A stretch of 64,000 nt of DNA from an uncultured Lentisphaerales bacterium (GCA_943788985.1 CALSSJ010000031.1:73261-137260); one strand, 5' to 3'; positions 1 through 64,000 are shown, numbered from the stretch's first letter. The notes: generated from the sequence alone by a model not told the origin. Numbers and translations are program-made.

Positions 1-1461
1 GCGCCCGGTCCGCTCCCGCTGGATTGTCAGCAACGCGTTCGCCAGGCTCACAATGCTGTGCACACTCCGGAAGTTGCGGGTGAGCGAATAAATATCTGGC
101 GCACCAGTATGGCGATCCTGGCTACGAATCAGCGTTCGCAGCTCCGCCCAGCGAAAACCACTGGGGTTCACGATCTGCTGCGGATCCGCCGCGAACAGCA
201 GGCCATCCATGCGCCGCACCAAGCGCAGCAACAACAGCAACTCTACTTCGGTCAGGTCCTGGCCCTCATCGCAGACCACGTGATCATACACATGCGCCGG
301 CGCCAGCTGGCGAAGTGCAGCCCGCGCTGCATCCACGTCGTCGCTGCGATTCTGCGCTCTCAGCCAGCCCTGATACCGTTCATACACCTTGAACAGCCGC
401 GGTCTCTCGGCCACAAACAACGGTGCCCGCTTGCGCCCCAGCCTCTCGTACGCCTCACGCGATAGTCCGACCTGCCCCGGCTCCGTACACGCGCCCTTCA
501 CAATCCCCCGAATCTCCTCCCAGGCCAATGCCGCATCTGACAGCCGGTATGCCTGCCGATACCATTCCTCAAAGGCAGCCAGCCGAACTGACGGCAGCTC
601 CCCGCCTGCGATCTCCGCATACAACTGTGGAAACGTGTAGAAATCAGGCACCCGCGGCGGCGTCTCCCGCCGTGACCTGAACAGATCATGAAACAACGAG
701 CGCACAGTCTCGAGCAAAGGCTCGCTGTAGGTTACATACAGGATTCGACTCTGCGGCTGCTCCATAACCAGCCGCGCCAGCCGGTATACGCTTACCGTGG
801 TCTTGCCGCTCCCAGCCGTGCCGCGCAGCAAAACCGGCCCTGCTAGGTACACGCTCTCCGCCTGCTCCCGTGACAGCTTCAGTTCCAAATCATTCACGGA
901 TGGGTCATCCAGCAACGCCTGCCACTCGGCCTCGTCTGCCACGATCTCCGGCGTCAGTTCGTACCAACGAATCGACTCCACCATTGCCTCGGTCTCAGGC
1001 ACATTTAGCGGATCATTTACGTACTCCAGCAGATCTGGCGTACCCTCCTGGTTTGGCAGCAGCGCCTCCGGGCAGTCGGGCGTCTCTGCCAAGGTTGCCG
1101 TTGCGAACTCCGCAAAATCCAAAAAACCAGTTTCTGGCACGATATTCATCCGCCGCGCTCGATTGATATTGTCATGTCCGACAATGTCCCAGACTAAAAC
1201 ATGCGGCGAAAGCGCGTACGGCGGCTCAGTATCCGAGATCCGAACGACCGTAAATAGCATCCGGATTGCCCGGGTGACTCGGGCCTCATACACCGGTTTG
1301 CGGACTCCGCGAAGTGCCTTCACCCGCGTCCCATTCCCCCAGTAGCCCAGCTGCAGCCGTTCTAGCGTCTTCTGCACCTCCCCCCGAAACGGGGTCGCCT
1401 GCCCGGCTAGAAGCCCCTTTAGACGATGATGAATCAGAATATTGTAGAAATCGGTAGCCAT
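1..1461 (-). CDS. UvrD-like SF1 helicase with N-terminal RelE/ParE-like domain (3' end runs off the left edge)
   Basis: Manual translation from ATG at 1461 (upstream GGAGAAGAGG): MATDFYNILIHH...VYEARVTRAIRMLFTV...VLVWDIVGHD, then Walker A RGTAGSGKTT, ILYVTYS, VVCDEGQD, AADPQQI and LTRNFRS. Absent from the ORF track because the stop lies outside the window. Confidence 0.85.
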   Translation of the reverse strand, partial: MATDFYNILIHHRLKGLLAGQATPFRGEVQKTLERLQLGYWGNGTRVKALRGVRKPVYEARVTRAIRMLFTVVRISDTEPPYALSPHVLVWDIVGHDNINRARRMNIVPETGFLDFAEFATATLAETPDCPEALLPNQEGTPDLLEYVNDPLNVPETEAMVESIRWYELTPEIVADEAEWQALLDDPSVNDLELKLSREQAESVYLAGPVLLRGTAGSGKTTVSVYRLARLVMEQPQSRILYVTYSEPLLETVRSLFHDLFRSRRETPPRVPDFYTFPQLYAEIAGGELPSVRLAAFEEWYRQAYRLSDAALAWEEIRGIVKGACTEPGQVGLSREAYERLGRKRAPLFVAERPRLFKVYERYQGWLRAQNRSDDVDAARAALRQLAPAHVYDHVVCDEGQDLTEVELLLLLRLVRRMDGLLFAADPQQIVNPSGFRWAELRTLIRSQDRHTGAPDIYSLTRNFRSVHSIVSLANALLTIQRERTGR

Positions 1462-1516
1462 GCCGATACCTCTTCTCCACTTCGCCGTGGAAGCAAAACC
1501 GGAAACCGAAGTACGC

Positions 1517-2668
1517 CTACTCCCGCCCTTGGCGCATTCCCACGATCTCCACATCCAGGGCCGCATCCTCGGAAGATAATGGCAGGGTCAGATCGAACAA
1601 CTCCGGCTGATACTCGCCAGTGGCAGGCGGCACCACCGTGACTCCGATCCCGATCAGCCGCAAAGCGGCTTGATCCCAGTGAGTGCGCAGTAGCCGAAAT
1701 GCCGCACGAAGAATCGGGCGCTCATGGTCTGTCCCCGGCGACAGCGTGATTTGGCGCGTGATGGTACGAAAGTCTGCCCAGCGCAACTTCAGCACAACTG
1801 TCGTAGCGAGATACGAACGATCCTTCACACGCTCCGCGACATGAACCGCCAAGCCCAACAGACAGGCCTCGATAGTCGCCAAATCGCCACAGTCTTCGCC
1901 AAAGGTGTTCTCGTTCGAGATAGACTTGACCGCTGACGCCTGGGAAACCGGACGCTGATCGATGCCATGGCTAAGCGCGAAGAGCCGCTCTGCGCCCTCC
2001 TGCCCGAGCAAGCCGGTCAACGCCTCGGCACCGCAACGCTGCACATCCGCGACTTTGCGGAGTCCGCAACGCTCAAGGCGTACGGCGGACTTGGGCCCAA
2101 TCCCCCAGAGTCGTTGCAGGGAAAGCGGGGCCAACATTGCGGAGATCGCAGCGGGTTCTCGTGGGACAAACGTGAGCCCATTCGGCTTTTGCAGGTCGCT
2201 GGCCAGCTTAGCCAGCAGCTTATTCGGCGCGATCCCAATCGAGGCGGTCAACCCAATCTCATGCCAAATCTGTGCCTTCAGTGACTCGGCAAGAGTAATT
2301 GCTTCTTCTGCTGACGACACCTGGTCCGTGACATCGAGAAACGCCTCGTCGACAGAAAGGCCTTCCACTTGGCTGGTTACTGCCCGAAATACGCCAAACA
2401 GTTGGTGGGAAACGTCCCGATATTGCTGCATCCGAACGGGCATGAAATGCGCGTGGGGGCAGAGCCGATGCGCAGTGCGCGACGGCATTGCCGAATGCAC
2501 CCCAAACTCGCGTGCTTCATAGGACGCCGTGCAGACGACCCCGCGCTTGTCAGGCGGTGCCCCGACGATTACCGGCTCGCCTCTTAGGTGCACAGAATCC
2601 CGCTGCTCGACAGACGCGTAGAACGCGTCCATGTCTACATGAAAAATCCAGCGGTCGGTGTCGCTCAA
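1517..2668 (-). CDS. dinB: DNA polymerase IV (Y family)
   Basis: Motifs FHVDMDAFYASVE, SYEAREFGVHSAMP, SVDEAFLD, LAKLASDLQKPNG. The TTG start overlaps the upstream gene's stop. Confidence 0.95.
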   Translation of the reverse strand: MSDTDRWIFHVDMDAFYASVEQRDSVHLRGEPVIVGAPPDKRGVVCTASYEAREFGVHSAMPSRTAHRLCPHAHFMPVRMQQYRDVSHQLFGVFRAVTSQVEGLSVDEAFLDVTDQVSSAEEAITLAESLKAQIWHEIGLTASIGIAPNKLLAKLASDLQKPNGLTFVPREPAAISAMLAPLSLQRLWGIGPKSAVRLERCGLRKVADVQRCGAEALTGLLGQEGAERLFALSHGIDQRPVSQASAVKSISNENTFGEDCGDLATIEACLLGLAVHVAERVKDRSYLATTVVLKLRWADFRTITRQITLSPGTDHERPILRAAFRLLRTHWDQAALRLIGIGVTVVPPATGEYQPELFDLTLPLSSEDAALDVEIVGMRQGRE

Positions 2669-3732
2669 CGATTGACGTGAGCGCCCTCGCTATCGTGGGC
2701 CACATCCTTTGGCACACGATTCAGCTGGAGGCGAATCTCCTGATCGGCGGTCGTGTAGTAGACATCGCGCGCCTGTGCGATCATTTGCTGCAACGTCTCC
2801 TGAAACATTGTCACCAGCAAGGTGTTCCGCGAAGTCCGGTACTTCGGTAGAATCTTCTCGAAGTAATCAGCATCGGCCTCGACTCCAGCACGCACCCGCT
2901 GGTTATAACTCTCTGCCTCGGCAAGAATCTGCGAGGCCTCGCCCTGAGCCTGTTGCCCGAGCTTGCGGCTGAAGGCGTGTGCCCCACTGCGGCGGCTCGA
3001 GTACTCGTTCTCTGCTTCGATCACCTGGGTAAAGGCATCCAAGACCTGTCGCGGGACCTCGCGCCGGTCGAAGTACACGTTGATCGAGCTCAAGTCAATA
3101 CCCACATCCAAGGCGACCAGCTTGCGCTTGAAGCGCCGCTCTACGTTGCCACGTAAGGTCTCTGAGCCTTCGTAAATCGCGCTGTCGATCGGCGTGCCAG
3201 CGACTTCCTTCACGACAGCGTTGGCCAGTGCGTTCTGAATCATCAAATCTGCCTGACCTTCCGCGTACCCGTAGTGATAGCGCTTCAGGTTATCGATCGT
3301 GAAGTTCACACTCCAGCGCCCATGAATCACATTGTAATCTCCGGTCAAAAGATAGCTGTCGGCCGCCGTGCGTAGAGTCTCAGGGTCCGGCGGCGGGCCT
3401 TGCTGGTTGGCGGCCGCCTCCTCGTACCAGAACGAGGCAACCACGGTGTGGCTGCGGGCCGTACGCACGCGCACCACTGAGGCAAACGGCTTCGGTAGCG
3501 CATAGTACCCCTTGCCTGGCTTCAGAGCGTCGCCCTTTACCGCCCCAAACTGCGAGATAAAGGCCTGCTCGTTGGCATCTAGAACCGTGTAGTTGGACAC
3601 CACATAGCCAATGGCGACCAGCACCATCGAGATCACAAGAATCCGTCGAGCCAACTTCGCGGTGCGAAGAACAGCTTCTTCGCCTTCGCCACGCTGGCGG
3701 CGGCTATTGAACTGGATATCGGGGATGGGCAT
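2665..3732 (-). CDS. SPFH domain protein, HflK-like
   Basis: One N-terminal TM, LLTGDYNVI, VPRQVLDAFTQVIEAENE, AQGEASQILAEAESY coiled coil. Confidence 0.85.
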   Translation of the reverse strand: MPIPDIQFNSRRQRGEGEEAVLRTAKLARRILVISMVLVAIGYVVSNYTVLDANEQAFISQFGAVKGDALKPGKGYYALPKPFASVVRVRTARSHTVVASFWYEEAAANQQGPPPDPETLRTAADSYLLTGDYNVIHGRWSVNFTIDNLKRYHYGYAEGQADLMIQNALANAVVKEVAGTPIDSAIYEGSETLRGNVERRFKRKLVALDVGIDLSSINVYFDRREVPRQVLDAFTQVIEAENEYSSRRSGAHAFSRKLGQQAQGEASQILAEAESYNQRVRAGVEADADYFEKILPKYRTSRNTLLVTMFQETLQQMIAQARDVYYTTADQEIRLQLNRVPKDVAHDSEGAHVNR

Positions 3733-3743
3733 GATGCGCGGGC

Positions 3744-4736
3744 TTAGTTCCGGACCGCTGGCAGCTTGGTGCCGGGCCTTGACGTGGAGTCTTGGAAACG
3801 CTTGAGTGCAGAGAACGGCGGGGTATCTGGGTCAAAGAACAGAGTTGCCCCATGACTCAACTTCTTGAGTGCTTCGACCTCGGCCAGAAACTCGGCAAGC
3901 TCAGGCTCCTGATTGAACACGTCGTAGAACTCGGCAGCTGCTGCGTCGGCCGCACCACGCACCTTTTTGGCGCTCGCTTCCGCCTGCGCCACCACGATCC
4001 GACGTTGGCTCTCTGCTTCGGCACGAATTCGCTGTGCTTCGGCATCGCCACGGGCGAGAATCTCCTGACGAGTCGCTTCACGCTCGGCCTTCATCCGCTC
4101 AAACACCGAGATGCTGACCTTCTCGGGCAGTCCGATTTGCTTGAGCCCGACATCTACGATCTCAATCCCGAACTGGTCAAGCGAGTGAGTTTGCATGCCC
4201 GCGAGCAGATCAGCTTCGATCTGGTCGATCTTCACTTTCGTGGCATTGACATTGATCAGATCGCCAAAGTCATAACGGCTGATCACGCCGCTGCGCGTAC
4301 TGCGCAGCACATTCGTCAGCAGCTCTTCCGCGACCGCAAAGCTATCACGGGTCTGGTCCACTTCCTGCACGCTGCGCAGGTACTTCATGATCTGCTCTTC
4401 ACTATTCTGAATCCGCCAGCAGACGTAGACGCCGATCACGATATTCTTGCCGTCCCTCGTGAAGGTCTCTTCCAACTCGCCAATGTTGCCGTCAAAGCAC
4501 CGCACTCGACGATCCTTGCGCCATACAGTCTCGACCGGCGTGGGTAGCTTGAAATGCAGGCCCGGTGCAGCAACTCGCACTGGATTTCCCCAGCGCGTGA
4601 CCACGGCGTGCTCCGTCTCCTGCACTTGGAAGGTGAAGAGTGAAATGATAAATATCGCGCACACAGCCAGCACGACAACAATCAGCGGCTTGCTGCTGTG
4701 GTGCGTTTGCGGATCGGTATGAGTATGGTCTGCCAT
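3744..4736 (-). CDS. hflC: SPFH domain protein, HflC-like
   Basis: TM followed by VVTRWGNPV..PGLHFKLP, TRDGKNIV, VFERMKAERE, FNQEPELAEF. Confidence 0.85.
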   Translation of the reverse strand: MADHTHTDPQTHHSSKPLIVVVLAVCAIFIISLFTFQVQETEHAVVTRWGNPVRVAAPGLHFKLPTPVETVWRKDRRVRCFDGNIGELEETFTRDGKNIVIGVYVCWRIQNSEEQIMKYLRSVQEVDQTRDSFAVAEELLTNVLRSTRSGVISRYDFGDLINVNATKVKIDQIEADLLAGMQTHSLDQFGIEIVDVGLKQIGLPEKVSISVFERMKAEREATRQEILARGDAEAQRIRAEAESQRRIVVAQAEASAKKVRGAADAAAAEFYDVFNQEPELAEFLAEVEALKKLSHGATLFFDPDTPPFSALKRFQDSTSRPGTKLPAVRN

Positions 4737-4744
4737 GGTATCCT

Positions 4745-6652
4745 CTACTTAAGCTTAAGGTCCCGAGTAAGATCAATCTCTGGATCTTCCTCGAGATTTA
4801 CTTCTAGAATCTGTTTCGCACGAGTCGCAATAAACACGCAGCGCACGTCTCGCTCTGCCAGTGTCTCCATCATCAGACGTCGTGTGTAAATACTTGGTGC
4901 CTTCGCATACGCTGCACACTGCTGGGCAAACCGCAGCGACCGCGCCTCCGGAATCAGCTTCCGCTCCTGGCGGTATGCCTCCGCATCGGCCGCCACACTG
5001 TCACTCAGCCCCTTCGCCTCATTCTGCCACGCGCGGGCATCACCTTCTGCCCGCAACACTTTGGCCAGCAGTTCTTCTTGCGCACCAACTACCTGCTGGA
5101 AGGACTCGCCCGTTTCAACCGGTGGATGCAGATCCGTCAGCGCCACATAGGTGATCTCTACTCCCAACGGTGGCTTCACCGCCGCCACGGCCTCAGAAAT
5201 CCGCCGCGTCAGCTTGGTCGCGGTGACTGTGCGACCACGACCAACAACATCGTTAAAGCTCGACGATGCGAAGAACCGGACCAACTCGCGCTGGCAGACA
5301 CCTGCCAACGGCACCCGAGGGTCATCATAGTTGTAGGCGTAAGCAAGCACATCGGCCTCAGTCTTGCCCACTCGGAAATGGATCGGGATATGAACCTGTA
5401 GCGCGGTCACCGGCACCAGTCGACTGTCCTCACCCACCTCTTCCTCGTCACTCGCAAGCAGAAAGTATCCTTCCAACGCCTCGTGGCGCTTATCCCAGGT
5501 GATCACCCGGCCTTGGGTCGTATCCAAATACGGGTCTTCGTCTTCGGGCATCCCCTCGTTCGCTTTCGCTTTCTTCTCCAACCCAACATCAATCGTCTGT
5601 ACCTGGTGCGCTGGAACTCGACGAATGACCTGAAATGGCCATGGCAGCTTCACGTGCAGGCCTGATTCGACCAGCTCCCGCTTTGAGGTGCCGCCCAGCG
5701 AGTAGGTCTCCCGAATACCAATCTCGTGCGCGCCTACCCCAACAAAACAGCCCAGCACATAGAGAATGGCAAGAGAGAGCGCCACTAGGGGCACACAGCC
5801 ACGAACAACAATGGAATACACCCAGGTGTCTGAGACCTTCACGCCAAACTGATAGTCGAGCGCAGCGGCGATATTCTCGGCGATGCTCCCGGGCTGGGTC
5901 ACGAAACTCAGCGGCCGGCTCTCGTAGAGCGGTGTCACCGCTTCACCAGGAATGCGGGGCCGGTAGAAATCCAGCAGCGGACTCACTAGCAGTTCGATGG
6001 CAATAAGCGCCAGGATCGCCAAGGCTAAGATGCCGGCCGCCTTGCTCCAGCCCAGCTTCTCCTGCATCTCAGCCAACATCGCGGCCGCCAGCAAGAAGTT
6101 GAAGAACGCCGCCAGGAATGACATTTGCGCAATGGGACGCATCCAGCGACAGCCAGCCTCACGCGAGACGCCATTCATGAAGCTTCCGCCGAGAATACAC
6201 AGCACCGCCACAAATCCGGCAAATCCGGCAATGGGTACCGGAGACTGAGTCGCTGCGTTGCTGTGCGGCCCGAGGTCACGCAGCCAGAAGATGACGACGA
6301 TCCCAAGCACCAACCCAACGAACACGCAGAAGATCCGAACGCCATACTTTAGATACCCCTCGTACAACGCTCCGGCGATGCGGTCGTCACGGTCGTGGAA
6401 CAGATCTTCACGGTCGTATTCGCGCTTGATCCGCCGACGGTCGTTATCCTCGTCGCGCATCGCGCGCTCTAAAAAATTGTGCCGCCAGCCAGCCAGAGCG
6501 AATAGCCAGATGATCTGAAATACCGCGGCAGCGGCCCAGGCAACAGGGTGGGAGATCCAGAACCCGGCCAGTAGAGCATACGCAATCAGCGCAAAAGTAA
6601 TCAGCCCAGCAGTGCCTCTGGCGAGCAGTTCAGGACGTTGGGGCTTACTCAT
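4745..6652 (-). CDS. Multi-TM membrane protein with C-terminal SPFH/HflK-like domain
   Basis: Several N-terminal hydrophobic helices, then SGLHVKLPWPF, DLHPPVETGESFQQVVGAQEE, AEAYR. Confidence 0.8.
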   Translation of the reverse strand: MSKPQRPELLARGTAGLITFALIAYALLAGFWISHPVAWAAAAVFQIIWLFALAGWRHNFLERAMRDEDNDRRRIKREYDREDLFHDRDDRIAGALYEGYLKYGVRIFCVFVGLVLGIVVIFWLRDLGPHSNAATQSPVPIAGFAGFVAVLCILGGSFMNGVSREAGCRWMRPIAQMSFLAAFFNFLLAAAMLAEMQEKLGWSKAAGILALAILALIAIELLVSPLLDFYRPRIPGEAVTPLYESRPLSFVTQPGSIAENIAAALDYQFGVKVSDTWVYSIVVRGCVPLVALSLAILYVLGCFVGVGAHEIGIRETYSLGGTSKRELVESGLHVKLPWPFQVIRRVPAHQVQTIDVGLEKKAKANEGMPEDEDPYLDTTQGRVITWDKRHEALEGYFLLASDEEEVGEDSRLVPVTALQVHIPIHFRVGKTEADVLAYAYNYDDPRVPLAGVCQRELVRFFASSSFNDVVGRGRTVTATKLTRRISEAVAAVKPPLGVEITYVALTDLHPPVETGESFQQVVGAQEELLAKVLRAEGDARAWQNEAKGLSDSVAADAEAYRQERKLIPEARSLRFAQQCAAYAKAPSIYTRRLMMETLAERDVRCVFIATRAKQILEVNLEEDPEIDLTRDLKLK

Positions 6653-8662
6653 CGCACCGCCTCCACATCCAGCGCACCGATGCCGCTACCTTCTGCTTCT
6701 TCCGAAACCAGCAGCTCCTCGCCAAAGCGAAATAGTCGGGCGCTGTTGAACAGCACGATAAAGCTGCCGATGTTATGCAAAGCTGCGGCGATTAGAACCT
6801 TCAGCACAGAGTCGCGCATCCCGAGTGTATCCGCCAGCTGCCTGAGCTGGGCATCACCAAAAATGAACATCGCGATGCCCCCCCACGATCACCGCTACCC
6901 CCAGCACCAAGTTCTGTAGAATGGTTGTCCGTGTCTTACGGGACAGCCCGATTAACGTCGGGATGCGGCGCAAATCCGTGCTCATCAGCGCGATCGAGGC
7001 ACTGTTCAGAGCCACGTCGCTGCCAATAGCCCCCATGGCGATCCCAATATTTCCGGCGGCCAAGGCGGGCGCGTCATTGACGCCATCGCCAATCACCGCA
7101 ACCGTAGCCCCGCGTTTTTTCAACTCTTCGACGTAGGCCACTTTGTCCTGCGGTAGACACTCGCTGACCACGTCATCCATCTTCAGCCGGGCGCTCACCT
7201 GCTCGGCCACAGTCCGGTTGTCGCCGGTGACCATGCTGCAAAGCAACACACCGTTCTCGCGCGCCTGCTCAATCGCTTCAGCCGCGTGTTCGCGCACCGT
7301 GTCACGCATCCCAACCCAGCCCAAGACGCGAGAGCCATTAGCCACGTAGACCACGCTCATCCCGCTCTGCTCTTCGGCTTCCTCTTCCTTGCGCGGGAGC
7401 GTAATCTTATTCTCCTCCAACCACGTGCCGCGCCCCACCCGGATGACTCCGTTCGGCGTATGGGCAAGCACGCCTCGGCCCGGCACTTCTTCTGAAGACT
7501 CGGGCGACGTCCAGCTCACATTTGCGGTCTTCGCAAGATTTCGCAGCGCAATCGCAGCCGGATGATTACTGGCGGCTTCCGCGGTGACAGCGGCAGACAG
7601 CAACTCAGACAACTCAACACCTTCTGCTGGTGCCAGCTTCTTCACCGCCAGCACGCCGTGGGTCAAGGTCCCCGTCTTATCACAGACCAGAGCGTTGATC
7701 CCCGCAGCAGCCTCGATTTGCACCACGTCCTTGACCAGAATACCCAGCCGGGCCGCGGCCGCAATGGCCGCCACTGCCGCGGACGGCGTCGCGATCACCA
7801 AAGCGCACGGGCAGGCCATCACTAGGATCAAAACCACGCGCATCAGGTCGGCTGTGAAAAACCAGACGATCGCACTGACCATCAGAATGGTCGGCGTGTA
7901 ATAGCGCACGTACTGATCAATAATCCGCATGATTGGCGTGCGAGTCTTCTCTGCGGCCAAAATCAGGTCCCGCACCTTCCCCAACGTCGTGTCCTCACCA
8001 AGGCGAGTGACTTCCACCACGATCGCACCCGTCAGATTCTCGGTCCCGGCAAAGACCTCATCGCCCTGGCTCTTATCGACCGGCAACGATTCACCAGTGA
8101 TCGATGCTTGATTAACGGCCGACACGCCGCTGACGAGGGTGCCATCTACCGGAAAATTCTCACCAGGACGCACGCGAATTTTATCGCCGATCTTCAGTGC
8201 CAGCGCGGCAACCTCGGTCTCCGCGCCATCCTCCCCGAGCCGACGGGCCGTACTAGGGGCCATCTTCACCAAATCTTCGACAGAACGCATTGCGCCAATC
8301 GCCGTACGCTCCTCGATCAGGATGGCAGTCCACATAAAAAAGGCCACAATTCCGGCCTCCTGATACTTGCCAAGCACAAACGCGGCCAGAATCGCAAGCC
8401 CGACCAGTTCATTCATTAAGAAACGGCCGCTCATAATGTCGCTGATCGCGGTCTTCAGCAGTGGATAAGACAGGATGGCTGCCCCGGCGATCGCACAGAT
8501 CATCGAAGCGTAGGGCTGGTCGTCATGCACCAGCCATTGCGAAATCATAGAAGTCAGAACCAAAACGGCCCCGCACAGCGCCACGCCTACATGGACCGTC
8601 GGATGGCTGTGATTGCAGCCGCCGCAGTGCTCGTCCGCGATTCGTTCGTAACCTTTTCGCAT
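6649..8662 (-). CDS. Heavy-metal P1B-type ATPase (one frameshift near 6880)
   Basis: Motifs TGES, CPC, DKTGT, NHP, GDGVNDAP; N-terminal HCGGCNHSH. The last TMs (LHNIGSFIVLFNSARL) lie in ORF 6649..6870. Removing one base from the C7 run at 6878-6884 rejoins the frames. Confidence 0.9.
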
Positions 8663-8991
8663 ATATCCCCGATTATAGCCTCAGTCCTACCTCGCCTTCT
8701 AATATTCGCCACAAAGGGCGAAGTCATGTAAAAGCTGCAATCAACCGGTAATAATGCGTGCCCTAGTGGAATTCGCAACAGCCCCCCCCTGGATCTTTCC
8801 GGCTACAACCCATGCACCAATGGACACTCGGCGTACACCCTAGGGCATTCCTGGAACACAACTCTGCGCAAAATCGCCTCCAAATCCGCCACATCCCCCT
8901 AACCCACAACATCTTATGAACCATTCAGCACAACTTGGCACGAATGCTTCTTTCAAGCGATCCATCAACGCCACACACGGAGAAGCACACC

Positions 8992-10748
8992 ATGAATACT
9001 GCGCCAGAACCAACACCTGCTCTGCACCTCGACAGCATCCCGGGCTTGCCAAACGTTCCCATAGTTCCCTGCATTCAGAATCCACTAGAACGGCTCTTGG
9101 GCCTGGAGCGCTGCAATCAGGTGCTCGCCAAGATTCCGGCTGACAGAACCGGAACTGCCTTCGTCGCCGCCGCGCTCGAGCAATTGCAGATCGCGACAGA
9201 TGCAGCGGAGGCTGACCTAGCGAACATCCCGGAAACCGGCGGCGTGATGATTGTCGCCAACCACCCGTATGGTATGCTCGATGGCCTCCTCGTACTCGAC
9301 CTCATTGCCCGCAAGCGCAAGGACGTACGCTTCATGGGCAACGACGCTCTGGCCGCGATCCCACAGCTCGGCGACCTGCTGCTGGGCGTAGACCTCTGGA
9401 ACGGCGGCAAGCGCAGCAATGCCATGGCGCTGCGGCGTTCCATCCAATGGCTCCGCGAAGGCGGGGCACTCGTCGTCTTCCCCGCTGGCCGAGTCTCCGC
9501 CCCGCGTCTCGACCGCGCAGTTGTCATGGACCGTCCTTGGCAGCCCTCCATCGGCGGCATCCTGCGCCATGCCGGCTGCCCTGCCCTGCCCGTCCATGTG
9601 AGCGGCCAAGCCGGGCTAGTCACCCAGCTGGGTGGCCTCTTGAATCGCCACATCCGCCTCCTGGCGCAGCCGCATCAGCTCACCAGCAGTGCCAACCGCA
9701 CCTTTCAGATCCAGGTGGGCCATCCGGTCGATGCCAAACGTCTCGCCGCTTGCAAGGACGATCGCGACCGGAGCGAGTACCTGCAGTTTCGCAGCTACCT
9801 CCTCGCCGAGCGCGGCCGCACCGAGCGCGGGCCCTCACACGACAGATCAGCCCGAGCAGCCCATCGCGTCTCCCCGAGAGCGTAGCCAGCTGATTGCGGA
9901 GATCGCAGACCTCAGCCCGCTCTGCACCAAGGGCACTCGCGACGTTTATGTCACAACCGGCAACTATTCGCCGAACATCCTCCACGAGCTTGGTCGCCTT
10001 CGCGAACTGACCTTCCGCGAGGTCGGTGAGGGCACCGGCAACGCGCTCGACATCGACGACTACGACGATCACTGCGATCAGCTGCTCATCTGGGATCGCG
10101 AGGACCAGGAAATCGTAGGCGCCTACCGCTTGCGGGAAGTCAACGCCGACACAGACTCACGTGAGCTCTACTGCCACACGTCTGTACAAGCTCAAGCGCG
10201 GGTTCATGGGCCAGATCGGCCACGGCATCGAGCTTGGCCGCTCCTTCATCCAGCCATGCTATCAGCGCCAATTCAACTCCCTGCTCCTGCTCTGGCAGGG
10301 CATTGGTGCCTACGTCCAGCAGCGCCCCGGCGCCACCAAGCTCTTCGGCGCGGTCAGCATCAGCGCCGCGTACTCGCCCGCCTCGCGCCAAGCCATCCAG
10401 GAAGTCCTCGCGCACATCCGTACAGACAACCCGTTTGCGGAGTTCGCAACGCCACGCAATCCAGCGCGCTTCACCCCGTTGCGCCCGTTTCAGCGCGCAG
10501 CGCTCACCCGCTGGGGCTGCAGTGTCGAAGAACTCTCCGAGTGGATCGCCGACCTCGAGCCCAACCCCGACCTTCAGCACATTCCCGTCCTGATCCGCCA
10601 GTACGCTCGCCTCGGGGCAGTCTTCGCCAGCTTCAACGTCGATCCCGACTTTTCCTGCGCCATGGATGGGCTCATCGTCGTAGACCTCGAGCAGACCGAG
10701 CCACGCCAGCTCCGCCGCCTCTTCGGCAAGACCTGGTCGCTGACGTAG
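8992..10748 (+). CDS. Fused lysophospholipid acyltransferase + GNAT N-acyltransferase (OlsF-like / putative hemolysin family), two frameshifts
   Basis: ANHPYGMLDG and VFPAG (PlsC-type); then ELGRLRELTFREVGEG, DIDDYD, IVGAYR; then IELGRSFI, LLWQGIG, IPVLIRQY, FNVDPDF. Frame changes at about 9810-9840 and about 10181. Confidence 0.85.
10660..10738 (+). repeat. 79-bp direct repeat, copy 1 (3' end of the acyltransferase-GNAT gene)
   Basis: Matches 17107..17185 with 3 mismatches. Confidence 0.95.
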
Positions 10749-10999
10749 AGAACTCCGGATAGGCCGGCGGCTTGTCAGCAGTTAGGGCCCACGCGAAAAT
10801 AGCGTTCTCACCCCAGAGCGATGCCAGCAAAGCGCTCCAATGGCTCGGCGCAGGCCACCCCCGCTATCCGCCAAGAGCAATATGATGAAATATCGGCGCG
10901 TCCCTCGCCAAAGGCTGGTGACCGTGCCGGAACGGCAGCGAAAGCCGGCAACCTTCCTGGTCTGCAATGCCGATTCCCCACGGCGAGCAGCTCCCCTCC

Positions 11000-11198
11000 G
11001 CCCAGAGGGGCGACACATGTCCTGCCGGTGGCGTGAGCCCCCGGATCACCCTCCTCACCCTTGAGCCCGGCGGGCGACACCGGCATATGGGGAGGGGGGA
11101 ACGTTGTGCCGGCCACCGGCCTTTCTGCCCGCCGAGGTCTGCGGGGCGCCGCCCTGCGATGCCTTGCATCCTCGCGCTGCGGACTTCGCACCGGCAGG
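11000..11198. repeat. Degenerate GC-rich REP/BIME-like palindromic element
   Basis: gggcgacac occurs twice; cctgccggtg (11021-11030) is inverted with caccggcagg (11189-11198); contains ccggtggcgtgagcccccgg. Confidence 0.5.
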
Positions 11199-11208
11199 TG
11201 CTCCGACT

Positions 11209-11240
11209 GATGCAAATTGCCTGTCCCCACGCCGAAGGCC
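11209..11240 (-). repeat. Repeat family A (32 bp, consensus GGCCTTCRGCTWGGGGACAGGGGATTTGCATC), reverse copy
   Basis: gatgcaaattgcctgtccccacgccgaaggcc is the reverse complement of the 14601 copy with 3 mismatches. Confidence 0.85.
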
Positions 11241-11968
11241 TATGGTGAGTCGTTACCACCGCCAACCGCCAACCGCCAAGCAAACGGTGATTGAATCAGT
11301 TGAGTGCCCCTTGATGGCACACTGAAGAGACAACAATCAAGTGCTGGCAAATCAGGGCCGAGAGCGTCTGCATCCCTGCCAGGCTGTCAACCTGCTCTAC
11401 ACTTGGCAGGGCGGGAGCTGTAAGCGCAATGAGGATCGCCTCTCGCCACTAAGTTAAGGGCTACTGGTGTTTTGCTGCGCGAGATGTGTTGGTTGAGGGT
11501 GAGTGATCGGCGGGAGTTGTCAGCGGTGGAAGTTGCGCTCGCGGGGGCGACTGCAAGGCACGCATTACAAGCCCAAACCGCTGGAGGGCCTCGAAATCTA
11601 CGGTCAAGACGTTGCGTCGACCGGGAGACGGCCAAGAAGCGCATCGCTGCGTGGACGCATGACTTGGTAGCGCGATGATTGGTCTCTTCCGCAAGGCCGA
11701 ACCTCCTAGCTGGCGGCACCTCTGGCAAGCGCCATTGGATGCAATACAACGCGCTATATGTCCCGGAAAAATCACAACATGAAGCATTGAGTCGGGCCTG
11801 ATGGTGGCGATGAAGTAGTGTCTTGCGGTAGCTGACCACCTGCTCCTGTTACACCTCTGAGTTGTTTAAAACACCAATAGGCTACTTGCTTCCCCCCGTC
11901 ACTGCGCTACCTTTGAAAAAGTTTGAATAGTAGTTCCTCCTCGATGAAATTAAATAGAGATTGGACCA

Positions 11969-12427
11969 ATGGTCAAAACAGCCCGCCAACTTTTTTTCCC
12001 ACTGATTCTGACGATCATTTTGCCGTTGATGCCTGGGTGCGCGACCCGCTCGAAGAACATCTCCGCATCTTATGTTTCCCCAATAGAGTATTCTCATCTT
12101 GATTGCGACCAGATACGACGCGAGTTGGTTCGTGTTAACCGCCGACTCACAGATATTTCCGGAAAGCAGAACAAGGAGGCAACGAAAGACGCGGTTGCGC
12201 TCGGCGTGGGGCTTGTTGTTTTCTGGCCTGCTCTGTTTTTCATGATGAGTTCCGGAGAGAAGGAGGAAATTGCTCGTCTTAAAGGGAAATACGAGGCACT
12301 GGAAACTATCGCCATCGAAAAGAGATGCGGATTTTCCGACGAGCTAATCGAAGCTCAACAGCAGCGTTCTGAAATGAAACGGAAAAGTTTAGATAAGAAG
12401 ACACCAGCAGGGACTGAAGGTAACTAG
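11969..12427 (+). CDS. Hypothetical lipoprotein
   Basis: Signal peptide with lipobox-like LMPGC; ASYVSPIEY..LDCDQI; internal hydrophobic segment VGLVVFWPALFF. Confidence 0.75.
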   Translation: MVKTARQLFFPLILTIILPLMPGCATRSKNISASYVSPIEYSHLDCDQIRRELVRVNRRLTDISGKQNKEATKDAVALGVGLVVFWPALFFMMSSGEKEEIARLKGKYEALETIAIEKRCGFSDELIEAQQQRSEMKRKSLDKKTPAGTEGN

Positions 12428-12748
12428 ATTAAGATCGTCGTGGGGAGGGCGTCGTGGGGAGGGCGTCGCGGAAGTCCTCACTGCCTTACGGGAGCAACAC
12501 GCAGACGCCGGCCCGTTCAGGCAGGGCGTCAGGAACCGTCATCGGGTCTAAGAAAATCAGGAGTGAACAATGTGATGTTCATTCCTCGGACTAAACACCC
12601 AGGATCCGAGGATCTGCGCTTGCACTCTACGATACTTACTGAAGGTTAACAGCGAAAGAACGGGCACAATTATTAAGCGACGGGAAATTTCTGTTTTTCC
12701 TCGACTCGCTTGAGAACAACCAGCAACGAAGAAAATAGTGGTATTCGA

Positions 12749-13270
12749 ATGAAGAGGGTCGATCAACGTGTTGCCTGCATTTTCTTTGGGCTTGCAGTAT
12801 TGCTCCCTGCCCAATATGCCGCCGAGTCGCCCAAGCCGGACTTGGCCGTTATTGAATTTGGTGAGAAAACGCTAAAGCTAAACAAACATGAGATCAAGTA
12901 TCCCTTCGCAATGGACGAAATTATTGCGGCAATCGGCAAGCCCGACCGTTCAGCGTCGGTAGCCAACGTCGTTCATACATGGGATCAATATGGGATAGTT
13001 GCTTTTCAAAAAGCACCCGGGGAGCCGATTCACGCATTGCAGATTATATACTGTAATGATACCCCCCAATTCGCCCCAGAAAAACTGTTCACCGGTACTG
13101 TATTGATCAAGGATACGCAGTTCACTCCCTCCTCGGATCGACGCGACCTTTTGCGTGCCGGATTCGCTCAGGATAGGCTCCTGACAGATTACTATACGGC
13201 AAAAATAGATGGCGTGTCACTAGTCGCAAAATACAAGCGTATAATGTACAATCTTGAGATTTCCCGTTAG
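12749..13270 (+). CDS. Hypothetical exported protein
   Basis: MKRVDQRVACIFFGLAVLLPAQYAA signal-like N-terminus and protein-like composition. Confidence 0.65.
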   Translation: MKRVDQRVACIFFGLAVLLPAQYAAESPKPDLAVIEFGEKTLKLNKHEIKYPFAMDEIIAAIGKPDRSASVANVVHTWDQYGIVAFQKAPGEPIHALQIIYCNDTPQFAPEKLFTGTVLIKDTQFTPSSDRRDLLRAGFAQDRLLTDYYTAKIDGVSLVAKYKRIMYNLEISR

Positions 13271-13425
13271 GCTCCAATTCATTCCAAGCCGCCTGCTCTT
13301 CACGAGATTCAGGACTGTCCGGACCCGCTAAGCGTGCAGGGGATGGGGCAACGCTAGCCCGCACTCAGGTAATGCCGAATGGTGCTTCCCTGCTCGCGTT
13401 AATCCGAAAAACAAGTAGCACCAAG

Positions 13426-13875
13426 ATGAAATGGACGCCAATACACGCCATTGGAACCGGAGCGGTCTTGCTTCTTTTCTCATGCGCACACTCGACGCCC
13501 TCTACGCGTGCTTCAATCGAGGCATCCGCACCGGCGCGGGCAAGGGCGGCCGCAGGAGGGCCTGCGGTCATCTTCCGGGGCGAAGCTAGCATGCCTCGCT
13601 CAATGATAGATCGCGGCAAGTACTATCTACTGCGGGTGACCAGGACCGGAAGTGTCTATGAAACGCTACACAAGCGAGTTGGCCCGGGATACGTGGGCTA
13701 CACAAAGTGTGAGATCGACTACAGCCGCCAGGTGATGCGAACGATCGGATACAGCGAAGTATCTGGTCTTGAGATTGGCTATTCGCCTTCCCAGTGGTTT
13801 GATTTGGTGCCGGGGTCGAGCAAGTCCGATATGTACAATTACGTCCTCGAGAATGTCCTGCCGGCATATGACTAG
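13426..13875 (+). CDS. Hypothetical lipoprotein
   Basis: MKWTPIHAIGTGAVLLLFSC lipobox-like start; aromatic-rich globular C-terminus. Confidence 0.65.
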   Translation: MKWTPIHAIGTGAVLLLFSCAHSTPSTRASIEASAPARARAAAGGPAVIFRGEASMPRSMIDRGKYYLLRVTRTGSVYETLHKRVGPGYVGYTKCEIDYSRQVMRTIGYSEVSGLEIGYSPSQWFDLVPGSSKSDMYNYVLENVLPAYD

Positions 13876-13968
13876 CTTAGCTGGGCAGCGTGGGAGCGAA
13901 CGAGGCAGAATCAGGACTCGGTTGTGGTCAGCGGTTATTGATCTGAAGAACTGAAGGAGGAGAACAGA

Positions 13969-14382
13969 ATGTTTGGTTTGGGTGGATGTAACCGAGCGGG
14001 GAGAACGAAACTGCCTTTGCTTATGGTCAGTGTGTTCTTTGTTTCAGGTTGCTCGACAACCCAAGAAGAGTTGGTCCGAGGCGAGTTGGCTGAGACTTGG
14101 CAAATATCTGCACCAATGGAGGATGTTTTTCGACGATACAAGAACTACGCGGGAGAGCATTTTAGCGGAGGCGACTTCCCGTTTGGTGGAGGCTACCGCG
14201 CAACGGGACATTTCTACGGGTCGCGAGCTGAGCTGTCCGTCAAGGTGGACGGGACTATCTCCGCCGGAACCACATACCTGCATTTCGAGCTTCAAGAACG
14301 GAGTGGAGGTACTCAAGTTCGGTGTTGGTGGTATAACCGGTTCTGGAAGAAGAATGTGGAGAAGTTTCGGAAGCTATTCTGA
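13969..14382 (+). CDS. Hypothetical lipoprotein
   Basis: Strong RBS (AAGGAGG) before the ATG; lipobox-like FFVSGC. Confidence 0.7.
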   Translation: MFGLGGCNRAGRTKLPLLMVSVFFVSGCSTTQEELVRGELAETWQISAPMEDVFRRYKNYAGEHFSGGDFPFGGGYRATGHFYGSRAELSVKVDGTISAGTTYLHFELQERSGGTQVRCWWYNRFWKKNVEKFRKLF

Positions 14383-14525
14383 GGCACTCGTTATACGGCG
14401 GCACTCCAGTAATGACGTCGTCGGTGGAAGGCGGCTTTCGGCGTGAGCACACTGTATTTTCATCCCAGAGAAGAACACTGAACACGGTGCGTCGATGGGA
14501 GCTCTAGCCAGTCTGGGACAGAAGA

Positions 14526-14664
14526 GGCCTTCAGCTAAGAGACAGGGGATTTGCATCACATTGCGCTTGACCGGAGGGCGCTACAGAGGCAGAACGTAGG
14601 GGCCTTCGGCTTGGGGACAGGGGATTTGCATCACATAGCGCTTGACCCGAGGGCGCTACAGAGG
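14526..14664 (+). repeat. Two tandem 64-bp units (period 75 bp), each repeat A plus a GTAG-type hairpin
   Basis: 14526..14589 and 14601..14664 are near identical. The minus strand of the distal half of copy 2 reads GTAGCGCCCTCGGGTCAAGCGCTA. Confidence 0.9.
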
Positions 14665-14702
14665 TAGCTTGCATCAAATAGTCTTTCATTGAGAGGTTCC
14701 CT

Positions 14703-15677
14703 ATGCGAACAGCAAGGCTTCGGCCCAACCGGAAGGAAGGCAGCTACCTTCATCTCTATCAACGAGCCTGTGGATTTCGCTCGGATCGAATTTTCGGAGA
14801 TGTCGAGCGCCAGTTCATGCTCAATCTCATTGGCAAAGTTTCGGCGTTGTATACCCTCGAAATCATTGCTGTGACGGCAATGTCTAACCACGTGCATATC
14901 GTTGCCTTCGTGCCGGGGGAGCCGCCGACACCGGAAGAGACTTGCCGACGTTACAACGCATTCTATGCTGGCATGAAGCCGGAATTGATTGTCAACTCGC
15001 CTGACTTGGCGCGCATTCAGAAGCGTCTGGGGGACTTCAGCGTATTCATGGGGCATTGGCAACAGAGCTTCACCTGCTGGTTTAATCGCACGCGCAAGGA
15101 ACAGCGGAGGGGGCGTCTGTGGGGGGACCGATTCAAGCACACAATCCTGGAGGGTCGTGAGGCGCTTTGGACTTGCGTGCAGTATGTGGAGATGAATCCT
15201 GTCCGTGCTGGGATCTGCGAGCAGCCGGATGACTACCGGTTCTGCAGTTGGGGGATTCGCTGCGGGAGCGGCAAGCATCCCTATGCCAGGAACTTCCTCC
15301 ACCACTTACGCCGGTCGCTGGGAGATCGGGCAGGCGATTGGGCCATGCCAGATCTCGAGGCAGAATTTCGCTCGGATTTGGCTAGGAAGTTGACTGCAGA
15401 GCTTGGAGCAAGCGGCGAGGAGATTGCAGCTGCCAGTGACCTAGCACGCGCGAAGGTTCCTGTGACGCTGCAGCTTACCCGTCGGGCCCGCTATTGGACC
15501 GATGGGGCCGTGATCGGCTCAAAGCAATTTGTGATGGAAATCACAGCTGAGGCACTTGGCACGGAGCGGGCGAAGAAGCGACGATACGGGCGCGGCTTGA
15601 TTGCCGACGGCACTGCCCTCTTCAGTATGCGCCAACTTCGAACGGTGGCTCCCTGCTCCGATCAAGATCTCGTCTGA
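14703..15677 (+). mobile_element. REP-associated tyrosine transposase (RAYT, IS200/Y1 HUH family)
   Basis: HUH motif MSNHVHIV, GRLWGDRFK, catalytic-Tyr motif YVEMNPVRAGI, DYRFCSW; flanked on both sides by repeat A. Confidence 0.9.
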
Positions 15678-16027
15678 ACATCGTTCTATTCAAGGCTGCC
15701 ATGCTTGGGCGCAAAGCCGCTACCTGCAGATCACATTGTCTCGAGCGAAAAGCCTTCGGCGGAAGCCCCGCTGCTCGCATAGAGCCCTCTCATCGAAGCA
15801 CAATCTGAACCAAGCTACGCCTGAACCGCCGTCTGGTGGAAGCTAATATGCGTTGAAATCGCTGCCCGTTACCGATCCTCGGTCAGTGACTCGCATTGCT
15901 CAAGCGAAGCTGGTTTTCGCGGATTCGGCCAGATCAGCAGGCCTTCGTAGGCCTTATTACTTGATTCGCCGCCCCGGGCCTTGGTAACCATCGATTCCCA
16001 AGAATCAGATCCTTGTCTTGCGTTTTC

Positions 16028-16206
16028 GATGCAAATCTCCTTCCCAAGGCCTTCAGCTTGGGGACAGGGGATTTGCATCACCGCACCAGCCCTGCATCTC
16101 GACAGGTAGGAGGCCTTCGGCTAAGGGAGGTAGCGTTTTCGATGCAAATCCCCTGTCCCCAAACCGAAGGCGGCGAAGGCGGCTCCTTTGTCCCCAAGCC
16201 GAAGGC
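16028..16206. repeat. Cluster of repeat A copies in alternating orientation (REPIN/BIME-like)
   Basis: Reverse partial 16028-16050, forward 16048-16079, forward partial 16112-16127, reverse 16141-16171, reverse partial 16189-16206. Confidence 0.9.
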
Positions 16207-16281
16207 GGCTCCTCCCGTTTATTGATTCTCGGATAAATTGATGAGAACTTGGCCGTCCGCAGAACTAGGCCATGATCTGCC

Positions 16282-16452
16282 CTATGGCTGCAGCGTCTTC
16301 TTACGCTTGCTTGGGACTGGGATGATCCGCTCGCCGGATGCAGCTTGAACACTACGTAAATCTTCGACGATGGCCTCTAGGTTATAATTAAACTTAGCCG
16401 CATGTTCTTGACGGTTCTTGCGAAGCTCAGCGATAATGTGGTCATCAGTCAT
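16282..16452 (-). CDS. Small protein coupled to the PIN gene (putative antitoxin/partner)
   Basis: MTDDHIIAELRKNRQEHAAKFNYNLEAIVEDL; ATGA overlap with the PIN gene's stop. Confidence 0.75.
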   Translation of the reverse strand: MTDDHIIAELRKNRQEHAAKFNYNLEAIVEDLRSVQAASGERIIPVPSKRKKTLQP

Positions 16453-16928
16453 GAAGATTCGCCTCCTAGCAGTTGTTCCGGTGTGCAGATAATAGGGCAT
16501 GAGTAGCCCGCTTTGTCAACAGTGCGAATGACGTGTGGGCGGATATGGGCATTGGCGATGTGCTTGCAGTTCCACGTTAGCAAAAAGTCCATGCAATGGA
16601 CCGCCGCGATGGCGATATGCAGAGCATCTTCTGCATACTCCACTGGGATTGCATGCGCGCTCACAAATTCGTCAGCAAGGGTTTCAATGGACTTGTCGAT
16701 GTCTAAGCGGGGAACGCCAGCGATTGCGGCCATGCGTTCTGCTGCGGCGTTTCTGTCACCTCGCGACGCCTCGAGTTCGACGAGCCTCGAGACATAGAGA
16801 TCGTATTGCAGCCGCGTCTGCCACCAGTCCTGGGTCAGCTGCTGACGAGCTGCTGCGACAACGTCGCGACTAGGTCTGGCAGCGTGATAGCTGATGACAC
16901 TGGTTTCGAGATAGACTCTTGATTTCAT
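16449..16928 (-). CDS. PIN-domain (VapC-like) ribonuclease
   Basis: VYLETSVISY, VELEAS, EDALHIAIA, LLTWNCKHI, ICTPEQL. Confidence 0.9.
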   Translation of the reverse strand: MKSRVYLETSVISYHAARPSRDVVAAARQQLTQDWWQTRLQYDLYVSRLVELEASRGDRNAAAERMAAIAGVPRLDIDKSIETLADEFVSAHAIPVEYAEDALHIAIAAVHCMDFLLTWNCKHIANAHIRPHVIRTVDKAGYSCPIICTPEQLLGGESS

Positions 16929-17074
16929 CCCCGAAATATGGATCTCGAATAGGCTCTTGGCTACTGTAGGATTCGGTATTCTGCGGGATAGCAATCATGT
17001 CGGCGACCCGCCGGCGCTCCCAGTCGGAAGGCAGCGATGATAGTGATCAAGACCTTGAACAAGGAGGCCTTCAA

Positions 17075-17106
17075 GGCCTTCAACTAAGGGACAGGGGATT
17101 TTGATC
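17075..17106 (+). repeat. Repeat family A, degenerate forward copy
   Basis: ggccttcaactaagggacaggggattttgatc, directly abutting the duplicated gene tail. Confidence 0.8.
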
Positions 17107-17201
17107 CCATGGACGGCCTCATCGTCGTCGACCTCGAGCAGACCGAGCCACGCCAGCTCCGCCGCCTCTTCGGCAAGACCTGGTCTCTCCCCAGAAAATG
17201 A
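17107..17201 (+). repeat. 79-bp direct repeat, copy 2, extended to its own stop (orphan 3' end of the acyltransferase-GNAT gene)
   Basis: Encodes MDGLIVVDLEQTEPRQLRRLFGKTWSLPRK* versus ...KTWSLT* in the intact gene. Confidence 0.95.
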
Positions 17202-17224
17202 CTGGGAGCGCTGAGAAAAAAGCT

Positions 17225-17776
17225 CTACACAGAGAGCTCACAGAGGACACAGAGCCGAGCACATAGATTCAAACAGACATCTTCTCCTCTTTTCTCTGTG
17301 ACCTCGGTGCTATCTGTGGTAAAAAATCCTCCCCCTCTCCCCCTGTCCCTCCTGCGTCTTATTCCTGAGATCCGCAGATTCCGGCATCCAGCCGTCCAAG
17401 CCGTCAGGGCCACCAGCGAGTCCGGACGTGGAATCGCACAGTAGCCGAGGATTCCGAACGCCCCAACGAGGAGCACGAGCCCCACGATCGCCGTCTCACG
17501 AATGCCGTGCAGCCAAACGATCGTGCCCCCGTCGTATGGCCGGACCGTATGAAATGGTTTTCCAGCTGCCTCTGCGCTCCGCCATCCATAGAGCTGGGAG
17601 GACAAGCTAAAGACGGGAAAATTCTCAGCAATCCGGTCCCAGCCCTTCTCCCGGCCGGGTGAGCTGCAGATTTCGAAGTAGTCAGAGTTCACGCGCCCGC
17701 AAAATGCCGTAAGGACGAGCCCCAACAAGATCCCGATAACCGCTACCACCACTAGCCAGCTACGATTCCTACTCAT
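17225..17776 (-). CDS. Hypothetical membrane protein (C-terminus reads through repeat B)
   Basis: GGAGGGGGG RBS and two hydrophobic helices; the last ~35 aa are translated repeat sequence. Confidence 0.6.
   Translation of the reverse strand: MSRNRSWLVVVAVIGILLGLVLTAFCGRVNSDYFEICSSPGREKGWDRIAENFPVFSLSSQLYGWRSAEAAGKPFHTVRPYDGGTIVWLHGIRETAIVGLVLLVGAFGILGYCAIPRPDSLVALTAWTAGCRNLRISGIRRRRDRGRGGGFFTTDSTEVTEKRGEDVCLNLCARLCVLCELSV
17228..17318. repeat. Repeat family B long hairpin, copy 1
   Basis: Arms cacagagagctcacagaggacacagag and ctctgtgacctcggtgctatctgtg. Confidence 0.85.
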
Positions 17777-17861
17777 ACTCGCCCCCCTCCATTGCCATCA
17801 TCCGTCCCGGTGAGTGCCTGACTACGATCATTTCTCATGGCGCCGGGAAGAATCTTCTACG

Positions 17862-17950
17862 ACAGAGAGCTCACAGAGGACACAGAGCCAAACAACTCCA
17901 AGTGTGAGACATTTCTTCTCTTTTCTCTGTGTCCTCGGTGAGCTCTCTGT
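17862..17950. repeat. Repeat family B long hairpin, copy 2
   Basis: 26-bp arms acagagagctcacagaggacacagag and ctctgtgtcctcggtgagctctctgt, one mismatch. Confidence 0.9.
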
Positions 17951-17958
17951 AAAATCCG

Positions 17959-18930
17959 TTAGCCCCAGTCAATCACTGGAAGCTGCGCGACGAAGATAGC
18001 CGCGAGGATCACGAACAAGCACAGTCCCAGCCCCAAGGAATAGACCACACCAAGGGCGTCGGCCCGATGCGCCTTGCTGCGCAGCAAGGCGCCGTCGTGG
18101 CACCCTCTATATACCATCAGCCTCCTCGTGATCGTGCCCGGACCGACAAAGGTCGTCACCACCAAGATTCCGAGTGGTATCAGTTCAACTCGACCAAAGA
18201 GATCGATTTTTTGCTGCACAAGTATCGCCAGCAGCGCTGCGACTCCCAGTCCCCAGAGTGCGGCAGCAATCGCAAAATTCCGGCCGTTCCTGTCCGCCTC
18301 TTTCAGCGATATCGGCGTCACCGGCTTGCGTGCCACATTGTCCTCAAGCGAGGCCCGCAGCGTGCTGTCATACAGATCTGCGGGGACGCAGATGATCAGT
18401 TCAGAGAGCCAATTTCTACCGTCAAGGGTGGGACGTCGACTCCCGGCGCGACCTTCCCTGCATTGCTCTGCATCAATTTTCGCCCATTCCCGCAATTGAA
18501 AACACAGGTCGCGTGCACCAGCGGGATCCGCCGAATTAGCCTCTACCTGAAAGCCAGCAAAAGCCGCCCACGGATAGAACCTATCTGGTTCGTCAAGCAT
18601 TGGCAGCAGCAGTCCCTCTGTCGTAACCTTACCGGCCTCGCCACGCGGCCAAAACGGCAAGCTGCCCAGCATCCAAGTAAGCCATTGCGCACACACCCCC
18701 ATCAGAACAACTCCCCCCAGTGTTCCCCAAAACCGTTGTGACAGTGCCTCCACACCGACGCGGTCCCAGAACCAGCTGAAGCCCCAGAACAACAGGGCAG
18801 CGATGCTGATCAGCCTCAGCGAACCCCAGACATTGGCGCGAAACAGCTCTCGCATTTTCTCCCTGTAGACGGCCCGGGGCACCTGCCACTCGGCCAGCAC
18901 CTCCATATCGCCTGTCCTCTTGTCCGTCAT
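17959..18930 (-). CDS. Hypothetical multi-pass membrane protein
   Basis: 323-aa ORF with about five hydrophobic segments, 10 bp downstream of the sulfatase. Confidence 0.7.
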   Translation of the reverse strand: MTDKRTGDMEVLAEWQVPRAVYREKMRELFRANVWGSLRLISIAALLFWGFSWFWDRVGVEALSQRFWGTLGGVVLMGVCAQWLTWMLGSLPFWPRGEAGKVTTEGLLLPMLDEPDRFYPWAAFAGFQVEANSADPAGARDLCFQLREWAKIDAEQCREGRAGSRRPTLDGRNWLSELIICVPADLYDSTLRASLEDNVARKPVTPISLKEADRNGRNFAIAAALWGLGVAALLAILVQQKIDLFGRVELIPLGILVVTTFVGPGTITRRLMVYRGCHDGALLRSKAHRADALGVVYSLGLGLCLFVILAAIFVAQLPVIDWG

Positions 18931-18940
18931 GCGACCAGAA

Positions 18941-20359
18941 TCATTGTTCCAAATTTTTAGAGAGCTGCGCCTTTAGCTGGGCCACGAGCTCAGGATGCGC
19001 CGGGGCGATGTTCACCGTCTCCTTTTCTCGAGACGTGTGATCGTAAAGCTCGATGTGCCCATTCTTGTGGGCAATGAGTCGATAGGTATCCGTACGAATC
19101 GTGGTCGCTCGACTCTGATAGGCAAGCGCCAGATGCCCCTCGACGGTGGGGTCTTGCAGCATCGCCTGCAGCGAAACACCCTGCGCAAAGTCTGGAGTCT
19201 CCACGCCAGTCAAGTCGCACAGCGTTGGAAAGATATCCAGCGTGCTCACCACGGCATTGCTCTTGCCCCCCGCCTGCTTCATGTCCGGAGCCACCATAAT
19301 CAGCGGCGAACGCAACGCCTCTTCAAACAGGCTTTGCTTGCCCCAAATGCCATGCTCGCCAAGGTGCCAGCCATGGTCGCCCCAGAGAACGATCACGGTA
19401 TTCTGGTCCGCGCCGGTCTCCTTCAGCTTGGCTAGGATGTCGCCAACCAATTTGTCGGCATAGCTGACGCACGCCGCATAATGCCGCCGCACGGCCTCCG
19501 CAAACGCGAGATCCTGTCGTGGATCTCTGCCCCAGCGGTTGTACTTCATGAATTCGCCGGATCCGTGCCAGGTCGTCTTTCCTTCGGGCTTTGTGGCGTG
19601 AGGAGTCGGCGGCAACGCAACGCCGTCATAGAGATCCAAATAGTGTTTTGGGGCACCAAAAGGCAAGTGGGGTTTCAGCAGACCAATCGCCAGAAAAAAC
19701 GGTCTGTCAGCCGCGGCCAGCTCTTCGAGTTGCTTGATTCCTTCCTCAGCGATCAGCCCATCCGGGTAGATTGAGTCTGGCCCCACAGCCGCCTCAAAAA
19801 GAGCAAATTCCTTCGCGTTCTTTGGCCGCGCCTTCCCATGCGCCAAGCCGTGCATAGCACCGACTGGCGTCTTCCATACGCCGACCGGCATCAAGTGCCG
19901 ATCCCAGGCATTTGGCATTTCCACCTTCGCCGCGTCATTCCAGCCCGGCCCACCGCGACCGCCAGGGTGATGCGACACCTTGCCCACCGAGACCGTGGTA
20001 AACCCATGCGAACGAAACCATTCTGGCATGCTCGGCGGAACGCGATCCGGGGATTTGGTAACTTCCTTGGCCCGCTGAAACAGCGCGGCGTTACCTGCTG
20101 CGCCGTAGCGCCCTGTCAGCAGCGTGCAGCGGGATGGCCCGCAGCTGGGAGCGTTGACATAGTGCCGTTGGAACGCACGGCCCTGGGCCGCCAACCGGTC
20201 AATGTTCGGAGAATGAATGTGCGACGCGCCAAAGCAATTGAGCTCTGGCCGTAGATCGTCAATGCACAACAGCAGTACATTTTTGGGCGGTTCCGCTGCT
20301 CCCCCTACGCATGCAGAGAGGCAGGCCCCGAGAATAGTGGCTATGAATAAACGGCTCAT
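18941..20359 (-). CDS. Sulfatase (S1, iduronate-2-sulfatase-like)
   Basis: Signal peptide, [37 protein letters not shown]. Confidence 0.92.
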
Positions 20360-20432
20360 GGCTTTTCCTTTCTGTTCTCAATCGGCTGAGTGGCACTGTA
20401 GCAGCCCGCGCCCGGTGACTGCTTGAAGTCCA

Positions 20433-20504
20433 GCCTCATCGTCGTAGACAGACAGCGCTGGGAAAAATCTTCCACGACAGAGAGCTCACCGAGGGCACAG
20501 AGCC
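20433..20504 (+). repeat. Eroded third copy of the gene-tail / repeat B junction
   Basis: gcctcatcgtcgtagac, then agcgctgggaaaaa, then one arm of repeat B. Confidence 0.7.
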
Positions 20505-20663
20505 TCACACAGGAAACCGTAACGCTTCTCGTTCGTCTCAATCCTGCCCCTTGGGCCGCCCCCTTGAGCCCATGGAGATTCCCGGCGTGCAGCTTGCACG
20601 CGCCTGCACCGGTGGCAGAATATCGGGCACCCAACCCAAGGCATCTGACAGCAGGCAGGAAGC

Positions 20664-21221
20664 ATGGCAAACGTATTGGTATTGTATCACTCTGTCACAG
20701 ACTGCACAGCGCAGATGGCGCGGTACGTCGCGGATGGGGCCGCTAGCATCAAGGGCATGGACGTGAGACTTGTCGAGTTGGGCGCCGCCACTGCAGAGGA
20801 CGTCGTTTGGTGCGATGGCATCGCAGTTGGCTGTCCCACCCAGATTGGCACAGCGTCTTGGCAAATGAAGAGGTTCTTCGATGAAACGCTGGTAGACCAG
20901 TGGGCCAAGATTGATGGCAAGTTTGGCTGTGCCTTCAGTTCCTCCGGCGGTTGGGGTGGGGGCGCAGAGTTAACCTGCCAAACCATCACCAATATGCTCA
21001 TCAACTACGGATTTTTGGTGTTCGGCGTAGTCGAGTACGTCACGCAAACCCACACCCTGCACTACGGCGCTGTGACGGCGAAAGCACCGCGTGACGAGGC
21101 CTCTCAGCAGGCCTGTTTTAAACTGGGCGTACGCCTGGGCGAGTGGCTCGGCGTCTATGTCGACCGTGATGCAGATCTGCATCCCTTGGCAACCCGAGTA
21201 AGCGCACTGCCAAGCAGTTGA
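20664..21221 (+). CDS. Flavodoxin / WrbA-like NAD(P)H-dependent oxidoreductase
   Basis: VLVLYHSVTDCTAQMA, DGIAVGCPT, GKFGCAFSSSGGWGGG. Confidence 0.85.
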   Translation: MANVLVLYHSVTDCTAQMARYVADGAASIKGMDVRLVELGAATAEDVVWCDGIAVGCPTQIGTASWQMKRFFDETLVDQWAKIDGKFGCAFSSSGGWGGGAELTCQTITNMLINYGFLVFGVVEYVTQTHTLHYGAVTAKAPRDEASQQACFKLGVRLGEWLGVYVDRDADLHPLATRVSALPSS

Positions 21222-21381
21222 TCCGTCACTGCGGATGCCGGAAGATCTTTCCCGCCCGCCGTCACAAGCAACGGGACCGTGTCAGGCCTGCGCAATACGG
21301 AAGAGGACGGGAACGAGGAAACTCGGCCTTTTTTGGGGTAAAGGTGGGGAGGCATGGAGATTAGGGCCCCCGAGCCGACCT

Positions 21382-22818
21382 TCATTTCTTCTTCTTCTTG
21401 GCAACAGCTTCTCTCGTCACTTCGGGGCGCGGGAATGCCTTCAGGTAGCTATCGAGCTTTGCCTTCATCCTGGTGCGTAACGCCGCGTATTCCGGATTTC
21501 TCGCGAGATTGGTGACTTCAGCTGGATCCCTCTCCAGATCGTAGAGGCATTCGTAGGGGCCATCTGGCTCGTCATAATAGATGGCAAACTTGTAGCGCGC
21601 ACCGCGCACCCCGTACCAGTTGTTGTAGCGGGAAAACTTGTGCTCGCAGTAGACCTCTTCGCGCCAGCCAGGGGAGTCTTCTCCCTTGAGCAACTTCACC
21701 AGCGACTCACCTTGATACACCGCAGGTTGAGCCAGCCCCGCCCACTCAACAATCGTCGGTGCGATATCGAGATGCGAGCCAAGTTCAGCAATCACCTGGC
21801 CGCGCCGCTCTTGGGGAAGCGTGGGGTCATAGACGATCAATGGCACCTGCAACGACTGCTCGTAGTGGTTCCACTTGCCAGCCAGCCCACGATCGCCCAT
21901 CATGAACCCGTTATCGCCGGTGTAGACAATCACCGTATTGTCAGCCAGCCCTGCGGCTTCCAACTCCGCCAGAATGCGGGCCACCGCATTGTCAATCCCC
22001 GTGATCATTCGGAAATAGGCCCGCATGTTTACCTGGTACTTCTCGGGCGTATCCCAGCGCCAAAAATAGCGCGCCCGCGACAACTCTTTCGGATTCTTCA
22101 AAAAGCCGGGCAGCGCTCTGAAGTAGCTTTCATCATCCAGCTTAGCCAGCGGGATGAAGAGGTCATCGTAGAGCCCGTCGGCTGACTCCGGCCATTGGAA
22201 GTGGAAGCCGGGCCGCTGATCTCGGTCCTCCGCATGTGAGGCATTAAAGCTCAGCGACAGGCAGAATGGCGTATCTGCTGGAGTGGTCTTGATGAATTCG
22301 ATCGCCGCATCCGCACACAGATCAGTCTCGTGGCGCAGCGAGCCATCCGGCATCTTCTTAAGATAGGGGCTTCGGTTGTACGGCTTGAAGAAGTCAAACT
22401 GCGCCTTCTTATCGTCCTTCGCATAGCGGAACCCATACTTGCCGGTGAACCCCGTCCGGTAGCCATTGGCTTTAAGATAGGCAGGATAGCTCGTGGCAAT
22501 ATACCGCGCTGCCACTGCTGGCTCGCCAAAATTGTAGCCATGCGAGCGCTGGGAGAGCCCGGTCATGATTGTGGCCCGGCTGGTCGCGCAGATCGGTGTC
22601 TGGCAGAAGAAGTTTGCAAAACGGGCTCCGTTCGCCGCCAGCCGATCGAGTGTAGGCGTTTGGATTAGTTCGTTGCCATAGCAACCCAGCACATCGCTCC
22701 GCTGGTCATCGGCAAGCAGAAAAATGATATTCTTCGGGATCACAGCTGATGGCACCTGCGCGAATAGCAGCGGGACCGCGACCAGCGTCGCACAGAGGTA
22801 AATTGACAAACGATTCAT
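21382..22818 (-). CDS. Sulfatase (S1 family)
   Basis: Signal peptide, ADDQR, CATSRATIMTG, GDNG, YEQSLQVPL. Confidence 0.92.
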   Translation of the reverse strand: MNRLSIYLCATLVAVPLLFAQVPSAVIPKNIIFLLADDQRSDVLGCYGNELIQTPTLDRLAANGARFANFFCQTPICATSRATIMTGLSQRSHGYNFGEPAVAARYIATSYPAYLKANGYRTGFTGKYGFRYAKDDKKAQFDFFKPYNRSPYLKKMPDGSLRHETDLCADAAIEFIKTTPADTPFCLSLSFNASHAEDRDQRPGFHFQWPESADGLYDDLFIPLAKLDDESYFRALPGFLKNPKELSRARYFWRWDTPEKYQVNMRAYFRMITGIDNAVARILAELEAAGLADNTVIVYTGDNGFMMGDRGLAGKWNHYEQSLQVPLIVYDPTLPQERRGQVIAELGSHLDIAPTIVEWAGLAQPAVYQGESLVKLLKGEDSPGWREEVYCEHKFSRYNNWYGVRGARYKFAIYYDEPDGPYECLYDLERDPAEVTNLARNPEYAALRTRMKAKLDSYLKAFPRPEVTREAVAKKKKK

Positions 22819-23247
22819 AAATTGGTCCGGATCGTTGGCTGTGAGCAGAGAGAGGAGAGCGGTCGGTAGCAGGCCAGCTCGCGTGCACAGAGCATAAAAG
22901 ATTCCTCCTCGAACACAACGTGTGCTTACCGCGATGTTTGCGTGGCACCGATCCTTGAGGGAATTTGCCCCACTTGCGTCGCCTACAAGTGGACCGCTGA
23001 AGCCCCTTTCCTTCTTAGCAGCTAGTGTGGTGTGTCATAAGTTCGACATTGTCACCGACGCGGAATGCCAGGCTGACAAGGCCCACGCCCACCAATCATC
23101 TCACGAGCTCCAGCGGCATGCTGCACAGAGGATTGATTGGCTATTGAAAGTTTAATTTCCAATGTTCTTGGGTTGAGCCCAGCCTCTAAGCGATCCGCTC
23201 TACAGCGCGCCCCTGACCGTAATGATAGTCGACTCCAGACGTCGCGG

Positions 23248-26200
23248 CTAATCGCCTTGCGTACGCTCAATGGCAATCACGATGATTGCTGCGAGATCAA
23301 GCTTCCCGGTGCCCAGCACCGGAATCTCAGTGATCTCATAAAAATCGGCAACTTTGGGGATCGAGTAATTGGGGAACTCGCGCTCCCGCAACGCAGACAC
23401 AATCTCAGTCGGGCTTTGCTCGAGTGACAGATGGAGCACGATCAGCCGTTCGCCACGTGCGGAGTCTGGCACGCCCGTCACCACGACAACCTGCCGGTCA
23501 TCAATCCGCAGAACGTCGTGCATCTCGTCCTCTAGTGCCCCATGTGGAATCATCTCACCACCAACCTTACTGAAGCGGGACAAACGCCCGGTAATGAAGA
23601 TGTAGCCAGCCTGATCGATCCGCGCAAGATCGCCGGTCTCGTACCAGCCGTCCTTAAGCACGCTGGCGGTACGCTCGGGCGCATTCAAGTAGCCCTTCAT
23701 CACATTCGGTCCCTTTACCAGAAGCAGACCTTCCTCGTCCGCGCCTAAGATCCGCCCATCTTCTGTAGAAACTGTGCGGACGGACACGCCATGCAGGGGC
23801 TGGCCGACGGAGTCCGGCTTCCCACACGCCTGCCCCAGCTGGGAAACATCCGCAGGCATATTCACCGACACCACCGGGGACAGCTCCGTGGCCCCGTAGC
23901 CCTCGATTGGAACCACGCCGAACTTCTCGGCAAAGGCGGCGGCTACAGCGGGACGCAAGCGCTCTGCTCCGGTGATGACCAGGCGAAGCGAGGCAAACTG
24001 CTCCGGCGTACATTTGCGAATATACAGCTGGAGAATGGTAGGCGTGGCGAAAAGAATGGTGCACTTGGCCTGCTGGACAATTTCACCAATCCTCTGCGCA
24101 TCCCGCGGGTTCGGGTGATACATCACGCGCACGCCGAGCGTTAAAGGAAGCCAGAGTGTCGCGAGGAAGCCAAACGAGTGAAACATCGGCAACGCGCCTA
24201 GCAAAATGTCTTCACGCTCCAAGTGCACGACTTGGGAGACGGTGAAGGCGTTGGTGTTAAGATTGTGGTGCGTAAGCTCGATCCCCTTTGGGGTTCCAGT
24301 GGAACCACTAGAAAACAGCACAGTGGCGGTCGCCGCCACATCGCGCTTTTCTCGCTCGGGCAGCCGGCTCACCCTTGGCATCATTAACCCACGCAGGGCA
24401 TACAGCCGGTCGGAGCGATCGATCGCCCCAGCAAGCTCGTCCAAGTACAGGTACATCTCACGCTCGGGCAGCTTCGCCTGTTCGACAAACTTGCGACTAG
24501 TTACAATGCGCTGAATCCCGCACTGCGCGATGGCATACTGCTGTGCCTCAGCGGTCGAGGTGAAGTTGAGAAAAACCGGGATTTTATTGGCTAGATAGCA
24601 GGCAAGAGCGCTGATCACGGCTCCGGAGCATGGTGGGAGGACAATGCCGACATGTGGGCCAGGAAGCTCCGATAGCTTGCGCGAGAGCGCAAGCGCGCGC
24701 GTCATCACCTGAGCATTGGATCGCCACTCTCCGCCGGAGTCGGCAAACAGAGGCTCACCGCGACGGCGCGATCCAACTCGCAGGTAGTGATCTGGCAAGC
24801 GATGCTCTCCGTAGCCGCGTTCCGACATGGCGTCCGAAGACAGCAGTGAAACGGCCTGACGGGCGTCGAATGGGGTGGCATTACTGGGCAACTTCTCGCC
24901 GAATGAAACGGTGACTGGCCGAGCCGCCCTGATTCGCCAGCTGCGACGACGACCGCGGCTAAAGACGCTTCCCCACATCAGCCCGAGATTGACTGGTATC
25001 ACTGGAGTCTCGCAGCCCTTGGGCAACATCAGCTGATAGCCGCGCTTGAATTCGCCGATGGCACCATTCCCGGTCGCCTTCCCTTCCGGAAACATACAAA
25101 CCACCTCGCCTTTTCGCAGCAGTGCCTGCACCTCCTTAACACCGCGGGCTAGCGCTTTGGGGCCTTCGCCCATCGGCATTTTTACGATGCCTGCCCATCT
25201 GCGAAACGGGCGCACAAGCGGGTGATCCGCGAAGCTCTCATCGACCACAAAATGAACGTATCGACTGGTGGCAGCTCCCACCAAAAAACCATCCACATAT
25301 GTCACATGATTGGCCAGCAGTAAGGCGCCACCTTCGTGTGGGACCTGGTCGCGCCCAAAGACGCGCATGCGATAAACAGTACGCGTCGCCAGTACCAAGA
25401 TGAATCTGCAGAGAAAATCCGGCAGCAGGTAGAATGCAGTCGTAGTGGCGACCACCAGCACGGCCGCAGCCCACAAGTACAGGTCACGTATCGAGTATTG
25501 AAAGCAGCTTGTTCGCAGAGAATCCAGCCAATCCGGATTCGCGATTGGTTCCGCCGTGCCACCAGTCATAATGAACATCGCCAGCGAGACCAGAAACATC
25601 GCCAAAAAGGTTAGTGCATTCATCATGGCCAACGTTTTCCCGCGCACACGAACCGGGGTCCTATCCTGTAGATATACCATAAAGGGCAGAGAGAAAATTC
25701 CTGAGCCTAACCCGGTACAGGTGATTGAAATCGTGGCGTACCAATGCGCCCAGTGCAATCCTTCATGGCCGGCTGGAATCGTCGGGCAAAGGTAAAGTAA
25801 AATCAAGAAAAACGTCAGCATGCTCGCGCCAATCGGCACCAGCCCAAACTCAGCCTTGTGGTCGGACAACTTCCCAGCAAGGAAACTGCCAAGGCCAATG
25901 CCCACAGCGCCTCCGACCTGGAGAATTGAAACCCAGGCTTTGCTAAACCCCAAGTCGTCCGGGACAAAGCTAACCAAGGATGTAAGTAGCAGCATCCCGA
26001 CGCTCATGACCGTGGCATGCCCGACAATGCAGAGGAAAATTTCGCGCGTCTGCCAGGTAAACCGCATGTTCCGCACATAGTCGGTAATAAAGTGTAGCCC
26101 AGGCCTTTGGCTGATGGTGGGCGAGTGGGTGTCTTCAGTCTTCCACGCCCCGTAGATCCCTATCACGGCCAATAAAATGAAGTAGAGGCCCAGAAAACCG

Positions 26201-26748
26201 ACCCATTTCTCAGGTATTTCGTGATAAATGACCGCGCTGCCAGTCCCGAGAATGATCCCCAGGAAGCCGAACAACTCGAGAATTCCGTTCACGTTTGGCA
26301 GGTCGCGCTCATCGAACGTCTCAGGCAGGATTCCCAGAAACGCCGGCGTAAAAAAGGTGCTTTGCAGTGCCATCAAGGAGACCCCCACAAGTAATGGGAC
26401 CCAGCCCCACTCCGCAACCATGCAGAAGCAGACGGTGGCGTAGATCATCACCCCAAGTTCGCCAAACTTTCCTGCAATCAGCACTTTTCGCTTGTTAAAC
26501 CGATCCCCCACCCAGCCTGAGACGGTGGGGAAAACCAGGTAAGGCAGCATGAACAGCATCGACCCAAGGGCAATGATCGCATTTCGCCGCCCAGGGTCCT
26601 CTTCATTGGCCACAGCCACAAAGGTGACAACCATCTTGAACGCGTTGTCGTTAAAATTTCCCGCAGTCCGGGTCAGGGCAATCGGGAACAGACGCTTTCC
26701 CAGCGGCTGTTCATGCGCAGCGTGATCGCTGCTGCCTGCCTCAGCCAC
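23248..26748 (-). CDS. aas: MFS + acyltransferase + acyl-ACP synthetase fusion (LplT-Aas type)
   Basis: N-terminal MFS (GNFNDNAFK), NHVTYVD/FPEG acyltransferase, and FSSGSTGTPKG, EGYGATE, WYETGD adenylation motifs. Confidence 0.9.
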   Translation of the reverse strand: MAEAGSSDHAAHEQPLGKRLFPIALTRTAGNFNDNAFKMVVTFVAVANEEDPGRRNAIIALGSMLFMLPYLVFPTVSGWVGDRFNKRKVLIAGKFGELGVMIYATVCFCMVAEWGWVPLLVGVSLMALQSTFFTPAFLGILPETFDERDLPNVNGILELFGFLGIILGTGSAVIYHEIPEKWVGFLGLYFILLAVIGIYGAWKTEDTHSPTISQRPGLHFITDYVRNMRFTWQTREIFLCIVGHATVMSVGMLLLTSLVSFVPDDLGFSKAWVSILQVGGAVGIGLGSFLAGKLSDHKAEFGLVPIGASMLTFFLILLYLCPTIPAGHEGLHWAHWYATISITCTGLGSGIFSLPFMVYLQDRTPVRVRGKTLAMMNALTFLAMFLVSLAMFIMTGGTAEPIANPDWLDSLRTSCFQYSIRDLYLWAAAVLVVATTTAFYLLPDFLCRFILVLATRTVYRMRVFGRDQVPHEGGALLLANHVTYVDGFLVGAATSRYVHFVVDESFADHPLVRPFRRWAGIVKMPMGEGPKALARGVKEVQALLRKGEVVCMFPEGKATGNGAIGEFKRGYQLMLPKGCETPVIPVNLGLMWGSVFSRGRRRSWRIRAARPVTVSFGEKLPSNATPFDARQAVSLLSSDAMSERGYGEHRLPDHYLRVGSRRRGEPLFADSGGEWRSNAQVMTRALALSRKLSELPGPHVGIVLPPCSGAVISALACYLANKIPVFLNFTSTAEAQQYAIAQCGIQRIVTSRKFVEQAKLPEREMYLYLDELAGAIDRSDRLYALRGLMMPRVSRLPEREKRDVAATATVLFSSGSTGTPKGIELTHHNLNTNAFTVSQVVHLEREDILLGALPMFHSFGFLATLWLPLTLGVRVMYHPNPRDAQRIGEIVQQAKCTILFATPTILQLYIRKCTPEQFASLRLVITGAERLRPAVAAAFAEKFGVVPIEGYGATELSPVVSVNMPADVSQLGQACGKPDSVGQPLHGVSVRTVSTEDGRILGADEEGLLLVKGPNVMKGYLNAPERTASVLKDGWYETGDLARIDQAGYIFITGRLSRFSKVGGEMIPHGALEDEMHDVLRIDDRQVVVVTGVPDSARGERLIVLHLSLEQSPTEIVSALREREFPNYSIPKVADFYEITEIPVLGTGKLDLAAIIVIAIERTQGD

Positions 26749-26751
26749 GCG

Positions 26752-28161
26752 CTAGGCCCAGTCCCGACTAACAAGCTGTTTCAGAAAGGCGTAAGTGCGC
26801 TCGAACGACGCGATGTGCAGCCGTTCATCCGGCGAATGTGCGTTCTCGATCTGCGGGCCTACCGAGAGAAGCTCTCCCGTCCCCACGCGCTTGCCGATAA
26901 TTCCCGTCTCCAGTCCTGCGTGAATTCCCTTCACCACCGGCGACTTGCCGAAACATTCCCGATAGGCCGCGATCGCATGCGTCAGCAAGGCGCTGTCCGG
27001 ATTTGGGTCCCAGCCCGGGTAATCGCCGTCGCTGTGAAAGCCACAACCGAATGCCCCGGCGATCGTGCGCACCCGTTCCACCATTCGCTCTCGCTCTGCT
27101 TCTGATGACGACCTGCCGTGCATCGTTAATACGATTGCCTCGCCCGAGAACGCAGCGACCCCTAGGCTGGCTGAGGTCCGAACCATCCCCTGGCAATGAG
27201 GATCCCAGTCCAGCACCCCCTGCGGCAAAGCATGAATTAGTTTGGCGATATTTGCTCCCACGCGACAGTGTGGGACGGAGACTTGGTGCCAGTACAACTC
27301 CACGTTCGGTTCATTGGCTAGGGATGCCTGAACCGTCTGGCGGGTACGTTCGAGATCCGACTCGCTGCAGCCCGACACCAGCGCATACGCCTCACGTGGG
27401 ATGGCGTTCTTCTTATTGCCGCCGTGAAAAGAGTGCACGCCCACCTGCAACGCAGCTAACCAATCCGCCAATACGTGAATTGCGTTCGCGCGCTCCTCGT
27501 GAATGTTTACACCCGAGTGCCCACCGCGCAGCCCGCGTACTCCCGCGTGCCAGCCGTCGTGATGTCCAGTCTGCAACTCTACAGGGACCTTTACCTGCAG
27601 ATCCACCCCACCTGCACAACTGATGGTAAAAACCCCATCCTCTTCGCTGTCCAAGTTCAAGATTTGGCGGCCAGACACAATGCTCGGATCCAGCTTCTGC
27701 GCGCCAGTCAGGCCGACCTCTTCATCCACCGTGAACAGCAGTTCGATCGGGCAGCGATTAGCCAGCTTCTCCGTCACGAGAGCACAGCCCAAGGCGACCG
27801 CCACACCGTTGTCCGCCCCCAACGTTGTACCATCCGCCACGACCCAGTCTCCCGCGACGCTGGCAACAATGCCATCACGCATGAAGTTGTGCTCGGAATC
27901 CACGTTCTTCTCACACACCATGTCTAAATGCCCTTGTAGCACCAGCGTGGGCGCGCCAGCCGCAGCGCCCAGTCCCGGCACGCAGATCACAAGATTTCCG
28001 GCCACGTCCACCCGGTGAGGCCAGCCGTGCCCATCCGACCAGTCACGCAAGTACGTGCGGAGCCGCTCCTCGCAACCCGATGGTCGCGGGATCGAACAGA
28101 TGTTCTGAAAGAACCGCCAAGGACGCTCGGCAGGGCCGGTAAAAAGTGAGCTTAGGGCCAT
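26752..28161 (-). CDS. pepD: Aminoacyl-histidine dipeptidase (M20)
   Basis: LQGHLDMVCEK, GTTLGADNG, DEEVGL, NLDSEE, GGHSG, IHAGLE, HSPDE. Confidence 0.92.
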   Translation of the reverse strand: MALSSLFTGPAERPWRFFQNICSIPRPSGCEERLRTYLRDWSDGHGWPHRVDVAGNLVICVPGLGAAAGAPTLVLQGHLDMVCEKNVDSEHNFMRDGIVASVAGDWVVADGTTLGADNGVAVALGCALVTEKLANRCPIELLFTVDEEVGLTGAQKLDPSIVSGRQILNLDSEEDGVFTISCAGGVDLQVKVPVELQTGHHDGWHAGVRGLRGGHSGVNIHEERANAIHVLADWLAALQVGVHSFHGGNKKNAIPREAYALVSGCSESDLERTRQTVQASLANEPNVELYWHQVSVPHCRVGANIAKLIHALPQGVLDWDPHCQGMVRTSASLGVAAFSGEAIVLTMHGRSSSEAERERMVERVRTIAGAFGCGFHSDGDYPGWDPNPDSALLTHAIAAYRECFGKSPVVKGIHAGLETGIIGKRVGTGELLSVGPQIENAHSPDERLHIASFERTYAFLKQLVSRDWA

Positions 28162-28279
28162 AGGCTTCTTCTAGATGGGGTCCGCGACGGGCCAATGTAG
28201 GCGGGACCCGGCGTAACGTCTACCTATAGCGCGCGTTTGCGTGCGATTAACGTACGGTGGAAGAACCGGGCGGTGCCGC

Positions 28280-29242
28280 TCAGTGCCCGCCGCCGCCAGT
28301 CACACCGGTAATCGTCAACACAAGATCACTGATGATCATCAGTGATCCGGCAGCAAGCACCAGCGCGAAATACCGACGAATCTTGGCACCACCAAACTTT
28401 TCAGCCAGCCGCACGCCAACCTGCACGCCGACGAAAGACCCGGCAAACAGGAACGCCACAAGCAGCAGGTCCACATTGCCAACCTGCCAGTTCCCCGCCC
28501 CGACCGGCGTGGCCGTCAGCAGGTTGGCGGTAGCGCCAAAACCCGCCGCGAACATCACGTACAGCGCACTGGTGCCCACCGCCGTATGGGTCGGTACACC
28601 AAGCACGTAAACCAGAAGTGGCAGCATGATGAAGCCGCCGCCAACGCCCATCAACCCGGTCAGAACAGCCACGGCAAACGCCAGGCACAGCGGCACCCAG
28701 ATGCACAAGCTTCCGGACCCGTCCGAAAGCTCGATCGACGGGCCAGCTCCGATCGCTCGCAAGCGCTTTGACAGCCCTGTCTGCACCTCTGCGTCAGCAT
28801 CCGTCTTGCCGCGAGACTCCCGCGCGATCGAAATCCCCACGCCGGTCAACAGTACGAGAAACAGAGACTTCATGACCAAGTCAAGAAGGCTAAACTCGCC
28901 ATGCGCGATCGTGAAGGTCTGCGCTCCGCTGTCCAGAAGGTCCAAGAGCCACTTTCCTAACTGGACGCCCGGCAGTGCCCCAGCGGCCATCAACAGCCCC
29001 AGCTTCACATCCACTCGCCCCGCGCGCTTGTACTTGCATGCGGACAGACCGCCAGTGATCGTGATCATCAGCAAGTCGCTCCCGATCGCCGTGATGAAAG
29101 GGATGCCAAAGAGAATGCGCAACGCAGGCGTCAGCAGAAAAGCCCCGCCCACGCCAAAAAGCCCGGACAAGGTCCCGATCGAAGCACCCAACACAATAAT
29201 CAAGGGCCAAATCACCTCTGTACCGGCCACTGCTGCAGTCAT
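28280..29242 (-). CDS. TauE/SafE family sulfite exporter
   Basis: Repeated GLFGVGG / GLMGVGGG motifs. Start moved to ATG 29242 because the longer ORF overlaps the divergent gene. Confidence 0.88.
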   Translation of the reverse strand: MTAAVAGTEVIWPLIIVLGASIGTLSGLFGVGGAFLLTPALRILFGIPFITAIGSDLLMITITGGLSACKYKRAGRVDVKLGLLMAAGALPGVQLGKWLLDLLDSGAQTFTIAHGEFSLLDLVMKSLFLVLLTGVGISIARESRGKTDADAEVQTGLSKRLRAIGAGPSIELSDGSGSLCIWVPLCLAFAVAVLTGLMGVGGGFIMLPLLVYVLGVPTHTAVGTSALYVMFAAGFGATANLLTATPVGAGNWQVGNVDLLLVAFLFAGSFVGVQVGVRLAEKFGGAKIRRYFALVLAAGSLMIISDLVLTITGVTGGGGH

Positions 29243-29467
29243 TAAACCCCCTGAGCTCCGTGCGTCACACGGTAGGCATCGAGTCTGTGTCGGGAAAAAT
29301 CGGGGCAGTACACTCGCGCAGAGCGTAAAATTAGCCAGCTCGTCCAAAACTGAGTGAAACCCTGCCCTCGGGCATTGACAGAGGGGACCAGTCTCGCTAC
29401 CTTTAGGGATAGGTGATGGCGGCAGATCCCCCATCAGCCTGTTGGCAACGGATCGGGAGACGGCGAG

Positions 29468-30031
29468 ATGGACCAGACGTTTGTGGAAGTGAGAATCGAG
29501 AATATCTCCTTGAGCAAGCTCGGCTTTATCGTCTTTCTGCGCCGACAAGATGGCGAGTATGTCCTGCCGATCTGCATCGGGGCCGCGGAAGCGCAGTCCA
29601 TCGCCGCAGCCTATAACAACCAGAGCTTCCCCAGACCGCTTTCCCACGACTTATTCAAGAGCGTGCTCGAGACCCTAGAATGCACCCTAGAAAAAGTGCA
29701 GGTCACCGAATTACGCGACGGCACATTTTACGCGCGAATCTTCCTGAATAATGGAGGCGGCACCCTCGACGTTGACTCGCGCCCGTCTGATGCCATCGCC
29801 CTTGCCCTCCGCTTCGGCGTGCCGATCTGGGTAAACTCCAGCATTATTGAGCAGGCGGGCATCAGCGTAAACGGCTCCATTGGCGAAGCTGCCACTGGCG
29901 GCGAGGTCGAGGCCGATACCCCAGTCCCAGACAGCCTCTCTGCCGCACTAGCAAAGGCCATTCGCGAAGAACGCTACGAAGACGCAGCCAGGATCCGCGA
30001 CCGCATCTCCGAGGAAGAAGCTCGGCATTGA
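29468..30031 (+). CDS. Bifunctional nuclease (DUF151) with C-terminal UVR motif
   Basis: LPICIGAAEA, RPLSHDL, DSRPSDAIALA, AIREERYEDAARIRD. Confidence 0.92.
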   Translation: MDQTFVEVRIENISLSKLGFIVFLRRQDGEYVLPICIGAAEAQSIAAAYNNQSFPRPLSHDLFKSVLETLECTLEKVQVTELRDGTFYARIFLNNGGGTLDVDSRPSDAIALALRFGVPIWVNSSIIEQAGISVNGSIGEAATGGEVEADTPVPDSLSAALAKAIREERYEDAARIRDRISEEEARH

Positions 30032-30142
30032 GCACGAGATTTCTTTCCACTGCACGCTGCTGCCTACTCAGTGGGGGCCGAGCGAGTAACTCAATAGTTT
30101 AAGCCCCCAAAAGTCACCACCCATGGAAACTCCCTCCTTCAG

Positions 30143-31474
30143 ATGCCAGATCCCACCACGAAGCTCTTCGTCCTGGACACCAACGTCATCCTTCACGACA
30201 GCAGTTGCCTCCACCACTTCCAGGAAAACGACGTCGTCATTCCAATCACCGTCCTCGAGGAGCTTGATCACTTCAAGAAAGGGAATGACATCATCAACTT
30301 CCACGCACGGGACTTCGTGCGTCAACTCGACGCCCTGGCAGACGAGCGACTGTTCGAAGAAGGCGCGAAGATCGGCCCCGGACTAGGCCGCATTCGGATC
30401 CAACTCAACACCGAGTACCGCCAAGAGCTGTCCGAATCCTTCACGGAGAGGAAGCCAGACCACCTCATCTTGAATGTCGCTGTCACACTCTGTCGCGCGC
30501 ATCCAGACAGACAGGTCATCCTAGTCTCCAAAGACGTAAACCTGCGCATGAAGGCCAAGTCTCTTGGCATTCCCGCAGATGACTATCGCAATGATCACGT
30601 CGGTGACATCTCAACCCTCTACCCTGGATACCGCAGAATCGAGAGTATTCACTCGGAGATGATCGCAAAACTCTACGAGGCCCCCAACTGCATTGCCCCA
30701 GGCGAGTTAAGCCTTGAGTCTGAACCACTCCCCAACGAGTATTTTATCCTGCGGAATGGCAAGCATTCCGCACTCTCCCGGATGGACCCCGATTCCGGCA
30801 TGCTACACAAAATCAATCGCAACAACGCCTACGGCATCTTGCCCCGAAACGCCGAGCAGACATTTGCCCTCAATGCCCTTCTCGACCCCAGAATAAAGCT
30901 CGTCACTATTGCCGGAAAAGCTGGAACCGGCAAAACCCTGCTTGCTCTTGCCGCAGCGCTCGAGCAACACGAGAGGTACCGACAAATCCTGCAGGGACGC
31001 CCCATTGTCCCACTCGGAAATCGCGATATCGGCTTCCTCCCCGGTGATGTAAAATCAAAGCTTGATCCCTATATGCAGCCGCTCGCCGATAATCTCGCAG
31101 TCATCCAGAACCAGTTCAAGCACAACAGTGAAATGGATCGCCGCATCAACGAGATGCGCGGTGATGATCGCTTGATGCTCGCCCCTCTCGCCTACATCCG
31201 CGGACGCAGCCTCGTCGGCGTTTACTTTATCGTCGACGAAGCGCAGAACCTGACTCCGCACGAAGTTAAGACCATTATTACAAGGGCTGGAGAGGGCACA
31301 AAAGTTGTCCTTACCGGTGATATTTTTCAGATTGACCATCCCTATCTGGACAGTCACTCAAATGGCTTAACTACCCTCATCGAGCGCATGAAGGGGCAGC
31401 ATCTTTACGCACATGTGAACATGGTCAAAGGCGAACGTTCCGAACTGTCCGAGCTGGCAAGTGATGTACTCTAA
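30143..31474 (+). CDS. phoH: PIN-PhoH protein (PhoH2/YlaK type)
   Basis: VLDTNV PIN start, SKDVNLR, GKAGTGKT, RGRSL, DEAQN, GDIFQID. Confidence 0.92.
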   Translation: MPDPTTKLFVLDTNVILHDSSCLHHFQENDVVIPITVLEELDHFKKGNDIINFHARDFVRQLDALADERLFEEGAKIGPGLGRIRIQLNTEYRQELSESFTERKPDHLILNVAVTLCRAHPDRQVILVSKDVNLRMKAKSLGIPADDYRNDHVGDISTLYPGYRRIESIHSEMIAKLYEAPNCIAPGELSLESEPLPNEYFILRNGKHSALSRMDPDSGMLHKINRNNAYGILPRNAEQTFALNALLDPRIKLVTIAGKAGTGKTLLALAAALEQHERYRQILQGRPIVPLGNRDIGFLPGDVKSKLDPYMQPLADNLAVIQNQFKHNSEMDRRINEMRGDDRLMLAPLAYIRGRSLVGVYFIVDEAQNLTPHEVKTIITRAGEGTKVVLTGDIFQIDHPYLDSHSNGLTTLIERMKGQHLYAHVNMVKGERSELSELASDVL

Positions 31475-31572
31475 TCATTGTACACATCTACAATTCAAAT
31501 TCACAGTTGCGAATACCTGCGAATTGCGGATAGTATCTGACTCCCAGAATCCATTAGATAGGAACACCCAAC

Positions 31573-31836
31573 ATGGCTAAGAAGAAAATCTCGGAGCGTG
31601 GCGCCAAAGTCGCAAGAACTCGCAAAGAACACGCAGAATTTCGCAATCGTCTCGCCGAAATGACTCCGCAGCAGTTGCGTAACTTCTTCAAGGCATTTGA
31701 CGAGAGCGCTTTCGGCCGCATCGAAGCTTCCCTCGCTCGTGTGACCCAAGACCGCGTCGAGGATACAATCTCCTCGAAACTCAAGGAAATTGAGAAGCTT
31801 CAGGCAGAAGTGAGTTCGCTCAAGAGCAACGCCTAA
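31573..31836 (+). CDS. Small basic coiled-coil protein, unknown function
   Basis: AGGA RBS, 87-aa charged helical ORF, followed by a terminator. Confidence 0.8.
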   Translation: MAKKKISERGAKVARTRKEHAEFRNRLAEMTPQQLRNFFKAFDESAFGRIEASLARVTQDRVEDTISSKLKEIEKLQAEVSSLKSNA

Positions 31837-31862
31837 GCAGCCTTAACGGCTTATTCGGCTGG

Positions 31863-31896
31863 AAAAGCGCAGGGCCCTTGGGCTCTGCGCTTTTTT
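31863..31896 (+). terminator. Intrinsic terminator
   Basis: aaaagcgcagggccc-tt-gggctctgcgc-tttttt. Confidence 0.9.
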
Positions 31897-31965
31897 ACAT
31901 CATAGCGCCCTGATAGCAGGCAGCTAACTTTCCCAACACCACCCAGCTAAACTCGGACGGCGCCT

Positions 31966-34485
31966 GTGTCGACAGCCAAAAATCTTCTGTTTGGCTCCAT
32001 TCTGAAGTTCGTGGGCCTTGTGCTCCAGATCGTCATCATCATGGTAATCACGCCCAAGATGATCGAGACACTGGGTGAGGCCGCGTACGGCTTCTGGCTC
32101 ACCGTACTTGCTGTGGCAGGCACCGCCGGCATAGTCGATCTGGGGATATCCCCAGCCGTCACCGCTTCGTCTCCCGCGCCCTAGGCCGCGGCGACCTGAA
32201 AGAAGCAGACCGCACAATTGCGACATCATTCTGCATCTTCAATACCCTAGGACTGTTCGTTCTGCTAGCGCTGTGCGCATTCGCAGCCTATGCCGCCATG
32301 CCCGGAAAGAATCTTAACCTCGTGGGCGATAATCCGCTCTTCCAGCAACTTTTTCCGATCATCATCGCTGCCTTCAGCTTGCAACTGGCAATCAGCTTCC
32401 CAGCAAGAGTCATAACTGCAGTCGCGAAATCACACATGCGGTTCGATATGATCGCCGTCGCGATGATGGCTCGCATCGTCCTCACCTACAGCCTCATTGC
32501 CCACATGCTCTACTTCACTGAGCCCGGCACCCGCTCCATGCTGCTACGCCTTACCGGCTTTTCCTGCGGCGGATTCGTCATCGAGTATATTATTCTGCTC
32601 TATGCTGCCAAGAAGAATCACCCCACGCTGTCCCTCAACCCCTTTACCGCCTACAAGGACGTGTTTAAGAACATCGCCGGATATAGCGCGAAAAGTATTG
32701 CGAGCCGGCTCGGGTTTTATGCATGCTACCGTGTGGATGCTCTTATTGTGGCCGAGAAACTGGATTCATCCGCCGTCACCTATTATTCGATCCCACAGCG
32801 CCTCATCAACTACTTCTTCGACATCATGGGTGCGGTGCTTGGCAACTTCGTCCCAATCTTCAGCCAGTACGAAGGCCGCGGCGAGAACGACCAGTTAACC
32901 CTACGATTCATGCAAGTCATGCGTGTCTCAATCGTCATCACCACATTCGTCGCCGCAAGTATGGCGTTTTACGGTGGTGCATTTATCGAAAGATGGGTCG
33001 GAGATGTCCTTGTAGACCACGAACAATGTCATAATCTTCTGCTGATTCTTGTCTTCCCTGTAGCATTCGACTTAATGCACATCCCAGCGCATGGCGTTTT
33101 TTACGCCTTGAACAAGCACCACATTATGGCCTGGATTTTCGGTGCAAGTGGCTTGGTAAAACTGGTAGTTGCTTGGATTCTCATCGATCAGATCGGCTTG
33201 CCGGGATTAGCTTGGGGGCACGCCATCGCAAACTTGCTCCCGGTCATCGTCATCCCCATCATGGTCTGTCGCTGTATTAGGTACTCACCGATCAAATATT
33301 TTTCCACCATTCTTTTACCCACCTTTGCGAAGACCCTTGCCGTGCTCAGTTGCTTCTTTCTGATTGCTCGCGGTTTCCTTCTTCCCACCTATCTCAACAT
33401 CGGCATTTTGGCTGGAATCCAGTCCGTACTCTTCGCTCCCATCGCTCTCCTCGTCCTACTAGGAAAAGACGAACGTGAGTTGCTCGACACAGCCTTGCGC
33501 AATCGTTTTCGCCTGGTGGAACTCGGCGAACGCTTCGATAAAATTCGGAAGCTCCTGCTCTGGCCGATCGCGCTGTTTGCCTTTCTCGTCGTGACAGGAA
33601 CTGGCGCAGATTATGGCTATTCCTTGTACGCCAAGTCGCGCCTCAAAAAGTTTGAGGCCGCCATCACCAGAGACAGCGGCGGAGTCCGCGAGAGCTGCCG
33701 GGGCCCAGTCGTATCCCGCAGTCGCCGGCTTTGTGGACTCCGCAAAGCCCGCGCTGCTGCTGATCCATGGTTTTGGCGATTCCCCTGATGTTTGGCGTAA
33801 GATCGGCCCAGCCTTGGCCGAGAACGGCTACCATGTCCGGGCCATGAAGCTACCAGGCATGGCGGAAGAGATGAACCAGCACCAGCAGGCGAGCCTGACC
33901 GACTGGCGGGCAGCCGTTCGCACTGAAGTCCAGCGACTGCGCGAGCATGTGGGGGCTGAGCAGATCGTTCTTGTCGGACATTCAACCGGCGGCGCTCTCG
34001 CCGTGGACTTTGTTCAATCTGGTGGCGAGGCTGCCGGTGTCGTCTGCGTCGCTCCTGCATTCGGGGTCTCGAACGTGCGCAGCCCTGTACTCACCTCCGA
34101 GCAATGGTTCACCGTGCTGCGGCCGCTGCTGCGCTCTACCGACATGCTCGTGCGCGCGTTCCCCGTACAACTCAACTGCTCAGACGAGTCCCTGCTGATC
34201 GACGAGGTCATTCCGCTGAGCGCTTTCGACGCCTTCTTTGGCATACTGCGACACAATCGCACACAAGCAAAATCGTTCACCGGCCCAGTACGCTTCATCG
34301 TAGCCTCGCAGGACGAAGTCGTCGATAATCAGGCGGCGCGCGCCTGGTACGACGCGGTCGGTGCCAGCGACAAGGATTGGCATGAACAGCCCAAAAGCGG
34401 ACACGTAATCCCGCTGGATTGCGAGTGGCAGGAGACCGTGGATCTGATCCACGACTTCGCCTCCCGCCGCAACGAGCAGCCATGA
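31966..34485 (+). CDS. Wzx-like oligosaccharide flippase apparently fused to an alpha/beta hydrolase (frameshifts at ~32162 and ~33700)
   Basis: STAKNLL..LGEAAYGFW..DLGIS flippase start. Adding one C gives VTRFVSRALG and joins 32298..33788. Removing one G near 33700 joins LLIHGFGDSP, GHSTGG, DEVVD, SGH. Confidence 0.75.
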
Positions 34486-34559
34486 TTATGTTTGCAGACT
34501 CACTCACTGCGCGTATCGTTGCCCACAGTCACCCCAAAACGACAGCGTAACGTCCACCT

Positions 34560-35417
34560 ATGTCCAAAGTAACAGCCGTCATTCCCTGCTACAACCATGG
34601 CCAATATGTCGATAAGGCAGTCACCAGCATTCGCGCGCAAGGTCTCGATGATATCGAGATTTTCATCGTCGACGACGGCTCCACGGCGCCTGAGACAATT
34701 TCCATCCTCGATGCCTATCCCAGCGAAAAGGCCACTGTCCTGCGCAAGCAGAACGGCCACCTTTCCTCCGCGCGAAACTACGGCGCCGAGCGTGCCACCG
34801 GCGAGTACATCTTGGGCCTCGACGCAGACGATTTCTATGCGCCCACCTTTCTCAAGCAAGCCGTGGAGATTCTCGACACCCGGCCAGAAGTAGGTGCCGT
34901 CACCTCCTTCACCCAAAACTTTGGGATCCGTACCGACCGCCACGAACGCAAAAAGGGCGGCACCGTCACCGACTTCCTGACTGCCAACCCCTGCAACGCC
35001 AGCTGCCTCTACCGCAAAGCCTGCTGGGAGGACGCTGGCGGGTTTGACGAGACCATGAAGGAAGGCTACGAGGACTGGAATTTTTGGCTTGCGGTCACAA
35101 CAAAGGGCTGGGCGATCCACAGCATTCCTGACTATCTCCTCCATTATTATGTGGCCGCGCAGAGCATGGTCGTTGACTCCGACAAAAAGCGCCCGGCCCT
35201 CATGAAGCGGCTGGTCGAGAACAATCCAGAAGCCTATCGCAATCATATGGCCCAAGTCGTCTACGACGAAGAACGGAAGATTCAGGACCTGGAGCAGCGC
35301 CTGAACGAAGTGCGTGGCTCGCTCGCCTACCGCGTCGGCCGCTGCCTCACGCAACCGGGGACAGTCTTGAGCGGCATCGCTCGACGCCTGAGGAATCGCT
35401 CAGAGAACCGAGATTAG
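34560..35417 (+). CDS. Glycosyltransferase family 2
   Basis: VIPCYN, VDDGST, SARNYG, LDADD, GYEDW. Confidence 0.93.
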   Translation: MSKVTAVIPCYNHGQYVDKAVTSIRAQGLDDIEIFIVDDGSTAPETISILDAYPSEKATVLRKQNGHLSSARNYGAERATGEYILGLDADDFYAPTFLKQAVEILDTRPEVGAVTSFTQNFGIRTDRHERKKGGTVTDFLTANPCNASCLYRKACWEDAGGFDETMKEGYEDWNFWLAVTTKGWAIHSIPDYLLHYYVAAQSMVVDSDKKRPALMKRLVENNPEAYRNHMAQVVYDEERKIQDLEQRLNEVRGSLAYRVGRCLTQPGTVLSGIARRLRNRSENRD

Positions 35418-35433
35418 CCGTAAAGTTCAATTT

Positions 35434-36408
35434 ATGTACTCTCTCACCGCCATTCTGCACGCGACCGATCGCAGCGCGGACTCACTTCGCCTCGAGGAGC
35501 GTGAGATACCGACTCCCGGACCAGACGAAGTTCTGGTTCGCCTCGGCTACTCCCCCGTCAACCCAGCGGATCTAAACGTCCTCAGCGGGACCTATGGCGA
35601 GCGGCTCGAGTTGCCCGGCGTCCCGGGAAACGAAGGAGCCGGGGTCGTGCGCGCACTTGGCTCGGCAGTCACTAGCTGCGAGGAAGGCGATGTCGTGATC
35701 GCACCGCGCTGTGCCGGGTTCTGGCAGCAGTACCGCTGCTTCCCTGCCGCAGAGTTGGTCGTCGTCCCACCAGGTATCTCCGAGCGTGATGCAGCAATCT
35801 TGAGCGTGAATCCAGCCACAGCCTGGTTGATGTTGCGCGAGTTTGTCCCGTTGAAGGCCGGAGACTGGATCGTGCAGAATGCCGCGAATTCCGCAGTCGG
35901 GCAATGGGTTGCGCAATTCGCAAAGGCTCGTGGCCTGCATACCGCAAACGTGGTCCGCAGCCAGGCCGCAGTTGACTTGCTCCTGGAACTTGGTGCCGAT
36001 TGCTGTGTGCTGGATGTGACGAACTTCGCAAACCAACTCAGGCAGGCGATCACCGGCCCATGCCCCCTAGCTTTGAACGGTGTGGGCGGCGAGAATGCCC
36101 GGCAGCTCACCCGCGCACTTCAAACCCGCGGCACGCTCGTTACTTATGGTGCAATGAGTCGGGAGAACCTCTCGGTAGGCGGTGGACAGCTGATTTTCAA
36201 GGACCTCCGCTTTGTCGGCTTCTGGGTTTCCGCGTGGCTGCGCCAGGCGTCCGCTGTGGCACTGCAGAGCCTTTTTGCGGAAATCGCACACACGATTCTC
36301 GCCGAGAATCTGCGATTTCCGCAGTCCAAGCTATTCCCCCTCACGGCGCTTGCTGATGCGATCTCCGCAAGCGAGGCAGGCGGGACCAAGGTACTCTTGG
36401 AGTTGTGA
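35434..36408 (+). CDS. 2-enoyl thioester reductase (MDR family, MECR/Etr1-like)
   Basis: SPVNPADL, PGNEG, VNPATAWLML, QNAANSAVG, TYGAMS, LIFKD..GFW. Confidence 0.85.
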   Translation: MYSLTAILHATDRSADSLRLEEREIPTPGPDEVLVRLGYSPVNPADLNVLSGTYGERLELPGVPGNEGAGVVRALGSAVTSCEEGDVVIAPRCAGFWQQYRCFPAAELVVVPPGISERDAAILSVNPATAWLMLREFVPLKAGDWIVQNAANSAVGQWVAQFAKARGLHTANVVRSQAAVDLLLELGADCCVLDVTNFANQLRQAITGPCPLALNGVGGENARQLTRALQTRGTLVTYGAMSRENLSVGGGQLIFKDLRFVGFWVSAWLRQASAVALQSLFAEIAHTILAENLRFPQSKLFPLTALADAISASEAGGTKVLLEL

Positions 36409-37544
36409 GCGCCTGGCGCACGCACCACAGCATCTCCGAGATTGGACGTGAGCCGTGGCAGCGCCTTGAGGTGCCGAACTTTCCGTTTGCGGACTTCGCA
36501 TTTCTCGAGACACTGGAGACCTCCGGCTCCGTAGGCCCTGGCACCGGCTGGCAGCCGCTCTACCTGGCGCATTACGAGGGCGAGTTGTTGCAGGCAGCCG
36601 CCATTCTGTATCTGAAAACTGACAGCTACGGCGAGTACATCTTCGACTGGGCCTGGGCAAATGCATACGCACGCAATGGCTGCGATTATTACCCAAAGTT
36701 GGTCAGCGCCATTCCCTTTACCCCCGCCACCGGCCCCAAGCTCCTGGTTGCGAACTCCGCACCACCAAAGCTACGAGCGGAGCTCATCGAAAGGCTGGCT
36801 TGCGAACTCCGCAACCGTGATCTTTCATCGCTGCATGCCCTGTTCGTAAATGACCAGGAATGCACCCTTTACCAAGATGCAGGCTTCCTGATTCGCGCGA
36901 GCTGTCAGTTTCACTGGCAGGACCGCGGCTACAAATCGTTCAACGAGTTCCTGGCAACGCTGCGCCAGAAAAAGCGTAAGGAGGTCCGGCGTGAGCGACG
37001 CATTGTCTCAGAGCACGGCCTTGAGATTCAGACACTCACAGGCGAGGCGATCAGGCCAGAGCACATGGCTGCCATGTACCGCTTCTATCGGGACACGACG
37101 GATCGCAAGCGTGGCAGCGCCTATCTGACTGCGGAATTCTTTGCGAACATCGCAACGCAGATGCCGAATCAAGTGGTTTTGCATCTGGCTCGAGAGGCTG
37201 ATGGCTGGGTCGCTGGCGCGCTTGGCTTTCGCAAGGGGAATGCCCTGTTCGGTCGGCACTGGGGAGCTACGGCACACTATCCTTGTCTACACTTTGAGCT
37301 GTGCTACTACCAGGGAATCGACTTCGCTATTGAGCACGGCCTCCAACTTTTCGAAGCCGGAGCACAGGGCGCGCATAAGATCCAGCGGGGATTCTCACCG
37401 GTGATTACTCGGAGTGCTCACTTGATCGCGGATCCTCGTTTTGCCGGGGCAATCGCGGCCTTCATTGAGGACGAAGACGCCTGCATCGTCCATGAGTTAG
37501 ACGAGCACCAGGACGCCTATCGAGCGACCGACAGCTCGCGCTAA
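36405..37544 (+). CDS. FemAB-like GNAT protein (DUF482 family)
   Basis: SYGEYIFDWAWA, YYPKLVSAIPFTP, LHFELCYYQGI, FEAGAQG. Confidence 0.9.
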   Translation: MSAWRTHHSISEIGREPWQRLEVPNFPFADFAFLETLETSGSVGPGTGWQPLYLAHYEGELLQAAAILYLKTDSYGEYIFDWAWANAYARNGCDYYPKLVSAIPFTPATGPKLLVANSAPPKLRAELIERLACELRNRDLSSLHALFVNDQECTLYQDAGFLIRASCQFHWQDRGYKSFNEFLATLRQKKRKEVRRERRIVSEHGLEIQTLTGEAIRPEHMAAMYRFYRDTTDRKRGSAYLTAEFFANIATQMPNQVVLHLAREADGWVAGALGFRKGNALFGRHWGATAHYPCLHFELCYYQGIDFAIEHGLQLFEAGAQGAHKIQRGFSPVITRSAHLIADPRFAGAIAAFIEDEDACIVHELDEHQDAYRATDSSR

Positions 37545-37680
37545 ACCGATTGCGGCGAGAGCCGAAACAGAGATGCATCCGAAATCGTAAGACCTGCCCG
37601 AAACTAGGCGAGATCTGGCGCTAATTTTTTGGCACGAATCCTGCGCACTCACTGGCGCAGACAGTGTTCAGGAGAACTAA

Positions 37681-38382
37681 ATGAAATTGATCGAATGGCT
37701 GCTTCCACCACCACGCTGGCGTATTCCAGTGGTGATTGTGCTTGGCGCACTTAGTGGCCTTATTCTGTATACGGCATACGTTTCTCGGGCCACATCATAC
37801 CAATCAGACTCGCCAACTACCTGCGTGAACTGGCACGTGGTCGCACCGCAGTATGCGACCTGGAGCCACAGGGCGCATCGTGAAGACACCGCAGATCTGG
37901 TTCAGGATGTCGTGGACCGGCAGGACAAGATCATTCAAAGCCGCGACAAGCTCGAAGAACTGTTGGTGCACGCCCATGTGGAAGCAAATAGGGCCTGCGA
38001 CCTCGATGCCACCGAAGCGCAGATCAGGGACATTCTGCAGGATATCCGTCATGCCCTGTGGCGCTGCGACTATGCTGCCGCGAGCCAGGGCGGCTCATTC
38101 CACTCGCCTGTGGAGATTGGGCGCGTCATCTCGGCCGGACTTCCGATTGTGGCGGACGCACGCCTTGAGCTTGCCCGGCTTCTTGCTGAGTTGGGTCACA
38201 GTGAGCCGGTTCCATATCCAGACATCTCGACTAAGAAAAAGGCACAGGCCTTTATCCGGCTGGATGTCGCCAAGCTTAAGGCCCAGAAGGCGGCTTTCAA
38301 GAAGAATCTGTTGCCCACCTAGAACGAGCAAGCGAAGGTGCGCGAAGCAAAATACGACACAGCAGGTCCCCTCCAGAAATAG
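37681..38382 (+). pseudogene. nrfH(5')::nrfA(3') chimeric remnant of the cytochrome c nitrite reductase operon
   Basis: The first ~68 aa resemble NrfH (TM, broken heme motif CVNWH). The rest resembles the NrfA C-terminus (AHVEA, IRHALWRCDY, SFHSP, PDISTK). In-frame TAG at 38320, with the frame continuing to 38382. Confidence 0.8.
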
Positions 38383-38411
38383 CGGCTCGTTCGTAGCAAA
38401 GGAAACTCTGT

Positions 38412-39287
38412 ATGGCTTTATCGACTGATGGAACACGAAAAATTTTTACTGCCAAAGACTTGCTGCAGGCCAAGAAGCGCAATGATCTCCTGAAAATCGC
38501 AGAGGATAAAGGACATCACCTCAAGAAACAGAGGCGCAACCTTCGTTACGAAGATGAGCTGTATTTGCTTCAGGCTCAGATGGTCAATCTGCAACAGTGG
38601 ATCGCCAAGCACAAGATGCGGGTTGCCATCCTGTTTGAAGGCAGGGATGCTGCTGGAAAGGGCGGGTCGATCAAGCGCTTCGCCGAGCATCTGAACCCGC
38701 GGTCGATGCGAGTGGTGGCCCTCACCAAGCCGACAGACATGGAGTCCGGGCAATGGTATTTTCGCCGCTACGTGAAGGTGCTGCCGAATCCTGGCGAGAT
38801 GGTGTTCTACGATCGCAGTTGGTACAACCGTGCGGTCGTCGAACCCGTGATGGGCTTTTGCGACCGGCGACAGCATGAGCGCTTCATGGTCCAGGTGCCA
38901 GAGTTCGAGCACATGCTGTATGAAGATGGAATCTGCATCATCAAGTTTTGGTTTTCAATCTCGCGCGAAGAACAGGAGCGACGGTTTGCTAGCCGCCTGC
39001 AGAACCCCCTGAAGGTCTGGAAGTACAGCCCAGTTGATCGCAAAGGCCAGGAACTGTGGGATCGCTACTCGTTCTATAAGGAGCAAATGTTCTCCCGCAC
39101 GCACACACCCTTCTGCCCATGGACGATCGTGAGGGCCAACGACAAGCGAACGGCCCGGTTGGAAAGTATGCGCTATGTGCTCTCGCTGTTTAACTACACC
39201 GGAAAGACCCGTGCCAAGTGTTCGCTCGCGCCCGATCCCAACATCGTCGTGCGCTATTTCCGAGACATCGACCAGTCGGACCTTTAA
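38412..39287 (+). CDS. ppk2: Polyphosphate kinase 2
   Basis: FEGRDAAGKGG, WYFRRY, DRSWYNR. Confidence 0.95.
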   Translation: MALSTDGTRKIFTAKDLLQAKKRNDLLKIAEDKGHHLKKQRRNLRYEDELYLLQAQMVNLQQWIAKHKMRVAILFEGRDAAGKGGSIKRFAEHLNPRSMRVVALTKPTDMESGQWYFRRYVKVLPNPGEMVFYDRSWYNRAVVEPVMGFCDRRQHERFMVQVPEFEHMLYEDGICIIKFWFSISREEQERRFASRLQNPLKVWKYSPVDRKGQELWDRYSFYKEQMFSRTHTPFCPWTIVRANDKRTARLESMRYVLSLFNYTGKTRAKCSLAPDPNIVVRYFRDIDQSDL

Positions 39288-39289
39288 TC

Positions 39290-40090
39290 ATGCCTAGCTC
39301 AAGGACACTCACCGATGATGACGTCGCTGTTCTGAACACAGCGACCGGTCTAAAAATGCTGCTGGCAGAGCCAAAAATAGATCTGGAGCGGGCTCTGCGC
39401 TTGACCAGATACGAGCTCGAACTTCGCGCCATGCAGGCCCAGCTTGTTACGATGCAGGAGTGGATTATTCGCGAGGGTAAGCGCGTTGTCATCCTGTTTG
39501 AAGGGCGAGATGCTGCCGGAAAAGGTGGTGCAATTCGACGGATTGCCGCGCATATCAACCCGCGACACTACCGGATTGTCGCGCTGGATAAGCCTACCGC
39601 GGAGGAACGCGGCCAGTGGTACTTCCAACGCTACGTAAACCAACTGCCAAAACCCGGCGAGATCGTGTTTTTTGATCGGAGTTGGTATAACCGGGCCGTC
39701 GTCGAACCCGTGAATGGCTTCTGCAGCGATTCCGAGTATGTCACCTTTATGACCCAGGTAAATGGCTTTGAGAAGATGATCGTGGACTCAGGCACTGCTT
39801 TGATCAAGATCTATTTCTCGATCTCCCAAGAGCAGCAAGCGGTCCGCTTTAAAGCGATTAAGCGCGATCCTCGTAAACGCTGGAAAATGACCCCGGTCGA
39901 CGAGCGCGCCCAAGAGCTTTGGCATGAATACACGCACTATAAAGAGGCGATGTTCGAGGAGACCGATACGGGGGTATGCCCGTGGATCGTGCTGGATGCA
40001 AATCGTAAGAGCGACGCGCGCTTAGAAGCCATCCGGCTTCTCCTATCTGCCATCCCGTATCAGCACGACGAACCAGAAGCGGCTCAGTAG
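39290..40090 (+). CDS. ppk2: Polyphosphate kinase 2, second copy
   Basis: FEGRDAAGKGG, WYFQRY, FDRSWYNR; ATG 2 bp after the first copy's stop. Confidence 0.95.
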   Translation: MPSSRTLTDDDVAVLNTATGLKMLLAEPKIDLERALRLTRYELELRAMQAQLVTMQEWIIREGKRVVILFEGRDAAGKGGAIRRIAAHINPRHYRIVALDKPTAEERGQWYFQRYVNQLPKPGEIVFFDRSWYNRAVVEPVNGFCSDSEYVTFMTQVNGFEKMIVDSGTALIKIYFSISQEQQAVRFKAIKRDPRKRWKMTPVDERAQELWHEYTHYKEAMFEETDTGVCPWIVLDANRKSDARLEAIRLLLSAIPYQHDEPEAAQ

Positions 40091-40482
40091 CAGCACACCG
40101 AGGTCGCACTGCTGGATGACGCGCCACGTGTCGGGGGACGGCGACGAATGACGACACTCGAATTAGTCATCGTCTCAAACCAGACCGTTGCTGCATTGCG
40201 GCATAGTGTGAAGCGCTCTCCAGGCATGATCACTGTCGGGCGCTTGACGCGATCACCGTCAATGAAAACGCCGTTCGACGAGCCCGCGTCGCTCAGGATT
40301 ACAGATTTCCCTTCCTGGCGCAACTCGGCGTGAAACCGCGAAATTCCGTCTTCGCAAACGACCAGTTCGTTTGCCGCTTCCCGGCCGATTCGACATGGCC
40401 CCTGGGACAGATCCCAGACTAACGGCGTAGCTCCTTTCGGGACTATTCGAATAAACACTGGCAGCTCTCCGGCGGTTGACAC
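40084..40482 (-). CDS. FHA domain protein
   Basis: IGR...ISRFHA...DAGSSNGVF. Confidence 0.85.
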   Translation of the reverse strand: MSTAGELPVFIRIVPKGATPLVWDLSQGPCRIGREAANELVVCEDGISRFHAELRQEGKSVILSDAGSSNGVFIDGDRVKRPTVIMPGERFTLCRNAATVWFETMTNSSVVIRRRPPTRGASSSSATSVCCY

Positions 40483-40542
40483 ACATTACGTCCGTTACCA
40501 AAATTACGCTGCCTTTGGCAGGATTCAACCAGGAGACAGAAT

Positions 40543-41004
40543 ATGGCACTTCAGCCAGGCGACAAAGCACCGCAATTCAGTGGCAAGACACAGACTGGGG
40601 AGACCGTTTCACTCGACCAGTTCAGGGGCAAAACCGTCATCCTCTATTTTTATCCCAAGGATGACACGCCCGGATGCACAAAGGAGGCTTGCTCGCTTCG
40701 TGACAACTTCGAGGTCCTGACCGAACGCGGCATCGTTGTGGTCGGTGTCAGCCCTGACGGGGTCGAGTCACATCAGAAGTTTGTAGCCAAGTATGACCTA
40801 CCGTTTCAGCTGCTGGCCGACGAGGACAGGACCGTAATCGCTGCCTACGGAATTTGGGGTGAGAAGATGAACTACGGAAAGCGAAGTATGGGCATCCTGC
40901 GCCATACCTATGTGATCGGCCCGGATGGCGAAATCCGCAAGATCTTCAAGCAAGTCAAGACGGCAGAACACGCCCAGCAGATCCTGAAGTTTCTGGATTC
41001 CTGA
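40543..41004 (+). CDS. bcp: Thioredoxin-dependent peroxiredoxin
   Basis: YFYPKDDTPGCTKEAC. Confidence 0.95.
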   Translation: MALQPGDKAPQFSGKTQTGETVSLDQFRGKTVILYFYPKDDTPGCTKEACSLRDNFEVLTERGIVVVGVSPDGVESHQKFVAKYDLPFQLLADEDRTVIAAYGIWGEKMNYGKRSMGILRHTYVIGPDGEIRKIFKQVKTAEHAQQILKFLDS

Positions 41005-41013
41005 CCGGCCGCG

Positions 41014-42105
41014 TTACTGCGTCTTAAACAAGTCCCCGTAAGCCCCTAGGCCATTTTTCTCAAGCTCACTCGCCGGAATGAACCGCAATGCTGCGGAGTT
41101 GATGCAGTAGCGCAGTCCAGTCGAAGGCGGGCCATCGGGGAAGACATGGCCAAGGTGGGAATCTGCCTGCGAACTCCGCACTTCGGTTCGCACCATTCCC
41201 AGCTTGCGGTCGCTGTGTTCCACGACCGAGTCTTCGGCTAGCGGCTTGGTGAAGCTGGGCCAACCAGTCCCTGACTTGAACTTGTCAGTGGAGCTGAATA
41301 GCGGCTCCCCAGAGACAATGTCCACGTAGATGCCGGAGACTTTGTGATCCCAGTACTCGTTTCGAAACGGGCGCTCGGTCCCGTCCTCCTGCGTCACGCG
41401 GTACTGAATATCGGTCAGGATCTCGCGCAGCTTCTCCTTGCTGGGTTTGCGCCAGGCACTGTTTAGAAACGATGGAATGTCGTCCCAGACTCGGCGGATG
41501 TACTGATCCCGCCCCGAGCCGTTGCGATAGCGTTTGTAGTGAGAGGGATTTTTCCGGTAGTAGTCCTGGTGGTACTCTTCCGCAGGATAGAACTCTGTGA
41601 GCGGCTTGACGCCAGTGGCGATGTCTTTGCCGCGAAACGCGGCCAGCGCAGCGACTGCCGCGCGAGATTGCTCCGCGACGGACTTCTGCGCGTCATCTGC
41701 GTAATAGATCGCGCTTGTGTACTGTCGCCCACGATCGACAAAGGAGCCCCCAGCATCCGTTGGGTCGATTAGGCGCCAGAAGGCTTCGACCAATTGGCTG
41801 TAGGAGATGACTTTGGGATCGAAATCCACCTTGATCGCCTCAAGATGACGGGTCTGGCCAGACGCCACCTTCTTATAGTGCGCACCGTTCTCGGCTCCCC
41901 CGGTATAGCCGGACACGACGCTCGACACGCCTGGTAGTTTTTCCAGGCTCGCTTCGGTACACCAAAAGCAGCCCCCTGCAAATACGGCGTGGGCGCTGGT
42001 GCCGTCTGTCGCGGGAGGCGCCGGTGATGAGCTTGCAGCCGGGGGCTTGGCGCAGGCGCTCATGCTAATTGCAATGATAAGGGCAGTGAGGGTGAGGCGA
42101 ATCAT
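41014..42105 (-). CDS. msrAB: Exported (lipoprotein) bifunctional methionine sulfoxide reductase
   Basis: Lipobox-like [35 protein letters not shown]. Confidence 0.95.
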
Positions 42106-42159
42106 AGAATTTCTCCGTTTGGGTTTGGTCCCTTCATTCTTAACGATGGCAACAGTAAG

Positions 42160-43083
42160 TCAGCGAAAAAATTTAAGTCGCGATCGCCGCGATGCGGTCA
42201 CACTAAGACTGCTCGCGGCGGACGGGTACTCCTCGTGGAATTCTGGCACTGGCGCGTGTGCTGGCAAAAGACTCCAAAGGTCAGGTGCAGCTAAGCACTC
42301 CAGAAAAATTTCTTTTTCGCGAAGTGCGCATTCAGTGACAAGCGGCAACAGGACCACATCGGCCGCGCAATAGCGAGTCAGCAGGGTCTTGAACGCAGGA
42401 TCCGAGGTTCGACGCCAAGCCTTCCAAAGCCGTATCGCGTCGTCTCCGGCAAGCGATTCAATGTCCTCCGGGCGATGAATCCCCATTGTGCGCGCGATGG
42501 CCTTGAGCCCGCCTCTGTGCGCTTGATGGTAACAGAGCCAGCGAAGATCTAGGTGCGCGCAGGGAAGTTCCGGAATGTGAAAGTAGTCGAGAACTCGCGG
42601 CACATCGAAGGAGGCACCGTTGAAGGAGACCAACAACTTAATCTCCGCCAGCAGCTCGAGAAAATCATCCAGATTCTCATGCTCGTAGAAGTAATGAAGC
42701 TCCCCTTGATGATAGCATGCAATCATGGCAATCGCGCTGTCGCGATCAAGTCCGGTCGTTTCTATGTCAAACCAGGCTGCACGCGGGAAATGTTCCGCCA
42801 GAATGCGCCAATGGTCGATAGGCCGCAACGTCTGACACAGCGGCAGAAGACGGTCGCACTCGAGATCGTGTTGGTTCTGCGCGATTACCGCACAGATGGG
42901 TGCGTGGAGCGTTTCCGCAAGGGGCCAGCTGGCTGTGCTCTGGATCGCCGCCCAGCTATCCAGCCCTGCATCACGAAGACGTTGCTCCCGAACTGGGCCG
43001 ATTCCAGGCAGATGCAGCAACGCACCTGCGATCAGCGGTTCAAGTGTTGGCGCGAGGGTCGGCACTGGCGGACTCAACGGCAT
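42160..43083 (-). CDS. RNase H-like (YprB-type) exonuclease with N-terminal HhH-like motif
   Basis: HLPGIGPVRE, FDIETTGL, SFNGASFDVP, GGLK, YCAADV. Confidence 0.85.
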   Translation of the reverse strand: MPLSPPVPTLAPTLEPLIAGALLHLPGIGPVREQRLRDAGLDSWAAIQSTASWPLAETLHAPICAVIAQNQHDLECDRLLPLCQTLRPIDHWRILAEHFPRAAWFDIETTGLDRDSAIAMIACYHQGELHYFYEHENLDDFLELLAEIKLLVSFNGASFDVPRVLDYFHIPELPCAHLDLRWLCYHQAHRGGLKAIARTMGIHRPEDIESLAGDDAIRLWKAWRRTSDPAFKTLLTRYCAADVVLLPLVTECALREKEIFLECLAAPDLWSLLPAHAPVPEFHEEYPSAASSLSVTASRRSRLKFFR

Positions 43084-45928
43084 CTAATTCCTCTTCGTCT
43101 TTGTCGTCGTCTTCGACCTTTCTGCTCATAATCTGATCGACAATGGAGAGCATGCCGAAAAGAAAGCAATGTAGCATCGCGAGCAAAGGCCATAGGACCC
43201 AGGGCTTGCCCTGGAGCTCTCTCAGCTGGGGCACGGCGAACGCCGCGACAGCGAGCCCGATCCAGATCATACTGAGCCCCGGGCCACCCGGTAGCCGGAG
43301 GAGACGCCCCCGGATGATGTCCGCCATAATCCAGACTGGCAAAGCCAGCAGCATCAGGATCGGCAGGTCGAGTACGATCAGCTTCGACAGCGCGAAAACC
43401 AGTCCACAGCCAAGCGGAGAAAGTGCCAGAATGGCACCCAAGATACCCAGTCGGACCGACGGGGCGTCGACATCTGCGGTCTGTTCGCGGAGCACCACCT
43501 TTCTCCGTCCGATCATGTAGATCACGAACAGAAACAGAATCCCATTCACCAGCCCGAATGCGATCTCCGGAAGACGCTTTGCGGGATTTGCCATAAGTGT
43601 GCCGCTATATTGTACGAGCCCAAAGATTGGAACTGCCCAAAGTGCGCACGCCATGAAAATAGTCCGGATGATGACCTGCTTGCGTTTGCTCAGCAGCGCG
43701 ACTCTGCGGCGGCGCTTGAAGTCTCGTGCATACTGCCAGAGATTCCCTGTAACCATGTCCTTGGGGATTTCTCGAAAATAATCCCACGCTCGCTGTGCGT
43801 GGGTAATTTTACCGCGACGCTCGATATCGATTGCGCGGTTGTAGCGCTTGGCAATCTCGCGATTCACCAGCGACCGCACTTGATCCTCGCAACGTCTCCA
43901 CGTGCTATGGGCACCGGCGCGCAGCGCTTCCATTGCGACGTTCACATACTCCCACTCGTCTTCCTCTATCCACTCAGGAACGATTTCCAGAATCTTGGTC
44001 GTAAGAATCTTATCGATATCGACAATCCGGTCATGGGCGGCGATGTCCTCACGAGCCGGCCGCATCTCGCTGTTTCGCGGTGGAAGCCGAAATCGTGACA
44101 TCGCCTTGAGGCGGCGTAATACCTCGGTGTATTTTTCCTCGCGCAGCGCTTCCTCGATGGCTTCGATTGCCCGGGCGCGCTCTTCCAACAACGCGCGGCA
44201 GTTCTTCAGCAGCCGGGAACGCCGATCGCCAAGCTCGTCAGAATGCCAGGGATTGCTCGCGTTCAGCAGCTCGAATGCAAATGAAATACAATTCATTCCA
44301 ATCGCAAGTCCAGCCTGAGTTACAGTATGATTGAGGTCATTCTGGACGGCCCACAGTTCCTCATTGATGGTCAAGCAGCGCTCTTTCCCGTAGACTAGGT
44401 TGAGGTTCTTAATCATCTGCGAGTACTGCTGCATATTATAGCCTTTGGATGCTCTGTCTACCGCCTCGCGCAGTAGCTTATCCAGCTGACTCATTAGCGC
44501 GTTGTAGCGCGCTGCTGTCTCGAAATCAGGGCTATCAGACAAGCACTCCTCCGGCACCGTGGCCGCGAGTTTCTCTTGGAGCTTGACCGCGCCGTTAATG
44601 TTGTACACGCGAATGGCTGAGTCGAACTCATTCAGCAAATTGCGACGCAGCAGGATAACCTGACGCCACTCCTTCACCAGAGCAGCGGCCTCTGTATTAT
44701 TTACCCCGGAAACGCCGCGCAGTGTTTGCAACGCCGCCTCAAACTCCATGAAGCCGGCCTGTCGCTTCGCTTCCTCCATTGAGCCTAAGTAGTCCTTTGC
44801 CACATTCATGTCGCAGCCACACGATGGGCAGAACTGGCTGCTGACCTTCACTTCGGTCTCACAGATGGGGCAGGCAGAGGTGCCGCGAGTCCCGCAATGC
44901 ACACAAAACTTGGCCTCATCCGGGTTATTGCGCTCACAGTTGGGACAGGTCCAAGCGCGTGATCCGGGAATCGTCGAGCGCAGATCGTCATCTGTGACCG
45001 TGTTTGTGAGAACCTTGCCCTTTGGGCCGCGCGCACGAAGTGCATCACCAAACTCGACCATCGTTTGAAACCGCTCTTTAGGACGCTGAGCCAGCGCCTT
45101 GGACAGCACCGGCTGAACATCCGGTGGCAATTTTTGCGGGTCAAAATGCCGAGGCACGCGACCACTGAGCGCATACCACATCACAGCCCCAAGCGAGAAA
45201 ATATCCGCTCGCTCGTCGATCTCGTTACTGGTCCATTGCTCGGGGGCCACGTACTCTGGCGTACCTATGAATTGCCCTTGGAGCGTAATATCATCCCGAC
45301 TTTCTCCGTGGAGCGGACGCGCCAGGCCAAAGTCCACAAGTTTGGGGTCCATCTTCGGGGTAAGCAGTACATTGCCGGGCTTGATGTCGCGGTGAACGAT
45401 GCCCTGACGATGCGCGTAGCCAAGCGCGCTGCACAACTGGACAGTGAGCTCGCATACCTCTTCTACAGGCAGCGGGTTCCGCTTCTTGACATAGCGGCTG
45501 AGAGTAACGGGGTCCCCACTAGGCTCGCTTTCTTCGGCCAGATTGGGGCCTTGCACGTACTCCATGGTGATGAAGTGCCCGATACCATCCTGACCAATGT
45601 CATGGATCGACACGATATGCATGTGCCCCAGCGAGGCAATGGTCTGGGCTTCACGCGCAAATCGGCGCTGGTCTCTTGAGAGGTTCGCCGCATTTGGGAT
45701 CAGACGCTTTACAGCCACCATGCGATTTAGCTTGGTATCGAGCGCCTGATATACGATGCCCATTCCGCCGCGCCCAACTTCCTTGATCACGCGGTAGCGG
45801 CCGCCGATCACGTCTCCGGGCGGATCAATAATTACCGCCTGAGCGTCACACCCACGCTCGGCCTTGGGGAGCGGAGCAGCGCCCTGTTCGTCAATGGTCA
45901 TCATGTCTGAGTCAAGACGATGGTCCAT
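43040..45928 (-). CDS. Hanks Ser/Thr kinase with double zinc ribbon and C-terminal TM bundle
   Basis: GRGGMG, HRDIKPGN, DFG, APE; four CxxC pairs; about six C-terminal TMs. Confidence 0.92.
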   Translation of the reverse strand: MDHRLDSDMMTIDEQGAAPLPKAERGCDAQAVIIDPPGDVIGGRYRVIKEVGRGGMGIVYQALDTKLNRMVAVKRLIPNAANLSRDQRRFAREAQTIASLGHMHIVSIHDIGQDGIGHFITMEYVQGPNLAEESEPSGDPVTLSRYVKKRNPLPVEEVCELTVQLCSALGYAHRQGIVHRDIKPGNVLLTPKMDPKLVDFGLARPLHGESRDDITLQGQFIGTPEYVAPEQWTSNEIDERADIFSLGAVMWYALSGRVPRHFDPQKLPPDVQPVLSKALAQRPKERFQTMVEFGDALRARGPKGKVLTNTVTDDDLRSTIPGSRAWTCPNCERNNPDEAKFCVHCGTRGTSACPICETEVKVSSQFCPSCGCDMNVAKDYLGSMEEAKRQAGFMEFEAALQTLRGVSGVNNTEAAALVKEWRQVILLRRNLLNEFDSAIRVYNINGAVKLQEKLAATVPEECLSDSPDFETAARYNALMSQLDKLLREAVDRASKGYNMQQYSQMIKNLNLVYGKERCLTINEELWAVQNDLNHTVTQAGLAIGMNCISFAFELLNASNPWHSDELGDRRSRLLKNCRALLEERARAIEAIEEALREEKYTEVLRRLKAMSRFRLPPRNSEMRPAREDIAAHDRIVDIDKILTTKILEIVPEWIEEDEWEYVNVAMEALRAGAHSTWRRCEDQVRSLVNREIAKRYNRAIDIERRGKITHAQRAWDYFREIPKDMVTGNLWQYARDFKRRRRVALLSKRKQVIIRTIFMACALWAVPIFGLVQYSGTLMANPAKRLPEIAFGLVNGILFLFVIYMIGRRKVVLREQTADVDAPSVRLGILGAILALSPLGCGLVFALSKLIVLDLPILMLLALPVWIMADIIRGRLLRLPGGPGLSMIWIGLAVAAFAVPQLRELQGKPWVLWPLLAMLHCFLFGMLSIVDQIMSRKVEDDDKDEEELDAVESASADPRANT

Positions 45929-46028
45929 GCGCTAAGATTCGACGGGTTTGCAGATTCGCAACAACCGCGTTGCAAAGTGAACTGTAACCAGCTTGCCCAC
46001 TTATTGCAACGTTACCGATGACATGGTG

Positions 46029-47747
46029 CTACGAAGAGAACAGAGGGACAATCTCAAAAGCGTCGACATCCACCAATCCCTGATCGGTCAGTTTTAGTTC
46101 CGGGATGACAGGCAGAGCGAGAAATGAAAGTAACATGTAAGGGTCTGCTGTGGTGCTCCCCAATTCACGAGATACTGCTTTTAGGTGGGCCACTTGGTCT
46201 CGCACGACAGGAAGTGGAAGGTCGGACATCAGTCCCGCAATCGGTAGCGCCAGCTCGGCCAGCACCTCTCCATCGCGCACAGCCACCAGCCCACCTCCGA
46301 GCGCAGCCACGCGCTCTGCAGCCAAGGCCATGTCTTGGTCATTCATCCCGGCAACCACGAGATTGTGCGAGTCATGGGCGACTGAAGAAGCAAGCGCGCC
46401 TTCCGCCAGACGCAGCCCAGTAACGAAGCCCAGGCCAACGGCCTCGCTGCCATGGTGACGCTCGATGACAGCCAATTTTGCCAGGTCGCGTGCGGAGTCG
46501 GCAATGGCACAGGCATCGGCAAGAGTAGGCTCGAGCCGCTGCGTTCCCGTGATGATCTGGCCATCGCAAGCCTCGATCACACGTATTTTTCCTGCTTTTG
46601 CTGGCACGGAAAACAAGTCGGCATTTAGCGCCGGCACGGCGAAATCAGACGGCAATGCGCTGGAGTCGGGCCTGGGCAAATCAACCAGCAACTTCCCGTT
46701 CTCAGCTACCAATGTGCCTCTCCTAAATACCTGATGTATCTGAGGTGCGTCAAGCGAGTCACACGTGATCAGGTCGGCAAAACGCCCTGGACTCACCGCC
46801 CCCATGCGCTCAAGCCCGAAATACTGCGCCGCGTTAATCGTCGCCATGCGGATCGCATGCAGCGGCTTGATCCCCAACTGAATCGCCCGGCACACCAGAA
46901 AATCGATGTGCCCTTCCTCGAGTAAATCTGCCGGGTGTCGATCATCGGTGCAGAATAGAAACCGGTGATGGTTCTCTGCGGAGACCGCAACAGCCAGCGC
47001 CTCGAGATTCTTGGCAGCAGTTCCTTCGCGAATCATCACATAGGCGCCCGCACGGACCTTCTCTAGGGCTTCATCAGCGGTCGTACACTCGTGATCGCTG
47101 CCGATGCCAGCAGCCAGATAGGCCTGCAACGCACGGCCCGTAACGCCAGGCGCATGCCCATCGCGCACGCGTCCCTCTGCAATTTGGAGCTTGGCCATCA
47201 TGTCCGGGGCCCCATCAATAACCCCAGGAAAATTCATCACCTCAGCGAGCCCCAGCACGCCATCGGTCTTCAGCAGTCGTTGCACGTCCTGCGGACTCAA
47301 CACCGCACCGGAGGTTTCCATGTGCGTCGCAGGGACGCACGGCGATGCCATGATGTGCACATCCAGAGGCAAGTTGCGCGAAGTCCTCAACATGAACTCG
47401 ACACCGGGAACACCAAGGACATTGGCAATCTCGTGAGGATCTGCGACCACGGCTGAGGTGCCGCGCGGCACCACGGCGCGGGCATACTCAGGTGGCGTCA
47501 CCATCGCGCTCTCGATATGCACGTGCGCATCCACAAAGCCCGGCAGGACAAACTGACCGCCGAGGTCGATGACCGTCTCACCATCGTACCCTCCAATGCC
47601 AGCGATCATGCCCTCGCAAATTGCGATGTCCGCAACTGTCGTTTCACCCGTAAAGACGTTCAAAATCTTCCCCCCCCGCAAGACCACGTCTGCAAGCTGG
47701 TCACCGCGGGCAACCGCGATCAAAGATTCGCGTTCCGATCGGTTCAT
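46029..47747 (-). CDS. ade: Adenine deaminase
   Basis: DAHVHIES, DPHEIANV, DGHAP, DHEC, CTDD, AHDSHN. Confidence 0.95.
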   Translation of the reverse strand: MNRSERESLIAVARGDQLADVVLRGGKILNVFTGETTVADIAICEGMIAGIGGYDGETVIDLGGQFVLPGFVDAHVHIESAMVTPPEYARAVVPRGTSAVVADPHEIANVLGVPGVEFMLRTSRNLPLDVHIMASPCVPATHMETSGAVLSPQDVQRLLKTDGVLGLAEVMNFPGVIDGAPDMMAKLQIAEGRVRDGHAPGVTGRALQAYLAAGIGSDHECTTADEALEKVRAGAYVMIREGTAAKNLEALAVAVSAENHHRFLFCTDDRHPADLLEEGHIDFLVCRAIQLGIKPLHAIRMATINAAQYFGLERMGAVSPGRFADLITCDSLDAPQIHQVFRRGTLVAENGKLLVDLPRPDSSALPSDFAVPALNADLFSVPAKAGKIRVIEACDGQIITGTQRLEPTLADACAIADSARDLAKLAVIERHHGSEAVGLGFVTGLRLAEGALASSVAHDSHNLVVAGMNDQDMALAAERVAALGGGLVAVRDGEVLAELALPIAGLMSDLPLPVVRDQVAHLKAVSRELGSTTADPYMLLSFLALPVIPELKLTDQGLVDVDAFEIVPLFSS

Positions 47748-49468
47748 GATTCTCTAGCGAGCTCGGCTTTAAGTCTCTCAACCACCGCATCAAGTGCCAC
47801 CATGTCCTTCCCTTCACTGCCGCGGCGCTTGAATTCTGCCTCGCCGTTCGCAATCGTCTTGGGTGAGATGATTAGACGTAACGGGATGCCGATCAAATCC
47901 GCATCCGCGAAACTGAACCCCGCCTTCTCGCCACGGTCGTCCAACAGGACCTCAAAGCCAGAAGCGTGCAACTCGGCGTAGAGCAAATCGGCCACGGTCC
48001 GGACGGCCTCTTTCTTATAGTTAAGCGCGCAAATGTGGACCTGATATGGCGCGATTGACATGGGCCAGATCGGACCGTACTGATCGTGCGACTGCTCGAT
48101 TACGGCGGCCATAGCTCGCCCAATGCCGATGCCATAGCAGCCCATTATCAGCGGAGCACGCTTACCATTGGGATCCAAAAAGGTCGCCCCCATTGCAGCC
48201 GAGTACTTGGTCCCCAACTGGAAGATGTTTCCCACTTCGATTCCGCGTGTGATCTCGAGCGGCTCTCCGGTAAGCGGGCAAGGGTCTCCCGCTCGCGCAG
48301 TAGCGATGTCGACGATCTCCACGGATTCCGCGAGCTCAGCAAGGTCCCGCTCGAAGTTGAAATTACGGTAGTGGTAATCTACCTCGTTGGCCCCGACGAT
48401 TAGGTTTGAGGAGTGGCGCGCTGATCGGTCAAAGACCAGCTGCACCTTTTCCGCTGCGACACCAAGTGGCGAGGCATAGCCAGGAACGGAGCCGATATCC
48501 TCGATCTCACGATCCGTCGCCAAGCGCAGCTCAGACTCCTTAAGGTGGTTGCGCAGCTTGGTTTCGTTCACCTCTAGGTCGCCGCGGATGACCACGAAAA
48601 CCAACTCATCATTCCCTGTGGTGTAGAACACTGCCTTGCCGGTCTGCTCCGGCGTAGCGTCGAGAAAGGCGGCTACATCTTCGATGCTCGTCTTGCCAGG
48701 AGTGTGCACCTTCTCCAGCGGTAGCGCCCCCTCCTGCACAAAGGTCAATCCAGTCGTGGCAACGTCTCGATTGGAACGGTAGCTGCGATCCGGTGACAGG
48801 AAGATGGTGTCTTCACCACACTCGGCGACAGCCATGAACTCGTGGCTGACATTTCCGCCCATCATACCAGGATCGGCCTGAATCACCTGCACGTCTTTCA
48901 TACCGATACGCTGGAAGATGCTGACGTATGCATCGTGGCAACGCTCGTAGTATGCTTCAAGGCACTCTGAATTCGCGTGGAACGAATAGCCGTCCTTCAT
49001 CGTGAACTCGCGCACACGGATGAGCCCCGCCCGAGGACGAGCCTCATCCCGGTACTTGGTCTGCACTTGATAGACCATCGCCGGCAGCTGCTTATAGGAA
49101 CTCAACTCGGTGCGCGCCATATGCACGACCGCTTCCTCGTGAGTCATTCCAAGCACCATGGCCTTCTCGTTTCGATCCTGAAAGCGCAGCAGCTCGTCAC
49201 CGACCGTGTCGTAACGGCCGCTCTCCTCCCAGAGCTCTCCCGGCAGAACCACTGGCATCAGCATCTCCTGGCCATCGACCCGATCCATCTCTTCCCGGAT
49301 AATCGCTTCTACTTTAGAGACTACGCGCCTTCCCAAAGGAAGAAGTGTATAAATACCTGCCGATACAGAACGAATGTACCCGCCTCTTAAAAGGAATCGG
49401 TGACTGACAGTCTGGGCGTCTTTTGGCGTTTCTTTTACCTGGCGGCCAACCAGCTTGGACATCCGCAT
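47744..49468 (-). CDS. proS: Proline--tRNA ligase
   Basis: THEE, RDEARPRAGLIRVREF, GIEVGNIFQLG, MGCYGIG. Confidence 0.97.
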   Translation of the reverse strand: MRMSKLVGRQVKETPKDAQTVSHRFLLRGGYIRSVSAGIYTLLPLGRRVVSKVEAIIREEMDRVDGQEMLMPVVLPGELWEESGRYDTVGDELLRFQDRNEKAMVLGMTHEEAVVHMARTELSSYKQLPAMVYQVQTKYRDEARPRAGLIRVREFTMKDGYSFHANSECLEAYYERCHDAYVSIFQRIGMKDVQVIQADPGMMGGNVSHEFMAVAECGEDTIFLSPDRSYRSNRDVATTGLTFVQEGALPLEKVHTPGKTSIEDVAAFLDATPEQTGKAVFYTTGNDELVFVVIRGDLEVNETKLRNHLKESELRLATDREIEDIGSVPGYASPLGVAAEKVQLVFDRSARHSSNLIVGANEVDYHYRNFNFERDLAELAESVEIVDIATARAGDPCPLTGEPLEITRGIEVGNIFQLGTKYSAAMGATFLDPNGKRAPLIMGCYGIGIGRAMAAVIEQSHDQYGPIWPMSIAPYQVHICALNYKKEAVRTVADLLYAELHASGFEVLLDDRGEKAGFSFADADLIGIPLRLIISPKTIANGEAEFKRRGSEGKDMVALDAVVERLKAELARES

Positions 49469-49511
49469 CGGGAGTGCTCCTGAGTTTTTAAGCGCAAAGG
49501 GAAAAGTCTAG

Positions 49512-50393
49512 TCAGCTCGCGGGCACACGGCCGTCAACATCCAGCGGCGGATCCAGAGGCGTACTCTCACCATAGACATCCAGCCAACGCTGCGAAACCT
49601 TGTTCTCGATCGCGTTATAGTCGATCACGCTGAACTTACCGGTGCTGGTGAGTGAGCCAGCGCAGACCTCGCAGCCGCCTCCGGCCTCATCTCGGCGGAA
49701 CCCAGTATGGATATGCCCGCAGAGAGAAATCGACAACCGCCCGCTCATCAGTAGCTCGCGCAGAAAGAGGTTGTTGCCGCATCGACGCAGCCATGTCAGT
49801 TCCCGCCCATGCTGATCCGCGATCGGCCAATGCGAGACAAGGACCAGTCGACGTCGTCCCTCAATCACGTCGGGTTGCTCGCATTCGTTACGCAGCCAAG
49901 CCTCCGCAGCGGTCGTAACTCTGCCTCGCGCGGAAAGCAGAAAAGTCGGGCAGGCCTCGTTCACAATCAGGAAACGCACGGTCCCGAGATCAATTGAGGT
50001 TGGCAAGTCATCTAAGGACCAGCGGTTTCGGTTCAGGGCTCGAAATGTCTCGTGAAGCGCGCGATTACAGGCACTGTTGTGCACGTAGGCGTCATGATTT
50101 CCCGGGATGTACACAAACTCAAATCTCTGGTCTGCGGCCAGCGCCGCTAGTGCCTCGCGGGCCTGCTCGAACTCACATGGCTGGCTGACACTAGCCAAGT
50201 CCCCAGTACAAACGACGATATCAGGTGCCAGCGTTCGAATCTGCTGCACAGCAGGCGCCACCAGGCTCCAGTCATGCACGTTTCTCCTGCGCATGCAAAA
50301 ATGCGTCGCGCCCACCACGCGTTTATCAAAGTAGGCAGAGGCAGACTTCAGCCACGCCCCGGCGTGCAAATCCGAAATATGAATAATTCGCAT
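49512..50393 (-). CDS. Calcineurin-like metallophosphoesterase
   Basis: SDLH, TGD, PGNHD, GHIH. Confidence 0.92.
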   Translation of the reverse strand: MRIIHISDLHAGAWLKSASAYFDKRVVGATHFCMRRRNVHDWSLVAPAVQQIRTLAPDIVVCTGDLASVSQPCEFEQAREALAALAADQRFEFVYIPGNHDAYVHNSACNRALHETFRALNRNRWSLDDLPTSIDLGTVRFLIVNEACPTFLLSARGRVTTAAEAWLRNECEQPDVIEGRRRLVLVSHWPIADQHGRELTWLRRCGNNLFLRELLMSGRLSISLCGHIHTGFRRDEAGGGCEVCAGSLTSTGKFSVIDYNAIENKVSQRWLDVYGESTPLDPPLDVDGRVPAS

Positions 50394-50488
50394 CCGCTAT
50401 CTCCGACAACTGGCAAATGTCAGGCCTCGGCGTACTGCCGGCCATTGCGAGCAACTGGTTCTGTGACGCTGTGACACCCGTCCAATCC

Positions 50489-53290
50489 CTATTGGCATAG
50501 CTTGTTTATCAGCTTCTTCCAAGTGCCGCAATCCTCCGCCGACTCACACTTGGCTTGCAGCAGCCGGCAAATTTTGTCTGTGTCAGCATCCTCTCGTGTG
50601 GCAGCATGAAGACCGTACGCAAAGTAGATGTCATCAAAAATCCCTAGCATAAATTCGGCGCCTGCCGCCATCAGATTGATTCTCGCATCCTTGAACCTTC
50701 CTGTGACCAGCGCGAAAGCTCCGAGGTTTCGCTGCAGATCCAAGTCCTCAGAGCCGTAAGAGGTGATCGCCAATTCCTGAAACATAGGCCAGGGAATCTC
50801 TTTGATTTCCTTTTTGAAGGTTCCGATAGAGCGATAATTCCCCAGTTGTGGGCTGTGCTGCTCTTTATCAACAATCATGTGCGTCCGGCCAATGCTCAGA
50901 ATTCGCTGCCGTCCAAGCCCATCGATCACAACCTCCTTGAAACGAACCTTGTGCCCGTTCAACTTGGCCCCTGTCGTCGCCACAAGCAGATAGTACTGCT
51001 GCCCCCAGCCCAAGCACTCCCCTAGGCTATCGAACCATTCGTTCCGGAGTGCGTAGAAATCCTGTTCCCTCTCTTCCAATCCCCGCAAGCTCTGCTTCAG
51101 ATCGTCAAACGCTCCGCCCTCTACCGCCTCTCCGATGGCGTCGTTGAATGCGCGGTTCGCATCGGAGGCATCCCAGGCTTCAGGAACTTCAAACTTCACC
51201 ATCAGCGACTTTAGCTTTCGTTGAAAGGAACGCTCTGCGTTGTCCTTGAGGTTTCGCGAAGCGCGCACCACGCCCTCCGCTCGTGAAATTTGCCGCGATG
51301 CTCTTGCCGGGTATCCCTGCTTGCCTTCGTCCGTTTGTAGGTCGCGCAACAAGTCCAAGCCCTGAGTAAAATCCCCTTCAGCACAATGCGGAACGACCGC
51401 GCCAATCACGCTCCGCCTCTCTCGCTCGAAAATCTCCTCAAGGGAGTCAACACCACGTTCGACCTCATCAAAGACGTCCTGCACAGATTGATTGACCTGC
51501 CCGATCTTGTCGATCAGCAACATGGCCTGCTCCTCATGAACGCTCGCCAGAGCACTGGTAAAGCGACGCAGTTTCAGCCCAGCTCGCTCCTTATCCTTCC
51601 AGTCCTCTCGCAAGAACCGAACCTCGTACTCCTCAATCATTTCCAAATCGCGTGTCACCACCCCGCCGATCCCCTTCGCCAGCTTGCGGAGAGTCAGCTC
51701 ATGCTTGTCTTCTAGTCCCAGCGAGCGGTGGTAACTTGCCTGCCCATGAGGCAGTACAAAAATGCTGTCGCGATGGTTCGGGTTAGCCTTGAACTGCATG
51801 AACTGTGCATGCATATCGCGCGCTTCCTTCAAGTTCGCGGGCTTCACGCCGATCAAAGGCTGCAACTCGCGAAAGGCGGCCATTTCACTCGGTCGCGCAA
51901 TCTCCAGTTGCCTTAGTAGTGATGCCTCGTCCGTCGGGGGCTTATCAGCAAGAACTGTCGCGAAAAGCGCGCCAACAATCGCCGCTATGGCCACGAGTGC
52001 CGCAACCCCAATCAAAACCGCAGGTATGACTGACTTCTTCGGCGTCCGCGATTTTTCCTTGGCCGCACCAGGCACATCTGCGTCCTGCTCGACGCTCGCC
52101 TTAGGCTGGCGCTTGCGGATGGTTGTTTTCTTCTTCGGGCCGCCTGTCTTCTTTGGGATGGCCTTCGTCGGCACGGCAGGTGCCGCCGCTTCCTCTCCCG
52201 CTATCGGTTCTTCAGTGGCGAGCTCGTCCTCATCAACGGACTCGACCTCGACCATGGGCGCAGCCTTCTTCCGAGGCCGACGCTTCTTTTTCAGCTTGGC
52301 CGACTTCTTGGAAACAGGTGCTTCCTCCTCCTCTTCCTCTTCCTGGTCACCTACTTTCGAAAGTAGCTCGTCCAGTGCCGCGACGAGTTCTGCAGCATCA
52401 TTGTAGCGGTCTTCCGGACGCTTAGCCATCATCCGGTCGATGACCTCGGTCACCTGTGGTGGAACGCTCTCATTAACGTCATGCGCGGATTCAAGCTGGG
52501 CCTCCAGATGCATGCGGGCAATTTCACCTGCCGAATTTCCCTCAAACGGGAATCGACCTGTGACTGCATGAAAGAAGGTCGCGCCTAGGCTGTAGATGTC
52601 ACCACGCACGTCCATCGGCCGGCCAAGCAACTGCTCGGGGCTGATGTACTGGGGCGTGCCCATCACCTCATCTTCCTCGTCCACATCGGCCAATTCTGCG
52701 GCCTTCCTGGCCAATCCTAGGTCGGCAAGCTTCGCTACACCCTTGTTGGTAATCATGATGTTGTCGGGCTTGATGTCCCGGTGAACCAGCGACTGATTCT
52801 TCCACGCAAAGTCCAGCGCCTCTGCGATCTGGCGCATGATCTGAATCGCATTCGCAATCCCGACCGTACCTTCCGCCTTCATGATCTTCTTCAGCGTGCT
52901 GCCTTCCACATACTCCATCGCGAAGAAGTAAATACCGTCTTCTTCTCCGACTGCATACGACTGAACGATATTCAAGTGGTTTAACCGGGCAGCAGCTCTC
53001 GCTTCTTTGACAAAATCCACGACGAAATCGCGATCCTGCGAGAACTCTTGCATCAAAACCTTCAAGGCAACGGGGCGATCCAGCGACAACTGATGGGCGA
53101 GGTACACCATCCCCATCCCGCCCTTGCCGATGATCTCCTTGATCACAAAATCATCAATCACCACGGACGGCGAAAAACGCGATCCAGGCACAATACTGAC
53201 ACCACCACAGTTCCCGCATCCGACGGGTTGACCGCATTCCGTATCAGGAATCGAAACTATACTTTGACAATGGGGACACTGAAACTGCAA
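50489..53290 (-). CDS. Hanks Ser/Thr kinase with N-terminal zinc ribbon, one TM and a large C-terminal domain
   Basis: CPHC..CGNC, GKGGMG, HRDIKPDN, DLG, GTPQYISPE, central TM. Confidence 0.92.
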   Translation of the reverse strand: MQFQCPHCQSIVSIPDTECGQPVGCGNCGGVSIVPGSRFSPSVVIDDFVIKEIIGKGGMGMVYLAHQLSLDRPVALKVLMQEFSQDRDFVVDFVKEARAAARLNHLNIVQSYAVGEEDGIYFFAMEYVEGSTLKKIMKAEGTVGIANAIQIMRQIAEALDFAWKNQSLVHRDIKPDNIMITNKGVAKLADLGLARKAAELADVDEEDEVMGTPQYISPEQLLGRPMDVRGDIYSLGATFFHAVTGRFPFEGNSAGEIARMHLEAQLESAHDVNESVPPQVTEVIDRMMAKRPEDRYNDAAELVAALDELLSKVGDQEEEEEEEAPVSKKSAKLKKKRRPRKKAAPMVEVESVDEDELATEEPIAGEEAAAPAVPTKAIPKKTGGPKKKTTIRKRQPKASVEQDADVPGAAKEKSRTPKKSVIPAVLIGVAALVAIAAIVGALFATVLADKPPTDEASLLRQLEIARPSEMAAFRELQPLIGVKPANLKEARDMHAQFMQFKANPNHRDSIFVLPHGQASYHRSLGLEDKHELTLRKLAKGIGGVVTRDLEMIEEYEVRFLREDWKDKERAGLKLRRFTSALASVHEEQAMLLIDKIGQVNQSVQDVFDEVERGVDSLEEIFERERRSVIGAVVPHCAEGDFTQGLDLLRDLQTDEGKQGYPARASRQISRAEGVVRASRNLKDNAERSFQRKLKSLMVKFEVPEAWDASDANRAFNDAIGEAVEGGAFDDLKQSLRGLEEREQDFYALRNEWFDSLGECLGWGQQYYLLVATTGAKLNGHKVRFKEVVIDGLGRQRILSIGRTHMIVDKEQHSPQLGNYRSIGTFKKEIKEIPWPMFQELAITSYGSEDLDLQRNLGAFALVTGRFKDARINLMAAGAEFMLGIFDDIYFAYGLHAATREDADTDKICRLLQAKCESAEDCGTWKKLINKLCQ

Positions 53291-53310
53291 ATAATTTTCC
53301 TATTCGACGT

Positions 53311-53668
53311 CTATTTTCGGTATAGATAATCGCAACATAGATCGAAAAACGCCTGTGAATTCTCCGAGATCTCGCTTGCTTCTAAAATGGTCTGCACCTG
53401 AGCGAGCAAAAAGGAATGTTCGCGCCGACGAAAAAATGTACTCACATCCCCCAAAGTCTTCTCAGGCGAACGAATCATACCGCTCTCAAACTTGCCGAAC
53501 GATTCATCAAGAAAGGTCTCCGATTCCCGTTCCCTCAGCCCGTGATGCACGAGACAGTCAATTGCGGCCTGGTTACGCTTCGCACTGATTACCCCCATCC
53601 ACCTTCATGGCGATTACAAAGAGATCGGCAAGGCGCTTTAGTTTTCCGATATCGGAAAGCGGTGGCAT
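53311..53668 (-). CDS. TerB-like small helical protein (one frameshift at 53592-53596)
   Basis: ATG 53668 gives MPPLSDIGKLKRLADLFVIAMKVDG. Dropping one base of the C5 run continues into VISAKRNQAAID... of ORF 53311..53598. Confidence 0.55.
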
Positions 53669-53796
53669 AGACAGATTCCAATCTAGTCAGCACGAAAGGT
53701 AAACCATACGATCGACTCGCCAAACGTCCAATCAACCTTGCGGTCTACGCACAAATCAGCAGTGCGTGTTGTCCGCCGCGAATCACAGGATCCGCG

Positions 53797-56116
53797 TCAG
53801 ACAATTGCGCGATCTGCACAATACCAAGCTAACTCATTGGCCAATCGCCGACATTGCTTCAGCTGCGCCTGATTCGGAACGCTTCCTTCGTGGATGCAGA
53901 CCATAAACATATGATCATGACCGGCGAAGGTAACCGCATGCTGCTCTAGGTAGAAGGTAAACATGTCGGCTGCGGGCAACCGGCTCTGCTTCAGAGCCTT
54001 TGCACCGCGACGATGCAGTTGCGGTCCCGCACCACATAGGCCTTCGACCAGTGACTCCAGACGTGCAGGGACATCCTTCGCAATGACGTCGCCGTTCGCA
54101 TCCGCGATAATCACCCCGTCCAGACCGATCTGCGCACGCGCAACGGCGGCCAGCTGGGCTAAGCTAATCTCCTCTGACGGAACACCGAACGCCTTCGTTC
54201 ACCGCCAACTCAGTCGCGCGCAAGTCGCGACTCGCGCTCATGCAGGTCATCGTTCGGTAGGTGTGAGCGCCGAGTCCGGCCACGTCCATCAGATCCTGGA
54301 CCCGCGCAAAACGCCCTTGAGCGTCTCGGTGCGCCACAATAGCCGCGGCAATGTGAGGCCCAACACCGGCCAAGCGGCTTAGTTCGGGCTCAGTCGCCGT
54401 GTTCACGTCGACGCCGTACGGCGCCCGGCTAGCCCAAAGGACACTATGATCAACCTTTTCCTTATCCGTCTGGCCATCTCGAATCAGCTCATTTCGCCGG
54501 GCCACGGACTCACCAAAATAGTCGTGAGCGACGCTCCGCAGTTCCAACGTATCCTGCGTGGAGATCTCATGGTCCGGTCCATTAAACGGAGTCGGCTCTG
54601 CCAACGCTGCCGGGGCCGCAACTGCACTCTCCGCAATGGGCTTTCGGACTGGTGCCGGAGGTGCTGGCAGGACGGGCGGAGCCAGAGGTTCCCGGGGCAC
54701 GGGTGCAGGAGGCGGTGGCAGGCCTAAATCATCTGACGCAGATGGCATCCCCGCACCAAGTGGCGGTCCAAGCGGGACTGGTGCTCGCAAGGGAGCAGGT
54801 GGTGCCAGTCCCTCCACTTCGTCAAGAGCCGGTGTCGGGGCAGGAGGTAGCGGAGGAGGAGCAGGCAAGTTCTCAGGCACCACCGGCGAGGGCCGATGTA
54901 GCGCCCTTGGCGGCGGTAGATCGATCGAGGAATCGTCAAAGCCTGAATCCTCCTCCAAGGTGGGAGCTGCACCGAAACTGTCTGCAACTGGGACCTGGAA
55001 CTGCACAGGCGCCGGAGCAGGCGCTTCCGGCTCTTCCCACTCAGGAAAATCACCATCGTCCTGCTCCCACGGCACCTGCAAATTCGGATCACTGTCATCC
55101 AGTGTCGGCACATCGCGCTGACCGTCCTGAGCCGGGCTTGGAAAGCCACCGCGGCCCATATCAGGCAACCGTGGCGCGGGCACCTCCCTATGGCTGATCG
55201 TCGGCTCTTCGGGCTCAATATCGCCGAACGTATCTGCTGGCGGACGATAACTGGGGGGTGCTTCCTGCACCGAAGTACGCACGGTTTGCTCGTCTGCGAT
55301 GTCCTCGTACTCTTCGTACTCTTCTTCCTCCGGGGGCGTCTCGATAACCGCGCCATCCGGCAGATCGCGGAACAGATCCTCCATGTCCTCGATCAGCAAT
55401 TCTTTACTGTTATTCTGAACCAAACCTAGCTCAAACCACGCAGGCGGCACTTTGCATACAAGCTCGCCTAGAGGTAACTCTGCAAGATCACCTGCGACGT
55501 CATTGATTGAGTCGTTGAACAGCTCGTAGGGCATGCGCCGGACAAGATCTCCCACCTGCACCTCGACCCGCCCCGTCGCCAGACCACTGACGATCTCCGC
55601 GCGATCAAATGGCACATTCACATCACCAAACTGGGCTGCCAGCGTATCCAACTCAGCAGAAAGCGTATCCGCAGCAAAAACCGGCAACAACGCGCGGACA
55701 CTCAGATGAACAGTATTCGGATCGTATTCCGGCTCCTCTTCGACTAGCTCGTCTAACTGAGCACGATGATACGGCTCTTCGTAATACTCCTCTTCGTCGA
55801 ATTCTTCCGCGGGCTTCTCCTCATACATGACAGAGCTGATATGTGCCAGCTGGTCAATCACCTCGCGGGCGGCATGAGGACTTTCTTGTGGCGGTGGTGT
55901 CTCCTCAGACGCCGACGTCTCGAAGCCATAGAACCGGTTATCCTGCGGGGAGATCTGTGCAGCTTGGGGTTCCTCGTACGCCTCAGGCTGAGGCTCTGGC
56001 GCACGGGCCTGCATCGCCGGCGGCGGGGGGACCTCCTTCTCCGGCTTTGCTTTTGGTTTCTTGCGTTTTTTCTTGGGCTCTGGACCGCCGAGAAACCCGA
56101 ATAGCTTTTTGAACAT
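53797..56116 (-). CDS. Acidic/Pro-rich protein with ComEA-type HhH and C-terminal Roadblock-like domain (frameshift ~54195)
   Basis: VDVNTATEPELSRLAGVGPHIAAAIV...GRF...DLMDVAGLG. Removing one base gives NEAFGVPSEEISLAQLAAVARAQIGLDGVIIADANGDVIA and joins 53797..54114. Confidence 0.75.
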
Positions 56117-56317
56117 GCCTGAAAACCCCCTGCCGGACACCATGGTGGGACGTGAATCAAAACAGATGAATCACGCCGGGATAACGTACGAGAAACGTCT
56201 TGGAATGCAATTTATCCATGATATTCTCTTGTAAAGCGCGCACTCGCTGGGCAATGTATTTGGCTGTAACGGCGCAGATATGCTACACGTTCGTAACCAG
56301 CGAAGGACCAGTTCGCA

Positions 56318-56911
56318 ATGTCCCTGATCAATTACGCCAAGAAAGAAATTCAGTTTAAGATTGTTTATTATGGATGCGGGCTCTGTGGCAAGACAACCAA
56401 TCTTCAGATTATCCATGACCGCGTCCCAGCCAAGGCAAAAGGAAACCTCACGAGTCTCGCCACCAGCCAAGATCGAACTTTATTCTTCGACTTCCTGCCA
56501 CTACAGACGATGGCTATTGAAGGCTATACCACTAAGTTCCAAGTCTATACAGTTCCCGGTCAGGTTAAGTACAACAGCACCCGGAAGCTTGTCCTCCGGA
56601 ACTGTGATGGCGTTGTCTTTTGCATCGACTCCCAGCAAGACAAGATGCCTGAGAATCTGGAAAGCTGGGAGAACCTTAAAGAAAACCTAGCAGACCAAAA
56701 TGACTCGTTGAACCAGATGCCGCATGTGCTCCAGTATAACAAACGAGACCTGCCCGGCCGCCTGCCGAAAGCATACTTGGACTTCGCACTGAATAATGGG
56801 GAACACCGCATCCCCACCTTTATGGCTGCAGCGGTGAACGGCAAGGGCGTACTCGAAACGCTCAACGGCGTCGCGAAGTTAGTCCTCCAAGATTTCATCG
56901 ACAAGCACTGA
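56318..56911 (+). CDS. mglA: MglA-family small GTPase
   Basis: KIVYYGCGLCGKTTNL, RTLFFDFLP, YTVPGQ, QYNKRDL. Confidence 0.95.
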   Translation: MSLINYAKKEIQFKIVYYGCGLCGKTTNLQIIHDRVPAKAKGNLTSLATSQDRTLFFDFLPLQTMAIEGYTTKFQVYTVPGQVKYNSTRKLVLRNCDGVVFCIDSQQDKMPENLESWENLKENLADQNDSLNQMPHVLQYNKRDLPGRLPKAYLDFALNNGEHRIPTFMAAAVNGKGVLETLNGVAKLVLQDFIDKH

Positions 56912-56918
56912 GTAAGAC

Positions 56919-57389
56919 ATGGCAATCGGTTTCGAATTACAAAAAGACGACTACGTTACACTGGAAGCTAATCTGCAAATTTTTCAGAAGGGAGCGGAAG
57001 TTCGCGGTGCCTTTCTCTGCGATTCTGGGGGCAATATAATCATCGAAGTAGGCAAGGCGGCCTCTTGCGTTGACTCCGTTTCTGCACTGGCCTCCGGCGC
57101 ATTTTCAGCCACCCGCGCACTAGCTCACGCCATCGGCGAGGACGAGTTCAGCTCGATCGTGCATCAGGGCTCGCGCAACAACATCTTCATGTCCGCTGTG
57201 GATGAGGAAGTGCTACTCGTAGCCGTATTTGGCCAGGAGACAAACAATGGGTTGGTCAAGCTCGAGGGCACAAAGGCATGCCGAAAACTCCTGCCAATCT
57301 TCCGCGACATCATGAAACGGCCGACAGTACCAAACGAGGACCCGACGGTAACCTTCGTACTGGCACAGGGCCCGCTGTTCTCGCGTTGA
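56919..57389 (+). CDS. mglB: MglB-family Roadblock/LC7 protein
   Basis: FLCDSGG, ALASGAFSATRALAHAIGEDEFS..HQG, GLVKL; adjacent to mglA. Confidence 0.9.
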   Translation: MAIGFELQKDDYVTLEANLQIFQKGAEVRGAFLCDSGGNIIIEVGKAASCVDSVSALASGAFSATRALAHAIGEDEFSSIVHQGSRNNIFMSAVDEEVLLVAVFGQETNNGLVKLEGTKACRKLLPIFRDIMKRPTVPNEDPTVTFVLAQGPLFSR

Positions 57390-58009
57390 ACCAACCTCCG
57401 TCTGCGACGGGAATCGTTGACCAACCCACGCGACGCGATATCTGGCGGCGCATGCTGTGGTTTGTCTGTGCTGCCCACATCCTGCATGCCGCTATGCTCG
57501 GCCTGGCGCTGCTCACCATTGCTCGCCTTCCCATAAACGATACCTTCCTGCTGTTCCCGACTGCTACCGGAGCATGGCGCGACCTGATGCTCGGCACAGC
57601 AGTTTATCTGTTTCTGGCCTCCCTCTGCGTGGGGGCCAGCTATCTTCCGGTGCGCTGGCAACGTCTCACCGGTAGCGCGGCAGTTGCCCTGATCACCGTT
57701 TTTTTCATCATCAAGCAACAGGCCGAACCATGCATCGCCGCAATCAGATCCAACGAGCATTTCATCTTTGTGCGCCGCGTTCCCTTCGGGCGAGTCCCGG
57801 TGCGCCTCGTCGCTCCAGTGCTGATTCATTCCACCATCAACGCCGACGTCAGAACCCTCACCATAGGCCACCCAGATGGCAGCACGACCCGCTGCATTCC
57901 CGTCTGGCGCAAAGACCAGCTCTCAGACGACGAACTCACACGCTTGACCGATGCACTCCAGATCTACGAATTCGCGCCGATCACTGACAGCCGCATTCCC
58001 TTTCCGTAA
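57386..58009 (+). CDS. Hypothetical membrane protein
   Basis: In-frame TTG overlapping the mglB stop; about three TMs. Confidence 0.6.
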   Translation: MNQPPSATGIVDQPTRRDIWRRMLWFVCAAHILHAAMLGLALLTIARLPINDTFLLFPTATGAWRDLMLGTAVYLFLASLCVGASYLPVRWQRLTGSAAVALITVFFIIKQQAEPCIAAIRSNEHFIFVRRVPFGRVPVRLVAPVLIHSTINADVRTLTIGHPDGSTTRCIPVWRKDQLSDDELTRLTDALQIYEFAPITDSRIPFP

Positions 58010-58035
58010 TCCCATCCCAGCCCACAGACAAAAGA

Positions 58036-59379
58036 ATGACATCTACTCATAATCACCGCATGGTTCTCGGGGGACTTGGTACCCCAACCACGGCTATCCG
58101 CACCGACGGCACATTTGAAAACGCAGACGGAACTCCCTCCCCGGCCTGGCTTGGCCTGACAATTGGCGACGAAACTAGGCGCTTGGTACACACCGATGTC
58201 TCTGAGCAGGCAGTGCCTGACCTCGAATCGCGCCTGCTCTTTCCGCAGCTTCGTCTTATCTCAGGCGACGCTATCGGGATTCATGTGGAAGTCGCGATCA
58301 CCACGCCCATTGTCCCCCATCACGAGCCTCTCTCATCGCTTCCGGGCTTTCTGATTCACTGGCATGTTCACAACCGCCGTGCCGAAGACATATCCGTGAT
58401 TTGTCGGCTCAACTGGCCCCAAGCAGCGGACGCGGTACCCGAGACCATCGAAGGTCCCGGCTGGCTTGGAATCCAGGCCGGCGCGCATCATCTAGCCGCC
58501 GTCTACGGCCAGGGCGCTCCAGTCGTATTTGAAGGCGCCTCAGCCCCTGGCGTCGGCACCCTGCTAGATCTCTCCGCAGGCGAGCAGGCAGAAGCCGTCA
58601 TGCTCGTTGCCACGCCAGCCAGCACTGGCGACGAATTTTGGACCGGCGTCTGGGAGACGCCCAACGACATCCTAACCGCCTTGCTGGAAGGCGAGCCGGA
58701 CATCATGGCAGCCGCAGAGTCTCTCCATGGTCTATTCATCATGTCAGATGTTCCCCTTGCAGAGGCAGGCGATGCGCTAAATCCAACCAGCGCCCTTGTC
58801 GAGCGCAGCCGCCTGGACCGCAACGCCACGTTTATTGAGCCCACTCACGCCGATGATGGCCAAACCGCCGCCGCCGCTGGAGCATCGCAAATCTTATTCC
58901 CCGGTCTTTTCCTACGGGATTTTCAGCGCCGTGAAACGGAAGCCAGCGCCCCGTCCTCACTGCGTATTGCCCTGCGAAGTCAGATCGCCAGCGACCCGCC
59001 ACCTGCAGTAACCTCCCCGCAAGACTACGCCCTCCCCGGCAGCCACCTAGCGGCCCTCATGGCTTCCTATGGCTTCGGCTACTGGCCAGCCACAGAGACC
59101 ATCAGCCTCTCGATTCCTATTGGGACCGTTCCGATCCTGCATCCACACTTCTGGGGCACAGCCACCAAACTCGACGACGGCCGGATGATGATTCTCATCC
59201 GCCATCTCTTCCTGGCTTCGGCCACCTATCAGGTTCCACGGCTCTGGGTTTCCAAGCTGCGCGTCAAGGGCAGAGAAAAGCCACTCCCACTTCCACGACA
59301 GGCCATCTCAGAAGGCACCATTATTACATGGACGACCACGGGGCTCGAGCCCCGGCCCTCAGACGGTACCGTCTCCTAA
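58036..59379 (+). CDS. Hypothetical protein resembling the GH116 N-terminal domain
   Basis: MVLGGLGT and TPIVPHHEPLSSLPGFLIHWHVHN recall GH116 N-terminal motifs; too short for a full enzyme. Confidence 0.55.
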   Translation: MTSTHNHRMVLGGLGTPTTAIRTDGTFENADGTPSPAWLGLTIGDETRRLVHTDVSEQAVPDLESRLLFPQLRLISGDAIGIHVEVAITTPIVPHHEPLSSLPGFLIHWHVHNRRAEDISVICRLNWPQAADAVPETIEGPGWLGIQAGAHHLAAVYGQGAPVVFEGASAPGVGTLLDLSAGEQAEAVMLVATPASTGDEFWTGVWETPNDILTALLEGEPDIMAAAESLHGLFIMSDVPLAEAGDALNPTSALVERSRLDRNATFIEPTHADDGQTAAAAGASQILFPGLFLRDFQRRETEASAPSSLRIALRSQIASDPPPAVTSPQDYALPGSHLAALMASYGFGYWPATETISLSIPIGTVPILHPHFWGTATKLDDGRMMILIRHLFLASATYQVPRLWVSKLRVKGREKPLPLPRQAISEGTIITWTTTGLEPRPSDGTVS

Positions 59380-59536
59380 ATTTGAGTTTTCACCAGCCAG
59401 CCGCCGGAGGCAGGCGATGCCAACGTATAGCCAATGGCCAAGGCGTGAGTGGGTGCGCCACAGTCTTTATTTGGCAATTGGATATTGCCTGACGGCGGTC
59501 TCGCAGGCTCGGCTCCGTGTTGGCTGGTGGAAATTG

Positions 59537-61675
59537 TCAGAGCGCGTCGCGAAAGCGCATCGCGGTCCGTATCACCTTGGAATTTGGGTACTCGGCGATG
59601 AGCTGGTTCAGCTTCACCCGTGCCAGCTCCGGATTCCCCATCTTGTGCACCGCCACTGCCCACTTCAGTAGCATCACGTCCAGAAAGCTCGCGTCTACAA
59701 AATCCTGAAAAACCAGTTCCATTAAGTCCACAGCGCGCTGATAATCCTCAGTTTCGATGTAAAACTGCACAACCTTCTCCAGCGATTGCCCTGCGAATGC
59801 AGACTCCGGATAGGTATTTGCGCAGGCCTTGTACGCCAGCACGCTATTTTGCGGTAAGACACGCGTTTCCACATTCTTCTGCTTCGCGTACGCGATCTTC
59901 TCAAAACTCTGCGCTAGGCAAAACTGAGCTTCTGCCTTCAGCTCGGACTGCGTCAGCCGCAACACCGCGCTGAACACACCGCTGGCTTCCGGCCAATCCG
60001 CCTCGTAGTCAGACGCCAGCTTCGCCTTGCCGATCTGGAGTAATGCTCGATCCGCGATTCTGGACTCAGGATACATCCGCAGCAGCGTATTACAGGTGTC
60101 CACCGCCCCGCGCAGATCATCCTGCACCAACAGCAGATCCCACTTCGTGTGAAACGCATCCTCCAGAGTCGCCTGCGGCAGATTGCCATTGATCGCCAGC
60201 CGAATCACCTCCGCGATCCGGTCTAGGCCCTCGACCGCCTTCTCATCCGCCTTCTGCTGCAAGCCCACCTCCTTAAAAATCTGCCCCAGCCTCAAGTGGA
60301 TCTGACTCTCGATCAAGTGCTTCTCTGCCTTTAATTCCACGTCCTTGACCACCCACTGTGTGATCTCCACATCCTGCTGAGATTCATCCAGAACCATGAC
60401 CGCAGCCAAAATCGGCACTGGTGCCTCCGCCATCGGCCGCAATTCATCCTCATAGACCGCGACAATTCGGTCGCCTATTTGAGCGTGCAACACACCATCG
60501 TCCACCTTGACTTGGCCATCGCCCTGGCGGGCTGGAACAGGTCGCAACTGGGCGGTGAAGGTTCCGCTGTGCGAATCGGTTTCCGTAAGCGTGATCGTCA
60601 CGCTGTCTCGCGGCTCGTAAAGTGCGCTGACCGAGGTCAAATCCAGCCCAATCAGATCGTCATCCTCCGGTTCCACCTCGAACTCACTACGGACCGTCAC
60701 CGTCAGCGTGTCGCGCTGTTCAGTCTGGTTGCCATCAAAATCCTTCAACCGCACAAACAGCTCATGATTCAACCGCGCCGACTGCACATAATCACGAAAG
60801 GCACCGTCCGTAAAGCCGATACTTGCCGTCGATGCCAGCCGTAGCGTGGTCAGCAATTTCTGGCTACTCTCACCATCCGCCGTCGTCTCATCCACGTACA
60901 CGACCTTAATCGCCTCGCGCCCCAGAAACTGCAACACGTGGTCCCCGGAAATGGGCGCCCCCGGCACAACCTCAAGCGATCCCAAATACGCCGTTCCCGC
61001 AGATCCCAGCGCGTGCAACGCCAGCTGCTCGCGGTCCCCTGACTCCGCCTCCACTTGCACCTGTACCGATGCACCTTCTTGGTGCAATACCGTGACCAGA
61101 TCCCGGTCGGATACCTTCACCCAGATCCGGCGGCCAGCCTCCCCGATCGTCTGCTCCACGTTCGTCGGCACCGATACCCCGACCATCTGCAACGCGTCGT
61201 ACGCGCGCGCCCAGCGTTTCATCTTGAAATGACACAACCCCACGTAGTAGAACGCCTCGTTCGCCCACACACTCCAGGGAAAATCGTTGGTCACCTTCCG
61301 CAGCGCGATAAACGCCTTGTCGTAGTCGTTCATCTCGTAGTAGCAGATTCCGGTCCGGTACATGCCTTCCGCTTGCACCACCTCATCCTCCGCCCTTTTC
61401 AGCCACATCAACTCATCCAGCGCATCCGGAAACTGCCGCTGCTCGAAGAAGTATTCGCCCAGCGCCAACCGCGCCTGAAATCGCACCTCGGACGTAGGAA
61501 ACAACCGCGGCACATCCTGCAGCAGCTTGACACCGGGATCGGTATTTCCCGCCTCTAGATACGCCTGAGCGCGCTGAATCATCTGGTGTGCCCGGTAGGC
61601 CTCATTCGCCCCGGTCTGCGCCTGAACCGCGGTCACCAGCGCGACCCAGACCAGCGCACTGAGAAACTTACTCAT
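59537..61675 (-). CDS. Exported TPR protein with two central beta-rich repeats
   Basis: Signal peptide; YfiO/CpoB-type TPRs (..FPxS..A) at both ends. Confidence 0.85.
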   Translation of the reverse strand: MSKFLSALVWVALVTAVQAQTGANEAYRAHQMIQRAQAYLEAGNTDPGVKLLQDVPRLFPTSEVRFQARLALGEYFFEQRQFPDALDELMWLKRAEDEVVQAEGMYRTGICYYEMNDYDKAFIALRKVTNDFPWSVWANEAFYYVGLCHFKMKRWARAYDALQMVGVSVPTNVEQTIGEAGRRIWVKVSDRDLVTVLHQEGASVQVQVEAESGDREQLALHALGSAGTAYLGSLEVVPGAPISGDHVLQFLGREAIKVVYVDETTADGESSQKLLTTLRLASTASIGFTDGAFRDYVQSARLNHELFVRLKDFDGNQTEQRDTLTVTVRSEFEVEPEDDDLIGLDLTSVSALYEPRDSVTITLTETDSHSGTFTAQLRPVPARQGDGQVKVDDGVLHAQIGDRIVAVYEDELRPMAEAPVPILAAVMVLDESQQDVEITQWVVKDVELKAEKHLIESQIHLRLGQIFKEVGLQQKADEKAVEGLDRIAEVIRLAINGNLPQATLEDAFHTKWDLLLVQDDLRGAVDTCNTLLRMYPESRIADRALLQIGKAKLASDYEADWPEASGVFSAVLRLTQSELKAEAQFCLAQSFEKIAYAKQKNVETRVLPQNSVLAYKACANTYPESAFAGQSLEKVVQFYIETEDYQRAVDLMELVFQDFVDASFLDVMLLKWAVAVHKMGNPELARVKLNQLIAEYPNSKVIRTAMRFRDAL

Positions 61676-63429
61676 CGAGACCTCCTCCCGTTGCTACCCC
61701 ATGCTTCTCCAGGAACTGATGTGCCTGCGAGGACTGCTTGCTCTTCGGATAAATTTTGAGGATCCGGCGAGCCCCCGCCACCGCTTTTTCCTGCAGCTTC
61801 TTCTTCTCGTAATACTCCACCCGCTTCCAGGCAGCCGCTGGTCCCTGCTTGGGAAACACCGCCTCAATCTCGCGCAGTATGGCACAGGCCTCGTCAAGCT
61901 TCTTCCAGCGCCAGTAGCAATCCTGAATATCCCACAGCGTCCGCGGCGGATCATCGATCTCATAATACAGCGAAATCGCCTGCGCGTACTCCTGCAGATG
62001 GAGCCTGTACGCCGCCGCCCGCGCCTCCCTAGCTCTCGGGGAGAACTCCCCATCGTTGGTCGCTTCCACCTGTTTTAGCAGCTCGACTGCTTCTGTCCAA
62101 CGTCCCTGACTCCCCAGCATCTGGTGAAGGATAAACTTGCGGCGCGGCACATGCGCGACCTTCCCCACATACTCCACCGCTCGGTTTCCATCCCCGATCT
62201 CGCCGTAGCCTGCTGCCACCCACAGATAGCGATCATCCCGCACACTCGTGGTATCCTCCGCAGCAATAGACTTCGCCGCCGCGCCGAGCACCCGCAGCGA
62301 GTACTCGTGATCGCCAAACTTCCGCTGGATCGTCGTCCACAGCGCCTCGATACCGCGCCCACGCATGTTTGGGCTCGCTCGCGATGTAGGCTAATACGCG
62401 ATTCAACGCTCCGTCCGTCTCGTCATCTTTCTTGATGTAGTAAATCGCCAGCGCGATCACCCGCGTATGATAGGCCCAAGACTCGCCATTCGCCGCCAGA
62501 TCCTTCTCCAACGACGCAGTTGCCTCGTCGATCGCCAGCTGAGTCTCACGCGGATTGCGAAGTCCGCGAGACACCATTTTCACCATCCGCGAGTGATACT
62601 CCCAAGCTTTTCCAGCCTCGATATACCCTGGTTCCGCTTCGCGATAAAACGCCGTAAACATCCGCACCAGTGGCTCATGTTTCTCACCGGCCAGGCCCCA
62701 CTTCTTATGTTTATCCCACAGCCCGCGCGTGATCCGGTCATAGGCATCCTGCGCCAACGCAAACTCTACCTTCTCCTGGTCCTCGTACTCCTTCCGGTAC
62801 CAGCTTGCGAACTCCGCAAACTGCCCGCGCCGTACATAATAATCGGCTAATCGGTCCCGGCAGATACCTGCCTCATGCTTGTTTGTCTCGCGAAAGTCTC
62901 GCAGCACCTGCTTCCAGCGCCGCTGCGCTGCAAGCTCATCCCCATCCCTCAGATGGCGATCTGCCAGCCGACGAATCGCCCCCGCAGCGATCGCGTGCTG
63001 GCTCCAGATCTTGTGGTCTGCCAGCAGTCGCATTGCCAACAGGCTGCGGCGGTCGTCACCATTGTCATTGTACGCCTGCCCAATCTGAAACTGCGCTTTT
63101 GCTGCTGGGTCCGAGTCCGTAGCGAAGTAGTCGATCACCTCCTGATACACGCGGATTGCCTTGTGTCGGTAGTTCCCCCCATGCAGCGACAACCCGTGAT
63201 AGAGCACCGCATAGGGCAGCGCGCTGCAACTCGGAAACTGCACCTTAAACTTCTCAAACTCAGCAGCAGCCGAGACAAACTGCTTGGCTTCGTACCGCTT
63301 ACGCGCCGCGTCGAACTGCCGCCGCTCGATCATATTCATCGCTTGATAGCGATCCGTAGGCAGCCAGCCTGCCCACGCCGGCAGTGCGAACATCGGCAAG
63401 ACTAAAATCACCAGAATGACCGGCCTCAT
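61668..63429 (-). CDS. Exported TPR protein (frameshift ~62360)
   Basis: MRPVILVILVLPMFALPAWA signal peptide; TPRs continue from ORF 62233..63492 into 61668..62366. Confidence 0.8.
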
Positions 63430-64000
63430 TCTCGTTCCTCCGCGGTCAACAAGACATTCTCCGTCAGCCGTCCCCGCGCCATCTTGGCCCACTTGCTATC
63501 CGGATAGTCCCAGGTCAGCTGCTTGAACGAGCGATAGGCCCGGGGGTAGTTCTTCGCACTCACGGACGCATCTCCCAGCCAGTACATCGCCTCCGCTCGC
63601 ACCGCCTTCTCATCCGGATAGTCCGTCGTCACCATATCGAAGCAGCGCACCGCCTGCGCGTAGTTCTCCGCCTTGATGAAACTGAGGCCAGCTAGCGCCA
63701 ACGACTTGGCAGCCAGGCGATGATGCGGATGATTCGCCTGAAACTTGCCGAAGATCTGCGCCGACGCAGTGTAGTTCTTCGCCTTATAATAAAAAGATGC
63801 CATGCGCACCACGGCGTCAGCGGCCAGGGGACTGTTCTTATAGACATAAGTCAGCCGCACATACTCCTCTAGGGCCTGCTCCGGCTCTCCCTTCTTCTCC
63901 AAACATAGCGCCTTTTTGAACAAGGCGGGCGCAGCGTGCTCCGAATCTGGCCACATCGCCAATACCCCCGCATATCGCCGAATCGCCTCCTCATAGTTGC
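63426..64000 (-). CDS. TPR protein, C-terminal part (5' end outside the window)
   Basis: Consecutive TPRs (YPDSKWA); frame stays open to the right edge. Confidence 0.85.
   Translation of the reverse strand, partial: NYEEAIRRYAGVLAMWPDSEHAAPALFKKALCLEKKGEPEQALEEYVRLTYVYKNSPLAADAVVRMASFYYKAKNYTASAQIFGKFQANHPHHRLAAKSLALAGLSFIKAENYAQAVRCFDMVTTDYPDEKAVRAEAMYWLGDASVSAKNYPRAYRSFKQLTWDYPDSKWAKMARGRLTENVLLTAEERE

What the first reader, a model, noticed from the sequence alone, without database searches (positions are those of the whole stretch)
10660..17201. 6.4-kb island bounded by a duplicated gene 3' end, with no integrase
Seen: 10660-10738 recurs at 17107-17185. The three differences are all synonymous (GAT/GAC, GGG/GGC, GTA/GTC), the next two codons also differ synonymously, and each copy has its own stop (SLT* versus SLPRK*). 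Known: integrating elements restore a target gene by supplying a replacement 3' end. Inference: incoming DNA carried a functional allele of the tail. No Tyr/Ser recombinase lies inside; the only DNA-cutting/joining enzyme is the RAYT.
Basis: partly seen in the sequence, partly recalled or inferred. Interest (0 to 1): 0.75.

Follow-up and report, generated by a model that had tools for sequence, protein, structure and literature searches.

The report
Displaced gene tail beside variable islet
The last 90 bases of a lipid-synthesis gene occur twice, 6.4 kb apart, because strain-variable DNA carrying its own version of the gene's end pushed an older version downstream; this is a fairly ordinary scar of gene exchange, with one odd detail: the joint lies exactly at the end of a short mobile repeat.

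Summary
The repeat is real: 10660-10741 and 17107-17188 match at 78 of 82 bases. All 5 differing codons are synonymous (chance about 8e-4), and each copy has its own stop. The left copy ends an OlsF-like two-domain acyltransferase gene. The right copy is an orphan that starts at the very last base of a REP-like element.

Independent contigs carry the same arrangement, so it is not a misassembly. No tyrosine or serine recombinase lies in the island or on its contig.

Other assemblies show the locus is hypervariable:
- One contig has the SLT-type tail plus 24 bases, then a 155-base spacer, then the right flank from 17965. It lacks the island, the orphan and the next gene.
- A second lineage shares the gene and its 460-base trailer up to a REP, then differs.
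- One intact 586-residue protein ends in the orphan's SLPRK tail.

So both tails are working alleles. The SLT tail is the common one, and the variant breakpoints are not at the repeat.

My best reading (0.45) is recombinase-free 3'-end displacement: homology in the gene, and a non-homologous joint at a REP end. Integrase in trans, a Campbell-type crossover or RAYT action remain possible.

The two frameshifts in the window's gene are absent elsewhere.

The parts
6854..8662 (-). Left flank: P-type (E1-E2) ATPase gene. It reads 602 aa here but 670 aa in 4 of the 6 other cluster members.
   Evidence: Pfam PF00122/PF00702; cluster lengths.
8992..10748 (+). geneA: OlsF-like bifunctional acyltransferase (PlsC-like O-acyltransferase plus OlsB-like GNAT N-acyltransferase). 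In the window it is split over three frames by single extra bases near 9828 and 10180. It is intact (584-586 aa) in other assemblies.
   Evidence: Pfam PF19576, PF01553, PF13444. NCBIfam NF052615 OlsF scores 382 bits, below the cut-off of 620. Frames. Intact L020 copy. The extra bases are absent in X2/X7/X8 contigs and in L020.
10660..10741 (+). Left copy of the repeat: the working 3' end of geneA. The gene ends …WSLT* at 10748.
   Evidence: Over the stretch shown, this DNA is identical in L020 and, as far as that contig reaches (from 10670), in L018.
10749..11207 (.). High-GC (67%) non-coding trailer of geneA. It is shared with lineage L020, where it carries more substitutions and several indels. 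The first 24 bases are also shared with L018.
   Evidence: GC. L020 comparison. No Pfam or Rfam hit.
11208..11241 (-). Solitary REP-like element. The window and L020 diverge at its inner end; in L020 it is also interrupted by another repeat.
11242..11968 (.). Stretch with no convincing gene.
   Evidence: ORFs without family hits; no Rfam match.
11969..14382 (+). Low-GC cargo of four small exported proteins: a 152-aa lipoprotein-like protein, a 173-aa DUF7738 protein (12749-13270), and two Cys-lipobox proteins (13372-13875 and 13969-14382).
   Evidence: Translations. PF24880 E=1e-16. Their clusters are nearly invariant, with 1-2 member sequences on 3-6 contigs. The lipobox reading comes from the sequence and my own knowledge.
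14433..14667 (+). Array of three REP-like copies upstream of the RAYT gene.
14703..15677 (+). RAYT-like Y1 (HUH) transposase, 324 aa. HVH and Y-x3-NPV motifs are visible in the sequence.
   Evidence: PF01797 23.5 bits (cut-off 23). NF047646 52 bits (cut-off 80). The unit 14526-16037 has a 93% copy at C31:47106-48602 and partial copies on C40 and C36. Contig depth is 3-5 times the flanks. The motif names are recalled.
16020..16206 (.). REP cluster downstream of the RAYT gene. It includes an inverted REP pair (16048-16079 and 16141-16171) that folds as a REPIN-like hairpin.
   Evidence: DNA fold -43.3 kcal/mol, z = -7.2.
16282..16928 (-). PIN-domain (VapC-like) gene (16449-16928, 159 aa) with an overlapping 72-aa downstream ORF (16282-16500). 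Possibly a toxin-antitoxin pair, but this is not established.
   Evidence: PF01850 E=1.5e-4, 22.8 bits, just under the cut-off of 23.6. The 72-aa ORF has no family.
17075..17106 (+). Solitary REP-like element. Its conserved terminus (…GATC, consensus …GCATC) abuts the first base of the orphan.
17107..17201 (+). Orphan 3' end of a second geneA allele (…WSLPRK*), cut off at its 5' side by the REP.
   Evidence: The same tail ends the intact protein P0125. The same REP|orphan arrangement is seen in L019 and in the read-through protein P0143.
17225..17776 (-). 183-aa membrane protein gene, flanked by a different palindromic repeat (17229-17323 and 17862-17954). It is absent from variant L018.
17959..18930 (-). 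geneB: 323-aa membrane protein, convergent with geneA. The L018 breakpoint lies in its last codons (…DWG* here, …DWSGG* in L018).

Best explanation
The orphan at 17107-17201 is the displaced 3' end of a second, functional allele of an olsF-like lipid-synthesis gene.

Proposed history. A resident gene of the …SLPRK* type was largely overwritten by incoming DNA from a related strain. That DNA carried the commoner …SLT* allele, its own 460-base trailer, and a REP-segmented string of accessory modules: four small exported proteins, an IS-like RAYT unit and a PIN gene. The left side was resolved by ordinary homologous recombination in or upstream of the gene. The right side was a non-homologous joint between the terminus of a REP element and the resident gene, 95 bases before its stop codon. 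This is homology-facilitated illegitimate recombination, the process called 'C-terminal displacement' in rhs and T6SS loci. No site-specific integrase is needed.

Since then the interval between geneA and geneB has stayed a hypervariable spot, with modules swapped or lost at REP boundaries.

Shown: the repeat; its synonymous-only divergence; the existence of both tails in intact genes; the variants; the REP-exact joint; the absence of a recombinase.

Inferred: the direction of the event, the homologous left crossover, and the nature of the right joint.
For: 1. All 5 differing codons are synonymous, p about 8e-4. The copies therefore diverged as working genes, not after a duplication in place.
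2. P0125, an intact 586-residue protein, ends in the orphan's SLPRK tail. 11 of 12 cluster members with a C-terminus end in SLT.
3. The SLT haplotype (GAT-GGG-GTA … TCG-CTG-ACG-TAG plus 24 bases) is identical in three structural contexts: the window, L020 and L018 (from 10670, so GTA onward). This is simplest if it is a natural allele rather than a recombinant attL.
4. L018 lacks 10773-17964 and has 155 unrelated bases instead, so its breakpoints are not at the repeat.
5. Against L020, the gene differs at about 51 of 1,800 positions. The trailer carries more substitutions plus several indels (about six, the largest 34 and 12 bases), as expected for non-coding DNA inherited together with the gene. 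The trailer's GC (67%) is close to the gene's (64%) and unlike the cargo's (52.5%).
6. The homology of the orphan starts at the base after the conserved REP terminus. The flanks of the 14 REP cores found in the assembly differ beyond that terminus, apart from the copies in the arrays before the RAYT genes.
7. No recombinase lies in the 49 island ORFs or on contig C31.
8. The mechanism has precedent: passages read in PMC5361080 propose homology-facilitated illegitimate recombination for T6SS effector displacement and mention orphaned 3' regions in rhs loci.
Against: - The structure is topologically identical to the product of site-specific or Campbell-type integration, and P0125 is just what an empty attB would encode.
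- P0125 is known only as protein from one contig, so the three left-hand synonymous sites that would decide the matter cannot be read. That contig could also be an assembler's jump across the 56-base identical core.
- L018 is a single contig that ends 13 bases before the core.
- L020 (95% identical) shares the trailer with the window, while L018 (99.9% in the flank) does not. L018 may therefore be a derived deletion rather than an ancestral state.
- A random illegitimate joint would not be expected to fall exactly on a REP terminus. That precision hints at an enzyme acting on the REP.
- The same island (0-1 differences) sits next to a different geneA allele in run X2. This shows recombination in the gene but does not give the direction of the event.
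Confidence: 0.45

Rival explanations
1. Classical integrative element. A circular element whose attP mimics the last 82+ bases of geneA and supplies a new stop (SLT*) integrated by a tyrosine or serine recombinase. That recombinase has since been lost or acts in trans. The two copies are attL and attR, and P0125 is the empty attB.
For: - Direct repeats at a gene's 3' end with a 56-base identical core and a replacement stop.
- An intact gene with the orphan-type tail exists.
- The cargo has foreign GC and includes a PIN gene.
- Three tyrosine recombinases exist elsewhere in the assembly, on C10, C17 and C20.
Against: - No recombinase or detectable remnant lies in the island or on the 137-kb contig.
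- Under this model the SLT tail and trailer would be element DNA. Yet they are the majority allele (11 of 12), occur in L018 without the rest of the island, and are more diverged between lineages than the gene.
- The trailer occurs once in the assembly.
- The island has no match in the plasmid, phage or viral collections.
Confidence: 0.2
2. Campbell-type integration without an integrase. A circular DNA (10660-17106 joined end to end) had captured a geneA tail and trailer from an earlier host. It integrated by one RecA-dependent crossover inside the 82-base homology, which duplicated that homology.
For: - It gives exactly the observed topology and explains the missing integrase.
- The 56 identical bases exceed the minimum usually quoted for RecA (recalled, not tested).
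- The trailer's gene-like GC (67% against 64%) fits DNA captured from beside geneA.
- The right joint, REP|tail, has the form of a circle junction.
Against: - It makes the same haplotype prediction as the integrase model, so it faces the same difficulty with L018 and the majority SLT allele.
- No circular form or 'goes back' joint between 17106 and 10660 is listed for the four runs laid, but contigs cannot show rare forms.
- A single crossover on 56-82 bases is inefficient.
Confidence: 0.15
3. RAYT/REP-catalysed event. The HUH transposase cut at the REP terminus (…GCATC|) and at a pseudo-site in geneA (…CTGCG|CC). It then moved or joined the REP-ended segment into the gene tail, and REP ends serve generally as the joints of the cassette-like modules.
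For: - The orphan begins at the base after the conserved REP terminus.
- The window/L020 breakpoint also lies at a REP end.
- 6 of the 14 REP cores in the assembly lie in this island, and two of them are solitary copies at module borders.
- The RAYT-like gene keeps HUH and Tyr motifs (motif names recalled).
- The RAYT unit is multi-copy, so probably active.
Against: - I know of no RAYT shown to move kilobase cargo (recalled). My one search on RAYT, REPIN and genomic island listed none by title or abstract.
- The left border of the duplicated stretch (10660) has no REP.
- The two outer REPs face outward, opposite to the REPIN orientation.
- Contig breaks at repeats are expected for assembly reasons, so only two structural breakpoints count.
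Confidence: 0.1
4. Duplication in place (target-site-like or slippage) followed by drift, or an assembly artefact.
For: The copies are direct and short. The window's assembly does contain single-base errors or variants nearby, at 8951, 9828, 10180, 11007 and 11355.
Against: - Five of five differences synonymous has chance 8e-4.
- An intact gene uses the orphan's tail.
- Contigs from three other studies and JGI contig L019 carry the same REP|orphan joint.
Confidence: 0.03

Closest known systems
C-terminal (3'-end) displacement in rhs, CDI and T6SS effector-immunity loci, ascribed to homology-facilitated illegitimate recombination. Passages read in PMC5361080. The papers by Jackson et al. 2009, de Vries and Wackernagel 2002, and Prudhomme et al. 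2002 were seen only in its reference list.
   Same: A conserved 5' gene body receives a new 3' end with new downstream DNA. The old 3' end is shifted downstream as an orphan. No recombinase is involved. The locus becomes an array of strain-variable modules.
   Different: The gene here is a housekeeping-type aminolipid synthase, not a polymorphic toxin. The two tails encode the same protein except for the last 1-3 residues, so nothing functional is swapped. The orphan overlaps the new tail by 82 homologous bases. The joint lies at a REP terminus.
Integrative genomic islands and IMEs inserted in the 3' end of a gene, with att direct repeats that restore the gene (general knowledge, recalled).
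   Same: Direct repeats made from a gene's 3' end, a replacement stop codon, cargo of deviant GC, a PIN module, and an apparent empty-site allele (P0125).
   Different: There is no integrase in the island or on the contig. The variant without the island breaks outside the repeat. The supposed element-borne tail is the majority allele and is older than the cargo.
REPIN-RAYT systems (PMC3116915, PMC3337134, bioRxiv 10.1101/119735; only the search listing and abstracts were seen).
   Same: A Y1/HUH transposase gene flanked by its own roughly 32-base repeats. Inverted pairs form long hairpins.
   Different: The abstract of 10.1101/119735 describes RAYTs as typically single-copy per genome. The abstracts of 10.1101/119743 and 10.1101/2022.05.22.493013 describe REPINs as occurring up to hundreds of times and as mostly vertically inherited. 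Here the RAYT unit is multi-copy (two copies at 93%, plus fragments, and 3-5 times depth). The repeat is rare (14 cores in 4.58 Mb) and clusters around the RAYT copies and this island.
Replacement-type flexible genomic islands of marine bacteria, exchanged by homologous recombination in conserved flanking genes (recalled, not read here).
   Same: Co-occurring marine strains more than 99% identical in the flanks carry different DNA between the same two core genes (window, L018, L020).
   Different: A clean double crossover leaves no orphan. Here one side left a displaced gene tail.

Membership tests
Integrase-driven integrative element (genomic island / IME) | A site-specific recombinase gene inside the element | tested here: not met
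   None of 49 ORFs of 50 aa or more has a recombinase family. PF00589 is found only on C10, C17 and C20; PF00239 is found nowhere. The assembly is 83.6% complete.
Integrase-driven integrative element (genomic island / IME) | Flanking direct repeats (attL/attR) derived from the target | tested here: met
   82 bases, 78 identical, with a 56-base identical core.
Integrase-driven integrative element (genomic island / IME) | An empty site in relatives whose junction lies within the repeat | tested here: inconclusive
   Protein P0125 has the predicted attB-type C-terminus, but its DNA and neighbours could not be fetched. The only DNA variant without the island (L018) breaks at 10772 and 17965, outside the repeat.
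Integrase-driven integrative element (genomic island / IME) | An excised circular form or excision junction | not testable with these tools
   Only contigs, not raw reads, were available for the four runs laid, and contigs drop rare forms.
[quoted passage not shown]
   SLT* closes the gene and the SLPRK* orphan lies 6.4 kb downstream. Both tails occur on intact proteins.
3'-end displacement by homology-facilitated illegitimate recombination | A non-homologous joint on one side only, usually at a microhomology | tested here: inconclusive
   The joint REP-terminus|CCATGG is sharp. The parental sequences are unknown, so microhomology cannot be scored.
REPIN-RAYT system | A Y1/HUH transposase of the RAYT type | tested here: inconclusive
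   PF01797 23.5 bits (cut-off 23). NF047646 52.3 bits, below its cut-off of 80. HUH and Tyr motifs are seen in the translation (motif names recalled).
REPIN-RAYT system | The gene is flanked by its cognate repeats, with inverted pairs forming hairpins | tested here: met
   REP arrays at 14433-14667 and 16020-16206. Hairpin of -43.3 kcal/mol, z = -7.2. The second RAYT copy has the same layout.
REPIN-RAYT system | Abundant dispersed repeats and a single-copy RAYT (criterion taken from the abstracts listed) | tested here: not met
   14 REP cores in 4.58 Mb, 11 of them on one contig. There are two RAYT copies at 93% plus fragments, and depth is 3-5 times the flanks.
OlsF (bifunctional ornithine lipid synthase) | An N-terminal O-acyltransferase plus a C-terminal OlsB-like N-acyltransferase, scoring above the equivalog cut-off | tested here: not met
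   The two-domain architecture is present (PF19576/PF01553 plus PF13444). NF052615 scores 382 bits against a cut-off of 620. It is OlsF-like, and the substrate is not established.

The most novel reading that the evidence does not exclude
REP termini are the working joints of a cassette-like hypervariable locus run by a multi-copy RAYT-type HUH transposase. The enzyme cuts at …GCATC| and joins REP-ended, kilobase-sized segments to other DNA, including the coding tail of a host gene. On this reading, the REP|gene-tail joint at 17106/17107 is the fossil of a RAYT-made circle or insertion junction. That would make RAYTs agents of island assembly rather than only domesticated REP-maintenance enzymes.
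Probability: 0.1. Interest if true: 0.75.

Novelty: new member of a known kind. Interest (0 to 1): 0.35.

Why it matters
Many islands without an integrase are simply filed as 'decayed'. Here, population data from metagenomes show that a duplicated gene tail, which looks like an att-site pair, more likely records replacement of one allele by another together with its downstream baggage.

The case gives a concrete and cheap discriminating test: the three synonymous sites left of the core in the SLPRK allele. It separates integrase or Campbell-type integration from recombinase-free displacement.

The base-exact coincidence of the joint with a REP terminus is a small but testable hint that RAYT-type enzymes or their repeats create recombinogenic ends.

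Practically, the deposited genome's olsF-like gene and neighbouring ATPase look broken. They are intact in other assemblies of this species, so they should not be scored as pseudogenes without checking reads.

Tried and rejected
1. Empty site in related genomes. DNA searches of 40 relatives (same order or class; none from the same family is held) found only weak matches to the gene at 70-78% identity and nothing for the right flank. A scan of genome contigs with the degenerate tail pattern found nothing. The protein-based scan returned 49 loci, all at 45% identity or less and too distant for synteny.

2. Mobile-element identity. There was no match of 10749-17106 in the plasmid or phage collections, and no tail pattern in viral contigs.

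3. RNA families. The Rfam E-value scan of 8500-18500 gave only two chance miRNA hits on a palindrome.

4. Excision, circle or empty-site joints in Logan contigs. None linking 10659-10741 with 17107-17188 is listed for X2, X7, X8 or X15. Contigs drop rare forms, so this says nothing either way.

5. Coverage gap. X15 shows depth 0 to 0.36 in the nine bins from 11159 to 14317, while the RAYT, PIN and orphan parts are covered.

6. Loose ends at 11008/11049, 14667, 16156 and 17840/17889. I read these as other genomic copies of short repeats or of the RAYT unit, not as variants of this locus (one search shows such copies).

7. Linking genes to the same foreign contig by equal contig length. This suggests that contig 53061 holds ATPase, geneA and a RAYT, and that contig 32031 holds geneA and a PIN fragment. 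It is only a fingerprint, not proof.

8. A second RAYT locus (C31:46979-48602) was inspected for a similar orphan gene tail. None was seen.

9. Earlier notes of this scan held nothing for this place.

10. No structure or complex prediction was run, because none would bear on the question.

Full report
**1. The observation**

The repeat is there. Window 10660-10741 recurs at 17107-17188 with 78 of 82 bases identical. BLAST of the whole 4.58-Mb, 48-contig assembly finds the gene once and its tail only at these two places.

In the gene's frame the two copies share 27 codons. Five of them differ and all five are synonymous. Since 59 of the 243 possible single-base changes in this stretch are synonymous, five out of five has a chance of about 8e-4. 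After …GKTWSL the left copy reads T-stop and the right copy PRK-stop. A 56-base core is identical in both copies.

**2. What the repeat belongs to**

The left copy is the end of a gene, called geneA here (8992-10748). It has a PlsC-like acyltransferase domain and an OlsB-like GNAT domain. NCBIfam's OlsF model scores 382 bits, below its cut-off of 620, so I call the gene OlsF-like.

In the window the gene runs through three frames. However:
- Contigs from other samples lack one base at 9828/9832 (X2, X7, X8) and at 10180 (X2).
- A JGI contig (L020) encodes an intact 584-residue protein.
- Seven members of the 90%-identity cluster are full length, 584-586 aa.
- Further single extra bases in the window at about 8951, 11007 and 11355 are also absent elsewhere.
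- The neighbouring ATPase is 602 aa here but 670 aa in 4 of the 6 other cluster members.

I therefore regard the frameshifts as probable assembly errors or a peculiarity of this one genome, not as a property of the locus.

**3. What lies between the copies**

- 10749-11207: a 459-base non-coding trailer with 67% GC, like the gene's 64%.
- 11208-11241: a solitary 32-34-base REP-like element on the minus strand.
- 11242-11968: about 700 bases without a convincing gene.
- 11969-14382: four small exported or lipoprotein-like genes, one of them DUF7738. GC over 11242-14432 is 52.5%, against 57-60% for the contigs.
- 14433-14667: an array of REP copies.
- 14703-15677: a 324-aa RAYT-like Y1 transposase.
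- 16020-16206: more REPs, including an inverted pair that folds at -43 kcal/mol (z = -7.2).
- 16282-16928: a PIN-domain gene with an overlapping 72-aa ORF.
- 17075-17106: a last solitary REP on the plus strand.

The orphan starts at the base after this REP's conserved terminus. Beyond that terminus the flanks of the 14 REP cores in the assembly differ, apart from the copies in the arrays before the RAYT genes.

**4. Recombinases**

None of the 49 ORFs of 50 aa or more in 10749-17106 hits a recombinase family. Six-frame searches find PF00589 at three places (C10, C17, C20), none on the 137-kb contig C31, and PF00239 nowhere. The assembly is 83.6% complete, so a trans-acting enzyme cannot be excluded.

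The RAYT unit (14526-16037) has a 93% copy 40 kb away on the same contig and fragments on C40 and C36. Its contig depth is 3-5 times the flanks in all four runs laid. It therefore behaves like an insertion sequence.

Its repeat is rare. There are 14 cores in the assembly, 11 on C31 and 6 in this island.

**5. Is it an assembly artefact?**

No. Contigs of three runs from three studies bridge the REP|orphan joint, and others run from the core into the right flank. JGI contig L019 equals window 16043-26078 at 99.6%. A read-through protein in another assembly (P0143) translates the orphan and the REP on the opposite strand.

**6. The population shows a hypervariable locus**

One scan of metagenome contigs with a degenerate tail pattern returned three loci.

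- L019 has the window's arrangement.
- L018 is 99.9% identical to the window over 9.8 kb of right flank. It reads window 10670-10772 (SLT tail plus 24 bases, 100% identical), then 155 unrelated bases, then window 17965 onward. It therefore lacks the island, the orphan and the 183-aa gene. Its right breakpoint lies in the last codons of geneB.
- L020 is 95.3% identical over 8355-11234. It shares the gene, the identical tail and the trailer up to the REP, then continues with different DNA.

Within the gene, L020 and the window differ at about 51 of 1,800 positions. The trailer has more substitutions and several indels. The trailer therefore looks like old, vertically inherited non-coding DNA rather than a recently spread element arm.

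Among the 15 members of the geneA protein cluster, 12 include the C-terminus. Eleven end in SLT. One, the intact 586-residue P0125, ends in the orphan's SLPRK. The cargo proteins are nearly invariant and are seen on few contigs.

**7. Mechanism**

Site-specific integration, a single homologous (Campbell-type) crossover of a circle that had captured a gene tail, and homology-facilitated illegitimate recombination of linear DNA all produce the same structure. That structure is a gene body, a new tail, an insert and then the old tail.

They differ in what the 'empty' allele should look like. Crossover inside the core predicts left-copy bases before the core and orphan bases after it. Displacement predicts orphan-type bases throughout. 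I could see P0125 only as protein, so this test remains open.

What favours displacement:
- The SLT haplotype, including 24 bases beyond the stop, is identical in three different structural contexts.
- It is the majority allele.
- Its trailer is old.
- The one variant without the island does not break at the repeat.

What speaks against a plain random illegitimate joint is its base-exact position at a REP terminus. With the window/L020 breakpoint at the inner end of another REP, this suggests that REPs or the RAYT supply the recombinogenic ends.

My estimates are:
- displacement, 0.45
- integrase in trans or lost, 0.2
- Campbell-type crossover, 0.15
- RAYT-catalysed event, 0.1
- in-place duplication or artefact, 0.03

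**8. Comparison with what is known**

The nearest described process is C-terminal displacement with orphaned 3' regions in rhs and T6SS effector loci. It is attributed to homology-facilitated illegitimate recombination (passages of PMC5361080 read). The differences here are three: the gene is a lipid-synthesis gene, the swap changes only the last one to three residues, and the joint is at a REP.

The locus fails the defining test for an integrase-driven island, because it has no recombinase. It also differs from typical REPIN-RAYT systems as the abstracts listed describe them, where the RAYT is single-copy and the repeats are abundant.

The runs that hold the stretch are marine or estuarine metagenomes from nine studies.

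**9. Verdict**

It is too simple in taking the repeat as the island's borders and the left tail as the import.

This is a new example of a known kind of recombination scar in a strain-variable locus. Interest is moderate to low, apart from the REP-exact joint.

Noticed in passing
window 8951, 9828, 10180, 11007, 11355 and gene 6854-8662: The window carries single extra bases that contigs of other samples and L020 lack. They split the olsF-like gene into three frames. The neighbouring P-type ATPase is 602 aa here against 670 aa in 4 of the 6 other cluster members. These are likely assembly or polishing errors, or a strain-specific decay confined to this stretch.
   Followed up: partly
window 17229-17323, 17862-17954, about 20455-20510: A second, unrelated palindromic repeat family (about 26-40 bases, inverted pairs 96% complementary) brackets the 183-aa gene and recurs near 20.5 kb. 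Its translation supplies the C-terminal …CVLCELSV of the 183-aa protein and of an ORF at 20356-20670. The L018 breakpoint lies about 10 bases to the right of one copy.
   Followed up: no
G000 C31:46979-48602 (26 kb upstream of the window start): A second RAYT unit, 93% identical, is preceded by four tandem REP copies. Partial copies lie on C40:9761-11001 and C36:129240-129793. A RAYT-like gene in several copies is unusual, according to the abstracts seen.
   Followed up: partly
L020 2925-3140 and G000 C12:62830-63071, C12:112453-112721, C15:86625-86905: In lineage L020 the REP at the end of the trailer is interrupted by a repeat of about 150-200 bases. That repeat has several copies at 75-83% identity in the window's genome, so it is a MITE-like element.
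   Followed up: no
protein P0127 (341 aa, on a 1,486-base contig of another assembly): Here geneA is interrupted after …TKGTRDVY by unrelated sequence. This is either a further structural variant of the locus or a chimeric contig.
   Followed up: no
window 16282-16928: The PIN-domain gene is followed, not preceded, by a small overlapping ORF (72 aa, no family). If this is a toxin-antitoxin pair, its gene order is reversed.
   Followed up: no
window 11008-11049 and G000 C22:177257-177315: A stretch of about 40-60 bases in the high-GC trailer recurs on contig C22 at 85% identity. It produces loose ends in the contigs of X2 and X15.
   Followed up: no
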